From NCBI GenBank assembly GCA_934661375.1, contig CAKUJH010000004.1, forward strand, positions 45,968 to 109,967: 64,000 nt of DNA, given 5' to 3'. The notes beneath the pieces are model-generated. The model ran no database searches. It was not told the DNA's origin and was given only the letters and a program-made list of their open reading frames with translations. The position numbers and the translations under genes are program-made. Positions 1-64,000 of this stretch are shown here, piece by piece. Positions within the stretch are counted from its first letter, which is position 1. Every line of letters starts with the position of its first letter. This DNA comes from an uncultured Victivallales bacterium. GTDB lineage: Bacteria; Verrucomicrobiota; Lentisphaeria; Victivallales; UBA1829.

Positions 1-414
1 CGGTTCGTGATGACCGAGGAATGCAAGGCGCATGAAAACTTCAAGATGGCGTTCCGTCATGCCAATGCCCGTGATGCCGTGGCGACTCCGCAGTTTGATT
101 CCCGTCTGCCGGTTGTGGCGGTGCGTTCTCTGCGCAACAAGGGACTGGCGGAATTCGGCAAACTCCAGCTCTCGCTGCTCAAGGAACTGGAAGCCGGAAC
201 GGTTTCCCGCCAGCACGCGCAGGAGGAAGTGGAAAAATTCTGGGTCGGCGCGCTGCGGCGTGCCGTTGTGGACGGCGATGTCGAGCACGGTTCGCTGATG
301 GCGGGTCAGTCGGTCGGACTGGTGGATAAAATCGTGCCGATCAGGGAGCTGGTGGAAGAACTGCTGACCGATGCGGAAGCGGAACTGGAACTGGTGAAAT
401 CGAAATTGTCGTGA
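1..414 (+). CDS. 3' end of a gene cut by the window edge. The C-terminus resembles nitronate monooxygenase / FabK-type flavoenzymes (tentative).
   Basis: The frame is open from base 1 to the TGA at 412-414. The block VVDGDVEHGSLMAGQSVGLVDKIVPIRELVEEL resembles the GD-x-E-x-G...AGQ..GL C-terminal block I recall from the NMO/FabK family. This is from memory only. Confidence 0.4.
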   Translation, partial: RFVMTEECKAHENFKMAFRHANARDAVATPQFDSRLPVVAVRSLRNKGLAEFGKLQLSLLKELEAGTVSRQHAQEEVEKFWVGALRRAVVDGDVEHGSLMAGQSVGLVDKIVPIRELVEELLTDAEAELELVKSKLS

Positions 415-464
415 ACAGGCGTTGAGCCTGAAACATATTTTTTTTCAGAAGGAGGAGAATAAAA

Positions 465-1328
465 ATGGATATCGGAGTCATTGTCGAATCATTCCGCGAA
501 CCTCTGTTCCAGGCGATGGAATCGGCGGCGGAAGTCGGAGCCAAAGGCGTTCAGATGTATGCCGTCTGCAAGGATCACAACCTCATCACTATGCCGGAAG
601 AGGAACGGATTCGCCTGAAAAATCACATCGAGAAACTGGGACTGAAAGTCGCGTCCATCTGCGGCGACCTCGGCGGACACGGTTTCCAGGATGCGGCGGG
701 CAATGCGGAGCGCATCCGTCTGAGCAAACAGATCATTGACCTGTGCGTGTTCTTCGGCACGAAAGTCATGACCACCCATATCGGCGTGGTTCCGACCCGC
801 GACGACTCTCCCATTTTCAAAGTGATGGCGGACGCCATGCGCGAAGTCGGTGAATATGCCGCTTCCAAAGGCTGCACGCTTGCCATTGAAACCGGACCGG
901 AACCGATCTCGCGTCTTCTGGCGGTCATCAAGGCGGCAGGCGACCGCGGTCTCGGCATCAATTTTGACCCCGCCAACCTCGCCATGGTGCTGAATGTCAA
1001 TCCCGCGCTGGAAGTTCCTGTCGCCGGCAAATACATCGTGCATACCCATGCGAAGGACGGTCTGCATCTGCGCGATTTCAACCCGTCGGACGTCTACGGT
1101 TCGCTGGACACCTTCGACCTGACCCCGCCGGAAGAGCAGAGCAAGGACAAATCGCCGGTGTTCCGCGAAGTTCCGCTGGGACAGGGACAGGTGGTCTGGG
1201 ATCAGTACCTCGCTGCGTTGCGGGCTGTCGGCTATGACGGTTTCCTGACCATTGAACGCGAAGTCGGAGAAAATCCGCGCGCGGACATTGTCATGGCGGT
1301 GGAGTTCCTCAAGAGCAAACTTGCCTGA
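465..1328 (+). CDS. Sugar phosphate isomerase/epimerase (xylose-isomerase-like TIM barrel)
   Basis: 287 aa. Strong RBS (aaggagg) upstream of the ATG. Typical family blocks: GAKGVQMY, LAIETGPEP, GINFDPANL, HAKDG, GFLTIERE. Confidence 0.8.
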   Translation: MDIGVIVESFREPLFQAMESAAEVGAKGVQMYAVCKDHNLITMPEEERIRLKNHIEKLGLKVASICGDLGGHGFQDAAGNAERIRLSKQIIDLCVFFGTKVMTTHIGVVPTRDDSPIFKVMADAMREVGEYAASKGCTLAIETGPEPISRLLAVIKAAGDRGLGINFDPANLAMVLNVNPALEVPVAGKYIVHTHAKDGLHLRDFNPSDVYGSLDTFDLTPPEEQSKDKSPVFREVPLGQGQVVWDQYLAALRAVGYDGFLTIEREVGENPRADIVMAVEFLKSKLA

Positions 1329-1344
1329 AACAGTTTCTGAAAAG

Positions 1345-1386
1345 ACGGAGCCGGTTCTTTTGCGGAACACGGCTCCGTTTTTTTTC
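1345..1386. terminator. Rho-independent, probably bidirectional, terminator between convergent genes
   Basis: Stem acggagccg (1345-1353) pairs with cggctccgt (1370-1378), followed by a run of about nine T. It sits between the stop at 1328 (+) and the stop at 1392 (-). Confidence 0.6.
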
Positions 1387-1391
1387 TGCCG

Positions 1392-1742
1392 TTACGGATG
1401 AACGAACTGTTCGCCCGGACGGACTGCCGTTCTGTCATACTTTCCGGCAGTGTCCGGAATCCGGTAAAACTCAACTTTGAACGAAACCGGACCGGTTATT
1501 CTGACATGATGATACCGTTCCGGATCAATGATGACCGGATGTCCCGGCGCGGCATCCAGGATTTCCCCGGTATCTTCCCAGACAAATTGCAGCGCTCCTT
1601 TTTCAACCACGAGACGTCCGCATTTCCCTTTGGGCGCCATGTGCTTATGCAGGATTGGCTGAAGAACCGTCTGATCGGTCATCATCGGTGTGGCGGCGGC
1701 GAAAACCGCCCCTTTCGGCAGGACAGCATTCTGGTAATTCAT
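1392..1742 (-). CDS. DUF1971 / TehB-C-terminal-like small cupin protein (YeaR-like)
   Basis: 116 aa. RBS ggggagg upstream of the ATG at 1742. The pattern KGKCGRLVVEKGALQFVWED...HHV...VSFKVEFY resembles the DUF1971 family (from memory). Confidence 0.55.
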   Translation of the reverse strand: MNYQNAVLPKGAVFAAATPMMTDQTVLQPILHKHMAPKGKCGRLVVEKGALQFVWEDTGEILDAAPGHPVIIDPERYHHVRITGPVSFKVEFYRIPDTAGKYDRTAVRPGEQFVHP

Positions 1743-1955
1743 GATATTCCTCCCCCTTTTTTGCTTTCCCCGCAGAACGGATCCATCCTCCCGATGTTTC
1801 CTGAACGCTCTGCGGCATATCCCTTCCGTAATTGAGCATGAAAAATGCGGCTTGTCAACCTGAAAAAGAGTTTTTTTCAGAAAAACAACTCTTTCATTAC
1901 TCTTTTCTTATTTAATGGAAGTTCAGAAAAAATCAGATTTTTTTTGAAAGACCCG

Positions 1956-1984
1956 TTGACAATATCGCAATCATGATATATAAT
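1956..1984 (+). promoter_or_regulatory. Sigma70-type promoter with perfect consensus hexamers, upstream of the regulator gene at 2024
   Basis: TTGACA (1956-1961), exactly 17 nt of spacer, then TATAAT (1979-1984), about 40 nt upstream of the ATG at 2024. Confidence 0.55.
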
Positions 1985-2023
1985 ATATGGAAGAAATAAT
2001 AAATAAACACTTATGGAAGTTTT

Positions 2024-3118
2024 ATGATGCAGAAAAATAAACGGACCAATCTGACGGGAAATATCCGTGAGGTTCTGGAACAGCGTATTCTCTGCGGGGA
2101 ATTGCCGCCGGGAAGTTCCATGCCTTCCAATGCCATTTTGGCGGAAGAGTTCGGCGTTTCTCTGCTGACCGCCAACCGCGCGGTGCAGCAGCTGGTGAAA
2201 GCGGGACTGGTCTACCGGCAGCAGGGACGCGGCAGTTTCGTCTGTCCGGATCTGCCGGGTAAAAAGCAATACCGGATCGGGATTGCCGACAAGATCAGTT
2301 ATCCGATCGTTCCGCTGCGGGAAGCCGCGCTGGACATCCGGCCGCGGACCAGTATGCGGTATCTGCGCGAACATGACTGTGAGGTGCGGCTGCTGGACTA
2401 TGAGGAAGTCCGGGACCGGGAAATTCTTTTCCGGGAGGCGGAAAATCTGGACGGCATCATCATGTCGAGCGGTTATCTGGATCCGGTTACTGCGGAAAAC
2501 CTGCAGCAGCTGCGGATTCCGTCTGTGGTGAATCTGCATGAATGGGTCAGCGAATGGTCTTTCAATCAGGTGATTGTGGACAATGCGCCGGGTATGCGCC
2601 AGGCGGCGGAACGGATCGTCCGGGAGGATTGCCCGGAAATCATTGTGGTGTACGAAGACCATCGGAACGGCTGTATCCGCAAGCGGATGTTCTGTGACGC
2701 CATGACGGCGGCGGGTTTTCCGGCGGAAAAGATCCGTGAAATACAAGTGGAGGAATGGGCGATTCAGAGCGGTGTTCCGAGTTTTCAGCTGGGGATGCGT
2801 CTGAGCCGTGAAATCCGCGGGAAATGGCTGTTTTCCACTTCGGACATTGTCAGTTTCGCCATGCTGGCGGCGTTCCGGGAAGCCGGGCTGACGGCAGGAA
2901 AAGATTTTCAGATGGTCAGTTATGACAATCTGGAAGGTTACGGTTATCAGCCGCTGGGTGAGCCGTTTCTGACCTCGATAGACTGTCCGAAGATACGGAT
3001 AGCGGAACGTTCTGCGGAGCTGTTGCTGGATAAGATACAGCATCCTGCGAATGAGACTGTGATTATCCGTATTCCGTCTTCGCTGGTCATCCGCAAGTCG
3101 GCATTTTCCAGAAATTGA
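2024..3118 (+). CDS. AraR-like transcriptional regulator (GntR-type wHTH fused to a LacI/PBP1-type sugar-binding domain)
   Basis: The N-terminus [60 protein letters not shown] is a GntR HTH. The remaining ~280 aa look like a periplasmic-binding-protein type 1 effector domain. Confidence 0.8.
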
Positions 3119-3227
3119 AAATATAAACAGAACAGGAGAAAGGGGAAGTATGAAATCAAAGGAGAGTCAAATCCAAAGTTTCATAATGTTATTACCAGAA
3201 AAAAAGATTGGAAAGGAGAATCATGCC

Positions 3228-3989
3228 ATGAATAACCAGAAGTCATTCCATATTTCATATTTGAAGCGTAAAGTGCTGCGGTTTACACTGATCGAACTCC
3301 TGGTCGTTATTGCGATCATTGCAATCCTGGCGGGAATGCTGCTTCCGGCGCTGAATGCCGCCAGAGAGAAAGCGCGGAGCATTTCCTGTGTTTCAAATCT
3401 GAAACAGATCGGTCTGGCATTGAGTATATATACCGGAGATTACGACGGATGGATTCTGCCGGCTCTGGGAGATGCTTCCAGCAGTCTGACATATTGGTAC
3501 AGAGTTATTGGCGAAAGCAATTCTCAATACGGTGTGAAATGGGTTAATTCCGATTCCGTCAAAGGCTCATCATTTGCGTGTCCTTCTGAACAGAAACAAT
3601 TTACCGATATTTTTGCTGATCCGTCTTATAAAAACCGGAATCATTATTCGTACAACGCATTGCTGGCGGGTTTGCCGGATTCCTATATTACAGGGGGAAA
3701 CGATTATTACGCCCCTGCACGCAGACATAAAGCCGCGTCCGTCAAAGGACCTTCCCGCGCGATGGTTTCCTGGGATCATTTCAATAAAAATCATTATACG
3801 CTTCAACTTTGGCCGGCGAATCTGCCGACCCGGCACGGCAAAGACCGGAAAGTGAATCAGGTCATGCTGGACGGCCATATCGAGACCCGGAACTATCAGC
3901 AGCTGATCAGTGTGCCGCGTGAAAGCGGCAACTGTGCACATTCCTTCCATTATGCTTTGAGTGCCGGATTTTCGGTTCCGGCTCATTGA
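3228..3989 (+). CDS. Prepilin-type N-terminal cleavage/methylation domain protein (pseudopilin-like, DUF1559/H-X9-DG type)
   Basis: [47 protein letters not shown], and C-terminal MLDGHIE. I chose the ATG at 3228 (RBS aaggag 9 nt upstream) rather than the track start at 3150. Confidence 0.85.
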
Positions 3990-4025
3990 TTCTTGAATTT
4001 TAACCTCTATATAGGAGTTTTCAAA

Positions 4026-4682
4026 ATGAAAAAATCACTTGCTGCCTTGTTGTCCAGCTGTGCGTTGACTTCCGTCTTTGCTGCGGAAATCGTCAATTAT
4101 GATTTCACTTGCCGTGAATTGAAATCATCCGGAAAGCTCGATCTGCCGTTTTATTCCGGAGATGTGAAAATCGGCGGAACGGATCAGAAACGATCACTGT
4201 ATTTCAATGGTGAAAAATCCCGTGCCAGTATTCCGGACAGCGGGAGTTTTCATTTGCTGAAAGGCGGAACCGTATTGATAAAACTCAAAGTGGAAACCAA
4301 ACCGAAATCCGAACATCACATGTTCATTCTCAAAAGTGGTGAATGGTGGCTGGCGAAAGATAAAGGCGGAAAACTGTATTTCAATTTCTGCTATGCTGAC
4401 GGAAAAGCTGGTTCCGGAGTGATGATCCCCTGCGATTTTTCCAAAACCCTGTGTATCGGCATCAGTGTGTTCCCGGACGACAAATACATCATTTGTGCCA
4501 ACGGGAAAAAACTGGCGTCCGGTATTCTGACGATTCCATCGGCTCCGCTGTACAATGGAAAAGGCATTATCCTCGGCAGCGGCTGGGGACATCTCTGGAA
4601 TTTCAAAGGCGATATCTTCAAGCTGAAACTGCTGGATGAACCGCTGTCCGAGACTCAGCTGACCGCCGCAACAGGAGAATGA
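4026..4682 (+). CDS. Secreted stand-alone LamG / concanavalin-A-like lectin-fold protein
   Basis: Signal peptide MKKSLAALLSSCALTSVFAAE. RBS aggag upstream of the ATG at 4026. It is paralogous to the N-terminal module of the next gene (shared blocks NYDF, FNG-KSRA-IP, LG-G-GH-LW-KGD, LS). Confidence 0.6.
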   Translation: MKKSLAALLSSCALTSVFAAEIVNYDFTCRELKSSGKLDLPFYSGDVKIGGTDQKRSLYFNGEKSRASIPDSGSFHLLKGGTVLIKLKVETKPKSEHHMFILKSGEWWLAKDKGGKLYFNFCYADGKAGSGVMIPCDFSKTLCIGISVFPDDKYIICANGKKLASGILTIPSAPLYNGKGIILGSGWGHLWNFKGDIFKLKLLDEPLSETQLTAATGE

Positions 4683-4683
4683 C

Positions 4684-7600
4684 ATGAAGCAGTTCATTTG
4701 TCTTGCTCTGGCTTTGTGGGGCTGTCTGGCTTTTGCCGCCAAACAGCCGGTCTATCACTATGATTTTGCCAAAGACACCGACGTGGTTCTGGAAAACGGG
4801 GCGGTGCGCGGAAAGGATTTTATCCGCTTCAACGGCAAAAACAGCCGTGCCGTCATTCCCGGCAGCGAAAAATTCAATCTGACGGAAAAAGGCATCACCT
4901 TCACCTGTGTTGTCCGTTTCGACGACCGGGAAATAATCGGTCAGGACATGATCAGCAAAGGTGAATCCCTGCTGTTTTCGCGCAATGATGCCGGTGCCAT
5001 GTTCTGCGGCTTCCAGAATCTGAAGGGACAATGGCTGCTGAACAGCAGCGGGATGAAAGTGGAACCGTGGACCTGGGTTCATTATGCCATGACGATTTCC
5101 TATTCGAACGAATCGGGACGCGGCGACCGCAATTACACGGTTTCCAGCTTCCTGAACGGCGAGAAAGTTGCGGCCCAGAAATTCAATGACGTCGACCCGG
5201 TTCAGGAACAGAATACGCCGCTGGTTCTGGGGTACGGGAAAGGTCATAAACTGTGGGCAATGAAAGGGGATATGGCGGAAGTTTCGGTTTTTGATCAGGC
5301 ATTGTCCGATGGCGAAATCGAGGATTTGGCATTGAACAATCCGCGTCTGAACCTGAAACGCAAGGATCGTCATCCCATAGCGGAACCGCTTGCCGCCGAA
5401 CTGTCTGCACTTGAAAAGAACGCTGTTTCTCCGGAAGGGAAATGGCTGCTGTCCGCTATGCGGAGAGCCGCCCGCAACGGTGCGGATCAGCAGTCTCTGC
5501 AGTCGCTGCTGCGGCAGAAAAAAGCAGTGTTTCAATTTCGTGATTCGAATGAATTGCAGAATGTCTGGAATAAAGATCAACAGGTCTGCCGGATGATGCT
5601 GACGGATGAAATGGCGGCGCTGGTGATGATTGACGGCAAAGGGACGCTGTTCCCGCTGGCTGGGCTTTATGACCGGCGCGCCGGAAAGGAAATGCTGTCG
5701 TCCTATGGATTGTACTGGGCTGTGGATTACCGTAAAGGAAAGGGGCGTTTGGAAACCGCGCTGAACTATGACGACAATGTAAGCTGGACGGCTGACTGCT
5801 CCGGGAACAGTGCGGCGGTGCATTGGAAACATCCGTTGTTCGAAGCGGAAGCCAAACTGGATTTGAGAGGAAAACGTCTGGAAACATCTCTGGACGTCCG
5901 CAGCACCTCTAAAGATCACCTGGTTTTTCAGGTCAGCTATCCCTGCGTGATTCTGGCGCTGAAAGATACTCCGCAGGATCAGTACATTCACATGACCGGT
6001 GAACTGGTCGGCAATCCGTCGGTCAATGGTTTGCGCAATACTCCGTCGTCTGGATATTACCCGAACGGCCATGTTCCGATGCAGTTCTGCGCCTATTATG
6101 ACAAAGAGAGCGGCACGTATTTTTCCTTTGAAGATCCGAAAGCAATCAACAAACGTTTTACATTCAAAGGGCAGAAACGCGGCATTGAACTGGCATGGAT
6201 GTCATGGGCCCCGTATGAAGTCGGACAGACAGGGTTGAATCGATATGAGTTCAGCGGAAAGGGTGTAATTGAAGCTTTCCGCGGGGACTGGTACGATGCG
6301 GCGCACATTTATCGGAGGTTTCTGAAAAACAAGGCGTTCTGGTGGTGTGAAATTCCGCGCAAGAACATGTCCCCCTGGTTTGCGGAAAACACCTTGTGGA
6401 TTCTAGCCAAGCTGAACTATCGCAATGCTGCAGAAGCGGAAACCCTCAAGGACCATCTGCTTTATCTGCGGAATTATTTTGAACTTCCTTTCGGTTCTCA
6501 TGTATATTTCTGGGAAGATCTTGGCATCGGGGCAAGGTTTACTCACTTCTTCCCCGCATCCTATTCCCTGCCGTTTTTTCAATTCCTGAATGAACACGGG
6601 ATTGGTGTAAAGCCTTACACGAATGTCCAGCTGTGGGCGACACTGGACGGGCCGTATGAAAAAACTGACTGGATGTATTCTTCGCATGGGAAAAAATACG
6701 CCATCAAGAATTTTAACGGCAGTTTGAATTACGAGAGATACAGGACCCTTGACGAAAAATCGACCATGCCGTGGGCTGTCATGTGTCCGGCATGTCCGGA
6801 ATGGCAGAAGAAGCAGATCGCCAATGCAGAACGTTTTGTTTCGTATGGAGCGAAGGCGATTTATTATGATGAAATGCTGGCGGCGGGACCATACTGCTGT
6901 TTCGACGAATCGCACGGACATAAGATGAACGATCCCGCTATGTGGCTTCAGGACGGTTATCTGCCGATGATGCGCTCCATCCTGAAGAAGGTTCCTTCCT
7001 ATGTCGGACATGATACCGAGGGCTTTGAAGAGCCGCTGGTCGGACTTCAGGACGGTTTTCTGTGCTGGGGTCCGCCATCGACAACACCTTTGAGCAAGAC
7101 GGTATTCGGTCCGCGCATGGAATTGATTGGACGTCTGTTCAGCTATGTCTGGCAGTTCAACGAACAGACAGAACAGCGTTTTTACAGCATTATCGGACGT
7201 CAGTTCGCCTGTGCGGAACAGCTTGGCTGGTTCGAAACCCGCGAGATTGTCGACTATCCGGAAATGCTGCTGTATACCAAACAGCTGATGCATTTGAAAA
7301 ACGGTCTGCGTAAATATTTCCGGGAAGGGGAGCTCATGCGTCCTCTGAAATGGGAAAAAGCTCCGGGCAAATATACATATCTGCATGAATCCGGGAAATA
7401 TATCACGGTGGATCGGGTGTTCTCCGGCGCATATATATGCCGCGACGGTCTGGGGATTGTGCTGCTGGTCAATCCGATGCTTCAGACAGAAAAAATCCAG
7501 CCGCTGGTGCAGTATCCGGGAAAAGTGTTCGCTCTCTGTGAAATGAATGCTGAAAAACCGCGCATTCTGCCGAATGACGGAAACTGTTCTCCGGAATTGT

Positions 7601-8151
7601 CATTCCGTCCGCTGGAAGTCAAGTTTCTTCTGACCGGCAGCGAAAATGATGAAAAATTCCAAACGGAAGCCAATCGCGTACAGCAGCTTCTGAATAAAGT
7701 AGCCCGGTTCCGGAAACCGGATCAGACAGTGGAGAATTTCGGCAAACTCGGCAGACTTCCGTCCCGTCAGGTGGCGGACGGACAGCAGATCACCGCCGGA
7801 TTTCTGCGGAATATAACCGGGGCTTTGCCTGCCAAAGACAACAGTTTCATTAGCTGGTTCCGCTGGAATTATGCCTTGCTGGATTACGGAATGCTGGATT
7901 TCGGGGAGAAATCCTATTCCCGCGTGGAAATATCCTATGGCGTCGGCGAAGGTGAAATCGGCGGGACTTTGGAATTGCGTTTCGGCGAAGCCGGTATTCC
8001 GTATGCGGTGGTTCCGTTGAAATATACAGAAGGGCAGAAAGTGACGGTAACGGTTCCGCTGCGTTTTGACGTAACCGGACGCCGCCGTGTTTCGATCCGT
8101 TTTCCGAAGGCGAAAAGCTGCACATTCCACGGCTGGCGGCTTCTGCCGTGA
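4684..8151 (+). CDS. Large secreted multidomain protein: N-terminal LamG module, a central putative glycoside-hydrolase-like region, and a C-terminal CBM-like beta-sandwich
   Basis: 1155 aa. Signal peptide MKQFICLALALWGCLAFAAKQ. It starts 1 nt after the previous stop. The enzymatic family is not identified. Confidence 0.55.
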   Translation: MKQFICLALALWGCLAFAAKQPVYHYDFAKDTDVVLENGAVRGKDFIRFNGKNSRAVIPGSEKFNLTEKGITFTCVVRFDDREIIGQDMISKGESLLFSRNDAGAMFCGFQNLKGQWLLNSSGMKVEPWTWVHYAMTISYSNESGRGDRNYTVSSFLNGEKVAAQKFNDVDPVQEQNTPLVLGYGKGHKLWAMKGDMAEVSVFDQALSDGEIEDLALNNPRLNLKRKDRHPIAEPLAAELSALEKNAVSPEGKWLLSAMRRAARNGADQQSLQSLLRQKKAVFQFRDSNELQNVWNKDQQVCRMMLTDEMAALVMIDGKGTLFPLAGLYDRRAGKEMLSSYGLYWAVDYRKGKGRLETALNYDDNVSWTADCSGNSAAVHWKHPLFEAEAKLDLRGKRLETSLDVRSTSKDHLVFQVSYPCVILALKDTPQDQYIHMTGELVGNPSVNGLRNTPSSGYYPNGHVPMQFCAYYDKESGTYFSFEDPKAINKRFTFKGQKRGIELAWMSWAPYEVGQTGLNRYEFSGKGVIEAFRGDWYDAAHIYRRFLKNKAFWWCEIPRKNMSPWFAENTLWILAKLNYRNAAEAETLKDHLLYLRNYFELPFGSHVYFWEDLGIGARFTHFFPASYSLPFFQFLNEHGIGVKPYTNVQLWATLDGPYEKTDWMYSSHGKKYAIKNFNGSLNYERYRTLDEKSTMPWAVMCPACPEWQKKQIANAERFVSYGAKAIYYDEMLAAGPYCCFDESHGHKMNDPAMWLQDGYLPMMRSILKKVPSYVGHDTEGFEEPLVGLQDGFLCWGPPSTTPLSKTVFGPRMELIGRLFSYVWQFNEQTEQRFYSIIGRQFACAEQLGWFETREIVDYPEMLLYTKQLMHLKNGLRKYFREGELMRPLKWEKAPGKYTYLHESGKYITVDRVFSGAYICRDGLGIVLLVNPMLQTEKIQPLVQYPGKVFALCEMNAEKPRILPNDGNCSPELSFRPLEVKFLLTGSENDEKFQTEANRVQQLLNKVARFRKPDQTVENFGKLGRLPSRQVADGQQITAGFLRNITGALPAKDNSFISWFRWNYALLDYGMLDFGEKSYSRVEISYGVGEGEIGGTLELRFGEAGIPYAVVPLKYTEGQKVTVTVPLRFDVTGRRRVSIRFPKAKSCTFHGWRLLP

Positions 8152-8183
8152 AACCGCCGCAGACAATCCGAAAACAAAAAAAT

Positions 8184-8215
8184 CAGGACCGCAGGAAAAA
8201 AACTTGCGGTCCTGG
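8184..8215. terminator. GC-rich hairpin terminator, copy 1 of a 32-nt sequence repeated at 17865-17896
   Basis: caggaccgcaggaaaaaaacttgcggtcctgg. On the minus strand the stem is followed by AUUUUUUUGUUUU, directly downstream of the minus-strand stop at 8314. It also lies downstream of the plus-strand stop at 8151. Confidence 0.7.
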
Positions 8216-8313
8216 CTTATATCATGGAGCAGTATAAAATTCAGTATACTGTGCTGCTTGTCCTATACTATATCAGCAACAAAAATCAATTCCGCTGAAT
8301 ATATCCCGTTTTA

Positions 8314-10203
8314 TTATTGAATGAACGGTATTTTTGCTGCTGTTCCATCGGCGTTGATCGGATTCAGCCATTGAATCGTGTCTGGACCGCAAAGTTTCAC
8401 AAAATCCGGAATATCTCCGCTTTTCAGAATGTGTGTTGCGCACAAACCCAGGGTGAACATATTGACAGCCGGCACACAGTTTGACCAGTTCAGCGTAACC
8501 GGAGCATGATCCAACACCAGCTGTTCAGCGGCTTGGTACAACGCGCAGGAAATCAGGGAGGCAACCGCAGCATCTTTATACCCGTAGAATGTGAGCGAGT
8601 TGACTTCATAGTGTGTCCGAAGCCAATTTGCCGCGGCAGTGTAATCCCGAACCCATTCGCCTAAAAGTGTCCACCCGAGCCAGAAACACGTCCGGCCTGT
8701 ATTGTGAAAATCCCACTGATTGGGGTTGCCGTATTCAGCCCCCGTTTCACCAGATGCAAACAAATCAAACAGCAGCAGCCCGTCTTCCGATTTCATCGCT
8801 TCGGAAAGGTATTGATTCTGAGCCAACTGCTGTTTTCCGTAAGGCGCCGAAAGCAGACGCCAGCGGCCGTTCGCAGAAGATCGCAAAAGGGCGGGGAGCG
8901 GGAATCCATGACTTTTCATCAAAACGTGTTTATGCCAGCCGTCTTCCTGTCCTCCGCAAGCAACTTCCGTGATGGTGACCGGAGAACAGTTCAAATTTTT
9001 TTCCAGTTCTGCGCGGCGGATATTTTCATTTTTCGACAAGACGGTCTGCTGAATTTGTTTCCCGCGGGCAGCGCAATAAGCCAAAATTCCTTTTACCTTA
9101 TCCGGACGTTTCCCTCTGGGGTAGACCATTGCTTCATCCTGAGACAGGGGCTGATAATCCTGCAGCCGGCAAGGTCCTCCGTTTCCTTCATTCTTCAGAT
9201 GCCGGCGAAAGAATCCGAGCATATGAGAGAGTGCATCCGCGCCATATAGGTGCGGCGTTGGAAAAATCCGGTATTGCAGATCATTTTCCGCATTCATCAT
9301 TCGGTAGACTGGGCGTGCCGCAATATAAGTTTTCAACATTTCTTCCGGAGTGAATGAGGAATACTGATCGTGCAGACCATTGAACATGGCATAGGCACGT
9401 GGTGCTATGGAAGCGATTAATCCTGCTTCTTCCGCAATACCTAACCCGCCGGGAATCGTTTCGCAGATACAGTTCGGTCCCATGATACAGGCTTGCCACG
9501 TGCCTGCGCTGCAAACAGATACAGCTGCTTTTATCCGATCATCAAATGCCGCCAGGTACATTGTCTGATTGCCTCCGCCGGAGCCGCCGGTAACTCCTAA
9601 CTGATCTGCTTTGACATACGGCAGAGAACAAAGCAAATCCAATGCGCGCATATTGTCTGCGATCTGGATTCCGATCAGAGTTTCTCCCAGATTGTTCAGC
9701 AAAGTTCCCAGCGGTCCGCCATGCGGTTCAAATTCTCCGTGAACCGTAGAACGTTCGCCGGAACCGAAAGCGTCCACACTCAAACAGACAAAACCATTCA
9801 ATGCCAGCAGATGCCCGCGGCTTTGGACACGTTCAGCCAAATGCCCATTCTGCCAGTGCCCATGAACGTTAAGCACTGCCGGAAACGGACCGGGTCCGTC
9901 CGGAACATATAAGCAGCCAGTAACATAACGCTGATCTGCCGCTTGAAAACAGAGTTTTTCCACCCGGTATCCATTTTTTTGAATGATTCCTGTTACTTCC
10001 AGATCCAGCGGCAACGCATGGTTGACTTCCAGGCATATGGCTTTACCGAGACGCGACAGCAATTCCCGGCGTTTTTCCTGCCATTCTGCGGGAGTCGCCG
10101 GCAGTACAGTATGCATGGCAAATTTCTGTTTGCCAATCAGTTTCATGGTCGCGGCAATCAAATCGTCCTGTGCCGAATTCCATACATTGGGCAGTGTATT
10201 CAT
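8314..10203 (-). CDS. Alpha/beta hydrolase (acetyl-xylan-esterase / dienelactone-hydrolase-like)
   Basis: VLNVHGHW, nucleophile elbow GVTGGSGGG, and LCLSVDAFGSGER-type blocks. The ATG at 10203 overlaps the upstream stop as ATGA, so I prefer it to the track start at 10251. Confidence 0.7.
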   Translation of the reverse strand: MNTLPNVWNSAQDDLIAATMKLIGKQKFAMHTVLPATPAEWQEKRRELLSRLGKAICLEVNHALPLDLEVTGIIQKNGYRVEKLCFQAADQRYVTGCLYVPDGPGPFPAVLNVHGHWQNGHLAERVQSRGHLLALNGFVCLSVDAFGSGERSTVHGEFEPHGGPLGTLLNNLGETLIGIQIADNMRALDLLCSLPYVKADQLGVTGGSGGGNQTMYLAAFDDRIKAAVSVCSAGTWQACIMGPNCICETIPGGLGIAEEAGLIASIAPRAYAMFNGLHDQYSSFTPEEMLKTYIAARPVYRMMNAENDLQYRIFPTPHLYGADALSHMLGFFRRHLKNEGNGGPCRLQDYQPLSQDEAMVYPRGKRPDKVKGILAYCAARGKQIQQTVLSKNENIRRAELEKNLNCSPVTITEVACGGQEDGWHKHVLMKSHGFPLPALLRSSANGRWRLLSAPYGKQQLAQNQYLSEAMKSEDGLLLFDLFASGETGAEYGNPNQWDFHNTGRTCFWLGWTLLGEWVRDYTAAANWLRTHYEVNSLTFYGYKDAAVASLISCALYQAAEQLVLDHAPVTLNWSNCVPAVNMFTLGLCATHILKSGDIPDFVKLCGPDTIQWLNPINADGTAAKIPFIQ

Positions 10204-11591
10204 GAGAAAACCTCCGCTTTTTCCAGTAATTCCAAAATGATTTTTCGACAATAAGCACGGGGATCATCCTGCAAGGGGATGTCTTCCATGAAGTCCCATA
10301 ATTTCCGTCGGTGCAGAAAGTCTTCGGCTTCCGGGGACAGCGATCTGAAGCGGTATTTCCTTTTCTGCAGTCCCGCACGTGCCAGGTCATACCCGATCAT
10401 CAGCAAATCAATCCGGTTTTCATGTTCAAAAGCAAAATCAATATAACGCCGGAAGAGATCGAGTGAAGGATTCAGCCAGAATTCGCGAAACAGCAGAGCC
10501 TGTTGTCTGCGGAATGGATCTGTGATATATTTTTCAATGGGAAAATCCGGGTCGCAGCAGAAAATCCCCTGTTTTTTTTGAATCAGAGTTTTTTCCAATT
10601 CGGAAGGTTCATAGAAAACAGTTTCGCCATTCAAAGCTCTTGACAGAATTTCAAACTGTTCCGCAAAACCAGAATATCCCGGTTCATAGGCTTCATAGCA
10701 GACTCCTTGTATTCCAAGCGTCCGATATATATCCAGATCTTTCAGCAGGGGCTCCGTGGTATATTGGAAAGTTCCGAGCAGGCTTTGTCCCATGACATTT
10801 TCATGAATATAGATTTTTTTCGGAAATGCGGCAGACCATTCCTTCAGACGGTTGAGATGATAAGCATTCGGGGTGTCTGCATCCGGGAGCTGGCTGGTTT
10901 CGGCATATTGAAGCAGCTCCGCATTGAACGAGTCGGCATGACTGCCGAGCGGGAAACGTCCGCAACGGTAAAAAGTATCGTACATAATGTTCGACATTGA
11001 CAGAAAAGGCGTCCGGTTTTGAGGAATATTATATCGCTTGACATAGATGTCAGTCTCGAATTTCAGTTCCGGCCGGACTTCCTTAACGGCTTGAACAAAA
11101 AGTTCCACGAACGGCTGCCATTTTTCATGGTCCGGGAGATTCCGGCATTTTTCGCATTGGCAGAACATCAAACCATCGGCAGCCCGCATATGGACATGCC
11201 GAATGGAATCCGGCAATGATTTCAGCCATTGCCGTGCGCCGTATTGAAATGCTTCCAGGGCTTCCGGTTCATATCGGCAAGGATAGGTTTCACATTCCAA
11301 CCGGGTTGTATAAGGGGAACCGTCCTTCCTTTTGGCAAACCAGTTCTGTTTCCATCCTGCATAAGATAAGAATGTGCGGGGACCGAAAGTCATGAGGATG
11401 ATTTCGATTCCTGCATTCCTGCATTCTTCCAGAATCAGTTCCCGGTAGCGTTTCCATCCGTAGTCGTAATGAACAATGAGTGTATTCATGTTCAATGTCT
11501 TCATTCTGCGGATAAAATTCCGCAGTTGTTCAGGAGTGTGCCGCAACAGACTTTCGCACGGATTGAATCCGCGGACAGCAAAAGGTTTCAT
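10200..11591 (-). CDS. Uncharacterised TIM-barrel-like protein with a CxCxxC cluster (possible GH42-like clan-A fold)
   Basis: 463 aa. Motifs TYPCRYEPEA and DGLMFCQCEKCR. VKEVRPELKFETDIY parallels LKELKPELEITCCVH in the protein at 35463-36497. ATGA overlaps at both ends. Confidence 0.45.
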   Translation of the reverse strand: MKPFAVRGFNPCESLLRHTPEQLRNFIRRMKTLNMNTLIVHYDYGWKRYRELILEECRNAGIEIILMTFGPRTFLSYAGWKQNWFAKRKDGSPYTTRLECETYPCRYEPEALEAFQYGARQWLKSLPDSIRHVHMRAADGLMFCQCEKCRNLPDHEKWQPFVELFVQAVKEVRPELKFETDIYVKRYNIPQNRTPFLSMSNIMYDTFYRCGRFPLGSHADSFNAELLQYAETSQLPDADTPNAYHLNRLKEWSAAFPKKIYIHENVMGQSLLGTFQYTTEPLLKDLDIYRTLGIQGVCYEAYEPGYSGFAEQFEILSRALNGETVFYEPSELEKTLIQKKQGIFCCDPDFPIEKYITDPFRRQQALLFREFWLNPSLDLFRRYIDFAFEHENRIDLLMIGYDLARAGLQKRKYRFRSLSPEAEDFLHRRKLWDFMEDIPLQDDPRAYCRKIILELLEKAEVFS

Positions 11592-12730
11592 GATTGCACC
11601 GTTTCTTTTATTGCATCCAGAAATCCGCTCTGATAATGTTCATCCGGAAGCAGTGCCATGCCTTCCGTCCATTCATTCCAGGCGTTGATGATGACCGCCG
11701 GTGCGTCCTTCGTCAACGCTTTTTGCAGAATGCTCTTGAATTTTTCCGGTGTATTTCCGGTGCAGATCGGACAATATCCCAGTTTTATATAATCCATCGG
11801 GAATTTGATTTTCCGGCTCCATCGCGGCGCCACATCCAGTCCCAGTGTGACACTGGGGAAATGCGGCAGTCCTCCTTCTTCAATTCGTTTCCAGCAATAT
11901 TCCTGTGAACGGGTCATGGCGGAATAATCGAATACCGGGTATTCCTGCGGTAAGGTCATGTAATTGTCCGGAGCAATAATATTGTAAGCGAACACTGCAT
12001 CGAAACCGGCTTTTTTCAACAGAGGAACCCGATCCCAGCCGCAGAAGTACGCATTGTCATTGCAGCAGCCCACGTTCATCAGCAGGAAGATTCCGGGAAA
12101 ACCGTTTCTGCGGATCTGTTCATTCATGATTTTTACAACATCCGCAGGCGGAATTTCCTTGAATAATGCGGCACTGTCAAAGAAGGAGAATACAGGTTTG
12201 CCGTTCATTTTCCAATAATTTTCGCAGTGGAAATATTTTCTGCAGCAGAAATCTGCGGCATTCCGCAAATCCGTTTCGGAGTGCCGGCAGGTCAGCCACA
12301 GTCTGCTGGATTGATTGACGTTTCCGTTCATCTGCTGATGCTGTTCGTCATCCAAAGCCGGCCAGACCCCCCAGCTGTGATTTGCCCACATCAAAGCAAA
12401 TTTCAGCCTGTTCCGGTTCGGCGCATGGAGAAATGCTTCGTCCAGCGGTTTTTCGAGGAACTGCTCACCATCATACCAATACCAGTCGAACAGAAATCCA
12501 GAGATCCCGTGATCCGCGGCAAGATCAATCTGGCGTTTCATCATTTCTGAATCGGATTCGTCAAAATATCCCCACAGCGGTTTTTTCGGCTGTACGTGCC
12601 CTTCGAACAGCGGTTTTGCGGATTTTACCAGTTCCCACTCACTGAATCCTTTGCCATACCATTTTTCGTAATGGCGATCCGGATGCCAGCTTGGGAAATA
12701 GACCGCAAAAATATCTTTATCTGTTTTCAT
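11588..12730 (-). CDS. GH99-like / WbsX-family protein
   Basis: The N-terminus FAVYFPSWHPDRHYEKWYGKGFSEWELV...LWGYFDESD...DHGISGFLFDWYWY matches my recollection of the WbsX (glycoside hydrolase 99-like) family. Confidence 0.65.
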   Translation of the reverse strand: MKTDKDIFAVYFPSWHPDRHYEKWYGKGFSEWELVKSAKPLFEGHVQPKKPLWGYFDESDSEMMKRQIDLAADHGISGFLFDWYWYDGEQFLEKPLDEAFLHAPNRNRLKFALMWANHSWGVWPALDDEQHQQMNGNVNQSSRLWLTCRHSETDLRNAADFCCRKYFHCENYWKMNGKPVFSFFDSAALFKEIPPADVVKIMNEQIRRNGFPGIFLLMNVGCCNDNAYFCGWDRVPLLKKAGFDAVFAYNIIAPDNYMTLPQEYPVFDYSAMTRSQEYCWKRIEEGGLPHFPSVTLGLDVAPRWSRKIKFPMDYIKLGYCPICTGNTPEKFKSILQKALTKDAPAVIINAWNEWTEGMALLPDEHYQSGFLDAIKETVQS

Positions 12731-14481
12731 GATGCTTTGCCGGTGGAAATATCTGCTCTGATTGCTGTTGTGTCTGATTCATCCGCTTTTTCAAGACGGA
12801 GAAAATCAATGATGAAAAATTCACCTTTCATCATGTTTTTCTTACCGTCTTTGCCGAAGGCTCCCTGATTTTTAATCCGGACTCCGCAAAGATAAAACTT
12901 TATGTCGATTCTGCGTTTTCCTGTTTGCTGCCCCAGTATTTTGCGCAGATCAAATGCGCAGTAGCGGAATTGGGAATCCAGATAATCTTCCATTAATTCA
13001 TATTGTTTTCCGGTGGACTGATCAATGATTTTAACGGCAATGTGTCCGCCGGGTATTCCGGTATCGCGGAGGTTCCAGGTCAGAACCGGATACTGCTCCA
13101 GATCAATATCCACATCTGCAATTCTGATATGCGGATAAGTCGGTCTGTCAGTTCTGGACAATATGATCGCGCTTTCTCCGGCGTCACCCAGCGCCAGATA
13201 CTCTGCGCAGGGAATCTTCTGGCCATCAAGATTATCGCTCAAAAGCCAGGGGTTGCTTTTCATGGTAATGCTGCGGTATGCTCCAGGTACGATTTGCTGC
13301 AGATGCTTTTTCTGTCCTTTTTCCTGCGATACCGCAGGCTGCGCCGGAGATGCAATTTTACCGGCTTTTTCCAATGCCGTTTTCAATGCCAGACTGGTTG
13401 CTTCCGGCGAGAGCTGCTGTTCATTTATGTGGATGATATTTTTTTCAACCTGCGAGATCGCTTCTTTCAAACCAGCCGGAAGTTCCTTCAGAAATTCTCC
13501 GACATTCCCTGATATATTCAGCAGAATCATACCGGGATGAGCTTGATTGAAATAATTTTTCACATTAATCTGCTGCGACAGCATCAGCGGAGGGATTCCC
13601 ATGATTTGAGAGTCGCGAATGGTGATGCTGTTAGGGAATTCTTCACAATATACTGCGGTTTTCCGTACGGTGTTCCCCTGTGCAAACAGTGAACAGTCTT
13701 CCAGCAATATATGCTTTCCCCAGCCGTTGGCGAAATATTTTGCTTTATTGACTACCGGAGTGAAACCGCCTCCTTCTCCGCCGAAACGGAAATTCCGGCA
13801 AGTGAGGTTATGTCCGTAATTGTCAATCCACCGCAAATCACTGTTCACAACCAGCGGAACTCCGACGATATTGTTGCAGACAAGATAGTTGTGATTCTCA
13901 ATGACCGGCAGGTTTTTTGGGTTTTCCATTGCTGTCTGAATCCAGGAATCACTGAAATGGCAGTGATCGCTCACTGTTATCAATGCCTGACGGCAAAAAT
14001 CGAAAACACATTTTTCTACAATGCATAACGTGGATGCGGTTCCTTTCAAAAAACGGATTGCAGCACCGTTTGACTTGATGAACCGGCAATTGGAAATTAT
14101 GATCTGCCCCCGGTCAACATTTCGGTTTCCCAGCGCAAGCTGATCGCGTCCGCCTTTCAGGACAATTCCTGTAATATGAATACGCCAGGTGCTGTTGGAA
14201 TAAAAAACATCTTTCTCCGGATTTTCCATGATAAAACAGGGATATCCTTCGCCTATGATTTCCGGAACCCCGGAAATGTTGACGGTATCCGTCAGCCGGT
14301 AACTGCGTCCTCCGGAAATGCGGAGTGCTTTCTGTTTTCTGGCTGCTGTTTTCATCGCGGTCTGAATATATGCCGTATGATCTGCGGCATTCGGGTCTTT
14401 GATGAAATCATTCAAATGGAGTGTGTCATTGCCGAACAATGTCCCTGCCGCACAAAGTAAGATTACTGCGATCCGTTTCAT
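12727..14481 (-). CDS. Secreted right-handed beta-helix protein (pectate-lyase-superfamily fold) with a ~200 aa C-terminal extension
   Basis: Signal peptide MKRIAVILLCAAGTLFG. Repeats of the type IIISNCRF. Shares the block RWIDNYGHNLTCRNFRFGGEGGG with the upstream paralog. Confidence 0.6.
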   Translation of the reverse strand: MKRIAVILLCAAGTLFGNDTLHLNDFIKDPNAADHTAYIQTAMKTAARKQKALRISGGRSYRLTDTVNISGVPEIIGEGYPCFIMENPEKDVFYSNSTWRIHITGIVLKGGRDQLALGNRNVDRGQIIISNCRFIKSNGAAIRFLKGTASTLCIVEKCVFDFCRQALITVSDHCHFSDSWIQTAMENPKNLPVIENHNYLVCNNIVGVPLVVNSDLRWIDNYGHNLTCRNFRFGGEGGGFTPVVNKAKYFANGWGKHILLEDCSLFAQGNTVRKTAVYCEEFPNSITIRDSQIMGIPPLMLSQQINVKNYFNQAHPGMILLNISGNVGEFLKELPAGLKEAISQVEKNIIHINEQQLSPEATSLALKTALEKAGKIASPAQPAVSQEKGQKKHLQQIVPGAYRSITMKSNPWLLSDNLDGQKIPCAEYLALGDAGESAIILSRTDRPTYPHIRIADVDIDLEQYPVLTWNLRDTGIPGGHIAVKIIDQSTGKQYELMEDYLDSQFRYCAFDLRKILGQQTGKRRIDIKFYLCGVRIKNQGAFGKDGKKNMMKGEFFIIDFLRLEKADESDTTAIRADISTGKAS

Positions 14482-15620
14482 TATTTCCCCGTCTTTCCGG
14501 TAGATTCAGCCTTGGCAGGTTTTCCTTTTGTTTCGGAAAATTTGATATCGCCTCCATATACAGCGTTTTTCAGAATTCCGGGCAGTACGCTTTGCATAGT
14601 CGCATCCGTATCGTTGACGCGGAATAGAATCAGCCGTTTGATTCTTGCCGGATTCTTTTCCAGATATTCCAGATTGGCACTTGGTTCAACCAGAAACATT
14701 CTGGTATCAATAAGACCGGTGCAGGAGTCGATGGTAACATTGTTCGGGATTTCAAAGAAGCGGATGACTTGTGTTCCTGCACAGTAAATCCAGCAATCCG
14801 TGAGCAGTATGGAGCTGGGAACCACCGGATATTTCCATCGGAAAGCCCGGTAGTTGTAAATGATGGGAAGTCCGCCGCCTTCACCGCCGAAACGGGTGTC
14901 GCGGCAGGTCAGTTTCAGTCCGTAATTGTCAATCCAACGCTGTTTGGTCTGCGCGCGGGGCGTTTTGACCAGAGGGACTCCCAGAACATGGTCAATAGTC
15001 AGACAGCCGTAATTCACAATCGCAGCCTGGTCGAACATTTTCGGACTGGTGGTTATCCAGCTGTTGGACAGCCGTACCCAGTCGCCAGTGCTTTGCAGCA
15101 CCTGCCGGTTGGAATAAAATGAACATGCATCTATCAGCACATGCGCGGAAACCATTTCTCTGCCGAATTTGATGGCAAATTCTCCTGCTTTCTGGAATTT
15201 GCAATTGGAGATGATGATATTGGTTCGGTCTGTATTGTTGTTGCTCAGCTGCAGCTGATTTTTGCCGCCATGGAATGACAGTCCTTCAATTTTCAGTTTC
15301 CAGGCGGAATTGAAAATGAAAATATCTTTGTTTTCATCTTTCATGATAATTTCCGGATATCCGTCTCCACGGATTTCCCCATTGGCAAGAGCGGACAGAT
15401 CGATCGTGTCCGTCAGATAATACGAGCCAGCCGGCAAGTGCAGATATCTGAGTCTTTTGCGCTGAATTTCCTGAACCGCCTGCCGGAACGCTTCAGTATC
15501 ATCGCCGGGTTTTCCATATTTCTGAATATATTCACGCATATTCAATTCCGTTTGAGGTGCTGCCAGTAATTGCAGTCCGCAGCACAGAATGAACATCAGG
15601 AGACACATTGCTTTTTTCAT
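14481..15620 (-). CDS. Secreted right-handed beta-helix protein, tandem paralog of 12727-14481
   Basis: I chose the ATG at 15620 (MKKAMCLLMFILCCGLQLLAAPQ signal peptide, gagg RBS). Shared blocks: IIISNCKF and RWIDNYGLKLTCRDTRFGGEGGG. Its stop overlaps the next start as TAATG. Confidence 0.6.
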   Translation of the reverse strand: MKKAMCLLMFILCCGLQLLAAPQTELNMREYIQKYGKPGDDTEAFRQAVQEIQRKRLRYLHLPAGSYYLTDTIDLSALANGEIRGDGYPEIIMKDENKDIFIFNSAWKLKIEGLSFHGGKNQLQLSNNNTDRTNIIISNCKFQKAGEFAIKFGREMVSAHVLIDACSFYSNRQVLQSTGDWVRLSNSWITTSPKMFDQAAIVNYGCLTIDHVLGVPLVKTPRAQTKQRWIDNYGLKLTCRDTRFGGEGGGLPIIYNYRAFRWKYPVVPSSILLTDCWIYCAGTQVIRFFEIPNNVTIDSCTGLIDTRMFLVEPSANLEYLEKNPARIKRLILFRVNDTDATMQSVLPGILKNAVYGGDIKFSETKGKPAKAESTGKTGK

Positions 15621-15654
15621 AAAATAAACCTCGTTTTTTTGATGGTTGCAGTTT

Positions 15655-16437
15655 TCAGTAACAGTAAGTTGCATTCCATTCGGAAGCGCAGAATGGTTCA
15701 TTCCGGTAGCCCGTTGACCCTACGGTTTTCCAAAAATTCACATCCCCGACATGACCGTCCACAAACTGTACCATGGTTTTAGCAATACCATGATAAGTTC
15801 CCGGCGCCCACATCCGGTAAAATCCTTCATATGACAGTACCGGGTAATTGCCCGGAGTGCTGATGGTGTACCCTCCCTTTGAATAATTCTGATATTCTCC
15901 GCAATAAATGAGTTTTCCCGGCGATTTGAGCCGTTCCACTTTTGCTCCGTAATGTCTTTTCCCGGAACTGTTTTGCCCCCATCCGAGGTTGTACAGCATA
16001 CGGGTGATCCCGTAACTGCCGTTTGACCAATAGAGGGGCTGCGATGACAGATGCGGAGCCAGCTCCAGATGATTCGGGCACCGGAATGTTTTCATTCCTT
16101 TTGTATAAGAAATCGTATCATTATGAATATCTTTAGCCATGTACACGGCTAAAAGCGCATTCCAGCAATACTGCTGCAGAAAAGTGCTTTGCGCAAACGG
16201 CGTGACCATTCCGTTGTAATCTGCGGAATAGAGGTTCATGGAAATTCCGATCTGTTTCAGATTGTTCCGGCACGCTGTCATTTTTGCCATTTGCCGGGCC
16301 TTGTTCAGAGCCGGCAGGAGCATTCCAGCCAGAATGGCAATGATCGCTATAATAATCAGCAGCTCAATTAATGTAAAATGGTTTGACCGGTGCTTTTCAT
16401 TGGACCCCACTGGTGTTGAACATTCTCTTCGCCTCAT
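15655..16437 (-). CDS. Prepilin-type N-terminal cleavage/methylation domain protein (pseudopilin-like)
   Basis: [44 protein letters not shown], and C-terminal [11 protein letters not shown] at 16437 with RBS aaggag. The track start at 16518 lies inside the predicted promoter. Confidence 0.85.
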
Positions 16438-16489
16438 TTCTTTCTCCTTGTTGTTTATTGCTGGAAATAAACTTTCTGAAAACTTCTTT

Positions 16490-16518
16490 ATTATAGCATA
16501 CATTCTGACAATCTGCAA
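16490..16518 (-). promoter_or_regulatory. Candidate sigma70 promoter with an extended -10, for the pseudopilin-led operon
   Basis: Minus strand: TTGCAG (16518-16513), 17 nt of spacer ending in TGC, then TATAAT (16495-16490), about 50 nt upstream of the ATG at 16437. Confidence 0.45.
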
Positions 16519-16946
16519 TGGTAAAAATAGAGTATTGCTGGTAAAAAAGTTGCATTGCAGTCACAGGTATTCGTGAAAGCACGTTGGCTGTAAAAAATAC
16601 GGATTTATCTGGTATTGCTGTTGTTTGCACGATCAATATTCCGGTTAGAACGTTTTTCCTGATAACGTAAACAGGGAATAGATAGAACAGAAGATGCCGT
16701 TTTATGACTTCCTGCTCGCTTGATGCGGGCAGCAGTTTTCAGAGTTACTGATTCTCTTGGATATGGTATAGTCGTATAGATTGCGATTCTGTCGATAATC
16801 TGAAACAAAGCAGGAGAAAATTTCCTCAATTCCTGCCGTTCGGAGAGGTTTCGGAGAATAATGTTGGTGAACGAAGTTGAAATATAGCAGAAAGCATGAT
16901 ATGATATAAAGAAAATTATCTGGCAGCAGATTTGTGGAGAACCAGT

Positions 16947-17759
16947 ATGGCGTCAAAATATTTTTATGTGAACCGGTACATCGGAAGCAATGGCACCGCT
17001 TTGAGGATCAACGCACCGATTCATGTCCGCACCTGCGGTCATTATATTGTTGATAAAACTTTCCGGGACAATTATCTGAAGAAAGATTTCCTGGAATTGT
17101 TCTGGTGCGTACGCGGAAGCGCCCGCATCGGATTCCAGGGACGCGTATTTCTGATGCAGCCCCGGAATGTCTTTTTTTATCTTCCCGGCGATTTTCATGA
17201 CATCACGGCACATTCCGCCCCGCTGGAGTACTACTGGATGACGCTTGACGGAAACAATCTGGACAATCTGATCGAACATTTCAAGCTGGAGCAGAAAATC
17301 ATACAGGCAGACATCTGTCCTATCAATCTGTTCCGTCAGCTGGCTCAACACATGGAAGAGCATACAATCCGCGGTGAATATCTGGCAGGGGCAGCGGCAT
17401 ATCATATCCTGTCTATGGCTATGGCCGGACAAATCAGCGAACAACCGTTATTTGAACTCTTCCGTGAATTGATTCAGCGCGGATACAACAATCCGGAACT
17501 GACCATAGAACAGATTGCGCAGCAGCTCAGTGTTCATCGCACGACTTTGACCCGCTGCCTGAAAACAGTTACCGGAATGACTCCCGGACAGTATCTGCTG
17601 GCATTCCGAATGCAGGAAGCCCTTTCCCTGATCAAAAACACGACTCTTCAGTTCAAGAAAATTGCGGATGAAGTCGGTTTGCCGGATCAGAATTATTTTG
17701 CCAAAGTAGTTCGCAAACAGTTTGGCATGAGTCCCTCCGAACTGAGGAAAAACTCCTGA
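16947..17759 (+). CDS. AraC-family transcriptional regulator (cupin sensor domain plus HTH)
   Basis: C-terminal HTH blocks IEQIAQQLSVHRTTLTRCLK and YLLAFRMQEALSLIKNT...IADEVGLPDQNYFAKVVRKQFGMSPSELR. ATG at 16947 with ggag 6 nt upstream; the track start at 16932 is a TTG. Confidence 0.8.
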   Translation: MASKYFYVNRYIGSNGTALRINAPIHVRTCGHYIVDKTFRDNYLKKDFLELFWCVRGSARIGFQGRVFLMQPRNVFFYLPGDFHDITAHSAPLEYYWMTLDGNNLDNLIEHFKLEQKIIQADICPINLFRQLAQHMEEHTIRGEYLAGAAAYHILSMAMAGQISEQPLFELFRELIQRGYNNPELTIEQIAQQLSVHRTTLTRCLKTVTGMTPGQYLLAFRMQEALSLIKNTTLQFKKIADEVGLPDQNYFAKVVRKQFGMSPSELRKNS

Positions 17760-17864
17760 CTCATGAAGTGAAGAAAATTCAGACTTTCCTTCATCCAGTG
17801 TGAAAAACGCTTTTGAGCCGGAATTCTGCTGAAAAAATGCCGCAGTACAGACATAACCAAAAAC

Positions 17865-17896
17865 CAGGACCGCAGGAAAAAAACTTGCGGTCCTGG
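17865..17896. terminator. GC-rich hairpin terminator, copy 2 of the 32-nt repeat at 8184-8215
   Basis: Identical sequence caggaccgcaggaaaaaaacttgcggtcctgg. On the minus strand it is followed by GUUUUUGGUU, downstream of the stop at 17915. It also lies downstream of the plus-strand stop at 17759. Confidence 0.7.
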
Positions 17897-17914
17897 TTTC
17901 CGATCTGCACGGAA

Positions 17915-19090
17915 TCAGAATGAACGGGAAAAATCGCCGGAGTCTCCGGCAGAAACCGTCTTTTTCTGATACCGGCTGGATGCAGCCAGTTTTTCCAGAC
18001 TTCCGGCGTATGCTTCCGCATCCAGCGGAAGTTCCACGGTGCAGTCATGCAATCCGGAATAGAGCATGGCATTGCCGAGTTCAAGACCTTTGATTCCTTC
18101 TTCCAGCGGAGAAATCAGCGGTGTGCCGTGGCGGATGGCATCCGCAACATTGGCGAGAATGTTGCCGTGCTGATTGAAATCCGGACCGAGCGGCGGCAAG
18201 TCGATATTGCAAATCCAGTGCGGTGCTTTGGCAAAACTGAGTTTGCTGGTTCTGCAGAAAACCGACGTTTCAACTTCATTGCGGAGAAATTCCAGTTTGC
18301 CGCTTTCGTAGACCAGACGTCCGCGTTCCGCCATGATTTCCAGCCGGTTTGTTCCGGGCATTTCCCCCGTGGATGCAATGAAATTGCCGGTTTTTCCGTC
18401 GGCGTATTCCAGATAGGCATTGACTTCATCTTCAACTTCAATATCATGATATTTACCCAGTTTGACGGATGCACGGATCCGTGCCGGCATACCGAAGAAC
18501 CATTGCATCAGATCCAGCTGATGCGGACACTGGTTCAGCAGGACGCCGCCGCCTTCGCCGCGCCAGCTTGCGCGCCAGTCGCCGGAATCATAATAATGCT
18601 GTGTGCGGAACCAGTCGGTGATCGTCCAGTTGATCCGCAGAATATGTCCCAGTTCCCCGTTGTCGATCAGCTGTTTTATTTTGATATGGGCAGGCAGAGT
18701 GCGCTGATTCAGCATCAGGGCCTTGACCCTGTCCGGGTAACGGGCGGCTTCGGCAAGCAGCGCCAGTCCGGCGGCTTTGTGAACCGCCAGCGGTTTTTCC
18801 ACGATGACATGTCTGCCCGCCCGCAGGGCGCGAACCGCACATTCCGGATGCGAATAATGCGGAACCGCGACAATCACGCATTCGACCGCTTCATCTTTCA
18901 GGAATTCATCCAGTTCCGGATAGCAGCGGATGGCTGGACGCAGTTCTTCGGGGATGCGCTTGAAGGCTTCCGGATTGATGTCACATGCCGCCACCGCCCG
19001 CGCATTGGACAGACGGCTCAAAAACCTGATGTGCGCGGAACCCATATTGCCGACTCCGACAATTCCGAATCTGACTTTTTCCGATGACAT
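17915..19090 (-). CDS. Gfo/Idh/MocA-family NAD(P)-dependent oxidoreductase
   Basis: VRFGIVGVGNMGSAHIRFL Rossmann motif. I chose the ATG at 19090 (aggag 8 nt upstream). The track's 50-aa N-terminal extension is basic low-complexity sequence. Confidence 0.85.
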   Translation of the reverse strand: MSSEKVRFGIVGVGNMGSAHIRFLSRLSNARAVAACDINPEAFKRIPEELRPAIRCYPELDEFLKDEAVECVIVAVPHYSHPECAVRALRAGRHVIVEKPLAVHKAAGLALLAEAARYPDRVKALMLNQRTLPAHIKIKQLIDNGELGHILRINWTITDWFRTQHYYDSGDWRASWRGEGGGVLLNQCPHQLDLMQWFFGMPARIRASVKLGKYHDIEVEDEVNAYLEYADGKTGNFIASTGEMPGTNRLEIMAERGRLVYESGKLEFLRNEVETSVFCRTSKLSFAKAPHWICNIDLPPLGPDFNQHGNILANVADAIRHGTPLISPLEEGIKGLELGNAMLYSGLHDCTVELPLDAEAYAGSLEKLAASSRYQKKTVSAGDSGDFSRSF

Positions 19091-19133
19091 TTGCATGACT
19101 CCTGTTTCTGTTGATGTGTCAGAAGAATATCTT

Positions 19134-20798
19134 TCAAAAGAATGTATTGTTTTCCCGTATGACCGCTTTGCAGTGCCTGAAAACCGCCCAGGGCGAATCC
19201 TTTTCCGCGAACGAATACGTTGTTTCTGTCGGCGGATCAAACGGATAGGTGCGGTCCTCTTCGAAGGAATTGTTCCGCAGAACAGCCCGGCTGACGGACA
19301 GCATCAGTATCTGCGGACGTCTGGCGGAGCGGAAACGGTTGTTCATCAGCCGGATCTCTCCATGATAGAAGAAACCTTCTTCCAGTTTTTCCAGTTCCGG
19401 GAAAACTGCGACCTGCTCTCTGGTGGAACTGTATTTCCGGTAACAGCAGTTGTCGAAGAAATTGTTTTCCAGAACCATTTCCCCGACAGGTCCGGCTTCA
19501 TACCAGAATCCGGTGTCTCCCGCGACAAAGACCGCAGCTCCAGACGTATGGAATGTACAGCCGGAAATGACAGCTTTCTTCACGCCGGAAACCAGTGCGC
19601 CTCTGCCGCACAGCGGACGGAAAGTACAGCGGCGGATCAGCAGTTCCGCGGAGGCACTTTCCAGAACCCGCGCACAGTCCCCCGGTTTCCATTCCGGAGG
19701 CAGCTCCTCTTCCGGAACCACCAGCGTGATGCTTTTGTTCAGCAGACGCGCTTCCTTGAGTTTTATTCGGGCATAAGGTTTCCCCGTATCATTCTTGACC
19801 AGTTCCAGCGTATCGCCGGGAAACGCCCCCGGCAGTCCCTGCTGCTGGAAGTGGCCGCTGTCCAGATAATAGAACCTGCCGCCCGGAATGCGCATTTTCA
19901 GCGGACGGTATATCCCGTGAGCATTGAATGAATCATCCAGAGTTCCGGTCAGAATGCAGTCTTCCAGCGAAAGTTTTCCGCGGCATTCCGAAAAATGAAC
20001 GGCGTCATCGGAGACGGATGCCCGACGTCCGCGCGGAATGACTCTGACATTTTTCAGCGAGACATTCCGGCAGAGCTGTGCCAGCACTCCCATTCCGGCT
20101 GCATGATGAATGGTAATATCCTCCAGCTGAACATCCTGGCAGCGGTCGAAGACCAATCCCGGACAGAGCCGCGCTTCATGCCGGATTACCAGAGCGTCGG
20201 ACAGAATTCGGTCCGACAGATCCGGTATTCCGATCAGACCGTCCCGTTCCAGCAGTCCGCGGTTCGGAATTTGAACACCCCGGTCATTCCAGACCAGTTC
20301 CTGTTTTTCCGGGTCGAAAGAGCTGATGACGAGCTGACCGGAAAGATTGTCGCAGAAATCTTCGGAAAAATGCAGCCTGCCGTTTTCGAAACGGTGTTTT
20401 CCGCCGATTTTCAGCCAGCAGAGCTTTCCGTCACGGCGGACGACGTCGGCGTCGGACACAAAGGAATCTTCAAAATCAACGGTGATCCCCCGGATGGAAA
20501 GGCGGGTGCAGTTTTCCGCCGCCAGCGGGGAAATCCGCCCGTGAAAACAGAATTCCGTCCGCTCGCCGGAGATCCGGAAATCTTTCCGGTCCCGCAGATC
20601 CAGGGCGATGGTTTTGATTCCTTCGTCATTATTGGAGAACCAGCAGTAACGCCGACTGCAGTTTTCCGGAAAGAATTCATATCGTCCGGGCTGGAAACAG
20701 ATTTCAGAGTCTCCGGTTTTTTCAGCCTGCGCCAGAGCCTGCTGCCACAGGACTGCGGCATTGTGTCCGGGAACTGGCGGCGGAACTTTGATGCTCAT
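19134..20798 (-). CDS. Right-handed beta-helix glycosidase-like protein (possibly GH110-like)
   Basis: The ATG at 20798 overlaps the upstream stop as ATGA. The N-terminal pattern ICFQPGRYEFFPEN...CWFSNND...IALDL...FRISGE.TEFCFHGRISPL...ITVDFE resembles GH110-type alpha-galactosidases as I recall them. No signal peptide is evident. Confidence 0.55.
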   Translation of the reverse strand: MSIKVPPPVPGHNAAVLWQQALAQAEKTGDSEICFQPGRYEFFPENCSRRYCWFSNNDEGIKTIALDLRDRKDFRISGERTEFCFHGRISPLAAENCTRLSIRGITVDFEDSFVSDADVVRRDGKLCWLKIGGKHRFENGRLHFSEDFCDNLSGQLVISSFDPEKQELVWNDRGVQIPNRGLLERDGLIGIPDLSDRILSDALVIRHEARLCPGLVFDRCQDVQLEDITIHHAAGMGVLAQLCRNVSLKNVRVIPRGRRASVSDDAVHFSECRGKLSLEDCILTGTLDDSFNAHGIYRPLKMRIPGGRFYYLDSGHFQQQGLPGAFPGDTLELVKNDTGKPYARIKLKEARLLNKSITLVVPEEELPPEWKPGDCARVLESASAELLIRRCTFRPLCGRGALVSGVKKAVISGCTFHTSGAAVFVAGDTGFWYEAGPVGEMVLENNFFDNCCYRKYSSTREQVAVFPELEKLEEGFFYHGEIRLMNNRFRSARRPQILMLSVSRAVLRNNSFEEDRTYPFDPPTETTYSFAEKDSPWAVFRHCKAVIRENNTFF

Positions 20799-23632
20799 TT
20801 GCGTTTTTCCCCTTCCTGTCCGGATAACTGCAGTACTGCACATTCCTTATGTTTCAGGAAACAGCTGAAAGTGCCGTCCTGATTCTGCGTGATCTTCTGT
20901 CCGGTCAGAGCCGTAGCGGAGACGCCGGGAGGAAGCTGGATAGAGCGTGTGCCGCTGCCGGCGGCTGCTCCGATGACCAGCAGGTTTGCGCCGGCAATGC
21001 AGAGATCATTGGTTGCGAGGAAAGGTTTTATGCCGGCTTCGGACGCAACGTTGCGGAGCAGTTCCGGAGTCAGCATATTGGGTTGTCCCAGAATTAATTC
21101 CGTGAATCCATTATGGCGGAGAACTGCTGCCGCACATTTGCCGCTGCCGGAATAGAAGGCGAGTTTTTTCCCGCCGTCCCCCAGAATTTCCCAGGAAGCG
21201 GCATACGGCGGCAGCGAGAACAGGGGACCGACGCCATTCAGCAGCGGATCCGTGTTTTCAGCCGCGGCGATGGCGGGAATCCGGTCCGCCGTTTTGCGGA
21301 AACGGACATCTCCGATTTGCAGGGCTGATTCCGGAGCGGAGAGAAAACCGGGGATGCCTGCCCAGACGATGATTCTGCCGTTTTTCCCGAATTTGTCCCG
21401 GATTTCCGTAATGCGCTGCCGGGAAAAAGTTTCTCCGCCCAGGATCAGCAGGATTTTCGGCGGCTGGAACTCCGGGTGCGAAAGATCCTGCGGCAGATAA
21501 AGGTCGAAGCGGATGCCGCTGCGCCAGAGCGACTGTACCGGATTGTAGCGGAAATTCCGGGTCCAGTCGAAATACGGAGATATTTTATTGGTGAAGAAAC
21601 AATGGGCGCGGTCATCGGCAATGCAGGCAATACGGTCCGCGGAAAGCGGTCTGCCGTGGGCGGCGTCCGCAATCCGGACAGCATCCGCCCATGCCGACAC
21701 TGCTTTGGGGGAATCGTACCAGCCGGATGCCAGCAGATAGGTATGGAAGCTGCCGCCCCACGCCATGGCATATCCGGTGTAGAGCCGGATGAAATTCCGG
21801 AAAGTTTCATGATTGTGAACCGCCTGCCAGTTGGCGGCTTTGACTCCCGGATAAACCAGCGGAGGCAATTCCGGATTCCGGATATCCATTTCGGCAATTG
21901 CCAGTTTCCGGTTCAGCACCATGGAGCCGTTGTAGGATTGCAGCCCCAGCGGCATGTCGCAGTCGTCCCGGTTGCGGTGATACGTCGGCAGCCAGATCAT
22001 GAAATCCGTTACTTTGTCACGCAGCATCTGTTCCTGATATTCCGTCAGGTCAACCAGATGTGTTCCGTAAATCAGGGAATTTGCCACATCATACCCTCCG
22101 ACCAGCAGACGTCCGCCGGAACCTTGCTTGATGCCCTGCCGCATTGCCGTTTTATATTGATACAGTTCGTCCGCAACAAACAGCTTGTAATCGCTTTCGC
22201 GTGTGGCGTGTCCGGCGTTTGCCAGAAAAAGACGGTCCGGCGACAACTCATCCATGGTTGGAATCCGGACCGAATCAAAACGGATGTCTTTGGTCTGCCA
22301 AACCCTGTTCAGTTCTTTTTCCGAACCGTATTTTTTGCGCAGATAATCCTGAAACATCCGGGTTGCCAGCGGAGTCCGTTCCGGGGTGCGCGGCGCGCGG
22401 TATTGTCCGTCGCAGCCGCCGACTACATAGGCTCCGATGACCGCTTTGGCGGCGTCTGTTTTTTCAAAGCGGCGGAAGATTTCTTCCAGCACAGCGGAAA
22501 TATCCGCGCGGAATTTTCTGGAATGATGCGAAGGGTAGGCGCTCTTGCCGCGTTCTTCCGGAATGTTTCCGGAAAATTTGCCCCGCAGTTTATAGCCTTC
22601 CAGAACAGCAAACTCTCCGGCTTCGTTTTTCATCAGTTCCGCCGGGTTTTCCTTCTGCCATTTCAAGTTTGGAGAAACCGAGACACTGAGGATGATTAAG
22701 GCATCCGGAGCTTCCCGCAGCACGGAATAGACCGCCTGTTCCATTACCTGAATGTCAAATGTGCCGTCATCCCGCCACACTTGCGCATGTTTGCTTCGCG
22801 AGGCGGCTCTTCCGATCAGGACGGGAACAGTGAATACGCGGTATCCCGCTTTGCGGAAGGATGAATCGCGGTCGACTGAACCTAATCCCGTGTTGTTGTG
22901 CAGAATTGCCGGCACAATCCGCTGTCCGTCAACATACAGTTCAATGCGGTCGCCTTCTTTTTTCAGTTCCGGTCTGGCTGCGGTACGTGCTTTCAGCAGT
23001 TTTCCAATCATGTCATTGGAACAGCCTGGCGAAGGATGCTGCATCGGAGCCGGCTGCGGCGGTGTCTTTTCCCAGGGACGCGCCGATTCATCTGCGGTGC
23101 TGTATTCCACGGACTGCAATTCCAGGCTTTGCGCATTGCCGCGGAAAGAAATGAAAAATTCTACGGATACACTGTTCTGCGGCACTTTCCAGAAACTGAA
23201 ATAGTCCAGCTTTTCCTGTAAGGCGATAGGAGTATTGAATTCCCAGAGTTCCATCGGACGGTAGCCGCGGATATTGGAATGATCCAGCGGATACTGCGCG
23301 ACAGTTCTGCCCGACGCATCGGCAAACCGGAGATAGAAAACTCCTGCCGAACCGGTCCGGTGAGACAGTTTTTTCCATTGAACCCGCGCACGCAGCAGAG
23401 AGCCGGGCGTTACGGGTTCGCGCGGAATGAAACGCAGAACTCCATCCTTCCGCGGATTGCCGTTCCACTGAATCCGGATACCTGCTTCCCCTGTGCGGCA
23501 GACAATGTCCGGAGAGGATGTTTTCCAGTTTTCTGTACGGAATAGTTCCCGCTGTTCAATCGCGGCAGCGTCGATTTTCAACTGTGTCGCGAGCAGTCCG
23601 GCGAACAGAAGCAGAGATAAAAATTTATGCAT
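20795..23632 (-). CDS. Large secreted protein: an N-terminal beta-sandwich module plus a GH42-like/clan-A-like putative glycoside hydrolase region
   Basis: 945 aa. Signal peptide MHKFLSLLLFAGLLATQLKIDAAA. Its architecture parallels the 965-aa protein at 31584-34481. The family is not resolved. Confidence 0.5.
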   Translation of the reverse strand: MHKFLSLLLFAGLLATQLKIDAAAIEQRELFRTENWKTSSPDIVCRTGEAGIRIQWNGNPRKDGVLRFIPREPVTPGSLLRARVQWKKLSHRTGSAGVFYLRFADASGRTVAQYPLDHSNIRGYRPMELWEFNTPIALQEKLDYFSFWKVPQNSVSVEFFISFRGNAQSLELQSVEYSTADESARPWEKTPPQPAPMQHPSPGCSNDMIGKLLKARTAARPELKKEGDRIELYVDGQRIVPAILHNNTGLGSVDRDSSFRKAGYRVFTVPVLIGRAASRSKHAQVWRDDGTFDIQVMEQAVYSVLREAPDALIILSVSVSPNLKWQKENPAELMKNEAGEFAVLEGYKLRGKFSGNIPEERGKSAYPSHHSRKFRADISAVLEEIFRRFEKTDAAKAVIGAYVVGGCDGQYRAPRTPERTPLATRMFQDYLRKKYGSEKELNRVWQTKDIRFDSVRIPTMDELSPDRLFLANAGHATRESDYKLFVADELYQYKTAMRQGIKQGSGGRLLVGGYDVANSLIYGTHLVDLTEYQEQMLRDKVTDFMIWLPTYHRNRDDCDMPLGLQSYNGSMVLNRKLAIAEMDIRNPELPPLVYPGVKAANWQAVHNHETFRNFIRLYTGYAMAWGGSFHTYLLASGWYDSPKAVSAWADAVRIADAAHGRPLSADRIACIADDRAHCFFTNKISPYFDWTRNFRYNPVQSLWRSGIRFDLYLPQDLSHPEFQPPKILLILGGETFSRQRITEIRDKFGKNGRIIVWAGIPGFLSAPESALQIGDVRFRKTADRIPAIAAAENTDPLLNGVGPLFSLPPYAASWEILGDGGKKLAFYSGSGKCAAAVLRHNGFTELILGQPNMLTPELLRNVASEAGIKPFLATNDLCIAGANLLVIGAAAGSGTRSIQLPPGVSATALTGQKITQNQDGTFSCFLKHKECAVLQLSGQEGEKRK

Positions 23633-23645
23633 GAGAAAACCTCTT

Positions 23646-24422
23646 TTATTGTAACAGCGTGTAGTCTGGATCTTTTGTGGGAATCAGAACCCGTTTCATG
23701 ATCTCCCACGAGGAGGCGATCCGCGATATATTGGCGGAAGAAATCGAAACGACATGACCGTCCACGCAGATCACATTGCCGCGTCCTGTCACTGTCCGCT
23801 GTCCGCCGTTCACATCGTAAAAAGCCTTATAATTTCCTCCATGACGCGGAGCCAGAGTCTTCTGACTCATTATGGCGACGCCGCGCCAGGTTTTCGTGGA
23901 AGCATTTTCCATCCGGTTGTCTCCGGCAAGAATTTTCCCGCTTGGAGCTTTCACCTGCGGCAGTGCGTATGCGGCAAGTTCACTATTGTAACCGTAGGTG
24001 ATGAAATTGAATCTGCTTCGATCCGCCTGATCCGGTCTGCCCGGTTTGTCCACGCAGGTATCCCCGCTTCCTAAAATGGAACGTGTATGCGTACAGTCTG
24101 TGATGCCGCAGAAATAAATTTTGGGCGAATGAACATATTTCAGATCATACAGCAGCGCACTCCATGGGTAGGTGCTGGTATATTGCGACGGCACCATTCT
24201 TTCCCGGTTGTCATCAATATAGGAAAGAATGGATAAGCCCAGCTGCCGGATGTTGGATTTGCATCCTGCATCTTTGGCAGATTCTTTTGCCCGGTTCAGT
24301 GCGGGCAGCAGCATTGACGCCAGAATGGCAATGATAGCAATCACTACAAGGAGTTCTATCAGTGTGAACGGTAACGGTTTACGCTTCAAATATGAAATGG
24401 ATGAGAACATTTTTGAGGGCAT
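23646..24422 (-). CDS. Prepilin-type N-terminal cleavage/methylation domain protein (pseudopilin-like)
   Basis: [44 protein letters not shown], and C-terminal CVDGHVVS. I chose the ATG at 24422 (ggaagga RBS) over the track start at 24566. Confidence 0.85.
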
Positions 24423-24577
24423 AACTACATTTCCTTCCGCAATTTTGAAGTTGAATTGTTTTCTGCTGAATTCAGGAATCCGGCAGGAGCCGCTCCCGGT
24501 TTTGCGGCAGAGATCTTTTGAGAACCGGTTCATTTTCTGGCTGCACCTCGCTTTCTTTTTCGTCACAGTTTTGTTTT

Positions 24578-24874
24578 TTATTGATATTCGCTGCCGTGTC
24601 TGCCTTCTTCCGGTTCAAGGCGGCTCCATTCGATGCTGAACCGGTAGGCGCGGTGTCCGAGTTCCTTCAGCAGCCGCAGATCTTCATCAAACAGATTCCA
24701 GCTGTTGCAAGCCATTCCGGACGGTTCCCGGAATCCGGGAATGGTTCCTTCCTGTTCCATATGCCACCACTGGCTGTGGGTGTTGTTTCCTTCGATCTGG
24801 TACCCTGCACTGCCGCTGCCCCAGAGAAAGTTTTCCGGGAAAGTGAACGGGGGGATTTTATGAAGATTCAGCAT
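24578..24874 (-). pseudogene. N-terminal ~98-aa remnant of a GH1 beta-glucosidase
   Basis: FPENFLWGSGSAGYQIEGN...[37 protein letters not shown] is the canonical first ~95 residues of GH1 enzymes, which are ~450 aa. The frame then stops, and no GH1-like sequence follows in any frame. Confidence 0.75.
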
Positions 24875-24893
24875 AGAAGATTCTCCATTCTGG

Positions 24894-25949
24894 TTATTGT
24901 TTTTCCGGCATATTCAGCACCGGCGGCAGAAATACCGGTGTTGTTCCGTCTGTTTTTTCTCCCCGGATGGAATGGATCAGATACCGCACTGCGGTTTCTC
25001 CCAGTTCGGGAAGCGGCCATTGCAGACAAGGCAGTTCGGGGTACGCCGGGGCATCTTCCAGCGACGCCGGGAAAATACCGTCCTCAACTCCCCCCCATTC
25101 CAGCTCATATTGCCATAATCCGGCAAGCCGAGCGGAGTAACAGACAACTGCAGCGGGGTGCGCTCCGGCTTTTTTCCAGCGTCTCAGAAAAGCGGCAGCT
25201 TCACGCCGCAGCTTTGGGATATTGTCGGAAACAATGGTCTCCGGACGGTCTTCCGGCAGAATTTCCGCCGCTGCGCGGTACAGTGTTTCCTGGCGTTCCT
25301 GATAGCCCCGGTGTTCCAGCGAAATTGTACTGAACACCAGATGCCGGATTCCATATTCTTTTTTCATTCGGGAAAGCAGCATCCGGCATCCTGCGGCATA
25401 ATCCAGCCCGACATACGGAAACGGCGGAATGCTGGTCATCAGACGCAGTATTCCCTGACACGGGATGTTGTTTTCACGGAAAGTCGGGTACAGATTCCGC
25501 AGATAATGACAGCCGTAAAAAAGTATGCCGTCAAAATACGGATACCCCATTTTGTCCTTCAGACTGGCAATCATTTCCTGTTCATTGCTTTTCTGTGGCA
25601 GGATGCGGATGTCATAGCCGGCTTCAGCTGCTGCGGACACCACACCGGACAGTACGCGCGAAAATGCGTTGTCTCCCTGGAAATCATAGTACTGATTGGA
25701 GGGGAACAGCAGATCGTCCAGAATGAGATTGATGGTTTCGCTTTTTCCGCTTCGAATCCGGCGGGCGTGATAATTTCCCTGGAAACCGAGTTCCTGCGCA
25801 ATTCGGCGGATCTTCTGTGCTTTTTCTGCGGAAACCTGTCCGGCATCCTTGCCGCGCATCACCAGCGAAACCGCCTGGGAGGAAACCCCCGCGGATTGGG
25901 CTATTTCGCGAAGTGTCGCTGATTTTGAATTGTGAAGAATCTCTTTCAT
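24894..25949 (-). CDS. LacI-family transcriptional regulator
   Basis: HTH ATLREIAQSAGVSSQAVSLVMRGK...KIRRIAQELGFQGNYHARRIRSGKS, followed by a PBP1 domain. Confidence 0.85.
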   Translation of the reverse strand: MKEILHNSKSATLREIAQSAGVSSQAVSLVMRGKDAGQVSAEKAQKIRRIAQELGFQGNYHARRIRSGKSETINLILDDLLFPSNQYYDFQGDNAFSRVLSGVVSAAAEAGYDIRILPQKSNEQEMIASLKDKMGYPYFDGILFYGCHYLRNLYPTFRENNIPCQGILRLMTSIPPFPYVGLDYAAGCRMLLSRMKKEYGIRHLVFSTISLEHRGYQERQETLYRAAAEILPEDRPETIVSDNIPKLRREAAAFLRRWKKAGAHPAAVVCYSARLAGLWQYELEWGGVEDGIFPASLEDAPAYPELPCLQWPLPELGETAVRYLIHSIRGEKTDGTTPVFLPPVLNMPEKQ

Positions 25950-26045
25950 CAGTCTTTATGACCTTTATCGTTAAAGGTTTTCTGGGCTAACTATACAACA
26001 GCTTTCAGGTTTGTCAAGCGGTATTGTGAAAAAAAATTAAATTTT

Positions 26046-26351
26046 GACAATGACAGTCGCGTCCTCTCTGACAGCACTGCCAAAAGTCTGCAGCTGGTAA
26101 AAACAACAGCTGAAGTTCTGCTGATAGATGAGGTTTTTGTAGCCGGAGATGATGAGTTTCAAAAAAAGGCTGGCTTGCTTATTACCGAAAAGATCCAGTC
26201 GGGGATTACTGTTGTGATGGTTACGCATGATATGGGGGTGGTCAATCATCTCTGTACCAGGGTGATACAGATAGAACATGGTATTTCTCTTCCGGAATTG
26301 TCAGTGCAGAAAACAATTGAAAGATATTTACAGCAACACCGCATGTCATAA
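26046..26351 (+). pseudogene. C-terminal remnant of an ABC-transporter ATPase (Wzt/TagH-like polysaccharide exporter type). The 5' boundary is uncertain.
   Basis: By-eye translation gives ...AEVLLIDEVFVAGDDEFQKKAGLLITEKIQSGITVVMVTHDMGVVNHLCTRVIQIEHG...MS*, i.e. a Walker B and an H-loop. There is no Walker A, Q-loop or LSGGQ signature, and no start codon. Only ~100 nt separate it from the LacI gene start. Confidence 0.6.
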
Positions 26352-26422
26352 TCTGACTGGATTTTCCCGATGGAATGCACTTGGGTTGTACGCGGGACGT
26401 TTGCTCCGGCTGTCCGGTAAAA

Positions 26423-27289
26423 TTATGATTGTTTCTTTTCCGGCACAGAAAGCGTTGCTCCGGCACTGGCGACGACAATACAGAAAACTGCCAGCCATTG
26501 CAGTCCGGAAAGAATTTCTCCCAGAAAAATCAATCCGGAAAGTGCCGCGAATGCCGGCTGCAGACTTTGCAGTACACTGAAGGTTTTTGCCGGCAATTTG
26601 CGCATGGCGATCAGATCCAGAGAAAAGGGAAGGATGCTGGAAAACATGGCAACGCCGAATCCCAGCAGAAGCATTTTCCAATTCAGCAGAAGCAGGTCGC
26701 CGCTGAATATGCCGAACGGCAGAATCAGCAATGCCGCTACACACATGCCGCAGGAAACCGCATCGGAATTCCGGATTTTCCCGGTAATCCAGCTTGCAGA
26801 CAGAATGTAGCCAGCCCATAAAAGCCCCGCAACCGCCACAAACAGAATTCCAATCCAGTCCGATGTGCCGCTCTGCCACGGAACAATCAGCAGAACTCCC
26901 GCCGCCGCAAGGACAACCCAGATGAAATCAACGAGTCTCCGGGATGCCGCCAATGCCAGCCCCAGCGGTCCGATGAATTCAATGGTAACTCCAATGCCCA
27001 GCGGAATCCGCTGTATGCCGTAATAGAAAGTCAATCCCATTCCGCCCACGGAAATACCGTAGAACAGGATGCAGAGCCATTCTTTTCTGCCGAAGCTGAA
27101 GATGCGCGGCCGGTTGAAAAGTGCCAGGATCAGACCGGCAAGTCCGATACGGAGCGTGATCGCGCCCGCCGGTCCGATCAATGGAAACAGGTATTTGGCG
27201 ACAGAGGCTCCGCCCTGAATGCTGAACATGGAGGCGAGAATGGCGGCAACCGCCCATTTTTTGTTGAATGTCATAGCTGATCCTGTCAT
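26423..27289 (-). CDS. EamA/DMT-family transporter (RhtA-like threonine/homoserine exporter type)
   Basis: 288 aa, about 10 hydrophobic helices. The block ASVAKYLFPLIGPAGAITLRIGLAGLIL resembles RhtA. The ATG overlaps the upstream stop as ATGA. Confidence 0.75.
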   Translation of the reverse strand: MTGSAMTFNKKWAVAAILASMFSIQGGASVAKYLFPLIGPAGAITLRIGLAGLILALFNRPRIFSFGRKEWLCILFYGISVGGMGLTFYYGIQRIPLGIGVTIEFIGPLGLALAASRRLVDFIWVVLAAAGVLLIVPWQSGTSDWIGILFVAVAGLLWAGYILSASWITGKIRNSDAVSCGMCVAALLILPFGIFSGDLLLLNWKMLLLGFGVAMFSSILPFSLDLIAMRKLPAKTFSVLQSLQPAFAALSGLIFLGEILSGLQWLAVFCIVVASAGATLSVPEKKQS

Positions 27290-28452
27290 TCAAGGAATGC
27301 CGTGAACCGGCAGATCCGGTCCATCGCCTGCTGCAGCAGCGGTACATCCATGGTGAAGGCGATCCGGATGAAATTCCGGTAGGCATTGCCGCCGTATGCC
27401 GAAGCATGAACCGTTGCAACATGTTCCTTTTCCAGCAGAGAGAACACAAATTCCCGGTCGGAAAGCCCCGTTGCCGAAATGTCGACCAGCGCGTAAAATG
27501 TTGCCGGAATCGGACAGCACCGCAGATGCGGATTCCGGTTGAGTCCGGCATACAGGGCGTTGCGCCGTTTTTCAAATTCCTCCAGAATCGTCCGGGAACC
27601 GGACTGTTCACCGGTCAAAGCGGCAATGGCAGCATATTGTGCCGGAAGCGGTGCGCAGGCAACAACGTTTTCCTGCATTTTGGTCATAGCCGCGACAAAG
27701 CCAGCCGGAGCAATTGCCCAGCCGATACGCCAGCCGGTCATGGCGAACCGTTTGGACAGCCCGTTCACCACGATGGTGCGTTCCGACATTCCCGGCAGAT
27801 CCGCAATACTTGAACTTTTTTTCCCGTCATAGACCAGAGAATCGTAGATTTCATCGGAAAGAATATAGAAGCCGTGTTTTTCCGCCAATTCGGCAATTCT
27901 GACCAGCGTTTCCTTCGGAATCACAGCACCGCTGGGGTTGTTCGGCGAATTCAGAACCACCAGCCGCGTTTTCGGAGTAATCAGCCGGGCAAGATCATCC
28001 GCCTGCACTTCAAAATTGTCGTCCGGACGCGTGTAAAGAAAGACGGGTTTGGCTCCGAGCGAGCGGACCACCTGGGAATAATTGATCCAGTACGGACAAT
28101 GAATAATAACTTCATCGCCGGGTTCCAGCAGGGTGTACAGCGCAAGGAACGCCGCTTCCATTGCGCCCACCGTGCAGATGATTTCCTGTTCCGGGTCAAG
28201 ATTTCTGCCGTGCGATTTCAGGTAATCCGCGGCAATGGCGCACCGCAGATCAATCAGCCCGGCATTGGCGGAATAGCGGGTCTTTCCCGCCATGATTGCC
28301 CGGCAGGCGGCTTCCCGCACCGCCAGCGGAGGCGGCAGATCGGGATCCCCCAGAGTCAGGTCAATCACATCGGATAAACGCGAAGCCCGGTCGAAGATTT
28401 CGCGCGGCGGAGAGGGTTCAACACAGCGGACCCGTTCAGCGATTTCAATCAT
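27286..28452 (-). CDS. Class I/II pyridoxal-phosphate aminotransferase (AspC-like)
   Basis: LNSPNNPSG and the PLP-lysine block NGLSKRFAMTGWRIGW. Confidence 0.85.
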   Translation of the reverse strand: MIEIAERVRCVEPSPPREIFDRASRLSDVIDLTLGDPDLPPPLAVREAACRAIMAGKTRYSANAGLIDLRCAIAADYLKSHGRNLDPEQEIICTVGAMEAAFLALYTLLEPGDEVIIHCPYWINYSQVVRSLGAKPVFLYTRPDDNFEVQADDLARLITPKTRLVVLNSPNNPSGAVIPKETLVRIAELAEKHGFYILSDEIYDSLVYDGKKSSSIADLPGMSERTIVVNGLSKRFAMTGWRIGWAIAPAGFVAAMTKMQENVVACAPLPAQYAAIAALTGEQSGSRTILEEFEKRRNALYAGLNRNPHLRCCPIPATFYALVDISATGLSDREFVFSLLEKEHVATVHASAYGGNAYRNFIRIAFTMDVPLLQQAMDRICRFTAFLE

Positions 28453-29824
28453 TTTTCATATATTCCTTTTTTATTTTGTTCTCCACAACCGGAGCCTGAT
28501 AATCTTTGTCTCCCCCCAGTTTCTTCCAGCGGAAATAGATATACTGCATGGCGGCAGCGCAGAGAATCGTGAAAATCAAATCCCAGATGAAGATATACTG
28601 ATAACCGAAGCGGTCAATGAACAATCCGCCGGCGGCATTGGCGGCGATCAGCATCAGCGCTTTCACCATGGCGTTGGCACTGGAAAACTGTCCGAACTGG
28701 GCTTTCGGAAAAAGCCGGATTGCCAGCGGAAGTCCGGAACAGTTCTGCAGTACGTAAACCGTGGTGAGCAGACCGGTGGTGACGGCAAATGTCAGATAAT
28801 CGCGGCAGAAGAAAAATGCCAGCAGATTGACCACAATCACCAGGTATGCCCCCGCCAGATAAACCCGCAGCGGATGAAAACGGTCAATCAGAAAACCGAC
28901 CGGAATTGCCAGGGATATTATGATGATGCTGCCGATTGCCATCAGCTGCCCGTACTGTCCGGTGGACAGCTGAAGCGTTTCCGTCGCGTAGAGAATATTG
29001 AACAGACTGCGGCAGACTGTGCTGGCGTAATTCAAACCCAGTCCGATGAACAGAATCATCCAGTACGGCATGGAGAAACATTCTCGGCTGTATTCCTTGA
29101 TGTTCTGCCAGATGCCTTTATGCTGTTTTTTCGGAATGTCGTCGTATTTGCCTTCTTTGACATGGAAACACATACCGCCGAATCCGAACAGATAAATCAA
29201 TGCCACGATTACGCAGACCAGCGACATGTGGGTTTTGACATGGGGCAGAACCACCAGATTGAGCGTCAGTCCGGCACAGCTGCTGGCTATCCGGAAAAAT
29301 CCGTTGAAACGCCCGATCCATTCTTTCGGAACAACGTCCGAAAAAAGATAGTAGTACACGCATCCGGCGAACAGGTCGAAGAAACAGAATCCGATGACGA
29401 ATACACACAGCAGCGCCACTACTACGGTTTCGACATTGGCACTGCCGCCGGCGGTGAATTCCGTCAGCCAGCGTCCGATCCGGTCGCTGAATCCCATCAG
29501 AATCAGAAACAGTGAAACAAACGGGACTCCGCAGAGCAGATACGGAATCCGGCGTCCCCACCGGGATCGCGTCCGGTCGCTTGCGGTTGAAATCACCGGA
29601 TTGACAATGAAATTCAGCAATGCGGGGATTGTGCCGCACAGCAGACCGATCGTGAAATTGCTGGCGTTGTGGGCTCGCAGAATCAGCGGCATGATGATGG
29701 GACGAAGATTTTCCAGCAGGACCAGACAGAAATCACCCCAGAGCAGCCAGCAGAAAAGAAGTGCCAGACTGCTGCGGGTGTAGGTCAGTGTCCCGCAGCG
29801 GAAAACGGCTGCCGGTTCACTCAT
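28445..29824 (-). CDS. MFS-type transporter (glycoside/cation symporter-like)
   Basis: 459 aa, about 12 predicted hydrophobic segments. The loop motif SDRTRSRWGRRIPY is typical of the GPH/MFS D-R-x-G-R-R loop. 8-nt overlaps with both neighbours. Confidence 0.7.
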   Translation of the reverse strand: MSEPAAVFRCGTLTYTRSSLALLFCWLLWGDFCLVLLENLRPIIMPLILRAHNASNFTIGLLCGTIPALLNFIVNPVISTASDRTRSRWGRRIPYLLCGVPFVSLFLILMGFSDRIGRWLTEFTAGGSANVETVVVALLCVFVIGFCFFDLFAGCVYYYLFSDVVPKEWIGRFNGFFRIASSCAGLTLNLVVLPHVKTHMSLVCVIVALIYLFGFGGMCFHVKEGKYDDIPKKQHKGIWQNIKEYSRECFSMPYWMILFIGLGLNYASTVCRSLFNILYATETLQLSTGQYGQLMAIGSIIIISLAIPVGFLIDRFHPLRVYLAGAYLVIVVNLLAFFFCRDYLTFAVTTGLLTTVYVLQNCSGLPLAIRLFPKAQFGQFSSANAMVKALMLIAANAAGGLFIDRFGYQYIFIWDLIFTILCAAAMQYIYFRWKKLGGDKDYQAPVVENKIKKEYMKND

Positions 29825-30926
29825 GTTTCAGCTCCACGGTACAATCTTCATAGATGGACTGGTACGCCGCGTTCATGACCCGGACCGCTTCATAGCTTTC
29901 CCGCAGTCCGGTTTCCGCCCGTTCCCGGCGGCCTTCAATGGCGGCGACAAACGAACCGATCAGGCAGTCTTCCGGATTGCCGGGAACGCTGGGCACATGC
30001 TCGACCAGCAGCCGGTTCGGACTGGGCATCCGGTCTCCGAGAACATAGCAGTGCCGGTCAAAGAAATCGGCGGCAATGTAGCCTTTCGTGCCGGTGATCT
30101 TGAGATTGCATTCCAGGGATTTCGGCCAGTAGAGACGGCGTACATCACAGCGTTCTTCCATGTGCGAGTAGCTCGGATTGATGAAATAAGGAATTCCGTT
30201 GTCCAGAGTTCCCGTAATCGCGGCATGATCCTCCACTTCCAGATGCAGCCGCTGATTCCGGGCGGACATCGCTTTGACCGTGCGGAACTCCCGTCCGGTC
30301 AGCCAGCGCACCACGTCATAGGGATGCGGGTGATCCGTGATCGCACCGCCGCGGAAAATATTGGAACCTTTGTGAATCGGAATGCGTTTGCCGTAGGAGA
30401 GCAGGGGATCTCCCCAGTTCGGATAGTAATTGCAGGGACTCTGGGAAATGTTGGTCAGGAAAATGGAGGTGATCTCGCCGATCCGTCCCGATTCCAGAAT
30501 CTGTTTGGCATAAACGAACTGCGGATTGAAGTGCAGTTCCAGTTCGGCGGCAATGACCCGGTCGTAATGTTTTTCGATTTCCAGCATCTGGCGGCATTCG
30601 TCTTCATTCATGGAAATCACTTTCATCATATAAATATGAAGATGACGGCGCACCGCTTCCTGGAACATTTCAAAGTGTTCGATATTGTCGCTGCCGATCA
30701 GCACGATTTCCGCATCGGGATTTTCATCGAACATCTGGATGTAATCGGAGTAGAAATGAACCCGCGGGTTGTCGCCGATCCGTTCCCGCGCCGTCTGCAT
30801 TCTTTTCGGGTCGAATTCCGACACTCCGACAATTTCCAGCGCGGAAATATCGCGTCCCGCACCGGTGATGTAAAGCGAAATATGCGGATTGGCAGTTCCG
30901 GCAATCAAAGTTTTGTAGCGTTTCAT
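29817..30926 (-). CDS. Gfo/Idh/MocA-like oxidoreductase with a degenerate dinucleotide-binding motif
   Basis: I chose the ATG at 30926, which overlaps the upstream stop as ATGA (ggagg ~10 nt upstream). The overall layout is family-like, but the N-terminus reads YKTLIAGTANPHISLYI instead of GxGxxG. Confidence 0.6.
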   Translation of the reverse strand: MKRYKTLIAGTANPHISLYITGAGRDISALEIVGVSEFDPKRMQTARERIGDNPRVHFYSDYIQMFDENPDAEIVLIGSDNIEHFEMFQEAVRRHLHIYMMKVISMNEDECRQMLEIEKHYDRVIAAELELHFNPQFVYAKQILESGRIGEITSIFLTNISQSPCNYYPNWGDPLLSYGKRIPIHKGSNIFRGGAITDHPHPYDVVRWLTGREFRTVKAMSARNQRLHLEVEDHAAITGTLDNGIPYFINPSYSHMEERCDVRRLYWPKSLECNLKITGTKGYIAADFFDRHCYVLGDRMPSPNRLLVEHVPSVPGNPEDCLIGSFVAAIEGRRERAETGLRESYEAVRVMNAAYQSIYEDCTVELKHE

Positions 30927-31573
30927 CTGTTCCATGCCTCCAAAATCATCTGATGAAGAATATTGCAATTGAGTTTTCCTTTCGGCAGTTCTCCTTTTTC
31001 CATGACCAGACGAAAATGCATTTTCATCCATTCGTATGGTCCGGAAGCCATGCCGGATGTGCCGTTTTCCGTTACCAGCATTTCCATTTTTTCCGCATCG
31101 GCGCAGAGAATCCCTTCTTCATTGATGAAACCGATCAGCGGCTGGTTGGTAACACACCCGGTCTGGAAATATCCTTTGATGAAAGCAATGTCCGGCATCG
31201 TGTCCGGCAGACATTCATTCAGTTCTATTTCCGCGACAATGTCATCCGGAAAACGGATCAGGGAGAACAGAGAGTTTTTGTCCGCGTTCCGGTTGATGAA
31301 GATTTCCTCCGGAAGTGTTCCGGTGATGGACGCCGCCGCATCGACCATAGGCAGGAAGCGTTCGCACAGAAATTCTTCTTCGGACGCCGCCGCATTTTTC
31401 GCCGGACGCGATGACGTCATCCGGAATGAACTCAGAAAGCCGGAACGTTCATTTTTGACGGCATTGCGGAGTTTTACCGCGATGGGAAACTGGCGCCAGT
31501 AAAGCGCAGTGTAAAAGTTTTCATCCGTACGGGACAGAGCCTCCCGGACACTCAGAACAGGAATTGCATTCAT
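30923..31573 (-). CDS. Hypothetical protein (216 aa), translationally coupled to the Gfo-like gene
   Basis: The ORF runs from the ATG at 31573 and has coding-like composition. No family is recognised. It sits inside a tightly packed operon. Confidence 0.4.
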   Translation of the reverse strand: MNAIPVLSVREALSRTDENFYTALYWRQFPIAVKLRNAVKNERSGFLSSFRMTSSRPAKNAAASEEEFLCERFLPMVDAAASITGTLPEEIFINRNADKNSLFSLIRFPDDIVAEIELNECLPDTMPDIAFIKGYFQTGCVTNQPLIGFINEEGILCADAEKMEMLVTENGTSGMASGPYEWMKMHFRLVMEKGELPKGKLNCNILHQMILEAWNR

Positions 31574-31583
31574 AGAAATCCTT

Positions 31584-34481
31584 TCATTTTTCGATGCGGA
31601 AAAGCATCGTATCTCCAGTTTTCATGTTTCGTTCAATGCGGCGGACATTCTGCAGAGTTTTTCCACTGAGAAGATCCGTCAGATTCATCGTGCGGGGCAG
31701 TTCAAGGCAATGCTCTCCGTCGGAAGCGGCATGAAGCATGATGAAACCTTCATTGGCTCCGACGATGTCGCCGGTGCGGTTGTAAATATGCACTCCCGCC
31801 TGTTCCGCAGCCCCCCGCAGAAGTCCGGCAGTGGGACGCGTGAGACTGTAAATGCTTCTGCCGCCCCAGGGGGCTTCCGCACTTACAACGGCGGGATTTC
31901 CCTGAAACTCCGCGATGGTCTTGAAACCGTTTCCGACCGGCTTGAATCCGGGGTCAAACGCATAGTATTCCGGATCCTGACGCAGATAACGGGCAAGCGG
32001 ATCGTCCGGAGCGGTGATTTTCAGACGGGAACGCGGGACTTTCCGCACTGTTTCCAGTTTGATTCCCGTCAGCAGCTGACTGATTCCCGTGCTGACTCCG
32101 CCGTAAGTGATGAAGCCGGGCGCGTAAAACCACAATGCCGCCGCTTTATTTTTCGCCAGAATGGAATGGATTTTTTTCACCTGTTCCCGTTCATTGCCGC
32201 CCAGATACCAGAGATTCGGGAAAACATAGAGTTTGTACTCCGGAATTTTTCCTTCCAGAAAATCACTGTACAGATACGTATCGAACGGAACACCCGCCCG
32301 CCAGCATTCGGAAACCGCGTTCCGGACATAATCCCGGTGCTGTTTGACTGAATCATTGACGAACATCATGCTGACTTCATCCATGATCAGAGCCACTTCG
32401 GCAGTCGAACGCCGGGGCTGATTCCGCTGTTCCTTTTCAATCCGGGCAAGCTCGGCAATCTGCCGCATCAGTTCTTCGTTGTGGAAGGTGCGGACGCCTT
32501 CCAGCAGCAGCCACTGAATGGACGTGCCGCGGGTCAGGGCATTCGCAAGAGTGCGCGTGTTGACTTGCAGGGTTTCTTCCAGTGTCGGCGTGCGGTAAAC
32601 CGTATCGAAAGAAGTGAAACAGGTCCGCATATCCGCTTCATCGAAATAGAGTTTGCCATGAAGCGTGAGCGATGCCGTGTAGTCGTTGAGATAATCGCCT
32701 TCCTGTCCGGCGCGCCGTCGGTCATACGCCATGCAGCCCATCATGAAATCGACGTTCGGATCACGCAGGACACGTCCCAGGGAGTGGAATCCCTGGTTTT
32801 CCAGATCCGGATGCCAGAGCGTGTAGCCGAAAAACACTCCGACCGGTTTTTTCACGGACATTGCCTCTTTGGCGCCGCGGGCAAACATGCCGATGCAGTC
32901 TGCAACGGTATCGCTGGCGAACATCCGGTAGTCGATGACCCGTCTGGCTTTGGGATAGTAGCGGAAAAATCCGTATTCCGAGCGGCGGCGTTCTTCCGGC
33001 GGCGGAACTGCGGCTGTCTGAAGCGTTATTTCCGTATTGCCGTAGGCACGCTGAAGCGCGGCGTCGCTCTTGTAGCGTTTGCCCAGCCATTGACGGAACG
33101 CCGCCTGATTGCATTCCGAATAATCCACATACCCGTTGTGGCTGCCCCACCAGTACCATTCGCTGGCACGTCCGCCGGCAATCAGATACCCCGCAACTCT
33201 GCCAGCCCAGGGGCCGCTCTCCACATGCCGGATGAATGTCTGCATTGCCTTCATGGCATCCTTCCGCCAGGACGGACTGTTGAACGAAGGCTGAAAGCGG
33301 TCTGTCTTTCCTTCCGGGGTGCAGCCGGCTTCCTTTTTATGCTGCGCGCACCACCAGCGCGGCATGTCGATTTTGAGACGGATCAGCAGAAAATTTTCCG
33401 GACTGGCTTTCACCGCCGCTTCCAGCTGCTGATCCACAATCGTCCAGTCGTATAGGTCCGGACCTGTGTACCAGTCGCGGATTCCATTTTTCCAGATGGT
33501 GAGATTCTGGACACAGACTCCGGTCAGCCGGATTCCCGCCGCCGCAAAATCCCGTTCCGAAGCCCTGGCATCGGAATCTTTGTCTTTTGCGGAGACACAT
33601 GACATCATGCCGGGCAGAATCTGTCCGTTGCGGCTGAACGCCGGTGCGCCGTTGTGCATGACCACTTTCACTGGAAGATTTTTTACGGATTGCACCGGCG
33701 GAAGATTTTTTTCATATTTCTGTGTCAGCTGCAGTTTGGTTTCAAATCCGGGCGTCTGCGGAGCAAGGGTTTCTTTCCAGCGGTCGGGAACCTGAATGGT
33801 GCCGGATGGATAGTACTTCCGTTCCGCTTCGAAGTGTGCGGAGACTTCTTCCTGGGAAAGAGTGCGGTTGTAGAAAGAAATCCTGCCGATCCATCCGTCG
33901 AAGAATGCGATGGTGCCGCCACCGCCGCCTTCTCCTGCGCCGATCCGGACAGACGCATCGGTCCAGGGAATAAATTTCCCGCGGGCGATGCTCCGGGCAG
34001 CCGGTTTGCCGTTGATATAAGTCCGGAATTCGCCGTTTTCAAAGGTGCCGGCAATATGATTCCATTGTTCCGGAGTAACTTTCGCGCAGTCCTTGAGCGG
34101 AATCAGTTTGGTTCCGTATTTTCCCGTGCGCAGTTTATCTGAATAGCGCAGCACGCCTTCCCAGAAACGGGAAAACGGATTGATGAAGGAAAACAGCGGG
34201 ACATTTTCAAACAGCTGAAGACTGATTTCCGCCGCATCGCGGGAACGGTCGCCCTTGAATACAATGGTGTGATAGCCTTTGGCTCTTGGACCCGGCACAA
34301 TCCAGGCTTCCATGGAAAAATTCTTTTCATTGAAATTTTCCGGTTTCAGCTGCATTTCCAGTTTCTGTTCCGGGATGTTCCCCATCAGAACCGGTTTGCC
34401 GTGTTCCCCGAAGGATGCTGTCGGCGCCTGTGCCAGCAACATTGCGGGAAGGCAGAAAAGCAAGAAGGTATGGAGTTTCAT
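31584..34481 (-). CDS. Large secreted protein: an N-terminal LamG module plus a GH42-like/clan-A-like putative glycoside hydrolase region
   Basis: 965 aa. Signal peptide MKLHTFLLFCLPAMLLAQA. LamG blocks FSMEAWIVPG...IVFKG...FFDGWIGRISFYNRTLSQEEV. Confidence 0.55.
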   Translation of the reverse strand: MKLHTFLLFCLPAMLLAQAPTASFGEHGKPVLMGNIPEQKLEMQLKPENFNEKNFSMEAWIVPGPRAKGYHTIVFKGDRSRDAAEISLQLFENVPLFSFINPFSRFWEGVLRYSDKLRTGKYGTKLIPLKDCAKVTPEQWNHIAGTFENGEFRTYINGKPAARSIARGKFIPWTDASVRIGAGEGGGGGTIAFFDGWIGRISFYNRTLSQEEVSAHFEAERKYYPSGTIQVPDRWKETLAPQTPGFETKLQLTQKYEKNLPPVQSVKNLPVKVVMHNGAPAFSRNGQILPGMMSCVSAKDKDSDARASERDFAAAGIRLTGVCVQNLTIWKNGIRDWYTGPDLYDWTIVDQQLEAAVKASPENFLLIRLKIDMPRWWCAQHKKEAGCTPEGKTDRFQPSFNSPSWRKDAMKAMQTFIRHVESGPWAGRVAGYLIAGGRASEWYWWGSHNGYVDYSECNQAAFRQWLGKRYKSDAALQRAYGNTEITLQTAAVPPPEERRRSEYGFFRYYPKARRVIDYRMFASDTVADCIGMFARGAKEAMSVKKPVGVFFGYTLWHPDLENQGFHSLGRVLRDPNVDFMMGCMAYDRRRAGQEGDYLNDYTASLTLHGKLYFDEADMRTCFTSFDTVYRTPTLEETLQVNTRTLANALTRGTSIQWLLLEGVRTFHNEELMRQIAELARIEKEQRNQPRRSTAEVALIMDEVSMMFVNDSVKQHRDYVRNAVSECWRAGVPFDTYLYSDFLEGKIPEYKLYVFPNLWYLGGNEREQVKKIHSILAKNKAAALWFYAPGFITYGGVSTGISQLLTGIKLETVRKVPRSRLKITAPDDPLARYLRQDPEYYAFDPGFKPVGNGFKTIAEFQGNPAVVSAEAPWGGRSIYSLTRPTAGLLRGAAEQAGVHIYNRTGDIVGANEGFIMLHAASDGEHCLELPRTMNLTDLLSGKTLQNVRRIERNMKTGDTMLFRIEK

Positions 34482-34494
34482 TGTTTTTTCTCCG

Positions 34495-35334
34495 TTATCT
34501 TAAGAAAAGACCATATTTATACCAGTCTGTGCTGGCGATCCGGCTGCTGATGCTTGCCTGACTGGCTTGCGTATTATTGCGCGGAAAACCGGAATTTTCC
34601 AGCAGAGTGCGGTCTGCCGAAACGGCATGTCCGTCCACGAATGTGGTGTTGCAGCGGTTGACCTTGTGGGCATCCCAGAAACTGCGTTTGTTCTGCAGAT
34701 CCACCCTGGAATATCCGTAAGGTTTGTCAAAATTGCGGATGTCGGCGAAAACCACTTTGGAGGACGGCTGCGGAATGCGTTTGAACAGGACAAATCCAAA
34801 AGCTGATGTGGATTTATACCCGGATACATAGGGATGAACACCGTCCCGGTCATAATAGAGCGTTTTGTTTACCACGCCCCAGCCGTTGTTGAAACCATAA
34901 CCGAACACCGTAAACCGGTAACGCATTTCTGTTTTCTCCTTTCCGGTCTCGATTTTTCTGCTGGAAAAATCATTCTTCGGGCAGCTGTACGCTTTGTATG
35001 CGCTTTCCGGTTTCGGAACCAGTCCGGCTTCGATCAGCCGGTTGCCCCATTCCGGAAGGGTTGACCAATGCGTTTTGTTGTAGGCGGATATCTGCTGATC
35101 ATAGGCGTCCAGATACGCATACAATGTCAGAAACAGTGATTTCTGATTATTGATGCAGGAAATCATTGTCGCCCGGTTCCTTGCCGAATTCAGCGCAGGC
35201 AGGAGCATACCCGCCAGAATCGCAATGATCGCAATCACAACAAGGAGTTCTATCAGTGTGAACCGCAACAAGTTACGTTTCAAATGCGGAATGCGAGATG
35301 TGAAATGGTTGGCAATGACTGTTGTTTTTTTCAT
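34495..35334 (-). CDS. Prepilin-type N-terminal cleavage/methylation domain protein (pseudopilin-like)
   Basis: [43 protein letters not shown], and C-terminal [11 protein letters not shown] at 35334 with RBS aaggag. Confidence 0.85.
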
Positions 35335-35462
35335 GGCAGGGTTCTCCTTTCTGATCTTTTTTCGCAACTTTGATTTTCCTCTGTTTTCATATTCTGCCCA
35401 TTCTCCGGTTTTAATGTTTCATGTCCGCAATCTCCTGTCTTTTTAATTTCATATCTCATATT

Positions 35463-36497
35463 TCATTTTTTATTCAGCACCCGGTTGTAGTTTTCACCGA
35501 TCCGGTCCCACAGTTTGAGCGGATCCGGCGCAGCGCAGGTCGTGCCGTACCCGCCCCGGAATGTCCATGCCGCCAGACGGTCCACACCGAGATCGCGGTA
35601 CAGGTCAACAACTTCATCAATCTGGTCAAAATTGACGGGCTGACGGAAATATCCCTGAATCCAGCGTTCGCAAGGTTTGTGGTACTTGCGGGCGATGGCG
35701 ACGGTCCGGCGGGTGATTTCCTCGAAGAATTCCCGCGGCAGCTGCCAGTTGATGATCGTGGTGGAAAACACATCAAACCACGGACATTTTGCAACCATGT
35801 CCCAGTCGTCGTATCCGCGGTTTTCGGTCTGGTAATAGTTACCCAAAGTCGCATGAACACAGCAGGTGATTTCCAGTTCCGGTTTGAGTTCCTTGAGCTG
35901 ACGCGAGGTGTCCGCCAGAATGAACAGAGCTTCTCTCCGCCGGAATTTTTTGACGTCTTCATTCATGATGCGCGGCATTTCATAATGATAGTGCATACGG
36001 AATTTTTCCATGCAGACCGGACACCGGCAAGTCCAGTCATCCCCGGCATTTCCCTGCGGGGAAGCATAGGCGCGCGGCAGTGCATAGTGGGGTTCATCCC
36101 AGAAAAAGCCGTCGGCGTTCGTTTCCGCCGCGAGAGTCAGACAGAAATTCTGGAAATATTCAATGAATGCGGGGGTGTTGAAACAGGCGTTCGGCATCCG
36201 TTCGCCGGTTAACGCGGAAACCTGCCGGTTTTCGATATTGTCCTGAAGAAATTTGCTGACCTGTTCTCCGCCGAAATACTTGCCGATTCCCCAGGGATCT
36301 ATCAAAGCCCGGAGTCCGGTTTCGTGCGCTTTGTCCACGATGAGCGGCAGAGTCGGACGCCAGAAATCGAAGTCGAATTCCGTTACAGCAAGAATGACCG
36401 TTGTGCAGCCGTGCTGTTTCATTTCCGCGAAATCCCGTGCCGCCTGCTCGACACTGCCGAGTCCGTAATAACTGATTGCTGTCTGTGTGATTGCCAT
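35463..36497 (-). CDS. Compact GH42-like (clan GH-A) TIM-barrel protein with a Cys cluster
   Basis: 344 aa. NACFNTPAF, FFWDEPHY and WTCRCPVCMEKFRMHY parallel the CPNSP..., W..NE.. and CxCxxC...F..W zinc-site and acid/base region of GH42 beta-galactosidases as I recall them. Confidence 0.5.
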   Translation of the reverse strand: MAITQTAISYYGLGSVEQAARDFAEMKQHGCTTVILAVTEFDFDFWRPTLPLIVDKAHETGLRALIDPWGIGKYFGGEQVSKFLQDNIENRQVSALTGERMPNACFNTPAFIEYFQNFCLTLAAETNADGFFWDEPHYALPRAYASPQGNAGDDWTCRCPVCMEKFRMHYHYEMPRIMNEDVKKFRRREALFILADTSRQLKELKPELEITCCVHATLGNYYQTENRGYDDWDMVAKCPWFDVFSTTIINWQLPREFFEEITRRTVAIARKYHKPCERWIQGYFRQPVNFDQIDEVVDLYRDLGVDRLAAWTFRGGYGTTCAAPDPLKLWDRIGENYNRVLNKK

Positions 36498-36520
36498 TGC
36501 ATCCTCCTGTGGTGGTTATG

Positions 36521-37567
36521 TTATACTGTCCATGAGCTTTCCCGCCGGATCAGAACCGGCTCAAACAGCCGGGGTACTTTTTCCCGTTCCGTATCGTCTT
36601 CCGCAAGCAGCAGCTGCAGCGCGCTGAAGGCGATCTGCTGCACCGGATAGCGGAGAGTGGTCAGTGAAGGGAACACTTCCCGTGCAATCGGCAGATCATC
36701 CACTCCGACAACGGCAATGTCTTCCGGCACCCGGAGTCCGCAGATATGGGCAGCGCGCATGATCCGCAAGGCAATCAGATCATGATAACAGAATATCCCG
36801 ATGCGTTTTTTGCCCCGGCAGCGGTTCTTCAGGAAGCTGCACAGCTGTTCCATATTGCTTTCTGTCCGGCAGAATATCCGGTTGACGGTGTCAAAATCAA
36901 TTCCGTTTTCGCGCAGTCCCTGAAGATAGCCTTCAAAACGGGCGTCTTTGCTTCCGAATTCCGGTCCGGCATACAGATAACTTGCGCATTTCGAATCCGC
37001 CAGATGACGGGCTGCCAGGAATCCGCAGGACAGGTCATTGACGCCGCAGACGTCGGCATTCACGCCGGAAACTTCATGTCCGATCAGTACAAACGGCAGA
37101 TTCAGCGCATTCAGAGCGGTCCGTGAACCGCTGCCGGCGGGACAGATGATGAATGCTTCCACGCCGCATTTCTTCAGCAGTTCAATATTCTTTTTTTCTT
37201 TGGTCAGATTGAAATCACTGCCTGCCGCGATGATGTCGGCATTGCAGCGGCGTCCCGCCGTTTCCAGCGCATTGAGCAGACGGCTGGTGAACGGGTTGTC
37301 CATGTTGTTGACCATGACGCCGATCCGGCGTCCGCGGTCTTTTTTTCCGGTCCGGATGCCTCTGCCGATGACCAGGTTGCGCCCGGACCGGGAGAGCAGA
37401 GAATCTTTCTTGAGCAGGTCAACGATTCTCTGCGCGGTTTGAAGTGAAACGTTGAAATTGTCGCAGATATCCCGTATCGTCATGAACGGCTCCCCCACGC
37501 CGCCATGTTCACCGCGCTGCAATTCCTTTGCCAGCAGTTTTGAGATTTCCGCAACTTTTGATTTCAT
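36521..37567 (-). CDS. AraR-like regulator (wHTH fused to a LacI/PBP1-type sugar-binding domain)
   Basis: N-terminal FMTIRDICDNFNVSLQTAQRIVDLLKKDSLLSRSGRNLVIG. The C-terminal PBP1-like domain ends in a TTLRYP...-type block. Confidence 0.75.
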   Translation of the reverse strand: MKSKVAEISKLLAKELQRGEHGGVGEPFMTIRDICDNFNVSLQTAQRIVDLLKKDSLLSRSGRNLVIGRGIRTGKKDRGRRIGVMVNNMDNPFTSRLLNALETAGRRCNADIIAAGSDFNLTKEKKNIELLKKCGVEAFIICPAGSGSRTALNALNLPFVLIGHEVSGVNADVCGVNDLSCGFLAARHLADSKCASYLYAGPEFGSKDARFEGYLQGLRENGIDFDTVNRIFCRTESNMEQLCSFLKNRCRGKKRIGIFCYHDLIALRIMRAAHICGLRVPEDIAVVGVDDLPIAREVFPSLTTLRYPVQQIAFSALQLLLAEDDTEREKVPRLFEPVLIRRESSWTV

Positions 37568-37679
37568 GTTTTTCCTTCCCGCCGGGCATATTTCCCCTGC
37601 ATAACTCTATTATATAGCAGGTAGAACAATTCCGCAACGGGAAGTAGAACAATAAAATCGGAATTTTTTTTCTGAAACC

Positions 37680-39218
37680 TCAATTTTTCCGGTCAAACAG
37701 CAGCCATGACTGCTTGGGACGGCGGTATTCATCCAGCAATCCCTTGTTGTTGAATCCGCGCGGACGCATGACCTTGCCGGTTGTTCCGGTATAGGTGTTG
37801 GCATTGCAGAACAGCCACAGGATGACTCCGGACCACGCCGGATTCTTCTCTATGGAATCCATGACCGTATGAATATATTCGGTCTGATATTCCTCCGACC
37901 ACGGCGCGCCGCTGTGATCTCCGCAGATTGCCGCCGCTCCGATTTCGCTGATGATCCGGGGTTTGCCTGGAAATTTTTCCGCCAGAGAATCCAGAAATGC
38001 CGGAATTTCGGCAATTTTTTCTTCTCCGTACCAGGCAGGATAAACGTTCAACGCAATTATGTCCGTCAAATCCAGACAGCGGTCGGTATGGGGACGGTTC
38101 GAAGCAAAAGTTGCCGGCCGCGACGGGTCAATTTCATGACAGATGTTCATCAGCCGCCGGACCGCTTCGACTCCCGGTTCCGTATTGCTGGCGCATTCAT
38201 TCAGAAAACCGTGAATCAGCAGCGAAGGATGATTGATGGAAGTACGGATGGTCAGTTCCAGCTGTTCTGCCAGTGTATCCATGAATCTGCTGTCGGACAG
38301 ATCCTGAACGGGATTGCCCCAGGACAACGGTTCCTCCCAGACCAGGATGCCGAGCCGGTCGCACATTCGGAAGAAAAATTCCCGCTGCGGATAATGTGAA
38401 CCCCGGACAAAATTGAATCCGGCGCGTTTGATCTGGAGCAGATCCGACGCAATCAGGGACTCCGGGGTGGCGGGTCCGAATTCCGGATGACTTTCATGCC
38501 GGTTGACGCCGCGCAGCTGAAGTTTTTTTCCGTTCAATTTCAGATGATCGCCATGCCAGTCTATGGTCCGGATACCGAATTCTGTTTCTTTTCCGTTGAC
38601 GGTCAGTTTATGCAGGAACGGCGTTTCCGGACTCCATAACCGGAAATCCGGTACACGCAAACGGATTTTTGGTGCGGTTTTCATTTGAATTTCCGGCTGT
38701 TCATCGAAACGGATCGTCAGAACCGGGGCATCTGTTTCGACCCGGATTTCCACTTCGCCGGTTTCATGATTCAGCGGAATGACGGCAAGATACCGGATTT
38801 CTACCGGTTCAACCGGTTCAAGCGTAACGTGGTCATAGATTCCCCCGAAGCCGTAAAAATCATAATATTCACGGAACAGCGGATGTCCTTCCAGCAGGTT
38901 GTCCGTGCGGATGACCAGTTCATGTTCGCCGGCGGAAGCGGAAAATTCGGCGGTCAGCGGCGACCATGCCAATGCGCTTTCCGCGATCAGGTCCCCATCC
39001 CAGAAAACCGCCGCCCGGAGTCCGAAGGAACCGATCCGCAGACGCTGTCTGCCCTGCTGCACTTTCACTTTGCGGCGGTAATATGCGAAGCCGCGCTGAT
39101 TGAAACGCAATCCCATGGCATCGAAACAGCCGGGCACGCTTGCGACCGAAGAATATTCCGGCGTTTCTTCCAGGTTTTGGCAATAGGCAAAATCCCAGAT
39201 CCCATCCAGATTCAGCAT
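37680..39218 (-). CDS. Glycoside hydrolase family 2 (beta-glucuronidase/beta-galactosidase-like)
   Basis: I chose the ATG at 39218 (aggagg 6 nt upstream): MLNLDGIWDFAY... GH2 blocks GVNRHESHPEFG, NFVRGSHYPQ, LVWEE and SEIG. The track's 87-aa N-terminal extension is AT-rich non-coding-like sequence. Confidence 0.8.
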   Translation of the reverse strand: MLNLDGIWDFAYCQNLEETPEYSSVASVPGCFDAMGLRFNQRGFAYYRRKVKVQQGRQRLRIGSFGLRAAVFWDGDLIAESALAWSPLTAEFSASAGEHELVIRTDNLLEGHPLFREYYDFYGFGGIYDHVTLEPVEPVEIRYLAVIPLNHETGEVEIRVETDAPVLTIRFDEQPEIQMKTAPKIRLRVPDFRLWSPETPFLHKLTVNGKETEFGIRTIDWHGDHLKLNGKKLQLRGVNRHESHPEFGPATPESLIASDLLQIKRAGFNFVRGSHYPQREFFFRMCDRLGILVWEEPLSWGNPVQDLSDSRFMDTLAEQLELTIRTSINHPSLLIHGFLNECASNTEPGVEAVRRLMNICHEIDPSRPATFASNRPHTDRCLDLTDIIALNVYPAWYGEEKIAEIPAFLDSLAEKFPGKPRIISEIGAAAICGDHSGAPWSEEYQTEYIHTVMDSIEKNPAWSGVILWLFCNANTYTGTTGKVMRPRGFNNKGLLDEYRRPKQSWLLFDRKN

Positions 39219-39453
39219 GATGCACCTCCTGTATGACCAGTCATTTTGCGGGTGTTTTTTACGGAACAGCCAAAAAAGCAGCATGAAACTGTCTGGACTG
39301 TTCCCCGGTTGATTCTGGAGACTGTTTTCTTCATAATATTCCTTCCTGTAATGGATTATTGATTTGCTCTTTTTATAAATTAGGCTATATTTCATGGAAT
39401 TCAATCTGACAGAATGGTAAAATTGAAGCATGGAAAAGGAAAAAGGTAACAGA

Positions 39454-40245
39454 ATGGAAAATTTACGGGATTTCGTCATGGCAACCGGCTGGCGGGAAAC
39501 GGGATTCTATGTGCGCGGCACCGGACATTTCATCATTTCCGAACGCGAACCGGATAAGTATGCGGATTTCGGAGAAATATTCTGGTGCATTGCCGGATGC
39601 GGAAAATTCAGAGCCGCCAGCGGAATCCGGTATGATCTGCTGCCCGGCAATGTCTGGTATTATCCGCCCCGGTCGCAGCATGTGATTGACCCGCAGCCCG
39701 CGGGATTCAATTACCGGTGGCTTTCCATTGACGGATCCGATGCCGGAATGTTGTTCAAGGCGATGAAAATCCGTCCGGGCATCAATCCGGCGGGGGCTTG
39801 TCCCGAACAGCTTTTCGCCAATATTGAACTGGAACTGCAGAATACCACGTCCCATTCCCAGATGCGCGCTCTGACTTCCGCATTCGAAATCCTGACCATG
39901 ATCACTGCTCCGCAAACGGAAAAACGGCCGATGCTGGAAAAAATCCGGACCCTGATTCATAAAAATTATGCCATGCCGGATCTGAATGTTGCCCGGATCG
40001 CCGATCTTTTCCATATTCACCGGGTAACTTTATCCCGGACTTTCAAACAGGCATACGGCATATCGCCCGGCGATTATCTGAATTCCATACGGCTGCAGGC
40101 TGGAATCCGTCTGCTGAAAGAATCCTGCATGTCCATCAAGGATATTGCCGCCGCCTGCGGTTATTCTTCCGGCAGTTACTTCGGAAAAGTATTGATGTTC
40201 CGGACCGGGTACACTCCGAAACATTTCCGGAAAATGATGAAGTGA
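39454..40245 (+). CDS. AraC-family transcriptional regulator, divergent from the GH2 gene
   Basis: HTH blocks VARIADLFHIHRVTLSRTFK and YLNSIRLQAGIRLLKES..IKDIAAACGYSSGSYFGKVL. The start is either 39454 (aagg-type RBS) or 39430. Confidence 0.75.
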   Translation: MENLRDFVMATGWRETGFYVRGTGHFIISEREPDKYADFGEIFWCIAGCGKFRAASGIRYDLLPGNVWYYPPRSQHVIDPQPAGFNYRWLSIDGSDAGMLFKAMKIRPGINPAGACPEQLFANIELELQNTTSHSQMRALTSAFEILTMITAPQTEKRPMLEKIRTLIHKNYAMPDLNVARIADLFHIHRVTLSRTFKQAYGISPGDYLNSIRLQAGIRLLKESCMSIKDIAAACGYSSGSYFGKVLMFRTGYTPKHFRKMMK

Positions 40246-40320
40246 GTATTCGGAGGAAATAAAAAAATTCCCCGGCTGCACTGTCATAGACGGAACCGCC
40301 GGAGAATTGAAAGGGAAAGA

Positions 40321-43300
40321 TTATCTGCCGCTTTTGAGCTGTTCCTGGATTCTGGAAAATTCAGGAGTGCTGTTTCTGCGCGGCCATTCCTTCGCAGACG
40401 GCAGTATTTTGTTGAAGCGCAAACCGATACAGTAAACGCTCTCCTGTCCGGAAGAATCCCGCAGGTACAGCGGCACATAAAGCAGTTTTGCCGCAGAATC
40501 ATAAACTGCGCCCGGCGTCAGCCAGAGCCGGATCGCCGCCCAGTCATGTTCCACGGAAACCGTCAGTTCCGGAGTTCCTTTGACGGAATAATTCATGAAG
40601 GAGAAGGCAATGCGTCTTACGGCGGCATCGCCGTCCAGCAGGAAACGTTCCTTGCCGGCTCCTTCCGTCCGGGTGTTCACGGGAGCCGCGCCTTCCGCCG
40701 CGACGGTCAGATAACGGTATCTGAGCCATGCCGGAGTTTTTCCCGGCGCGATGGCGGCACACATCCGTTTCTGAATATCCGCGGGGAGTACAACGATGCT
40801 CCAGCGCAAGGGTTTCAGGGTATTGGTCAAGGCGTCGGCAATGGTTCCGGCGCGTTCACACCAGACCCGATCCGCCGCAGTGAAACGGGGATCCGGAGGA
40901 AGCTGATGAATGCGCTGTCCGGCGTTTTTGGCGGAGGCGGGTTCCGTTTTCTGCGGCGGCAGAAATTCCAGGAACCGTTTCAGATCGCCGGCTGACAATG
41001 CTGTCCCGGAAGCGTCTGCGCAAAGCGGAAAACGCTGAATCATGCCGATGCAGTCGGCATATTGTTTTGCCCGCGCCGTGACGGCATTCTGACGGAGCAG
41101 CGCGCAGGCGTCCTCGACATAATGAGTCCACCAGCCGATGTTGCCGGCTTCATTTTTCCCTTGCACGATGGAATAATTCAGCGCGAATTGTTCTTCCGGC
41201 AGAACGGAAATGACGTTCCAGGCTTCAAGCGGATTTTTGGGAAGCGCATTCCAGTTGGCAACTACCCGGAGACAGGTTTCCGTGTAATGCGGAGTCAGGA
41301 CCGCCATGACACCGGCAAATTCGCCGATGGTCTGGTCGCGGAGTTTCCGGTTGGCGGGAGAAAGCAGTTCCGCCGGAATTTCCGCAAGATGCCGCCGCAG
41401 GGTTTCATAAACCGTACCGAGAATGGCGTTGGTGCGGTACGCTTTGAGCGTGGCATTTCTGTCCTGGAAATCCTGATAGCTGGCGGGATGGAAGCCCAGC
41501 GTATCCGGATAATTCCGCCAGTAGGCAATATATTCCGTAAGATAGGAATCGAAGGCATTGCGGATATCCTTGATTCGTGTCGGAACCTGAATGGTTCCGG
41601 TGTTTCCTTTGGGCGAAGCTGCGGTTTTCGCCAGCAGAGCCGCGGCGTTCTGCATCAGCGGCAAAGCGGCTTCGGGGTCGAAATCCTGACGGTATTCCAG
41701 TTTTCCGACAGACTGTCCTGCCAGTTCCGGCGGAATCCGGAAAACATTTTCCTGCTGTCTGGTGCCGGCGATCCGGTTGCGCAGGGTTTCTCCGGAGGCG
41801 GGCAGACGTCCAGCCTCTTCATTCAGCAGTTTCCAGCGGGAATACTGCATGGCGGCATTCATGGCACTGCGTTCCGAAACAATCAGGGAGTCGTCTTTGC
41901 CCAGGGCGTCTCCGCAGATTGCCGCAAACCAGTCAAAGGCGGACTGCTGTTCTTTCAGCTTCTGCTCATTGGCTTCCCAGTTCTGCTGAAAACCGTTTTT
42001 GCCGGATTTTTCCTGATGCAGCGGCGCGGCAGCCAGTTCGCGCAGACGGATGGACAACTGAGCCAGAGTCATCGGACCGATGGAATCGGCAGCGGTTTTT
42101 TTGATGCCGACCGGACGCATACAAAGCTGATAGAACTGCGGCATCCGTTCTTTCTGAACTGCGGTGTCTGCGTTAATGGCATTCAGCACCGTTTTGCGCC
42201 AGAGTTCGATTTTTTCCTGCTGCATGGAGGTGTTTCCCCGTGCCGGATTCCGGGCGGATGCGGCTGCGGACAGCGCTTTGTAATCCTGTTCGAGCAGATC
42301 GCGGAACGAGGCGACCGCCTGGTTCAGGATCGTGATTCCGTGATCCTTGTAATCCAAAATTCCGGATTTGACCGCAGAACTGTTCTGGCCATTCATCGGG
42401 AAAAGCTGTTTGCCGGTCCGGATGAATTCCTCGGTCAGCGCGCTTCGCTGTTTCAGGTTTGCCTGAAGCTGTTCCGGTGCGATATTGGCAGGCGAGACGA
42501 TCTGCTGGCGGAGCTGTTTGTCCAATTCCGAAAAACGAAGGACATTCTGCAGATGTTCGCGCAGCTGTCCGTATTTGCTTTCCGGATAAATGTTCAGATT
42601 CTGCCATGCCTGCATCAGACGTTCTGCGCCGTAGCGGCAGGAACGGCTGAAATCCTTGGAAAACAGGAAGATGTTGTCCGTCATGGAGCTGGTCGTGCGG
42701 TCTTCCGCGTAAGAGGCAAAGTACGCCAGCGAGGCTTCGCTGATGTCCGGGTCCAGATAACGCATGAAATCCGCAATGCTTCTGTTGTCCCGGTCTTTGC
42801 GGTCGTGCGAGAAGAGATACCAGGGTTTCTTTTTCAGGGTTCTGCTCCGGATGAATTCCCGGATGACCGCGCCTTCCGCGGCGGAAACCGTTTTGTCTGC
42901 CGGGGTTTTCAGCAGTTCCTGTTCGGCGATTTGAATCATGGGTTCCATCAGCATGTTGGAAAGGATTCCGTTGTGGATGATTTCCCGTTCGGCGTACCCC
43001 ATATCGGTGAATGAGCCGAAAAGCAGGAATGAGGAAAGCCGGAAGGCGAACGGCGGTTTGACCGGAGTGGTCAGCATATCGTATTCCGATGCAAACAGGT
43101 TCATCCGGAGGATTGAGCTTTCCCCGGAAAGCGGCAGGGTCGCCGTCAGTTCCCAGGAATTTTCACCGTCGGGTACGATCAGCGGCGACTTTTTCAGTGT
43201 GCCGTCGCGGAGTTTTTCGGCAATGAACTTGTAATATCCGGTCTGCGTTTTCAGGTTGCGGCTGATCTGCGGACTGACATATAAGCCGCTGAGCAGGAAG

Positions 43301-44643
43301 GTCAGCCCCATGCCGAGCAGAATCAGACTGACCAGATAGTACGGAATATTGCGGCGGAAGCGTTCCGCGGCGGTGAATTCCGCCAGGTCTCGCCGGCAGA
43401 AGATGAAATTATGCAGCAGACTGCGGATGAACGCGCCCTGCCGTTCCGGACGCGGCTGTTTGATGACCGGCGCATCGTCCACGTTTTTTCCGAGGGCGGA
43501 GGCATATTCGGCATCCAGACAGACCCCGGCGTCTTCCGCGGAGGTGAAGAACACGCCGGACAGGATTGCTTTTTCCGAAGCATGGAGGTTTTCTGTGCCG
43601 AACAGACTTTTGAGATAAAGGGACAGCACCGGTTTCAGGGAATTGAAACTTTCCGGGAAGGTGAAAATATCCCCCGCGGCTGCACCGCGTTCCGCGCCGG
43701 ATGCATCATGCACCTGACGCGACAGCATACCGGAAAGCCGTCCTTCGCAAAGACGGTTTATGACTTTTTCCCAGAAGCTGTCAAAATCCGCGGCGGAAAA
43801 CGTTCCGGCATGTTCGCAGTTCCAGCCGAACACATCATTCCGGAAAGCATCTTTGGCATTGTCGAAATATTCACGGAATCCGACCAGCATGTCGCATTTG
43901 GTCACGACCACCCAGCAGGGCAGGAGCATCCCGACGGAACGGATCAGCCGGTTCAGTTCCGAGGCGATCAGCAGAGCTTTTTTCCGGACCTGCGATTCTT
44001 CATCCGCCAGCAGGGCGTCTGCGGGAATCGTCAGAATGATTCCGTCCAGCGGATGTTTCGCATGTTTTTTCCGGATCAGCTTGACAATCTTTGCCCATTC
44101 TGCGCCGGAGCCGTTCATCCATCTGTCGAAGAAAACCCGTCCGGCGACATCCAGCACCACCGCCTGCGGTGTTGTCCAGAAACGGAGAGGTACCGATTCC
44201 CCTTCCTGCTGATTTTTGTCTTCTTCAACGGAGACGCGGGTATCCATCTGACATTTCCGCAGCAGGGAGGATTTGCCGCAGGATGGTTCGCCGAGCAGCA
44301 TAAACCAGGGCAGGTCATAAGGCTTCCGTTCCAGTTCGGACAGCATTTTCATGCCGCGCCGGAAAAGACCGGGGATCATTGCCGTCCGGACCGTTACCGT
44401 CTCGCGGACAGAGTCTGCACTGTCTCCGCCGCGGGCGAGGCGGTTCAGATTTTTCCATGCCATGAGATCGTCTTTGAGTTTGGCGGTTTCCTTGTTCTTT
44501 GCATGATTTGCGCGGAATTTCCGGTACAGCGGAAGGCACACTCCGAAGACCAGAAGCAGCAGAATGACAAATCCTGCAAGAAGGAGCAGCCAATGCTCTC
44601 CGCACCAGTTGATGAATGTATTGCCGGTTGCTGTCTGATTCAT
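40321..44643 (-). CDS. tssM: T6SS membrane-complex protein TssM (IcmF)
   Basis: 1440 aa. An N-terminal hydrophobic segment, Walker A LLGEPSCGKSSLL, a second TM segment (NIPYYLVSLILLGMGLTFLLSGLYV), and a long periplasmic region. It is the last gene of the T6SS operon. The ATG overlaps the tssL stop as ATGA. Confidence 0.85.
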   Translation of the reverse strand: MNQTATGNTFINWCGEHWLLLLAGFVILLLLVFGVCLPLYRKFRANHAKNKETAKLKDDLMAWKNLNRLARGGDSADSVRETVTVRTAMIPGLFRRGMKMLSELERKPYDLPWFMLLGEPSCGKSSLLRKCQMDTRVSVEEDKNQQEGESVPLRFWTTPQAVVLDVAGRVFFDRWMNGSGAEWAKIVKLIRKKHAKHPLDGIILTIPADALLADEESQVRKKALLIASELNRLIRSVGMLLPCWVVVTKCDMLVGFREYFDNAKDAFRNDVFGWNCEHAGTFSAADFDSFWEKVINRLCEGRLSGMLSRQVHDASGAERGAAAGDIFTFPESFNSLKPVLSLYLKSLFGTENLHASEKAILSGVFFTSAEDAGVCLDAEYASALGKNVDDAPVIKQPRPERQGAFIRSLLHNFIFCRRDLAEFTAAERFRRNIPYYLVSLILLGMGLTFLLSGLYVSPQISRNLKTQTGYYKFIAEKLRDGTLKKSPLIVPDGENSWELTATLPLSGESSILRMNLFASEYDMLTTPVKPPFAFRLSSFLLFGSFTDMGYAEREIIHNGILSNMLMEPMIQIAEQELLKTPADKTVSAAEGAVIREFIRSRTLKKKPWYLFSHDRKDRDNRSIADFMRYLDPDISEASLAYFASYAEDRTTSSMTDNIFLFSKDFSRSCRYGAERLMQAWQNLNIYPESKYGQLREHLQNVLRFSELDKQLRQQIVSPANIAPEQLQANLKQRSALTEEFIRTGKQLFPMNGQNSSAVKSGILDYKDHGITILNQAVASFRDLLEQDYKALSAAASARNPARGNTSMQQEKIELWRKTVLNAINADTAVQKERMPQFYQLCMRPVGIKKTAADSIGPMTLAQLSIRLRELAAAPLHQEKSGKNGFQQNWEANEQKLKEQQSAFDWFAAICGDALGKDDSLIVSERSAMNAAMQYSRWKLLNEEAGRLPASGETLRNRIAGTRQQENVFRIPPELAGQSVGKLEYRQDFDPEAALPLMQNAAALLAKTAASPKGNTGTIQVPTRIKDIRNAFDSYLTEYIAYWRNYPDTLGFHPASYQDFQDRNATLKAYRTNAILGTVYETLRRHLAEIPAELLSPANRKLRDQTIGEFAGVMAVLTPHYTETCLRVVANWNALPKNPLEAWNVISVLPEEQFALNYSIVQGKNEAGNIGWWTHYVEDACALLRQNAVTARAKQYADCIGMIQRFPLCADASGTALSAGDLKRFLEFLPPQKTEPASAKNAGQRIHQLPPDPRFTAADRVWCERAGTIADALTNTLKPLRWSIVVLPADIQKRMCAAIAPGKTPAWLRYRYLTVAAEGAAPVNTRTEGAGKERFLLDGDAAVRRIAFSFMNYSVKGTPELTVSVEHDWAAIRLWLTPGAVYDSAAKLLYVPLYLRDSSGQESVYCIGLRFNKILPSAKEWPRRNSTPEFSRIQEQLKSGR

Positions 44644-45377
44644 TTTCTTTCTCCTGCGGCGGACTGGTCAAGGCTGTCCGCTGTTTTTTCCGAATCCGTG
44701 GAAATGGATGTTGCATAGACTGCGCTGTTCAATGTGCTGCGGTATTCCAGCGTTGCTTTCCGCAGAGCCGCATAATTGTAGATCAGACAGCCCAGCGCGA
44801 ATACGAAGCAGCAAAGAAGAATCCAGAGCGCGGCGCCTGCGGAATGTTTCCGGGGACGTCCGGGTTTCGTGTTTTCTGCCGGATACGGAGTAACCGGCTC
44901 CGAAACCGGGTTGAAATTATGGGCGAACCGCGCGGCGCAGAGCCGCATCCGGTGTTCGATGTATCCGGGATCGCCGCGGTGAACACCGTCGAATCCCAGT
45001 CCCATCATGAAGAAAAATTCTTCCAGACGGTTGTCCGATTCCGGGTCGTCGATGGTCTCCGCCAGCAGTTCAAAGAATTTTTCGTCGCCGGAAAGTTCCT
45101 TGTATCTGCGGGCGAGCAGCGGCCATTCTGCGGAAAACGGCAGATTGCCTTCCTTCACCATATAGTCAATGAAGAAAAGCAGCGGTTTCTCGATCCGGGC
45201 ATATTCCCGCGCCAGAATGTCATCGGCGGCGAGGGTCAGACGGATGGCATCGAACCGGAGTTCCAGTTCATGCTGGAACGATTCCATGGACGGTGCCGCA
45301 CCTGCGGCTGCCCGCCGGCGTGTTTCGCATACAAGCAGAAGAACCGGACGGCATAATTTTTCAAGTCGGCTGCCCAT
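44640..45377 (-). CDS. tssL: T6SS membrane-complex protein TssL (DotU family), with no peptidoglycan-binding extension
   Basis: I chose the ATG at 45377 (aaggagg RBS). DotU-like blocks PLLFFIDYMV, EWPLLARRY, FFELL and FFFMMGLGFDG, plus a C-terminal TM segment ALWILLCCFVFALGCLIY. Confidence 0.8.
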   Translation of the reverse strand: MGSRLEKLCRPVLLLVCETRRRAAAGAAPSMESFQHELELRFDAIRLTLAADDILAREYARIEKPLLFFIDYMVKEGNLPFSAEWPLLARRYKELSGDEKFFELLAETIDDPESDNRLEEFFFMMGLGFDGVHRGDPGYIEHRMRLCAARFAHNFNPVSEPVTPYPAENTKPGRPRKHSAGAALWILLCCFVFALGCLIYNYAALRKATLEYRSTLNSAVYATSISTDSEKTADSLDQSAAGERK

Positions 45378-46734
45378 TTGCGCCTCCTTTGGTGTTGATG
45401 GTGATGTAAAGCGAGGCTTCCAGCTGCGGGAACGATTCGGCGGCATAGTCGATGGCTGCGGCGTTTTCCGCAATAATGTCGTTCCAGATCCGGGCGGATT
45501 CATGCCGTTTCAGCAGAAACCACAGTGTATTCGGCAGGGACGGCAGACAGCGCGGCGGATAATGCAGTTCCTGGAGTCTGACGCCGCGGACCCGTCCGGC
45601 GAGAGCGGAGGGATTCACCAGCTTGAATTCATCGCCCAGTTCCAGTGCATTCACAATTTTTCGGGAGTCGGCGGAACAGCTGACCGCCAGATAATATTCG
45701 CCGGCGGAGGCAAGGCGTTCCGCATCCAGCCGGGCAACCGGAACTCCGTCCTTGTCAGCAAAGTCGATTTTGACAAAGCCCAGTCCGCCGCCGGCAAGAA
45801 TCAGGGCGCGGATTCCGTGGAACAATGCCTGAAAAGCCGGCGCGGCGTCCGGATGCCGGTACGACGGAACCGGTTCGAAAATCCGTTCCGGGTGCAGGGC
45901 GCAGAGCTCGCCGAACAGTACGGACAGTTCCCGGTACAATCCAAACGGATCTGTGGAGCAGGGTTCCAGTGCCGCCTCAAACCGAGCCAGCGCCATGTTG
46001 ACACAACGGAGCTGAAGCATATTGTAGAGATTGGTTCCGGACAGGGTTTCGGGCGAACAGCCGGATTCGGACAGATCGCTGACCAGACGGTCGCGCCGCT
46101 GCCGGAGTTCCCAGACCAGATCCGTCAGCTGCGCATACAGCGGACAGTCCGGGGTAAGACGCAGGAACGGCGGCAGATAGTCCGGGTCGGCAGCCAGTGC
46201 TGTTCCGGATGCTCCCTGTGCCACTCGAACCAGCCGCAGAACCGGCAGCAGTACCATGTCTTTGGCATCTCCCGCCACCAGCCGCACGTTGGGGACGCGG
46301 CGGACCAGTGAAATCTCATTTTCGCCGGAATTTTCATCCCGTACGAGTTTTTCCCGAACCAGAAATGCCCGTTTGTCGTTTTCCGATTCACCGAGGTTCC
46401 CTTCGTGTTCGGAATAACGCGGAATGGCAAGGTGAATCAGAATTCCGCCTTCACCGATTTCCTGTTTTGACACATCCAGTGGCTGGAGCACCGAATTGCC
46501 CGGCATACTGACGCAGGTCCCGTCCGGCATGACGGCGGAAAGCCGCAGAAACTGAATTCTGCCGCCCCGGAGCGCATCGGTGTTCAGTTCGTAATCCAGC
46601 AGTCCGTACGGGAAAGCATGGAAAATTTCGCGGTCCTTGTGGAGCGCATCCGCTCCGTATTTCTGAAGCTGCTGAAAATGGTGCGGCTGAATAAACAGAC
46701 CGTCCGACCAGAATATTTGTTCATCAAATCTCAT
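45361..46734 (-). CDS. tssK: T6SS baseplate protein TssK
   Basis: The N-terminus IFWSDGLFIQPHHFQQLQKY is the canonical TssK signature. 457 aa. Confidence 0.9.
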   Translation of the reverse strand: MRFDEQIFWSDGLFIQPHHFQQLQKYGADALHKDREIFHAFPYGLLDYELNTDALRGGRIQFLRLSAVMPDGTCVSMPGNSVLQPLDVSKQEIGEGGILIHLAIPRYSEHEGNLGESENDKRAFLVREKLVRDENSGENEISLVRRVPNVRLVAGDAKDMVLLPVLRLVRVAQGASGTALAADPDYLPPFLRLTPDCPLYAQLTDLVWELRQRRDRLVSDLSESGCSPETLSGTNLYNMLQLRCVNMALARFEAALEPCSTDPFGLYRELSVLFGELCALHPERIFEPVPSYRHPDAAPAFQALFHGIRALILAGGGLGFVKIDFADKDGVPVARLDAERLASAGEYYLAVSCSADSRKIVNALELGDEFKLVNPSALAGRVRGVRLQELHYPPRCLPSLPNTLWFLLKRHESARIWNDIIAENAAAIDYAAESFPQLEASLYITINTKGGANGQPT

Positions 46735-46751
46735 GGTAATTCCTTTTTCGG

Positions 46752-47225
46752 TTATTTTTCACTCCGGATCAGCCCGGACGGCGTTATGCGGAAATGCAGG
46801 GTTTTCCTGAATAAAAATGATTTATCGTATTTCACGGAAATTCTGCGTCCGTCTGCTTTCAGATCGCCCCGGATCGGCAGGTTGACATACAGAATCAGTT
46901 CATCCGGGGATTTTTCCGCCCAGCGGTCCCAGCAGTCCGCACTGCCGGAAAGGGTCCGGGTGCGGAGCGTGTATTGGGAAAACGTCAGCGTCTCCGGACG
47001 AAGAGATGTCCGCATCGGACTGTCCGGCTCGAAGTAGAAATCCACATCCGCATTGCCGGCGCGTCTGGCTTCATCGCCGCCGGTCGCCGCTATATCCACT
47101 TCCAGCGACGGGCATATTCCGAAATGTTTTTCCACTTCCGGCGCGACCGTGACTTCCACATTGGGGGAAAGACAGCCGCAAAGCAGCAGCGCCAGCACTC
47201 CCGGTACCAGTATTTTTATTTTCAT
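46752..47225 (-). CDS. tssJ: T6SS outer-membrane lipoprotein TssJ (assigned by position and lipobox)
   Basis: 157 aa. MKIKILVPGVLALLLCGCLS lipobox. ggagg RBS. It lies immediately upstream of tssK-tssL-tssM. Confidence 0.6.
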   Translation of the reverse strand: MKIKILVPGVLALLLCGCLSPNVEVTVAPEVEKHFGICPSLEVDIAATGGDEARRAGNADVDFYFEPDSPMRTSLRPETLTFSQYTLRTRTLSGSADCWDRWAEKSPDELILYVNLPIRGDLKADGRRISVKYDKSFLFRKTLHFRITPSGLIRSEK

Positions 47226-47243
47226 GACAACCTCCGTTCCGTA

Positions 47244-48485
47244 TTATTTCCAGCGTTTGTATTCTGTTTTCGGTATGTTCTGCGATGAATCCGGATTGGA
47301 TTTTCCGGTTATCGCTTCATGCGGCGCATTCAGTTCCGTCAGCGCATCCGGCCAGAGATTTCTGGCGAGAACCACTTCCATCCCCAGTGAAAAATAAATC
47401 TCATATCGTTCCGGAGCTTTCCGGGTGCCGCCCGGCGCCATTGCCATCATCAGCAGTGCGCTGTTGAGTCCGGTTCCGGGGAGTTCCGGCGGTGTCGGAA
47501 TAATGATTTTTCCTTCCGGCGCCATGTCTCCGAAACTCCAGAACGCCGTATAGGCAAGCATTCCTTCCGGTGTTCCGGGCGCCTGATTTCCGCATTCCAG
47601 AGCCAGACGCGAATTCACCTCGTCCGGAGCGGCAACCCAGCGGTACACCGCCTGAACTGCCGCTTCGGAACGTTTTTTCCGGTCCGTCATCATTTGCAGG
47701 GATACTTCCGGAGTCGCCGGATATTTCTGCGGCAGAGCCGCTTTGACCTGGGCGGCGACCGCCTGCCGCTGTGTTTCGATTGCTTCGCGCAGACGCAGAA
47801 ACGCTTCCATTTCCGGCGTATCCGTGCGGTTGATCCGGTAGGTCAGCGGCGAAGTTTCCGCCGTTTGTTTCGCTGTCTGGAACCGGGCTTCCGCGGTTGT
47901 TCCGAACCTCTGCCGGGTCAATTGACGCAATGCCTCCCGTTTCTGCTGATAAAAATCCCGGACCGGAGCGGGTATCAGACCGGTCAGCGCGCTGGTTTTT
48001 TCTTTCATTTTTGCGGAAGCCGCCGCAATTCCGGACGGGTCTTCGGGCGGCAGAGCCGGGAAGGACGCCAGTTCTTTGAGGTCAAAGTCCGGCATCTTCG
48101 CCATATTGTCAATATCGGTCGGATTCCCTTCCAGCGCGGGCAGGGTGACTCCGGTTTTTTTCAGCTGCTGACGCAATTCCGCTGCGTGCGGATTTTCCGG
48201 CGGCTGCTCTGCGTTTTGAAGTTCTTCCAGAAGAGAGAGCAGACAGATATAACCCCACCACACTGCGGCGCGGCGGTGCAGCATACGCGCGATGAATTCG
48301 CAGCCGTCCCGGAACAACCCTTTCTGCCGGAAGGCTTCCAGCAGTTCCATGGATTCCGGGTGTGCTTCGAACAGCGGTTTCAGATCCGGACGTATTCTGT
48401 AATTTTCGCGTTCGGCGACAGGACGCCACAGCGTATCACGCAAAAGCACGGAGTGCCGGTTCATCCATTCCAGTTTGTCTGCCAT
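47244..48485 (-). CDS. T6SS-embedded protein of unknown function (Y, 413 aa)
   Basis: ATG at 48485 with a gggagg RBS. No signal peptide or clear TM segment. Tryptophan-rich patches (RAAVWWGYICLL, YTAFWSFGD) and a central Q/A/R/T-rich helical-looking region. I recognise no family. Confidence 0.7.
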   Translation of the reverse strand: MADKLEWMNRHSVLLRDTLWRPVAERENYRIRPDLKPLFEAHPESMELLEAFRQKGLFRDGCEFIARMLHRRAAVWWGYICLLSLLEELQNAEQPPENPHAAELRQQLKKTGVTLPALEGNPTDIDNMAKMPDFDLKELASFPALPPEDPSGIAAASAKMKEKTSALTGLIPAPVRDFYQQKREALRQLTRQRFGTTAEARFQTAKQTAETSPLTYRINRTDTPEMEAFLRLREAIETQRQAVAAQVKAALPQKYPATPEVSLQMMTDRKKRSEAAVQAVYRWVAAPDEVNSRLALECGNQAPGTPEGMLAYTAFWSFGDMAPEGKIIIPTPPELPGTGLNSALLMMAMAPGGTRKAPERYEIYFSLGMEVVLARNLWPDALTELNAPHEAITGKSNPDSSQNIPKTEYKRWK

Positions 48486-48500
48486 AATACCTGCCTCCCT

Positions 48501-49037
48501 TTACACCTGCGTTTTCAGCGCATTGATTTTGGTTTGCAGTGTTGCCACTTGGGTGGACATGGCGGTTGCCGCTGTTTCCAGGGCATTGGCATGGTCGGTA
48601 ACCGCAGTTACATCCGTGGTAAGTGACTGAATATCAGTCCGTATTGCGGCGAATTTGGAGTCCAGAGCCGCGGCGGCTCTGGTGGCGGAAACACTGACGG
48701 AACTTTCCAGTCCGGTCAGACTCAGCCAGAACCCGGTGAAAGTGATGGAGGCAAGCGTAAAGCTGGCGCCGAATGCTTTCACGTCAATTCCGACACCTAC
48801 GGCTGTGGCGGACCCGCCGGTCGCGGAGGCATCGGCAATTTTTGCTCCGGCTCCGCCGAACGATACTTCCGCTGTCCATTTCGATTTGCCGGAATCATCC
48901 GCTTCCGTGCTGTTTTTATCCATTTCGACATTTCCATCGGAAGGACTGCCTTTCCCGGAAGCTCCGGACTGCAGAAAATTTACGCATCCGGAAAACGGAC
49001 TGCTCAGACTGTCCAGAATATTTTCATTTGCACTCAT
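48501..49037 (-). CDS. T6SS-embedded small protein of unknown function (X, 178 aa)
   Basis: ATG at 49037. Its RBS TAAGGAGG incorporates the vgrG TAA stop. It has a G/S/A/D-rich N-terminal half, a hydrophobic segment FGASFTLASITFTGFWLSLTGL, and a ~60-aa T/A-rich coiled-coil-like C-terminus (AAIRTDIQSLTTDVTAVTDHANALETAATAMSTQVATLQTKINALKTQV). Confidence 0.7.
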   Translation of the reverse strand: MSANENILDSLSSPFSGCVNFLQSGASGKGSPSDGNVEMDKNSTEADDSGKSKWTAEVSFGGAGAKIADASATGGSATAVGVGIDVKAFGASFTLASITFTGFWLSLTGLESSVSVSATRAAAALDSKFAAIRTDIQSLTTDVTAVTDHANALETAATAMSTQVATLQTKINALKTQV

Positions 49038-49047
49038 CAGAACCTCC

Positions 49048-51894
49048 TTATTTGCTGCCCGCGCCGTCGGCGTAATCGGAAATGGTTTTGTTGGACAGGT
49101 CATTCACGAACTTGACATTCAGATCCAGCTGATGACCGCGGACAGTGATGCTGGAAGACAGTTCGGAGGCAATGCTTCCGTTGACGGTTTCCACCGCCTG
49201 CCGCTGCACATCCAGCTGTTCCGCAAAAGCCTGAGCGCGGATCAGCTCCCGTTCGGTAACGGCAACCGAAGGAGAACCGCCGGGAATTTCCCGGAACATT
49301 TCCGCAGACGCTGCTGTGCTTCGGACCGTATAGGATGACATGTTGCCCAGTTCCCCCGCAGTCCGTGCCAGTGCGGAATACGTACCGCGGAAATTGGCAG
49401 CCGGCGGCAGCGATGTCTTGGTGTCGCACATGACGCTGCTGTCCAGATCCACTCCGCGGTCTGCAATGGAACGCGGCTTTCCGTCCGGTGTCTTGCCGCT
49501 TTTCCAGGCGTCCAGAGTACGGGTGATTTCGTTCAGCCCGGAGGTTTCATCCAGATGGGAAAACGCATCGGTCATCTTGTCGCGCGGCACGGTTGCCACA
49601 TCCACGACTGCGCCGGCTCCCATGAGAACCCCGTTGGCAACCTGGATGGATGCGCCGAGCGCATCGGTCAGCAGGGCGGAGAACAGACTGTTGAACCGGA
49701 GGTTTGCGCCCGATACGGAAACTCCGTCCGTCGCATTGATGCAGACCGTTGAATCGTAATTGGTTACGGTGTCCAGCACTTTCAGCGACCGGAGCATGAT
49801 ACCGTTCTGGTTTACTGTAACGGACGACGCCCCCGAAACCGACCGGACCACGCCTTCGCTTTGCAGATTCACCATGCGGCTGCCGTTGATATTGACCGCC
49901 GCCGCGGAAATGTTGAGCGTACCGTCCGTTTTGATGTCGATGCCCTGCTTCGAATACTGGAGAATCGACCCTTGCGTGAACAGTCGCAGCACATTGCCGG
50001 TACAGAACGGATTGCGGTCCAGTTCGAAAACACTCACGGCTTCTTTTGCCAGCGCGGTCAGAGCCAGCGCGGAATCATTGCCCGGCGACAGAAAATAATT
50101 TTTCCGTACCGTCAGCAGACGCGGTTTCCAGTTCAGCTCGACATCCGCGCGTTTCTCCTGACTGTTTTCATCAAATGCCAGCTGCATGAGAAACGCATAG
50201 GCGGTTCCGTCCACGATTTTCTGTTCCATGGCTTCGGAAGCCTGTTCATAACGGGAAAAACCGATTTCGTCATATTGACCGGACAGATCCTTTTCTTTTC
50301 CCGGAGCGGAATACCGCAGAGCGGAAGCATTGCGTGCGTGAGTATCTGTCCCGTCGGTGAATTCGCTGAAAGCTCCCGTTTTATCCGGGGAATATCCCAG
50401 CAGCACAACTTTGTCCGGTTCTTCCAGAAGCAGCACCCGTTCGCCGACGCGCGGGAACCGGTACAGTCCGGAACGTTTTCCGCCGAGCGGCATATTCATT
50501 TCCACATCAATGCAGGGATTTTCGGAATCGGCATTTTCGTTGCGGACCAGAAAACGCCAGGGCGTATCCGGCATGGAGCGCGGCGACTGCACCAGCGTGT
50601 TGCGGGTTTGCGGGTCATCCGTCTTTCCGTTGATGTCGCAGACAATTGCCTCCCGGATGACCGGGGCTTCGCTTCGCTGCATTTCCGGTTCTTTCGCGCA
50701 GAAACGCCTGTCCTGCGCGTCTTCCGCATAATCCATGCAGTGAAAGGACAGTTCAAAAACTCCGGCATCCGTGGAATCATCCAGCGTAACGGACAGTTCC
50801 GAATGGAGAATTTTCACTGTTACCGGCGGATCGTCCGGCTGCGCCCGGTAGAAACTGCGGATTTTCAGGATTTCGCCCGGTACCGGCAGCAGCAGAGAAG
50901 TGGTCCCGTGCCAGTCATCCTGTTCCAGACGGAACGCCCTGCCTTGCGCTTCTGCCGCGCAGTCTGCACTGGCGGATACGGTGTCATCGTCAATGTCATT
51001 TCCATGATCTGCCGGAGTTCTGTCAGAAAGATAAACGCTGCTGCCGTCTCCGTTTTCTGCATGAATGGTCCGGGATTCCAGCGGGTGCAGGAAATTTCCT
51101 TTGACGGCATCTGTTCCGATTCCGACGGACGCGCTGAACTGTTTTATGGGAAACGCCGTATCTGCGGAAATCATACTGAAATCGAACACTCCGTTTTCCG
51201 CTTGTGCCGCCAGCTGGTTCTGCTGATCCGCCGGATAACCGGTGAATTCAAAGGCACAGGTTCCGGGATATGCGTTGCCGTCGGAAAGATAAAGCATTTC
51301 CTGTCCGGCTGTTTCGTGGCGGAAGAAAAAAGAAATACCGTATCGCGCCATAATCCGGCGGACGAAATCGAAATCGGTTTCATCGCGCTGGAAGAAGCGG
51401 AGTCCACCGGAATATTTTTCCGCGGTTATGTATTTTGAATCGATCACTGCGGAAATGCCGTGCCGACGGAATACCGACTGAACGGTTTTCAGCGGCGTTG
51501 TGTCTGGATAATCCAGGGTCCGGCGGACGTATTTCAGCGCGGCGGCTTCCGGTTCAAGAGTCAGATGCAGCAGCACTCCTTTGGTGAAGCGTTTGCCGAA
51601 CTGTTTCAGCCAGCCGGGATGCAGGGATGCGGCTCCGGTTACGGAATAACGGGTTACAACGCCGTGCAGCGGACGCCGGATAATTCCGCCGTTGTAAAAC
51701 TGTTCAATGGTCAGCGTAACGCGTTTCCGCAGAAGATCGTTCTTCAGCGATGAAAGGGTCAGGCTGGATTCCGGAATGACCAGGTCGGCGTCCGCACGGT
51801 ACAGTTCGGAAATCCCTTCCCGGAGGGTAAGCCCCCAGACCTGGCTGTCTGCCAGTCCGCCGTCCTGAAACTGAATGTTGATCTGCGATTTCAT
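49048..51894 (-). CDS. vgrG: T6SS spike protein VgrG (TssI) with an extended C-terminus
   Basis: 948 aa. A gp27-like N-terminal region, a gp5 OB-fold block MPLGGKRSGLYRFPRVGERVLLLEEPDKVVLLG, a short beta-helix-like segment (~residues 640-735), and a ~200-aa tail with no recognisable domain. Confidence 0.85.
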   Translation of the reverse strand: MKSQINIQFQDGGLADSQVWGLTLREGISELYRADADLVIPESSLTLSSLKNDLLRKRVTLTIEQFYNGGIIRRPLHGVVTRYSVTGAASLHPGWLKQFGKRFTKGVLLHLTLEPEAAALKYVRRTLDYPDTTPLKTVQSVFRRHGISAVIDSKYITAEKYSGGLRFFQRDETDFDFVRRIMARYGISFFFRHETAGQEMLYLSDGNAYPGTCAFEFTGYPADQQNQLAAQAENGVFDFSMISADTAFPIKQFSASVGIGTDAVKGNFLHPLESRTIHAENGDGSSVYLSDRTPADHGNDIDDDTVSASADCAAEAQGRAFRLEQDDWHGTTSLLLPVPGEILKIRSFYRAQPDDPPVTVKILHSELSVTLDDSTDAGVFELSFHCMDYAEDAQDRRFCAKEPEMQRSEAPVIREAIVCDINGKTDDPQTRNTLVQSPRSMPDTPWRFLVRNENADSENPCIDVEMNMPLGGKRSGLYRFPRVGERVLLLEEPDKVVLLGYSPDKTGAFSEFTDGTDTHARNASALRYSAPGKEKDLSGQYDEIGFSRYEQASEAMEQKIVDGTAYAFLMQLAFDENSQEKRADVELNWKPRLLTVRKNYFLSPGNDSALALTALAKEAVSVFELDRNPFCTGNVLRLFTQGSILQYSKQGIDIKTDGTLNISAAAVNINGSRMVNLQSEGVVRSVSGASSVTVNQNGIMLRSLKVLDTVTNYDSTVCINATDGVSVSGANLRFNSLFSALLTDALGASIQVANGVLMGAGAVVDVATVPRDKMTDAFSHLDETSGLNEITRTLDAWKSGKTPDGKPRSIADRGVDLDSSVMCDTKTSLPPAANFRGTYSALARTAGELGNMSSYTVRSTAASAEMFREIPGGSPSVAVTERELIRAQAFAEQLDVQRQAVETVNGSIASELSSSITVRGHQLDLNVKFVNDLSNKTISDYADGAGSK

Positions 51895-51903
51895 GATGCT
51901 GCC

Positions 51904-52194
51904 TCAAACCAGAAAATTGATTCCGACGGTGATTGCTTCCGCTGTCGCAACGGGAACTCCGGTTACCGGGTTGACTCCGGCAACCATCGAAGTCAGCGAG
52001 GCGACGGGGCGTCCTCCGACCAGATAGGTCGGATGCATGGATACGGTGATTGCGCCGGTGCAGACCGCCCCCGTTACCGTGTCTCCCATGCAGGCGACAG
52101 GCAATCCGTTGACCAGAAAACAGGGGAATCCCGGACCGGTGATCAGGTCGCCGGTCGCGGAAACGCCGGCAATTGTCGAGACGGGGAACGGCAT
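51904..52194 (-). CDS. PAAR-domain spike-tip protein (minimal, 96 aa)
   Basis: I chose the ATG at 52194 (aggagg RBS, 1 nt after the clpV stop). PAAR-like blocks GDLITGPG, NGLPVACMGD, TG.VCTG and GGRPVA. Confidence 0.8.
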   Translation of the reverse strand: MPFPVSTIAGVSATGDLITGPGFPCFLVNGLPVACMGDTVTGAVCTGAITVSMHPTYLVGGRPVASLTSMVAGVNPVTGVPVATAEAITVGINFLV

Positions 52195-52195
52195 G

Positions 52196-54841
52196 TCAGA
52201 CCTCCTTCCGCAGTTTGAACCGGTAGATGAAACGGCCGTTTTCGGCATCGAGTCCCGCATGGGAGAACGATTTCCCTTCCATGACGGTTTCCAGAAATTT
52301 CATGCTGAGTTCCGGCAGCAGATCGTTGTTGATGATCGCGTCGATCATGCGTGCGCCCGACGCAATGTTATCGCACCGGCTGATGATTTCATCCCGGACG
52401 GCATCCGTGTACGCCAGTTCTGCATGATAGTTTTCTTTCACCCGGCGCACGACTTTGTTGAGTTTCAGGTCAATGATCCGGTTCAGCGCCGCTTTGCCCA
52501 GCGGATAGTACGGCACAATGGAAAGACGTCCGAGCAGTGCCGCCGGAAAATGTTTCAGCATGGCGGGACGGACTGCGTTTTCCAGAATCTTGACGTCCGG
52601 CAGATGCTCTTCATCGCCGCAAAGACGCATGATTTCCTCGTCGCCAACATTGGTGGTCAGGAGTATGACCGTGTTCCGGAAGTTGATGAGGCGTCCTTCG
52701 CCGTCCTCCATCTGACCTTTGTCGAAGACCTGGAAAAAGATTTCATGGACATCCGGATGCGCCTTTTCGATTTCGTCGAGCAGGACGACGCTGTACGGTT
52801 TGCGGCGGACCGCTTCGGTCAGCACACCGCCTTCACCGTATCCGACGTACCCCGGAGGTGCGCCTTTGAGCGTGGAAACCGTGTGGGCTTCCTGAAATTC
52901 ACTCATGTTGATGGTGATCAGACTCTGTTCGCTGCCGTAAAGCTGGTCGGCAAGTGTGAGCGCCGTTTCCGTTTTGCCTACGCCGCTCGGTCCCGCCAGC
53001 ATGATGACCGCAATCGGACGGTTGGGATCCGCCAGAGACGCCCGTGCCGTCTGAATCCGGCGTGCAATCAGTTCCAGTCCGTGTTTCTGCCCGATGACCC
53101 GTCTGTTCATTTCATCGGCAAGTTTCAGAATGGACTGGATTTCGTTTTTGACCATGCGGCCCAGCGGGATTCCGGTCCATTCGGAGATAATGGTGCAGAC
53201 TGCCTGTTCATCCACCTGCGGGAAAATCATGGGCGTTTCGCCTTGCAGATCACGCAGTTTTTTCTCAACGGCGCGGAGCTTATCCAGAGTTTTGCTGTCC
53301 TGTCCGTTTTCCCGGAGCTGATCCCGGAGCCGGGTGTATTCCCGCACCAGCTTCTTCTCTTTTTCCGTCCGTGCGGCAAGTTCGTCGCGGTGTTTTTTTT
53401 CGGCGTCAAGTCCGGCTTTCAGTTTTTCCAGGGCTTCCGTGTGATCCTGTCCGGACGCCTGTTCACGGGTCAGAATATCCGTTTCCAGTTCCAGAGCCGC
53501 AATTTTCCGGCGGGAATATTCCAGACTGGCGGGTTCGGCGTTCTGGCTCATGGCGACTCTGGCACATGCGGTATCCAGAATGCTGACCGCTTTATCCGGC
53601 AGCTGACGGGCGGGAATATAGCGGCGGGACAGTTTGACTGCCGCTTTCAGCGCTTCATCCAGCACCAGCACTCCGTGATGTTTTTCCAATGCCCCGACCA
53701 TTCCGCGCATCATCTGAATGGCCTTGCCGTCATCCGGTTCATCCACTAAAATGTTCTGGAAACGGCGGGTCAGTGCCGGGTCTTTTTCGAAATACTTGAC
53801 ATATTCCTGCCAGGTGGTTGCCGCAATGCAGCGCAGTTCGCCGCGGGCAAGGGCGGGTTTGAGCAGATTGGCGGCGTCGTTCTGTCCGGCGGCTCCTCCA
53901 GCCCCGATCAGAGTGTGCGCTTCGTCAATGAACAGAATGATCGGCACATCGGAATTCTGTACTTCCTCAATGACGCTTTTCAGACGGTTTTCAAATTCCC
54001 CTTTCATGCTGGCTCCCGCCTGAAGCAGTCCGATGTCCAGCGAACGCAGCACTGTTCCTTTCAGACAGTCCGGCACATCCCCGGACGCCAGCCGCTGGGC
54101 AAAGCCTTCAACGACAGCGGTTTTTCCTACGCCGGCTTCTCCGGTGAGAATCGGGTTGTTCTGCCGTCGCCGCATCAGAATGTCGATGATTTTACGGATC
54201 TCCGAATCTCGTCCCACGATCGGGTCGCATTTGCCGTTCCGGGCTTTTTCCGTCATGTCGACCGTATAGAGCCGCAGGGCTTCCCCTTTGCCCATCGCGG
54301 GCGCACTCAACATGGCTCCCGCCTGACCCGTTGCCGCGGATTCCCCGGAGTAAACCACGGAAGTTTCCGTTGAATTCTGTACAATTTTCCGGAAATTTTC
54401 CTGCAGCAGATCCGCATTGATTTTGGCAAATTCCATGCTGATGTCCAGCAGAGTACGCGAAAGTTCCGGTGTCTGACGGATCGCCAGCAGCAGGTGTCCG
54501 GTGCGGATCGCCGTTTCGCTGAAAACCAGCGACGCCAGCATCCAGGCTTCTTTCACCGCGATTTCGATCTGATTGGAAAAATCGGATATGCTTCCGGCTC
54601 CGCGCGGCAGACGGTCCATCGCCGCGGTCAGGTCTTTGGCAAGTTTCGCCGTGTCCAGCTGAAATTCCCGCACGGCACAGCTCCAGTCCGTGTTGTCGGT
54701 CAGCAGTATCTGGTTCACCCAATGCACCAGTTCCACATAGGGATTGCCGCGCGTTTTGCACAGAATGGTCGCGCTTTCTATGGTTTTATATGCGGTCTGG
54801 TCCAGTTTTCCGAAAAGCTGAATGCGTTTCAATTTACTCAT
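52196..54841 (-). CDS. clpV: T6SS AAA+ disassembly ATPase ClpV (TssH)
   Basis: Two AAA modules ([13 protein letters not shown] and [11 protein letters not shown]). The ClpV-type N-domain starts [25 protein letters not shown] prefer the ATG at 54841 to the track start at 54871. Confidence 0.9.
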
Positions 54842-54843
54842 AG

Positions 54844-55932
54844 TCAACCTGCTTTCTGTCCTGCCGGACAATGAAATTTATCGTCGGCTGTTTTCTGTTT
54901 CTGTTCATGTTTTCCGGCAAAAAGACCGGATGCCTCTATGCGGACTTCGGTTGTCCGTCCCGGCAGCCGTCCCAGCCAGAAACTGCGGCCCAGGGCGATT
55001 GTCCCGTCCAGTTTCGGTTCCGGAACCGTTTCTGTCCGTATCCTGTAAATGACATCGAACCGGTTGGTCTTGTTCATGTATGCGGCAGTCAGCGAACAGA
55101 AATGATCGAACGCCGGTGTGCCGGGAGCCATCCGGCAATACTGCCGGAATGACAGCGGTCCGAGATGTATGTTGATTTTTTTGGTCGTGCTGACATAACG
55201 CGTTCCCGCCTGCGTGTTTACGCCCAGCAGTCCGTTTTCCTTTTTTCCCAGCTGCCAATGACACTGCGGCGGGATGGGATAAGTGCCGAATACCCGGTCT
55301 TCCACTTCAAGCGGCAGCTGAAAGCAGTGCTGCAGACTGGCGGTGAATCCCGCACGGCTGCGGCAGAAGGAGGAGAAAAACGGAGCTGTCGTGATTCGGG
55401 TGTAGGACGCGCCCGCCCAGGACGGATTTTCAATGCAGGATGGATATCCCGCAAGTCCGCGCATGATCGAGGCAAAATTATCGTCCCCCGGACGGTCAAA
55501 CCAGACTGCGGCTTCTTTTTCCGCCCATGCCCGGTAGAACAGCGTGATGAAGCGGTGGTTGAAAATATCCAGAAAACGCTGCCATGCCAGATCGTAATAA
55601 TTATGGGAACGCTGGAAAATGTACGAGGTGAAATCCAGCGGCATCGGACCGTTCACTCCGCAGAAGCCCATGAAATACACCATCAGGAGTGCCGCCGCAT
55701 TATGGCTGCCTTCATGAATTTCCGCAATCGCGTTTTCCGGAAAATGCAGATACGGCTTCTGCGCAAAACGCAGGATTTCCTCTTCGGCTTTCTGCGCATG
55801 ACCCAGTCTCTGACGGCTGTTTTTCAGCTGTTCAAACCGCCGGACAATCTCCAAGAAATCAGGTTCCGTTTTTCCGCAGGTCAGCTGCTGGGACACCTGT
55901 TTCACAAATTTTTTGATGTTCACATCGTCCAT
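54844..55932 (-). CDS. tssG: T6SS baseplate protein TssG
   Basis: 362 aa. Family-like N-terminal blocks (FLEIVRRFEQL, EEILRFAQKPYLHFPENAI). Assigned also by its position between tssF and clpV. 13-nt overlap with tssF. Confidence 0.8.
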   Translation of the reverse strand: MDDVNIKKFVKQVSQQLTCGKTEPDFLEIVRRFEQLKNSRQRLGHAQKAEEEILRFAQKPYLHFPENAIAEIHEGSHNAAALLMVYFMGFCGVNGPMPLDFTSYIFQRSHNYYDLAWQRFLDIFNHRFITLFYRAWAEKEAAVWFDRPGDDNFASIMRGLAGYPSCIENPSWAGASYTRITTAPFFSSFCRSRAGFTASLQHCFQLPLEVEDRVFGTYPIPPQCHWQLGKKENGLLGVNTQAGTRYVSTTKKINIHLGPLSFRQYCRMAPGTPAFDHFCSLTAAYMNKTNRFDVIYRIRTETVPEPKLDGTIALGRSFWLGRLPGRTTEVRIEASGLFAGKHEQKQKTADDKFHCPAGQKAG

Positions 55933-57710
55933 TCAGTGATTCTCCCCTGCTGTTTGGTGAACAGTTCCAGACGCACCGGCGTATTCAGCGGAGCGTAACT
56001 TTCCAGCAGTTTACGCAGAACGCAGGCAAAGATGTAAAAACCGGTTCCGACACAGCAGGTCTCATCCAGAGTCAGCCGGAGTTTCCAGCCGTTTTCAAAA
56101 AAGATGCAGCCTTTCCGGATGAAGCGGAACACTTCCGGCGCACTTTGCAGTTCCGTGATGCCGTCCAGCAGTTTTTCCGTTTCCTCGGTGTTTCGGGGCG
56201 AATAATTCCGGATCAGTTCCTTCAGAATTTTCAGCGGCATGATGTCTGACTGCCACAGCATGGTGGAGAAATGAAGGGTCAGACAGCCGGTCTTTTCCCA
56301 GGCTTCCCTGCTGCCGTCGGCGATCAGCGGCGGTGCCGGATTCCCCGGCGGAACCGCGAATCTGGCTTTCCGGACCGTTTTCGGCAGAACCGCAGTCAGA
56401 ACGGCGTCCCCGCGCAGCAGAAGCGGCAGATCCCGGTTGGAGCAGAGCAGATCCGCCTGAAACTGCATCGGCTGATTCTGGTACTGACGGATCATTTCGC
56501 CTGAAAATGAAAGAAAAACTTCGCTTCCGTGATAGGAACTGCGGCTGTGCCGGTTGTCGCCGAGCAGCCGTTCCCGACGGTGTGCCGCAAAATATTCCCG
56601 GTCGGAACAGTCCGTGAAATCTTCGCAGTTTTCGTACAGATTGCGGACATTCTGAACATTGCGGTTGTTCGCGTCAAACAATTCAACCCGGTTCACCTGC
56701 ATGATTTCGTAATCCAGCGGTGCGGTCCGGTCCGGAACCACCTGAAACTCATGACGGAGTGAAAAAGAGGTTCGTTCCGAGCGTTTGGCAAACAGATTGA
56801 CTGCCGGGACGCAGTTCAGCCGGAAAGTATCATTTTTCAGCAGATGCACCAGTTCCGTATTCCTGCGTCTGAATGTGAATACCAGTTGCAGTTTGCCGTT
56901 TTCCGCCCGCTGCAGCAGTCTGGAAAAATTTTTCAGCAGCACGAATTTCTGTCCGGCGGGGAACGCCATGAAGCGGTAAAGCTGTTCCACTCCTTCCAAT
57001 TGACTGTGCTGTTTCTGCGGGGAAAGAGTCGTGTCATCCAGATCCGGAATGCCAAAAGAGACATCGGCGCATTTCTGCCAGGAAGCTCCTTGCCGGACAT
57101 GGCATCCGGTCAGGTCAATCTGCAGAAGACGCTGAATTTCAGATGCTTCGGCGTCGTTCACATTCAGATGAAGAAGAAGCCCGTCCGGCGTGTCCGGAGA
57201 AATATTCTGCGGATGAACGTCAAATTCCAGGTAAAGACCGGATTCCCCGGTCAGACCATAGGACCCCAGTTCCAGTGTAAGATATTTCGCGGAACCAAGG
57301 GTAATATTGAAGAGCGGCACATCCCACAGCGTGGAAAATGTGCATGGCGTCTGAATGCCCGGTATGTTCGCCTGAAACAGCGATCCGGCGGGCAGCAGAC
57401 AGCCCTGTCCAAAGTCCGGTTCCTGCAATTCCAGTACGCAATGTGAGGGCAGGGGGGCAAGAAGACGGGGCGCAGCCGAAGCCAGCACGGATTCCAGCAG
57501 ACGCGGATTGCCGTCGTCAAATTTCTTCTCCACCCGTGCCGCCAGAAAAGCGGCTCCTTCCAGCAGACGCTCGACATAAGGATCAGGGCATTCGTTCGCG
57601 GAAAGTTCAAGACGCGAGGCAATCTTCGGAAAGTCCTGCGCAAATTCGCTGCCCAGTTCCCGCAGATGTTCCAGATTCGTCTGGTAATACTCTAAAAACG
57701 TCTTCTTCAT
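55920..57710 (-). CDS. tssF: T6SS baseplate protein TssF
   Basis: MKKTFLEYYQTNLEHLRELGSEFAQDFPKIASRL is the canonical TssF N-terminus. I chose the ATG at 57710; the track start at 57728 is a TTG. Confidence 0.9.
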   Translation of the reverse strand: MKKTFLEYYQTNLEHLRELGSEFAQDFPKIASRLELSANECPDPYVERLLEGAAFLAARVEKKFDDGNPRLLESVLASAAPRLLAPLPSHCVLELQEPDFGQGCLLPAGSLFQANIPGIQTPCTFSTLWDVPLFNITLGSAKYLTLELGSYGLTGESGLYLEFDVHPQNISPDTPDGLLLHLNVNDAEASEIQRLLQIDLTGCHVRQGASWQKCADVSFGIPDLDDTTLSPQKQHSQLEGVEQLYRFMAFPAGQKFVLLKNFSRLLQRAENGKLQLVFTFRRRNTELVHLLKNDTFRLNCVPAVNLFAKRSERTSFSLRHEFQVVPDRTAPLDYEIMQVNRVELFDANNRNVQNVRNLYENCEDFTDCSDREYFAAHRRERLLGDNRHSRSSYHGSEVFLSFSGEMIRQYQNQPMQFQADLLCSNRDLPLLLRGDAVLTAVLPKTVRKARFAVPPGNPAPPLIADGSREAWEKTGCLTLHFSTMLWQSDIMPLKILKELIRNYSPRNTEETEKLLDGITELQSAPEVFRFIRKGCIFFENGWKLRLTLDETCCVGTGFYIFACVLRKLLESYAPLNTPVRLELFTKQQGRITEWTM

Positions 57711-57729
57711 CTTATGAACTTGCCTCAAT

Positions 57730-58230
57730 TCATTTCGGTTCGATCGTTGCGCTGCCGGTTTCCAGATTCAGACGGCTGATGAACAGAAATTCTTCCTGCA
57801 GAGGTGTAACGCGGAGTTTGCCGGAAATCTGCAATGCGACTTCCTGCGCAGAACTCTGCTGCTCCGCAAACGAAACGTCCAGTGAATCCGGCTGAATGCG
57901 CGGTTCGAAACAGCGGATCTGAAACAGAATATCTGTCCGGATCCGTTCCAGTGCCGTTTCGTCGTGCGAAAATCCGCAGAAATCCGCCAGACCGAAAGCC
58001 AGCACAGAACTTGCCGCATCGGGATACGGCTGCATTTCCTGTTCCGGCAGGTGCGATCTGGAATTCAGAATCATTTCCAGATTCCGCAGCACATCCTGTT
58101 TCAGCTGTTCCAGAGACAGCACCTGCGGCAGCTTTTCCTTTTTCAGCTGCGGTTCGCTGTCGGTCAGCCGGCTCAGCAGACACGGCGGAAAACGATCCGC
58201 GGACCGCATGGTTGATTTTGCTGAACTCAT
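57730..58230 (-). CDS. tssE: T6SS baseplate protein TssE (gp25-like)
   Basis: 166 aa. The blocks LLSRLTD...LKQDVLRNLEMILNSRS are typical of the GPW/gp25 family. An alternative start lies at 58209. Confidence 0.8.
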   Translation of the reverse strand: MSSAKSTMRSADRFPPCLLSRLTDSEPQLKKEKLPQVLSLEQLKQDVLRNLEMILNSRSHLPEQEMQPYPDAASSVLAFGLADFCGFSHDETALERIRTDILFQIRCFEPRIQPDSLDVSFAEQQSSAQEVALQISGKLRVTPLQEEFLFISRLNLETGSATIEPK

Positions 58231-58245
58231 CTTCTGCTATGGTTC

Positions 58246-58290
58246 AAAACCGGAATCCGCCGTCATGCAGACAGGCGAACCCCGGTTTTT
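58246..58290 (-). terminator. Compound stem-loop just downstream of hcp (possible intra-operon attenuator or RNA-stabilising element)
   Basis: Minus strand: AAAACCGG-ggtt-CGCCtGTC-tgcat-GACGGCG-gatt-CCGGTTTT. It lies between the hcp stop (58306) and the tssE start (58230). Confidence 0.4.
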
Positions 58291-58305
58291 CTGTTGTTTC
58301 CGGAA

Positions 58306-58806
58306 TCAGGAATTGGTAACCTGGTCAAAGCTGGCTTCGACCGCACCATCCAGAGTGTTGTCCGGTTTGACCGGCGTAACTTTCCAGGTGATCTTCTTGG
58401 CGAAGAGTTCCACGTCTTCCACAGCCTGCTGCGCGGCGGAACTGCCGTTGCTGTCCAGCACATCCACCGTATGGACATGCGCTTTGGCAATCTTCACGTT
58501 TTCCAGTTTGACTTCGTACACGACAACCTGTTTTCCGCTGATGGCGCGGCAGGACTGGAATTCCACTTTCGGAATGTCCTTGCCGTTCATGCAGAACTGC
58601 TGGAGTTTCGGAGTTGCCTTGTCGCAGAGATGAGTGAACGCAAACGCTTCAAATTTGCCGCGTCCGCTCACATCCGTTCCGCGTCCCAGATCGACTGACT
58701 GGACGGCACCGTGTGCAAAGCTCTGCACTTCAATCCATTTGGAATGTTTCTTGTCGAGAGATTCACCATCGATTCCGTCAATTTTCAGGAAGAAATCACT
58801 TGCCAT
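58306..58806 (-). CDS. hcp: T6SS inner tube protein Hcp (TssD)
   Basis: MASDFFLKIDGIDGESLDKKHSKWIEVQSF is the canonical Hcp1-family N-terminus. gaggtg RBS. Confidence 0.9.
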   Translation of the reverse strand: MASDFFLKIDGIDGESLDKKHSKWIEVQSFAHGAVQSVDLGRGTDVSGRGKFEAFAFTHLCDKATPKLQQFCMNGKDIPKVEFQSCRAISGKQVVVYEVKLENVKIAKAHVHTVDVLDSNGSSAAQQAVEDVELFAKKITWKVTPVKPDNTLDGAVEASFDQVTNS

Positions 58807-58840
58807 TTTTCACCTCGTGCTTTATATTTTTTATTTCAGG

Positions 58841-58866
58841 CGGCTTCCCCGTCCCCGGGAAAGCCG
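58841..58866 (-). promoter_or_regulatory. 11-bp GC-rich stem-loop in the tssC-hcp intercistronic region
   Basis: Arms 58841-51 and 58856-66 pair, with a 4-nt loop. One position is a G-U wobble in the minus-strand RNA but a C-A mismatch on the plus strand, which favours function in the T6SS transcript. No U-tract follows it on the minus strand. Confidence 0.45.
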
Positions 58867-58882
58867 TTTGCCTCATTCCGGG

Positions 58883-60382
58883 TTATTTCGCACCGCTCGG
58901 AACTTTGGTGGTCAGACGCAGCGACGTGGTCAGACCTTCGAGCTGGTAATGGGGACGCAGGTAGAACCGGGCATTGTAATAGCCGGGCTGTCCTTCCACT
59001 GCTTCCACTTCGACTTTCGCTTCCGCCAGCGGATATTTCGCCTTGACTTCTTCCGAAGCGTTGGGGTCGCTGGTAACATAATTGGCGATCCAGTCGTTCA
59101 GCCACTGCTGCATGTCGGCGCATTCCTTGAACGAACCGATTTTGTCGCGGACAATGCACTTCAGATAATGGGCGAAGCGGCAGGTTGCGAAAATGTAGGG
59201 CAGACGCGCCGAAAGGCTGGCGTTTGCGGTCGCATCCGGGTTGTCGTATTCCTGCGGCTTGTTGACCGTCTGCCCGCCGAGGAACACCGCGTAATCCGTG
59301 TTCTTCCAATAGCAGAGCGGCAGGAAACCGTTCTTGGAGAGTTCGGCTTCGCGGCGGTCCGTGATGGCGATTTCCGTCGGGCATTTCATGGCGACGCCGC
59401 CGTCATCGGTCGGGAAGGTGTGGGTCGGCAGGTTTTCAACTGCACCGCCGGATTCCACACCCCGGATTCTGGCGCACCAGCCGTATTCCGTGAAGGAACG
59501 GTCGATGTTTGCACCCATGGCATATGCGGCATTCATCCAGTTGTATTTGCCGTTGACACCGGCTCCGGTTTCCTCTTCGAAATTGAATTCCTCCACCGGG
59601 TTGGTGGTCGGACCGTAGGGCATCCGGCTCAGGACGCGCGGCAGAGTCAGCGCAACATAACGGCTGTCGTCTGATTCACGGAAACTGCGCCATGCCGCAT
59701 ATTCCGGCGTACTGAAAATCTTGGACAGATCACGCGGATTTGCCAGTTCCAGCCACGAATCCAGATTCATGATGGAAGGAGCAGCTGCGGAAATGAACGG
59801 CGCATGGGCTGCGGCGGCAATCTGGGCGATTCCGCGGAGCATTTCAATGTCCGGCGCAGTCTGGTCAAAATAATAATCGCCGATCAGACAGCCGAACGGT
59901 TCGCCGCCGGCAGTGCCGTATTCCGCTTCGTAGATTTTCTTGAACAGCGGACTCTGATCCCATGCCGTCCCTTTGTATTTTTTCAGGGTTTTGACAATAT
60001 CCTTTTTGGAGATGTTCATGACGCGGATTTTCATGGATTCGCTGGTCTGGGTGTTGTTGACCAGATACGCGAGTCCGCGCCATGCGCTTTCCAGCTGCTG
60101 GAATTCTTCGTTGTGGATAATCAGATTCACCTGTGCGGAAATCTTCTTATCCAGTTCCGCGACAATTCCTTCGATGGTCTTGACGGAATCGCCGGAAACC
60201 AGGCTGGCATTTTCCAGAGCCTGACCGACCAGGGTTTTGACTGCACTCTGAACCGCAGTATTGGCTTCTTCCGATTTCGGTTTGAATTCCTGGCTCAGCA
60301 GTTTTTCGAAATCGGACATTTCAACGGTCGCTGCGTTCAGGACCTCATTCTGTTTCAATGTTTCGGGCATGTTTTTCCTCAT
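58883..60382 (-). CDS. tssC: T6SS contractile sheath large subunit TssC
   Basis: 499 aa with typical VipB/TssC blocks (FEKLLSQEFKPKSEEA, NPRDLSKIF, ALTLPR.L.R.PYG, LRPHYQLEGL). The ATG overlaps the tssB stop as ATGA. Confidence 0.9.
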   Translation of the reverse strand: MRKNMPETLKQNEVLNAATVEMSDFEKLLSQEFKPKSEEANTAVQSAVKTLVGQALENASLVSGDSVKTIEGIVAELDKKISAQVNLIIHNEEFQQLESAWRGLAYLVNNTQTSESMKIRVMNISKKDIVKTLKKYKGTAWDQSPLFKKIYEAEYGTAGGEPFGCLIGDYYFDQTAPDIEMLRGIAQIAAAAHAPFISAAAPSIMNLDSWLELANPRDLSKIFSTPEYAAWRSFRESDDSRYVALTLPRVLSRMPYGPTTNPVEEFNFEEETGAGVNGKYNWMNAAYAMGANIDRSFTEYGWCARIRGVESGGAVENLPTHTFPTDDGGVAMKCPTEIAITDRREAELSKNGFLPLCYWKNTDYAVFLGGQTVNKPQEYDNPDATANASLSARLPYIFATCRFAHYLKCIVRDKIGSFKECADMQQWLNDWIANYVTSDPNASEEVKAKYPLAEAKVEVEAVEGQPGYYNARFYLRPHYQLEGLTTSLRLTTKVPSGAK

Positions 60383-60909
60383 TTCTCTTCCGCTTTGCCG
60401 GCTTCTTCTTTTTCTTTCGCCTTCTGGGAGAGGGCTTTCATGAGCGCGGGGTCTTCCAGAATCTTGTTGATCAGTTCCTCGGCTCCGGATTTGCCGTCCA
60501 TGTACGAAAGAAGGTTGGCAAGCTGTTTCCGGGCTTCCAGCAGCTGTTTGATTCCGTCAACTTTGGAAGCGACTGCCGCCGGCGAAAAATCCTCCATGCT
60601 TTCGAAGGTCATATCCACCGGCAGTTCGCCTTCGCCGCTCATGGCGTTGGGAACCCGGAAAGCGACACGCGGCTTCATGCTTTTGAGCCGTTCATCGAAA
60701 TTGTCGCAGTCAATATCCAGAAAATTCCGGTCTTCCACTTTCGGAAGCGGTTCCGCCGGTTTGCCGGAAAGATCCGCCATGACACCTGTCACAAAAGGAA
60801 GGTTGACTTTCTTTTCCGCTCCGTAAAGCTCAACGTCATATTCAACCTGCACGCGCGGCGCGCGGTTTTTGCCGATGAACTTCTGTCCACTGTTTGAAGA
60901 TTTTGCCAT
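60379..60909 (-). CDS. tssB: T6SS contractile sheath small subunit TssB
   Basis: RAPRVQVEYDVELYGAEKKVNLPFVTGVMADLSG is the canonical VipA/TssB N-terminus. aaggag RBS. Confidence 0.9.
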   Translation of the reverse strand: MAKSSNSGQKFIGKNRAPRVQVEYDVELYGAEKKVNLPFVTGVMADLSGKPAEPLPKVEDRNFLDIDCDNFDERLKSMKPRVAFRVPNAMSGEGELPVDMTFESMEDFSPAAVASKVDGIKQLLEARKQLANLLSYMDGKSGAEELINKILEDPALMKALSQKAKEKEEAGKAEEK

Positions 60910-60938
60910 ATTTCAGCTCCTTTTGGTTGTTTTATTTT

Positions 60939-62018
60939 TCAGGCTTCGTCATTCTGTTCATTCCGGATTCCGAAAATCTCCCGGCCTTTTTCCTGGGCGC
61001 CGGATTCAATTTCCCCCAGCAGATCCAGAAAATTCATATCTGCCATCCGCATCGCCCGGCGTACCAGAAACGGTACGGGACTGGTCGGTTCCGCCTGCTG
61101 GAAATATTCCGCCGCTTTCTGAAGCAGCAGCAGTGCCTCCGCTCGGCTGGATGGTGCAAACTGGGATATATTCACCGCGGCTGACGGCATGGCGGTCTGC
61201 GGACGTGCCGCGGAAGTTTCCGCGGTTCCGGTTTCCGTATCAGCTGCTTCCTGCGGCGCGGCATTTTCAGTCAGACAGCAGGAACTGTAAAAATTCCGGA
61301 GTATTTTCAAATCCGCAAACAGCGCGGCAAAATTCAGCGAGCCTTCTCCGGCATGACTGTCCACCGCCTGAACAATATCCTGCAGTGCGGCATACACCGC
61401 GTCCGCCTGTTCTTTCCGGCTCTGCATCTGTTCACTGGAAACGGCACGCATTTCCGCATGGAACAGCGCGGCGTCGATTTTTCTGCCGTCGACGGCATCC
61501 AGATCACCGGTTACAACCATCAGGTCGCGCAGTGTGTACCGGTTGCTGTCCGTCAGACGCTGGGAACGGAAATGGTTGATGAACATAATCGGATCATTGA
61601 ATGTTCCCGGCGGCGGAGAGAGAATCGACAGAATGTTCAGACGTTCCGTCGGGTCGTTGTCGTCATCCGGGTCGAGCTGCGGATAGAATTCATCCCACAG
61701 ATCCCGCACGAGATACCGCATCAGTTCCAGCCCATCATGGAAACCCTGCAGACCGCGCAATGCGAAACCGGCGAGGGAAAGGTACACCGCGACCCGCAGA
61801 TCACGGGTATTTTTCCAGAGTTCGAGACAGTTTGCCTGAAGTTTTTTCCAGTCCGGATCACGACCTTCAATAATGGAATCGCCCATCTGACTGGGCTGCA
61901 CACCAGTTGCCAGGTTTTCCAGTTCCATGAACAACGGAGAATATTCCTCATTGGTGCCGCATCCGGAATTCGAATCTGACGAAACCGGCAAGCACATTTT
62001 TCTGATGTCAAATTCCAT
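60939..62018 (-). CDS. tssA: T6SS protein TssA (ImpA N-terminal domain family)
   Basis: I chose the ATG at 62018; the track start at 62075 is a TTG. The ImpA_N-like block reads DPDWKKLQANCLELWKNTRDLRVAVYLSLAGFALRGLQGFHDGLELMRYLVRDLWDEFYPQLD. The C-terminal block is SPVPFLVRRAMRMADMNFLDLLGEI. Confidence 0.8.
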   Translation of the reverse strand: MEFDIRKMCLPVSSDSNSGCGTNEEYSPLFMELENLATGVQPSQMGDSIIEGRDPDWKKLQANCLELWKNTRDLRVAVYLSLAGFALRGLQGFHDGLELMRYLVRDLWDEFYPQLDPDDDNDPTERLNILSILSPPPGTFNDPIMFINHFRSQRLTDSNRYTLRDLMVVTGDLDAVDGRKIDAALFHAEMRAVSSEQMQSRKEQADAVYAALQDIVQAVDSHAGEGSLNFAALFADLKILRNFYSSCCLTENAAPQEAADTETGTAETSAARPQTAMPSAAVNISQFAPSSRAEALLLLQKAAEYFQQAEPTSPVPFLVRRAMRMADMNFLDLLGEIESGAQEKGREIFGIRNEQNDEA

Positions 62019-62232
62019 TTCTGTTCCCCACGTCCTGTTTTTCAGCCGGAAAACCGCCAGATTGCGGTATTCCAATCATACCATAACCTGTTTTATATAT
62101 TTTTCAATTCAGTTTTTTACTTTTTTTTCGTTTTTTTTGCAGGAATATCGGGGTACGGAATTTGCCTTGTTCCGCGCATTTACTTTGAAAAACGATCATC
62201 ATAAAAAATAAGCATCTCGTGCAATAAGCGAC

Positions 62233-62260
62233 TTGATTTTTCTTTTTGATGTGATATATT
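62233..62260 (+). promoter_or_regulatory. Candidate sigma70 promoter for the HlyD/ABC operon
   Basis: TTGATT (62233-38), 16 nt of spacer, then TATATT (62255-60), within the AT-rich divergent intergenic region. Weak evidence. Confidence 0.3.
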
Positions 62261-62322
62261 TTAATTTTTGAAAAAAATACCGGAATCACAATTGCAATTC
62301 AATAAAAGAGGGGTGCAGATCA

Positions 62323-63390
62323 ATGAAGAAAAAACTGCCGCTGCTGATTGCAGCAGTCATTATCCTGGGTGCGGGATATTTTATTTACCGGAATTACCGC
62401 GAATCCGAACTGAAAAATCTTGCCGGATTCGTTTCCGGCAACGGGCGTCTGGAAGCAACGGAAGTGAGTATTTCCACAAAACTTGCCGGACGCATCGACG
62501 ATATTCTGGTGGATGAAGGGGATTTTGTCAAACGGGGGCAGCATCTGGCAAAAATGCAGACCAATGTGCTGGAAGCTCAGCTGGCTCAGGCGAAAGCTAA
62601 ACACAGTCAGGCTGTTACGGAAGAATCCAGCGCCCGTGCCATGATTGACGTTCGCCGCAGCGAAGTCGAAGCAGCCAAAGCGGCGGTCCTTCAGAAGGAA
62701 AGCGCTCTGGACGGCGCCCGCAAGCGTTTTGAACGTTCCAAAGAGCTGATCAAAAGCAATGCCACGTCCAAACAGCAGTACGATGATGATGAAACAGCGT
62801 ATCTTTCTGCCAAAGCGGAAGTTACCTCTGCTCGAGCCAGTGTGCGCCAGGCGGAAGCCGCTGTAACGGCGGCACAGGCGGAAGCGGAAGGCGCGAAGGC
62901 GTCCATTCAGGCGGCACAGGCGGATATCGCGCGGATTGAAGCGGATATTGACGACAGTCTGCTGCTGGCTCCGCGTGAAGGCCGCATTCAGTACCGGATT
63001 GCTCAGCCCGGTGAAGTGCTGTCGGCTGGCGGACGGGTGTTGAATCTGGTGGATCTTTCGGATGTCTACATGACCTTTTTCCTGCCGGAAAAAATAGCGG
63101 GAAAAGTCCGGATCGGTTCGGAAGTCCGGCTGATTATGGATGCCGTCCCGAATATCCCGATTCCCGCCACGGTTTCCTATGTGGCGAGTGTGGCGCAGTT
63201 TACACCGAAAACGGTGGAAACCAGCAGCGAACGGGAAAAACTCATGTTCCGGGTCAAAGCCCGCATTGCTCCTGAACTGCTGAAAAAATATATGACACTG
63301 GTCAAAACCGGTATCCCCGGCGTGGCTTGGGTGAAACTTGATCCGGAGGCAAAATGGCCGTCCTTCCTGCAAAACACGAAAATGCCGTGA
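62323..63390 (+). CDS. HlyD-family membrane-fusion (periplasmic adaptor) protein, YbhG-like
   Basis: An N-terminal TM anchor ([16 protein letters not shown]), a lipoyl-like block ([29 protein letters not shown]), a long coiled coil, and the C-terminal block [18 protein letters not shown]. Confidence 0.85.
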
Positions 63391-64000
63391 ATACAGCCGA
63401 ACCGGTCGTCCGTATTTCGGACGTCTCGCTGCATTACGGCAAGACGCTTGCCTTGAATCATATCACGGTGGATGTGCAGGCGCGTCAGCTGGTCGGTCTG
63501 ATCGGACCGGACGGCGTGGGTAAATCCAGTCTGCTCTCGCTGATTACCGGCGCTCATGCCATGCAGACGGGCGAAGTGTGGGTGCTGGGCGGCAGTATGC
63601 GGGACAAAACACACCGCAATGAGGTTTGCCCGCGCATTGCCTACATGCCGCAGGGGCTGGGCAAGAATCTGTATTTCACGCTGACTGTGGAGGAGAATCT
63701 TCAGTTTTTTGCGCGTCTGTTCGGACATGATGCGGCTGAACGCCGCCGCCGGATCGACCGTCTTACCAAAAGTACGGGTCTGTATCCTTTCCTGAATCGT
63801 CCGGCGGGCAAACTTTCCGGCGGTATGAAACAGAAACTGGGACTTTGTTGTGCGTTGATTCATGACCCCGATCTGCTGGTTCTGGATGAACCGACTACGG
63901 GGGTGGACCCGCTGGCACGGCGTCAATTCTGGGACCTGATTGCGTCGGTTCGTGCCGAGCAGCCGAACATGGCGGTCATGGTCGCCACTGCATATATGGA
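63354..64000 (+). CDS. ABC-transporter ATP-binding protein (YbhF-like), 5' part, running off the window
   Basis: Not in the ORF track because it has no stop. ATG at 63354 with ggagg 5 nt upstream, overlapping the HlyD gene end. Walker [15 protein letters not shown], signature LSGGMKQKL, Walker B LLVLDEPT. Confidence 0.85.

Follow-up and report, generated by a model that had tools for sequence, protein, structure and literature searches.

The T6SS cluster of the window (the whole stretch of 64,000 nt that was analyzed, whose positions serve as coordinates for gene X and its neighbors) contains a small gene, here termed X, between vgrG and a gene for a long-form DUF6931 protein, here termed Y. 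The genes and translation signals at this locus are as follows.

51904 to 52194, minus strand: PAAR spike-tip protein (Pfam PAAR_motif, E = 2e-7), immediately upstream of vgrG
49048 to 51894, minus strand: vgrG, T6SS spike, 948 aa (Pfam Phage_GPD, E = 1.2e-21; NCBIfam TssI/VgrG, E = 7e-20)
49043 to 49050, minus strand: TAAGGAGG, in which the stop codon of vgrG runs into the Shine-Dalgarno sequence of X; spacer to the ATG, 5 nt (sequence reading)
48501 to 49037, minus strand: gene X, 178 aa plus stop, with ATG at 49037 and stop codon TAA at 48503 to 48501 (reading of the open reading frame)
48494 to 48500, minus strand: AGGGAGG, the Shine-Dalgarno sequence of Y, directly after the X stop codon and 8 nt before the Y ATG (sequence reading)
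47244 to 48485, minus strand: gene Y, long-form DUF6931, 413 aa (Pfam PF22011, E = 1.5e-24)
46752 to 47225, minus strand: TssJ-like lipoprotein, 157 aa, with an LLLCGC lipobox; opens the tssJ-K-L-M block

The open reading frame and translation of X were the same as those given by a first-pass annotation of this DNA, and 178 aa was also the length picked by gene callers in three orthologous contigs (L006, L007, and L008) from Hadza and other human-gut metagenomes. A longer form of 200 aa, starting from an ATG at 49103, was rejected, as it overlaps vgrG and as the L008 ortholog opens at the equivalent of 49037. On the minus strand, the vgrG/X junction reads GGCAGCAAA-TAA-GGAGG-TTCTG-ATG, with TAAGGAGG opening on the vgrG stop codon (49050 to 49048) and a spacer of 5 nt to the X ATG, so that the ribosome-binding site of X does incorporate the vgrG stop codon, as had been claimed. 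The X/Y junction has the same layout, TAA-AGGGAGG-CAGGTATT-ATG, with Y starting at 48485. The gaps are 10 nt (vgrG to X) and 15 nt (X to Y), and neither contains a promoter-like or terminator-like site. X is translationally coupled to both vgrG and Y. The dN/dS ratio of X relative to the L008 ortholog was 0.24 overall, indicating a real gene under purifying selection and, together with the shared stop codon and Shine-Dalgarno sequence, upholding the description of X as a genuine gene coupled to vgrG.

In VgrG, a gp27/gpD-like N terminus is combined with a long extension at the C terminus, the end of which is a conserved helix and beta tail; the C-terminal ∼60 aa are kept in the VgrGs of two related loci (L121 and L089). 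The PAAR protein is 96 aa long as called in L006 and L008. The TssJ-like lipoprotein had no Pfam match, and its position is kept in related loci (phmmer). In Y, an N-terminal extension of ∼260 aa leads to the canonical DUF6931 domain at the C terminus, and alignment to a 195-aa Vibrio DUF6931 protein with hhalign gave a 97% probability over residues 272 to 378. Y is all-alpha and soluble (AF2 model pLDDT, 84).

Regions of the X protein

Three regions were distinguished in X.

48873 to 49028, minus strand: residues 4 to 55, two short low-confidence helices (4 to 24) followed by a G/S/D-rich spacer (25 to 55); AF2 pLDDT < 50
48702 to 48872, minus strand: residues 56 to 112, conserved core, rich in S, T, G, and A, made up of short amphipathic units that resemble beta strands (period-2 hydrophobicity and aligned core motif)
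48504 to 48701, minus strand: residues 113 to 178, C-terminal alpha-helical coiled coil of 8 heptads (AF2 helix and heptad reading)

Constraint relative to L008 was tightest over residues 56 to 124 (dN/dS, 0.13), followed by residues 125 to 178 (0.19) and residues 1 to 55 (0.50). Residues 4 to 24 matched the N-terminal stretch of paralogs in one MAFFT alignment, and the spacer, which is under relaxed constraint, aligned with a collagen-like GXY region of these proteins. The C-terminal region was modeled by AF2 as a single helix from residue 113 to residue 177 (pLDDT, 66 to 90), and over its 8 heptads the a positions (F, I, V, A, A, V, I, and V) and d positions (L, I, L, V, L, M, L, and L) are 100% hydrophobic. 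The long heptad-like C terminus described in the first-pass annotation was thus confirmed, and the coiled-coil prediction that it had called for yielded 8 clean heptads in the last 65 residues. The AF2 model of X as a whole, built on a 4-sequence alignment, had a mean pLDDT of 47.7, and only the C-terminal helix was usable. Since no confident fold was obtained for residues 1 to 112, we infer, rather than read from the model, the beta-type assignment of the core and the oligomeric state of X.

The first-pass annotation had also divided X into three parts, with a hydrophobic segment between a G/S/D-rich N-terminal half and the coiled coil, and had taken this segment to suggest membrane insertion and, hence, a pore-forming effector. 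The G/S/D-rich stretch (25 to 55) and the coiled coil held up, but the segment, F89 to L110 (48708 to 48773), lies inside the conserved core and is part of its beta-like pattern. In a Kyte-Doolittle scan, the best 19-residue mean of X was 1.34 (residues 80 to 98), below the customary cutoff of ∼1.6 or more over ∼19 residues and, hence, not indicative of a convincing transmembrane helix. The family-mean hydrophobicity of the core in X and its relatives alternates between hydrophobic and polar with a period of 2, which points to an amphipathic beta-strand character. The proposed insertion is, therefore, poorly matched by a segment that is too weakly hydrophobic and alternates in this way, while a beta-type insertion of the core would still be compatible with the pattern. 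No signal-peptide-like N terminus was seen on reading the sequence of X, so that any export must use the T6SS. Searches of Pfam, NCBIfam, PHROGs, and PDB sequences recognized no toxin, lipase, nuclease, or pore-forming domain in X.

The X-type family and the slot between vgrG and DUF6931

A word-indexed search with X returned a single match, a 98% ortholog fragment, and an exhaustive phmmer search over 1.84 billion representatives added only three coiled-coil noise matches to it. A profile search with 10 members of the family described below found 3 proteins only, and tblastn of X against plasmids gave no match. By sequence search alone X looks like an orphan, and synteny via Y was needed to find relatives; a metagenome scan for close relatives then added only five loci (L085 to L089) from the same sub-lineage. 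Sub-threshold matches of X to Baculo_PEP_C, LPP, IcmG/DotF, Rz-like spanin, tail needle, and sigma-1 were rejected as identities, being compositional coiled-coil matches.

A leave-one-out HMM built from 16 cores, with X and its orthologs left out, matched X among 1457 ORFs with an E value of 1.7e-13 (47.3 bits; HMM positions 12 to 121). BLASTP aligned X with L001_194 over 119 colinear residues (E = 6e-5), and reciprocal phmmer links to L121_129, L121_138, and L012_150 were obtained at 1e-5 to 1e-3. On the basis of this profile match, of adjacency to vgrG and DUF6931, and of a period-2 core followed by a heptad coiled coil, X is assigned to an as yet unnamed family, here termed X-type, whose small, fast-evolving members are encoded alongside vgrG and DUF6931. 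The plan that we propose for this family starts with a short helix at the N terminus, which is followed by a spacer that varies between members (collagen-like in some paralogs), a conserved core of amphipathic beta type, and a coiled coil at the C terminus. Every X-type gene either sits between vgrG and DUF6931 or borders DUF6931, and the vgrG-small gene-DUF6931 layout of the window recurs in L001, L003, L012, L072, L089, and L121 to L123. The relatives of X were always linked to vgrG, the opposite of the unlinked homologs that the first-pass annotation had named as evidence against its proposal.

Several X-type paralogs with the same core and coiled coil carry collagen-like GXY repeats, with runs of 9 uninterrupted triplets (three proteins of L001), 14, 27, and 28; one of them matches Scl/Lcl collagen-like adhesin models at a sub-threshold level. 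The longest run in X is 2 triplets, and X is not itself classed as collagen-like. Collagen helices are obligate trimers, and a trimer is, therefore, plausible for X. The trimer proposed in the first-pass annotation gains from the paralogs to this extent.

Across a set of 79 non-redundant loci, the immediate upstream neighbor of DUF6931 encodes a different protein, here termed Z, in 60 and an X-type protein in 6, and the slot is occupied in 66 of the 73 informative loci. Z is a conserved protein of ∼130 aa in which a hydrophobic helix accompanies a coiled coil rich in Ala. X had been presented as a candidate novelty; it instead fills a slot held by this conserved protein in most related T6SS loci, with X-type proteins holding the slot in the PVC sub-lineage of the window. 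DUF6931 lies within 250 nt downstream of 69 of 77 Z genes, and a VgrG-like ORF precedes 51 of the 77. The hosts of Z are Treponema, Spirochaetaceae, Mucispirillum schaedleri, Succinatimonas, gut Alphaproteobacteria, and some Victivallales, and the T6SS lineage with long-form DUF6931 is one of gut anaerobes, comprising PVC bacteria, Treponema, Mucispirillum, Succinatimonas, and alphaproteobacterial MAGs.

Z and X share an identical slot, after vgrG and before long-form DUF6931, and a similar plan, with a hydrophobic segment followed by heptads to the C terminus (8 to 10 in Z). Their last heptads are similar, given for the Z versus X comparison as V-K-A-L-K-M-T against I-N-A-L-K-T-Q. The Z segment is helix-like and of transmembrane grade (Kyte-Doolittle, 1.7 to 1.9; 1.73 to 1.85 measured), whereas that of X is beta-like and weaker, and Z is highly conserved, whereas the X-type proteins are hypervariable. 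Z proteins were the sole sub-threshold matches of the X-type HMM, with a colinear alignment, but a Z HMM (78 members) found no X-type protein at E ≤ 0.01 with hmmsearch. Comparison of the two profiles with hhalign gave a score of 20.2 (P = 0.011; 21 reversed or shuffled controls, 5.5 to 11.2) and a probability of 2 to 4% (3.9%) restricted to the coiled coil, and homology between the two was not demonstrated.

L121 contains two tandem vgrG-small gene-DUF6931 modules, with housekeeping genes after the second. Between these modules the small proteins are 31% identical, the VgrGs 63%, and the DUF6931 proteins 60%, indicating that the triad duplicates as a unit and that the small protein diverges fastest. 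The dN of X was ∼2-fold that of vgrG and ∼4-fold that of tssK. Tandem X-type paralogs were found as sets of three in L001, L122, and L012, as two in L123, and as two adjacent genes in L004, and one extra paralog lies downstream of DUF6931 in each of L003 and L004; between close loci the number varies from 1 to 3 and the length from 115 to 245 aa. Fast divergence and tandem paralogs resemble the behavior of exposed or cargo proteins. The C-terminal tail of VgrG showed no obvious covariation with the small protein. L016 and L084 contain repeated units of VgrG, or a VgrG C-terminal half, followed by Z; L022 and L029 share the gene-size pattern of these repeats, a likeness of sizes only. Vibrio plasmids have the order vgrG-DUF6931-PAAR. 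Together with the L121 modules, these arrangements tie the small gene to the spike and not to the membrane complex.

Candidate roles at the T6SS spike

Genes after vgrG are a classic site of T6SS cargo and adaptors, and X probably accompanies the spike as a passenger or partner. Our tentative choice, held at somewhat below even confidence, is a spike-mounted oligomeric passenger kept soluble by DUF6931. It is with similar reserve that we would describe X as the local member of a rapidly diversifying, rod-like, oligomeric family within a spike module of vgrG, the small protein, long-form DUF6931 and, in some cases, PAAR. X would be made in step with VgrG and Y, as suggested by stop codons that abut the next Shine-Dalgarno sequence, with gaps of 10 to 18 nt (signals shown above), and would oligomerize via its coiled coil, most likely as a trimer by analogy with the collagen-bearing paralogs. 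Cytoplasmic Y would shield the aggregation-prone core, a step suggested by the obligate adjacency of the two genes and by the lack of another role for Y. The pattern of co-duplication and diversification is consistent with X then being mounted on VgrG and exiting the cell with the spike, and at the target envelope it might, speculatively, act in adhesion or by insertion of the beta core. The high conservation of Z across phyla counts against a passenger, since such conservation is seen more often in structural parts than in cargo. Also on that side are the lack of a recognizable toxin domain in X, the lack of a candidate immunity gene in the cluster, and a conserved VgrG tail that does not obviously covary with the small protein.

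In an extended form, which we consider improbable, the spike would carry a dedicated trimeric fiber (a coiled coil, collagen-extended in some paralogs) with DUF6931 as its chaperone; the beta-strand module would either insert as an oligomeric barrel or anchor or serve as a receptor-binding or adhesive tip, and hypervariability would set target specificity as in phage tail fibers. To our knowledge, such a function has not been described for a T6SS.

X, like Z, could alternatively be a non-cargo structural or assembly part of the spike or baseplate that is needed for firing, either as a partner of the VgrG C-terminal extension or as a rod in the hub or tube lumen acting as a plug or initiator. 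The filling of the slot in 66 of 73 informative loci, the strong conservation of Z from Treponema to Mucispirillum and Succinatimonas, and the location of Z directly after VgrG C-terminal halves all suit such a part, as does the position of X inside a compact core operon of the window without effector or immunity genes, and a rod-like coiled-coil/collagen shape would fit a tube lumen. Set against this, X-type divergence is far above that of VgrG and DUF6931 (31% versus 60 to 63%), the varying number and length of X-type proteins are unusual for a fixed structural part, and Vibrio T6SSs with short DUF6931 have no such small gene. On balance, we regard a structural role as rather unlikely.

Doubts are greater for a membrane-active, pore-forming toxin, acting through a F89-L110 helix or an oligomeric beta barrel of amphipathic strands, and we think this role distinctly unlikely. 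The S/T/G-rich, family-wide period-2 strands, a coiled coil that could supply oligomerization, the position after vgrG, and the fast evolution of X would all suit a pore-former, but the hydrophobicity maximum is under the transmembrane threshold, AF2 gave no confident beta-hairpin model, and X matches no known pore-former family. Small membrane-active T6SS effectors such as Tse4, Ssp6, and the Tme family possess glycine zippers or helices of transmembrane grade, and a membrane immunity protein is encoded next to them. X resembles them in being small, non-enzymatic, hydrophobic, and T6SS linked but lacks both the helix or zipper and the neighbor; Y is soluble and cytoplasmic-looking, and no membrane-bound or periplasmic immunity candidate was found, nor any candidate immunity gene in the T6SS cluster of the window.

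That X and Y form a toxin-immunity pair is very unlikely. The two genes are adjacent and translationally coupled, and a DUF6931 gene downstream of vgrG was labeled putative "SsdA-like immunity" in a preprint (10.64898/2026.06.19.733351), a label that would favor such a pair and that matches the possibility, implicit in the first-pass annotation, of Y as an immunity protein. Y, however, is conserved over phyla, with 20 invariant residues among 88 sequences, and the DUF6931 proteins keep 60% identity between modules whose small proteins share only 31%. The small gene next to DUF6931 may also encode Z or an X-type protein or be missing altogether, as in the vgrG-DUF6931-PAAR order of Vibrio plasmids. 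A Foldseek search with the Y fold gave no PDB match at E < 1, the Y sequence profile had no PDB match, and the immunity label was not adopted for Y, which matches no solved immunity protein by sequence or fold. With X lacking a toxin domain and Y conserved and soluble, the pair does not look like an effector and its immunity protein, and a conserved, soluble, all-alpha protein that also occurs in the Vibrio arrangement fits better as a helper of the spike module.

An inner-membrane or periplasmic part of the TssJLM complex, as might be suggested by the location of X two genes upstream of tssJ and by the transmembrane-grade hydrophobicity of the Z segment (1.73 to 1.85), is scarcely credible given that X has neither a signal peptide nor a convincing transmembrane helix, that orphan modules without tssJKLM also combine the small gene with vgrG and DUF6931, and that the Z segment is, by reading, flanked by acidic residues rather than by a positive-inside pattern.

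Comparison with known systems

The tentative reading of X as a passenger with Y as its helper has parallels in chaperone-dependent T6SS cargo, namely, the Eag/DUF1795 proteins with prePAAR-TMD effectors and the DUF4123 and DUF2169 adaptors. The shared logic would be that of an aggregation-prone hydrophobic passenger encoded by vgrG or PAAR with a gene for a dedicated soluble helper. The X-Y arrangement differs in its gene order (vgrG, passenger, helper), in the lack of a toxin domain in X, and in that the helper role of DUF6931 is one we infer; in Pfam and NCBIfam searches, neither X nor Y matched DUF4123, DUF1795/Eag, DUF2169, or PAAR, and Y matched DUF6931 only.

The best PDB and PHROG matches of X were non-significant, confined to the coiled coil, and to phage or viral needles and fibers (PDB, E = 0.19 to 1.5, with phmmer values of 1.4 to 1.5 in the comparison with P22 gp26-like needles and fibers; PHROG tail needle, E = 0.008). 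Long heptad coiled coils are common to X, the P22 gp26 tail needle, and reovirus sigma-1. The X family shares GXY runs with Scl1/Scl2 and Lcl through paralogs of X, not X itself, and neither an LPXTG anchor nor a signal peptide is present in X. The needle, fiber, and collagen-like proteins belong to a phage or cell wall context, whereas X is found in that of a T6SS.

The triad formed by vgrG, long-form DUF6931, and a small hydrophobic protein with a coiled coil is not known to have been named or described. It is conserved within a T6SS lineage that spans gut anaerobes of several phyla, among them Mucispirillum schaedleri (a commensal of mice), PVC bacteria of the human gut, and Treponema from termite guts. 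A small protein that rides the spike would represent a non-enzymatic, fiber-like class of passenger, and DUF6931 would then be a new family of chaperones; a structural one would be an extra core component of this lineage. Either outcome would improve the annotation of many "hypothetical" gut-metagenome genes and provide a testable handle on the role of these T6SSs in the gut. In a literature search, a single paper was found to mention DUF6931 and none to deal with collagen-like T6SS proteins; a paper on the V. parahaemolyticus T6SS2 secretome held no information on DUF6931. The Campylobacter/Helicobacter T6SS was considered as a described precedent and rejected, as the C. jejuni paper has a variable region after vgrG but no such triad. 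The Mucispirillum T6SS is said to be syntenic with that of H. hepaticus.

Coupling of X to the spike genes

On its minus strand the window has a complete T6SS cluster of compact layout, ordered tssA, tssB, tssC, hcp, tssE, tssF, tssG, clpV, PAAR, vgrG, X, Y, a TssJ-like lipoprotein gene, tssK, tssL and tssM.

49037-48501, minus: X, 178 aa, from ATG 49037 to TAA 48503-48501
48485-47244, minus: Y, a 413-aa long-form DUF6931 protein
46752-47225, minus: 157-aa lipoprotein in the TssJ position, with an LLLCGC lipobox; related loci conserve it in the same place, but it gave no match in Pfam or NCBIfam
51904-52260, minus: PAAR, start ambiguous (longest ORF 118 aa, overlapping clpV; 96 aa in orthologous contigs)
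44640-45503, minus: tssL, start ambiguous (ORF 287 aa versus 245 or 215 aa in orthologous contigs)

The rest of the window was found to contain neither a second vgrG nor an obvious effector-immunity pair. It encodes carbohydrate-active enzymes, transporters and LacI regulators, together with proteins bearing a prepilin-type N-terminal methylation motif; these last lie amid glycoside-hydrolase genes (23646-24566 and 34495-35367, minus strand), which fits a genome of Lentisphaerota/Kiritimatiellota type.

Read directly, the minus strand upstream of X is AAA-TAA-GGAGG-TTCTG-ATG; the vgrG stop codon therefore lies inside TAAGGAGG, its TAA abutting GGAGG, 5 nt ahead of the X start, as the first-pass annotation had proposed for this ribosome-binding site. 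The X/Y junction repeats the layout (X-TAA-AGGGAGG-8 nt-ATG of Y), and no promoter-like or terminator-like site was found in either gap. X is translationally coupled to both vgrG and Y. It is also a genuine gene, confirming the earlier observation of a 178-aa ORF after vgrG: identity to the orthologue in contig L008 was 85%, with a dN/dS of 0.24 (0.50 for residues 1-55, 0.13 for 56-124 and 0.19 for 125-178), and the neighbours gave values of 0.11 (vgrG), 0.155 (Y) and 0.066 (tssK). A 200-aa version from a mechanical ORF list, starting at ATG 49103 and overlapping vgrG, found no support in orthologous contigs; L008 opens at the 178-aa start, which the gene callers also took. Two long plus-strand ORFs (47694-48626, 310 aa; 48655-49338, 227 aa) run antisense to Y, X and vgrG. 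They are probably compositional artefacts, given that the genes on the minus strand are conserved and evolve under purifying selection.

Anatomy of X

Regions of X (AF2, AlphaFold2 prediction)
4-24: two short helices, low confidence (AF2)
25-55: G/S/D-rich, pLDDT ~30 (AF2)
56-112: S/T/G/A-rich
113-177: single long helix, pLDDT 66-90 (AF2)

The C-terminal helix contains eight heptads (a = F, I, V, A, A, V, I, V; d = L, I, L, V, L, M, L, L), in agreement with the heptad-like coiled coil described previously. The membrane insertion proposed for F89-L110 does not follow from its hydrophobicity: the best 19-residue Kyte-Doolittle mean of the region in which it lies was 1.34, below the usual transmembrane cut-off of 1.6 over 19 residues, and its hydrophobic moment preferred strand over helix periodicity. 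The earlier interpretation is partly supported: coupling to vgrG and the coiled coil stood, while transmembrane-helix insertion, and with it a pore former of that type, failed the hydrophobicity test. Family-mean hydrophobicity alternated with a period of 2 over X residues ~65-116, with a few phase slips; such a pattern marks a series of five or six amphipathic beta strands, each short, and not a helix. X has a C-terminal coiled coil and a core with beta-type periodicity.

A widespread slot between vgrG and DUF6931

X appeared to be an orphan by direct search, yet it is not one. A word-indexed search detected a single orthologue fragment, and an exhaustive phmmer search of 1.84 billion representatives added only coiled-coil noise; Pfam, NCBIfam, PDB and PHROGs yielded sub-threshold coiled-coil matches only. 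The sole database 'homologue' (P0001, a 720-bp ENA contig) matches X closely to residue 131, with two substitutions, and diverges totally beyond it, as though this very short contig ended in a frameshift or a chimeric join. Relatives were reached instead through Y, which carries DUF6931 (E = 1.5e-24) and has at least 149 homologues, using DUF6931 contexts from assemblies and one-genome-per-species contigs. Over 79 non-redundant DUF6931 loci, the gene just upstream encoded the conserved ~130-aa protein Z in 60, an X-type protein in 6 and something else in 7, and was lost to contig ends in 6. DUF6931 followed within 250 nt of Z in 69/77 Z genes, and a VgrG-like ORF preceded Z within 200 nt in 51/77.

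In the sub-lineage whose Y shares 44% identity or more with the window's Y, X-type proteins take the place of Z in this slot.

X-type proteins by locus
L001 (Verrucomicrobia UBA1727-like): 194, 187, 173 aa
L003 / L004: 241, 244, 245 aa
L012 (Victivallis): 150 aa and two further paralogues
L089: 152 aa
L121: 129, 138 aa
L122: 235, 216, 241 aa
L123: 118, 115 aa
L072 (a Treponema MAG): 126 aa

These proteins have in common the X core motif (X, ...GASFTLASITFTGFWLSLTG...; L121_138, ...TIASITWTGFYSA...; L004_244, ...VNASLTLASCSATGISLDF...) and the C-terminal coiled coil (X, ...ATRAAAALDSKFAAIRT...INALKTQV; L121_129, ...AARTSAKAMDSKFENIHT...VEALRTQT). BLASTP aligned X with the 194-aa L001 protein over 119 colinear residues (E = 6e-5), reciprocal phmmer links lay between 1e-5 and 1e-3 when 1457 ORFs were searched, and an HMM of 16 family cores, built without X or its orthologues, recovered X at E = 1.7e-13. 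X belongs to this family.

In several paralogues the N-terminal helix is separated from the core by an unbroken run of 9, 14, 27 or 28 collagen GXY triplets, and one of these proteins gave a below-cut-off match to the Scl/Lcl models of collagen-like adhesins. As collagen helices are trimers, trimeric rods are the simplest reading of the family. The G/S/D-rich spacer of X aligns with this collagen region and may be its decayed remnant. Directly after vgrG, before the X-type paralogues, L001 (2064-4067) and L003 (3481-5979) encode large Gly-rich proteins (667 and 832 aa) whose N-termini resemble signal peptides and in which no Pfam domain was found.

Z has an Ala/Gly/Val-rich hydrophobic segment (Kyte-Doolittle 1.7-1.9), a 'TNY...LTGDxEMHPT' linker, nine or ten Ala-rich heptads and the C-terminal end ALRTKAGASDIE[TV]KALKMT. 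A Z profile search detected no X-type protein, and hhalign gave a probability of 2-4% (P = 0.011-0.02), with a score of 20.2 that exceeded 21 reversed or shuffled controls (5.5-11.2) and a match confined to the coiled coil. Beyond true members, the sub-threshold matches of the X-type HMM were all Z proteins except L062_113, which occupies the same slot. Z aligned to this HMM colinearly, its hydrophobic part matching the core and its heptads those of the X-type proteins, with the same C-terminal ALK end. The two were regarded as equivalent in position and architecture, and they may share a common origin. X is not a one-off: the slot that it fills in the T6SS spike module is widespread and undescribed, and X is its local form; a literature search found no description of a vgrG-small-DUF6931 triad or of collagen-like T6SS proteins.

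A mobile module and the role of X

The vgrG-small-DUF6931 unit is a mobile one that stays with the spike, and the linkage of X to vgrG and DUF6931 is obligate. In L121 the order is hcp-vgrG-129aa-DUF6931-PAAR, then vgrG-138aa-DUF6931, then housekeeping genes. These two tandem modules (3081-13119) follow a 462-aa protein with MafB19-like/cytidine deaminase domains (1581-2969), a candidate effector directly after clpV. Repeated units of VgrG, or its C-half, followed by Z occur in L016 (alphaproteobacterial) and L084 (Succinatimonas), and L022 and L029 resemble them as judged by gene sizes only. VgrG-like C-terminal halves of 490-590 aa were seen as separate genes in Treponema and alphaproteobacterial loci (L005 3360-6055; L016 7150-8901; L019 7800-9413), directly after a 399-aa gp27-like N-terminal half in L005, and in L016 downstream of DUF6931 and followed by a Z gene of its own.

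The small protein is the fast-evolving member of the module: between the L121 copies, identity was 63% for the VgrGs and 60% for the DUF6931 proteins but only 31% for the small proteins. The X-type family diversifies fast, with one to three copies and lengths of 115-245 aa.

DUF6931 counts as a spike-module gene independently of the small protein. On V. crassostreae plasmid p2 (NZ_AP025479.1, 6776-9648), a plasmid T6SS has vgrG, a 195-aa canonical DUF6931 protein (E = 3e-49) and PAAR in a row, with no small gene in that stretch; tblastn also matched the DUF6931 region in V. europaeus, V. tubiashii and V. gigantis plasmids, the context being seen in V. crassostreae only. A similar layout, with DUF6931 and PAAR downstream of vgrG, is described in Pseudovibrio (preprint 10.64898/2026.06.19.733351). 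Y combines the Vibrio-type domain (Y residues 272-378, hhalign 97%) with a ~260-aa helical N-terminal extension; the canonical 145-aa domain forms only its C-terminal quarter. As this extension co-occurs with the small gene, a contrast drawn from a single lineage, there is a hint that it binds the small protein. Y is predicted to be soluble and all-alpha (AF2 pLDDT 84) and had no PDB match by sequence or fold.

We tentatively favor X as a spike-mounted passenger with DUF6931 as its chaperone. X would trimerize, as its collagen-bearing paralogues suggest, its core would be shielded by Y, and it would be mounted on VgrG and exported along with it; in the target it might, speculatively, mediate adhesion or insert its beta core. 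Chaperone-dependent hydrophobic T6SS cargo is known for Eag/DUF1795, DUF4123 and DUF2169. The X system is like these in logic, and like phage coiled-coil needles and bacterial collagen-like proteins in shape, but no membership test placed it in any of these groups. That X is a structural or assembly part of the spike, with which its rod-like shape would also agree, is somewhat unlikely. A specific pore-forming toxin is improbable. Adjacent coupled genes could also encode a toxin and its immunity protein; Y has 20 invariant positions across 88 sequences (H11, H70, W76, W77, Y79, E88, W283 and 13 others), which argues against an immunity role. Such a pair is very doubtful. A membrane-complex subunit, for a protein whose gene travels with the spike genes, is scarcely credible.

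The organism is probably a gut bacterium of the PVC group, as yet uncultured: the closest named relatives of Y were from MAGs of Kiritimatiellia, Verrucomicrobia UBA1727 and Victivallis, and contigs near-identical to the window came from Hadza and other human-gut metagenomes.
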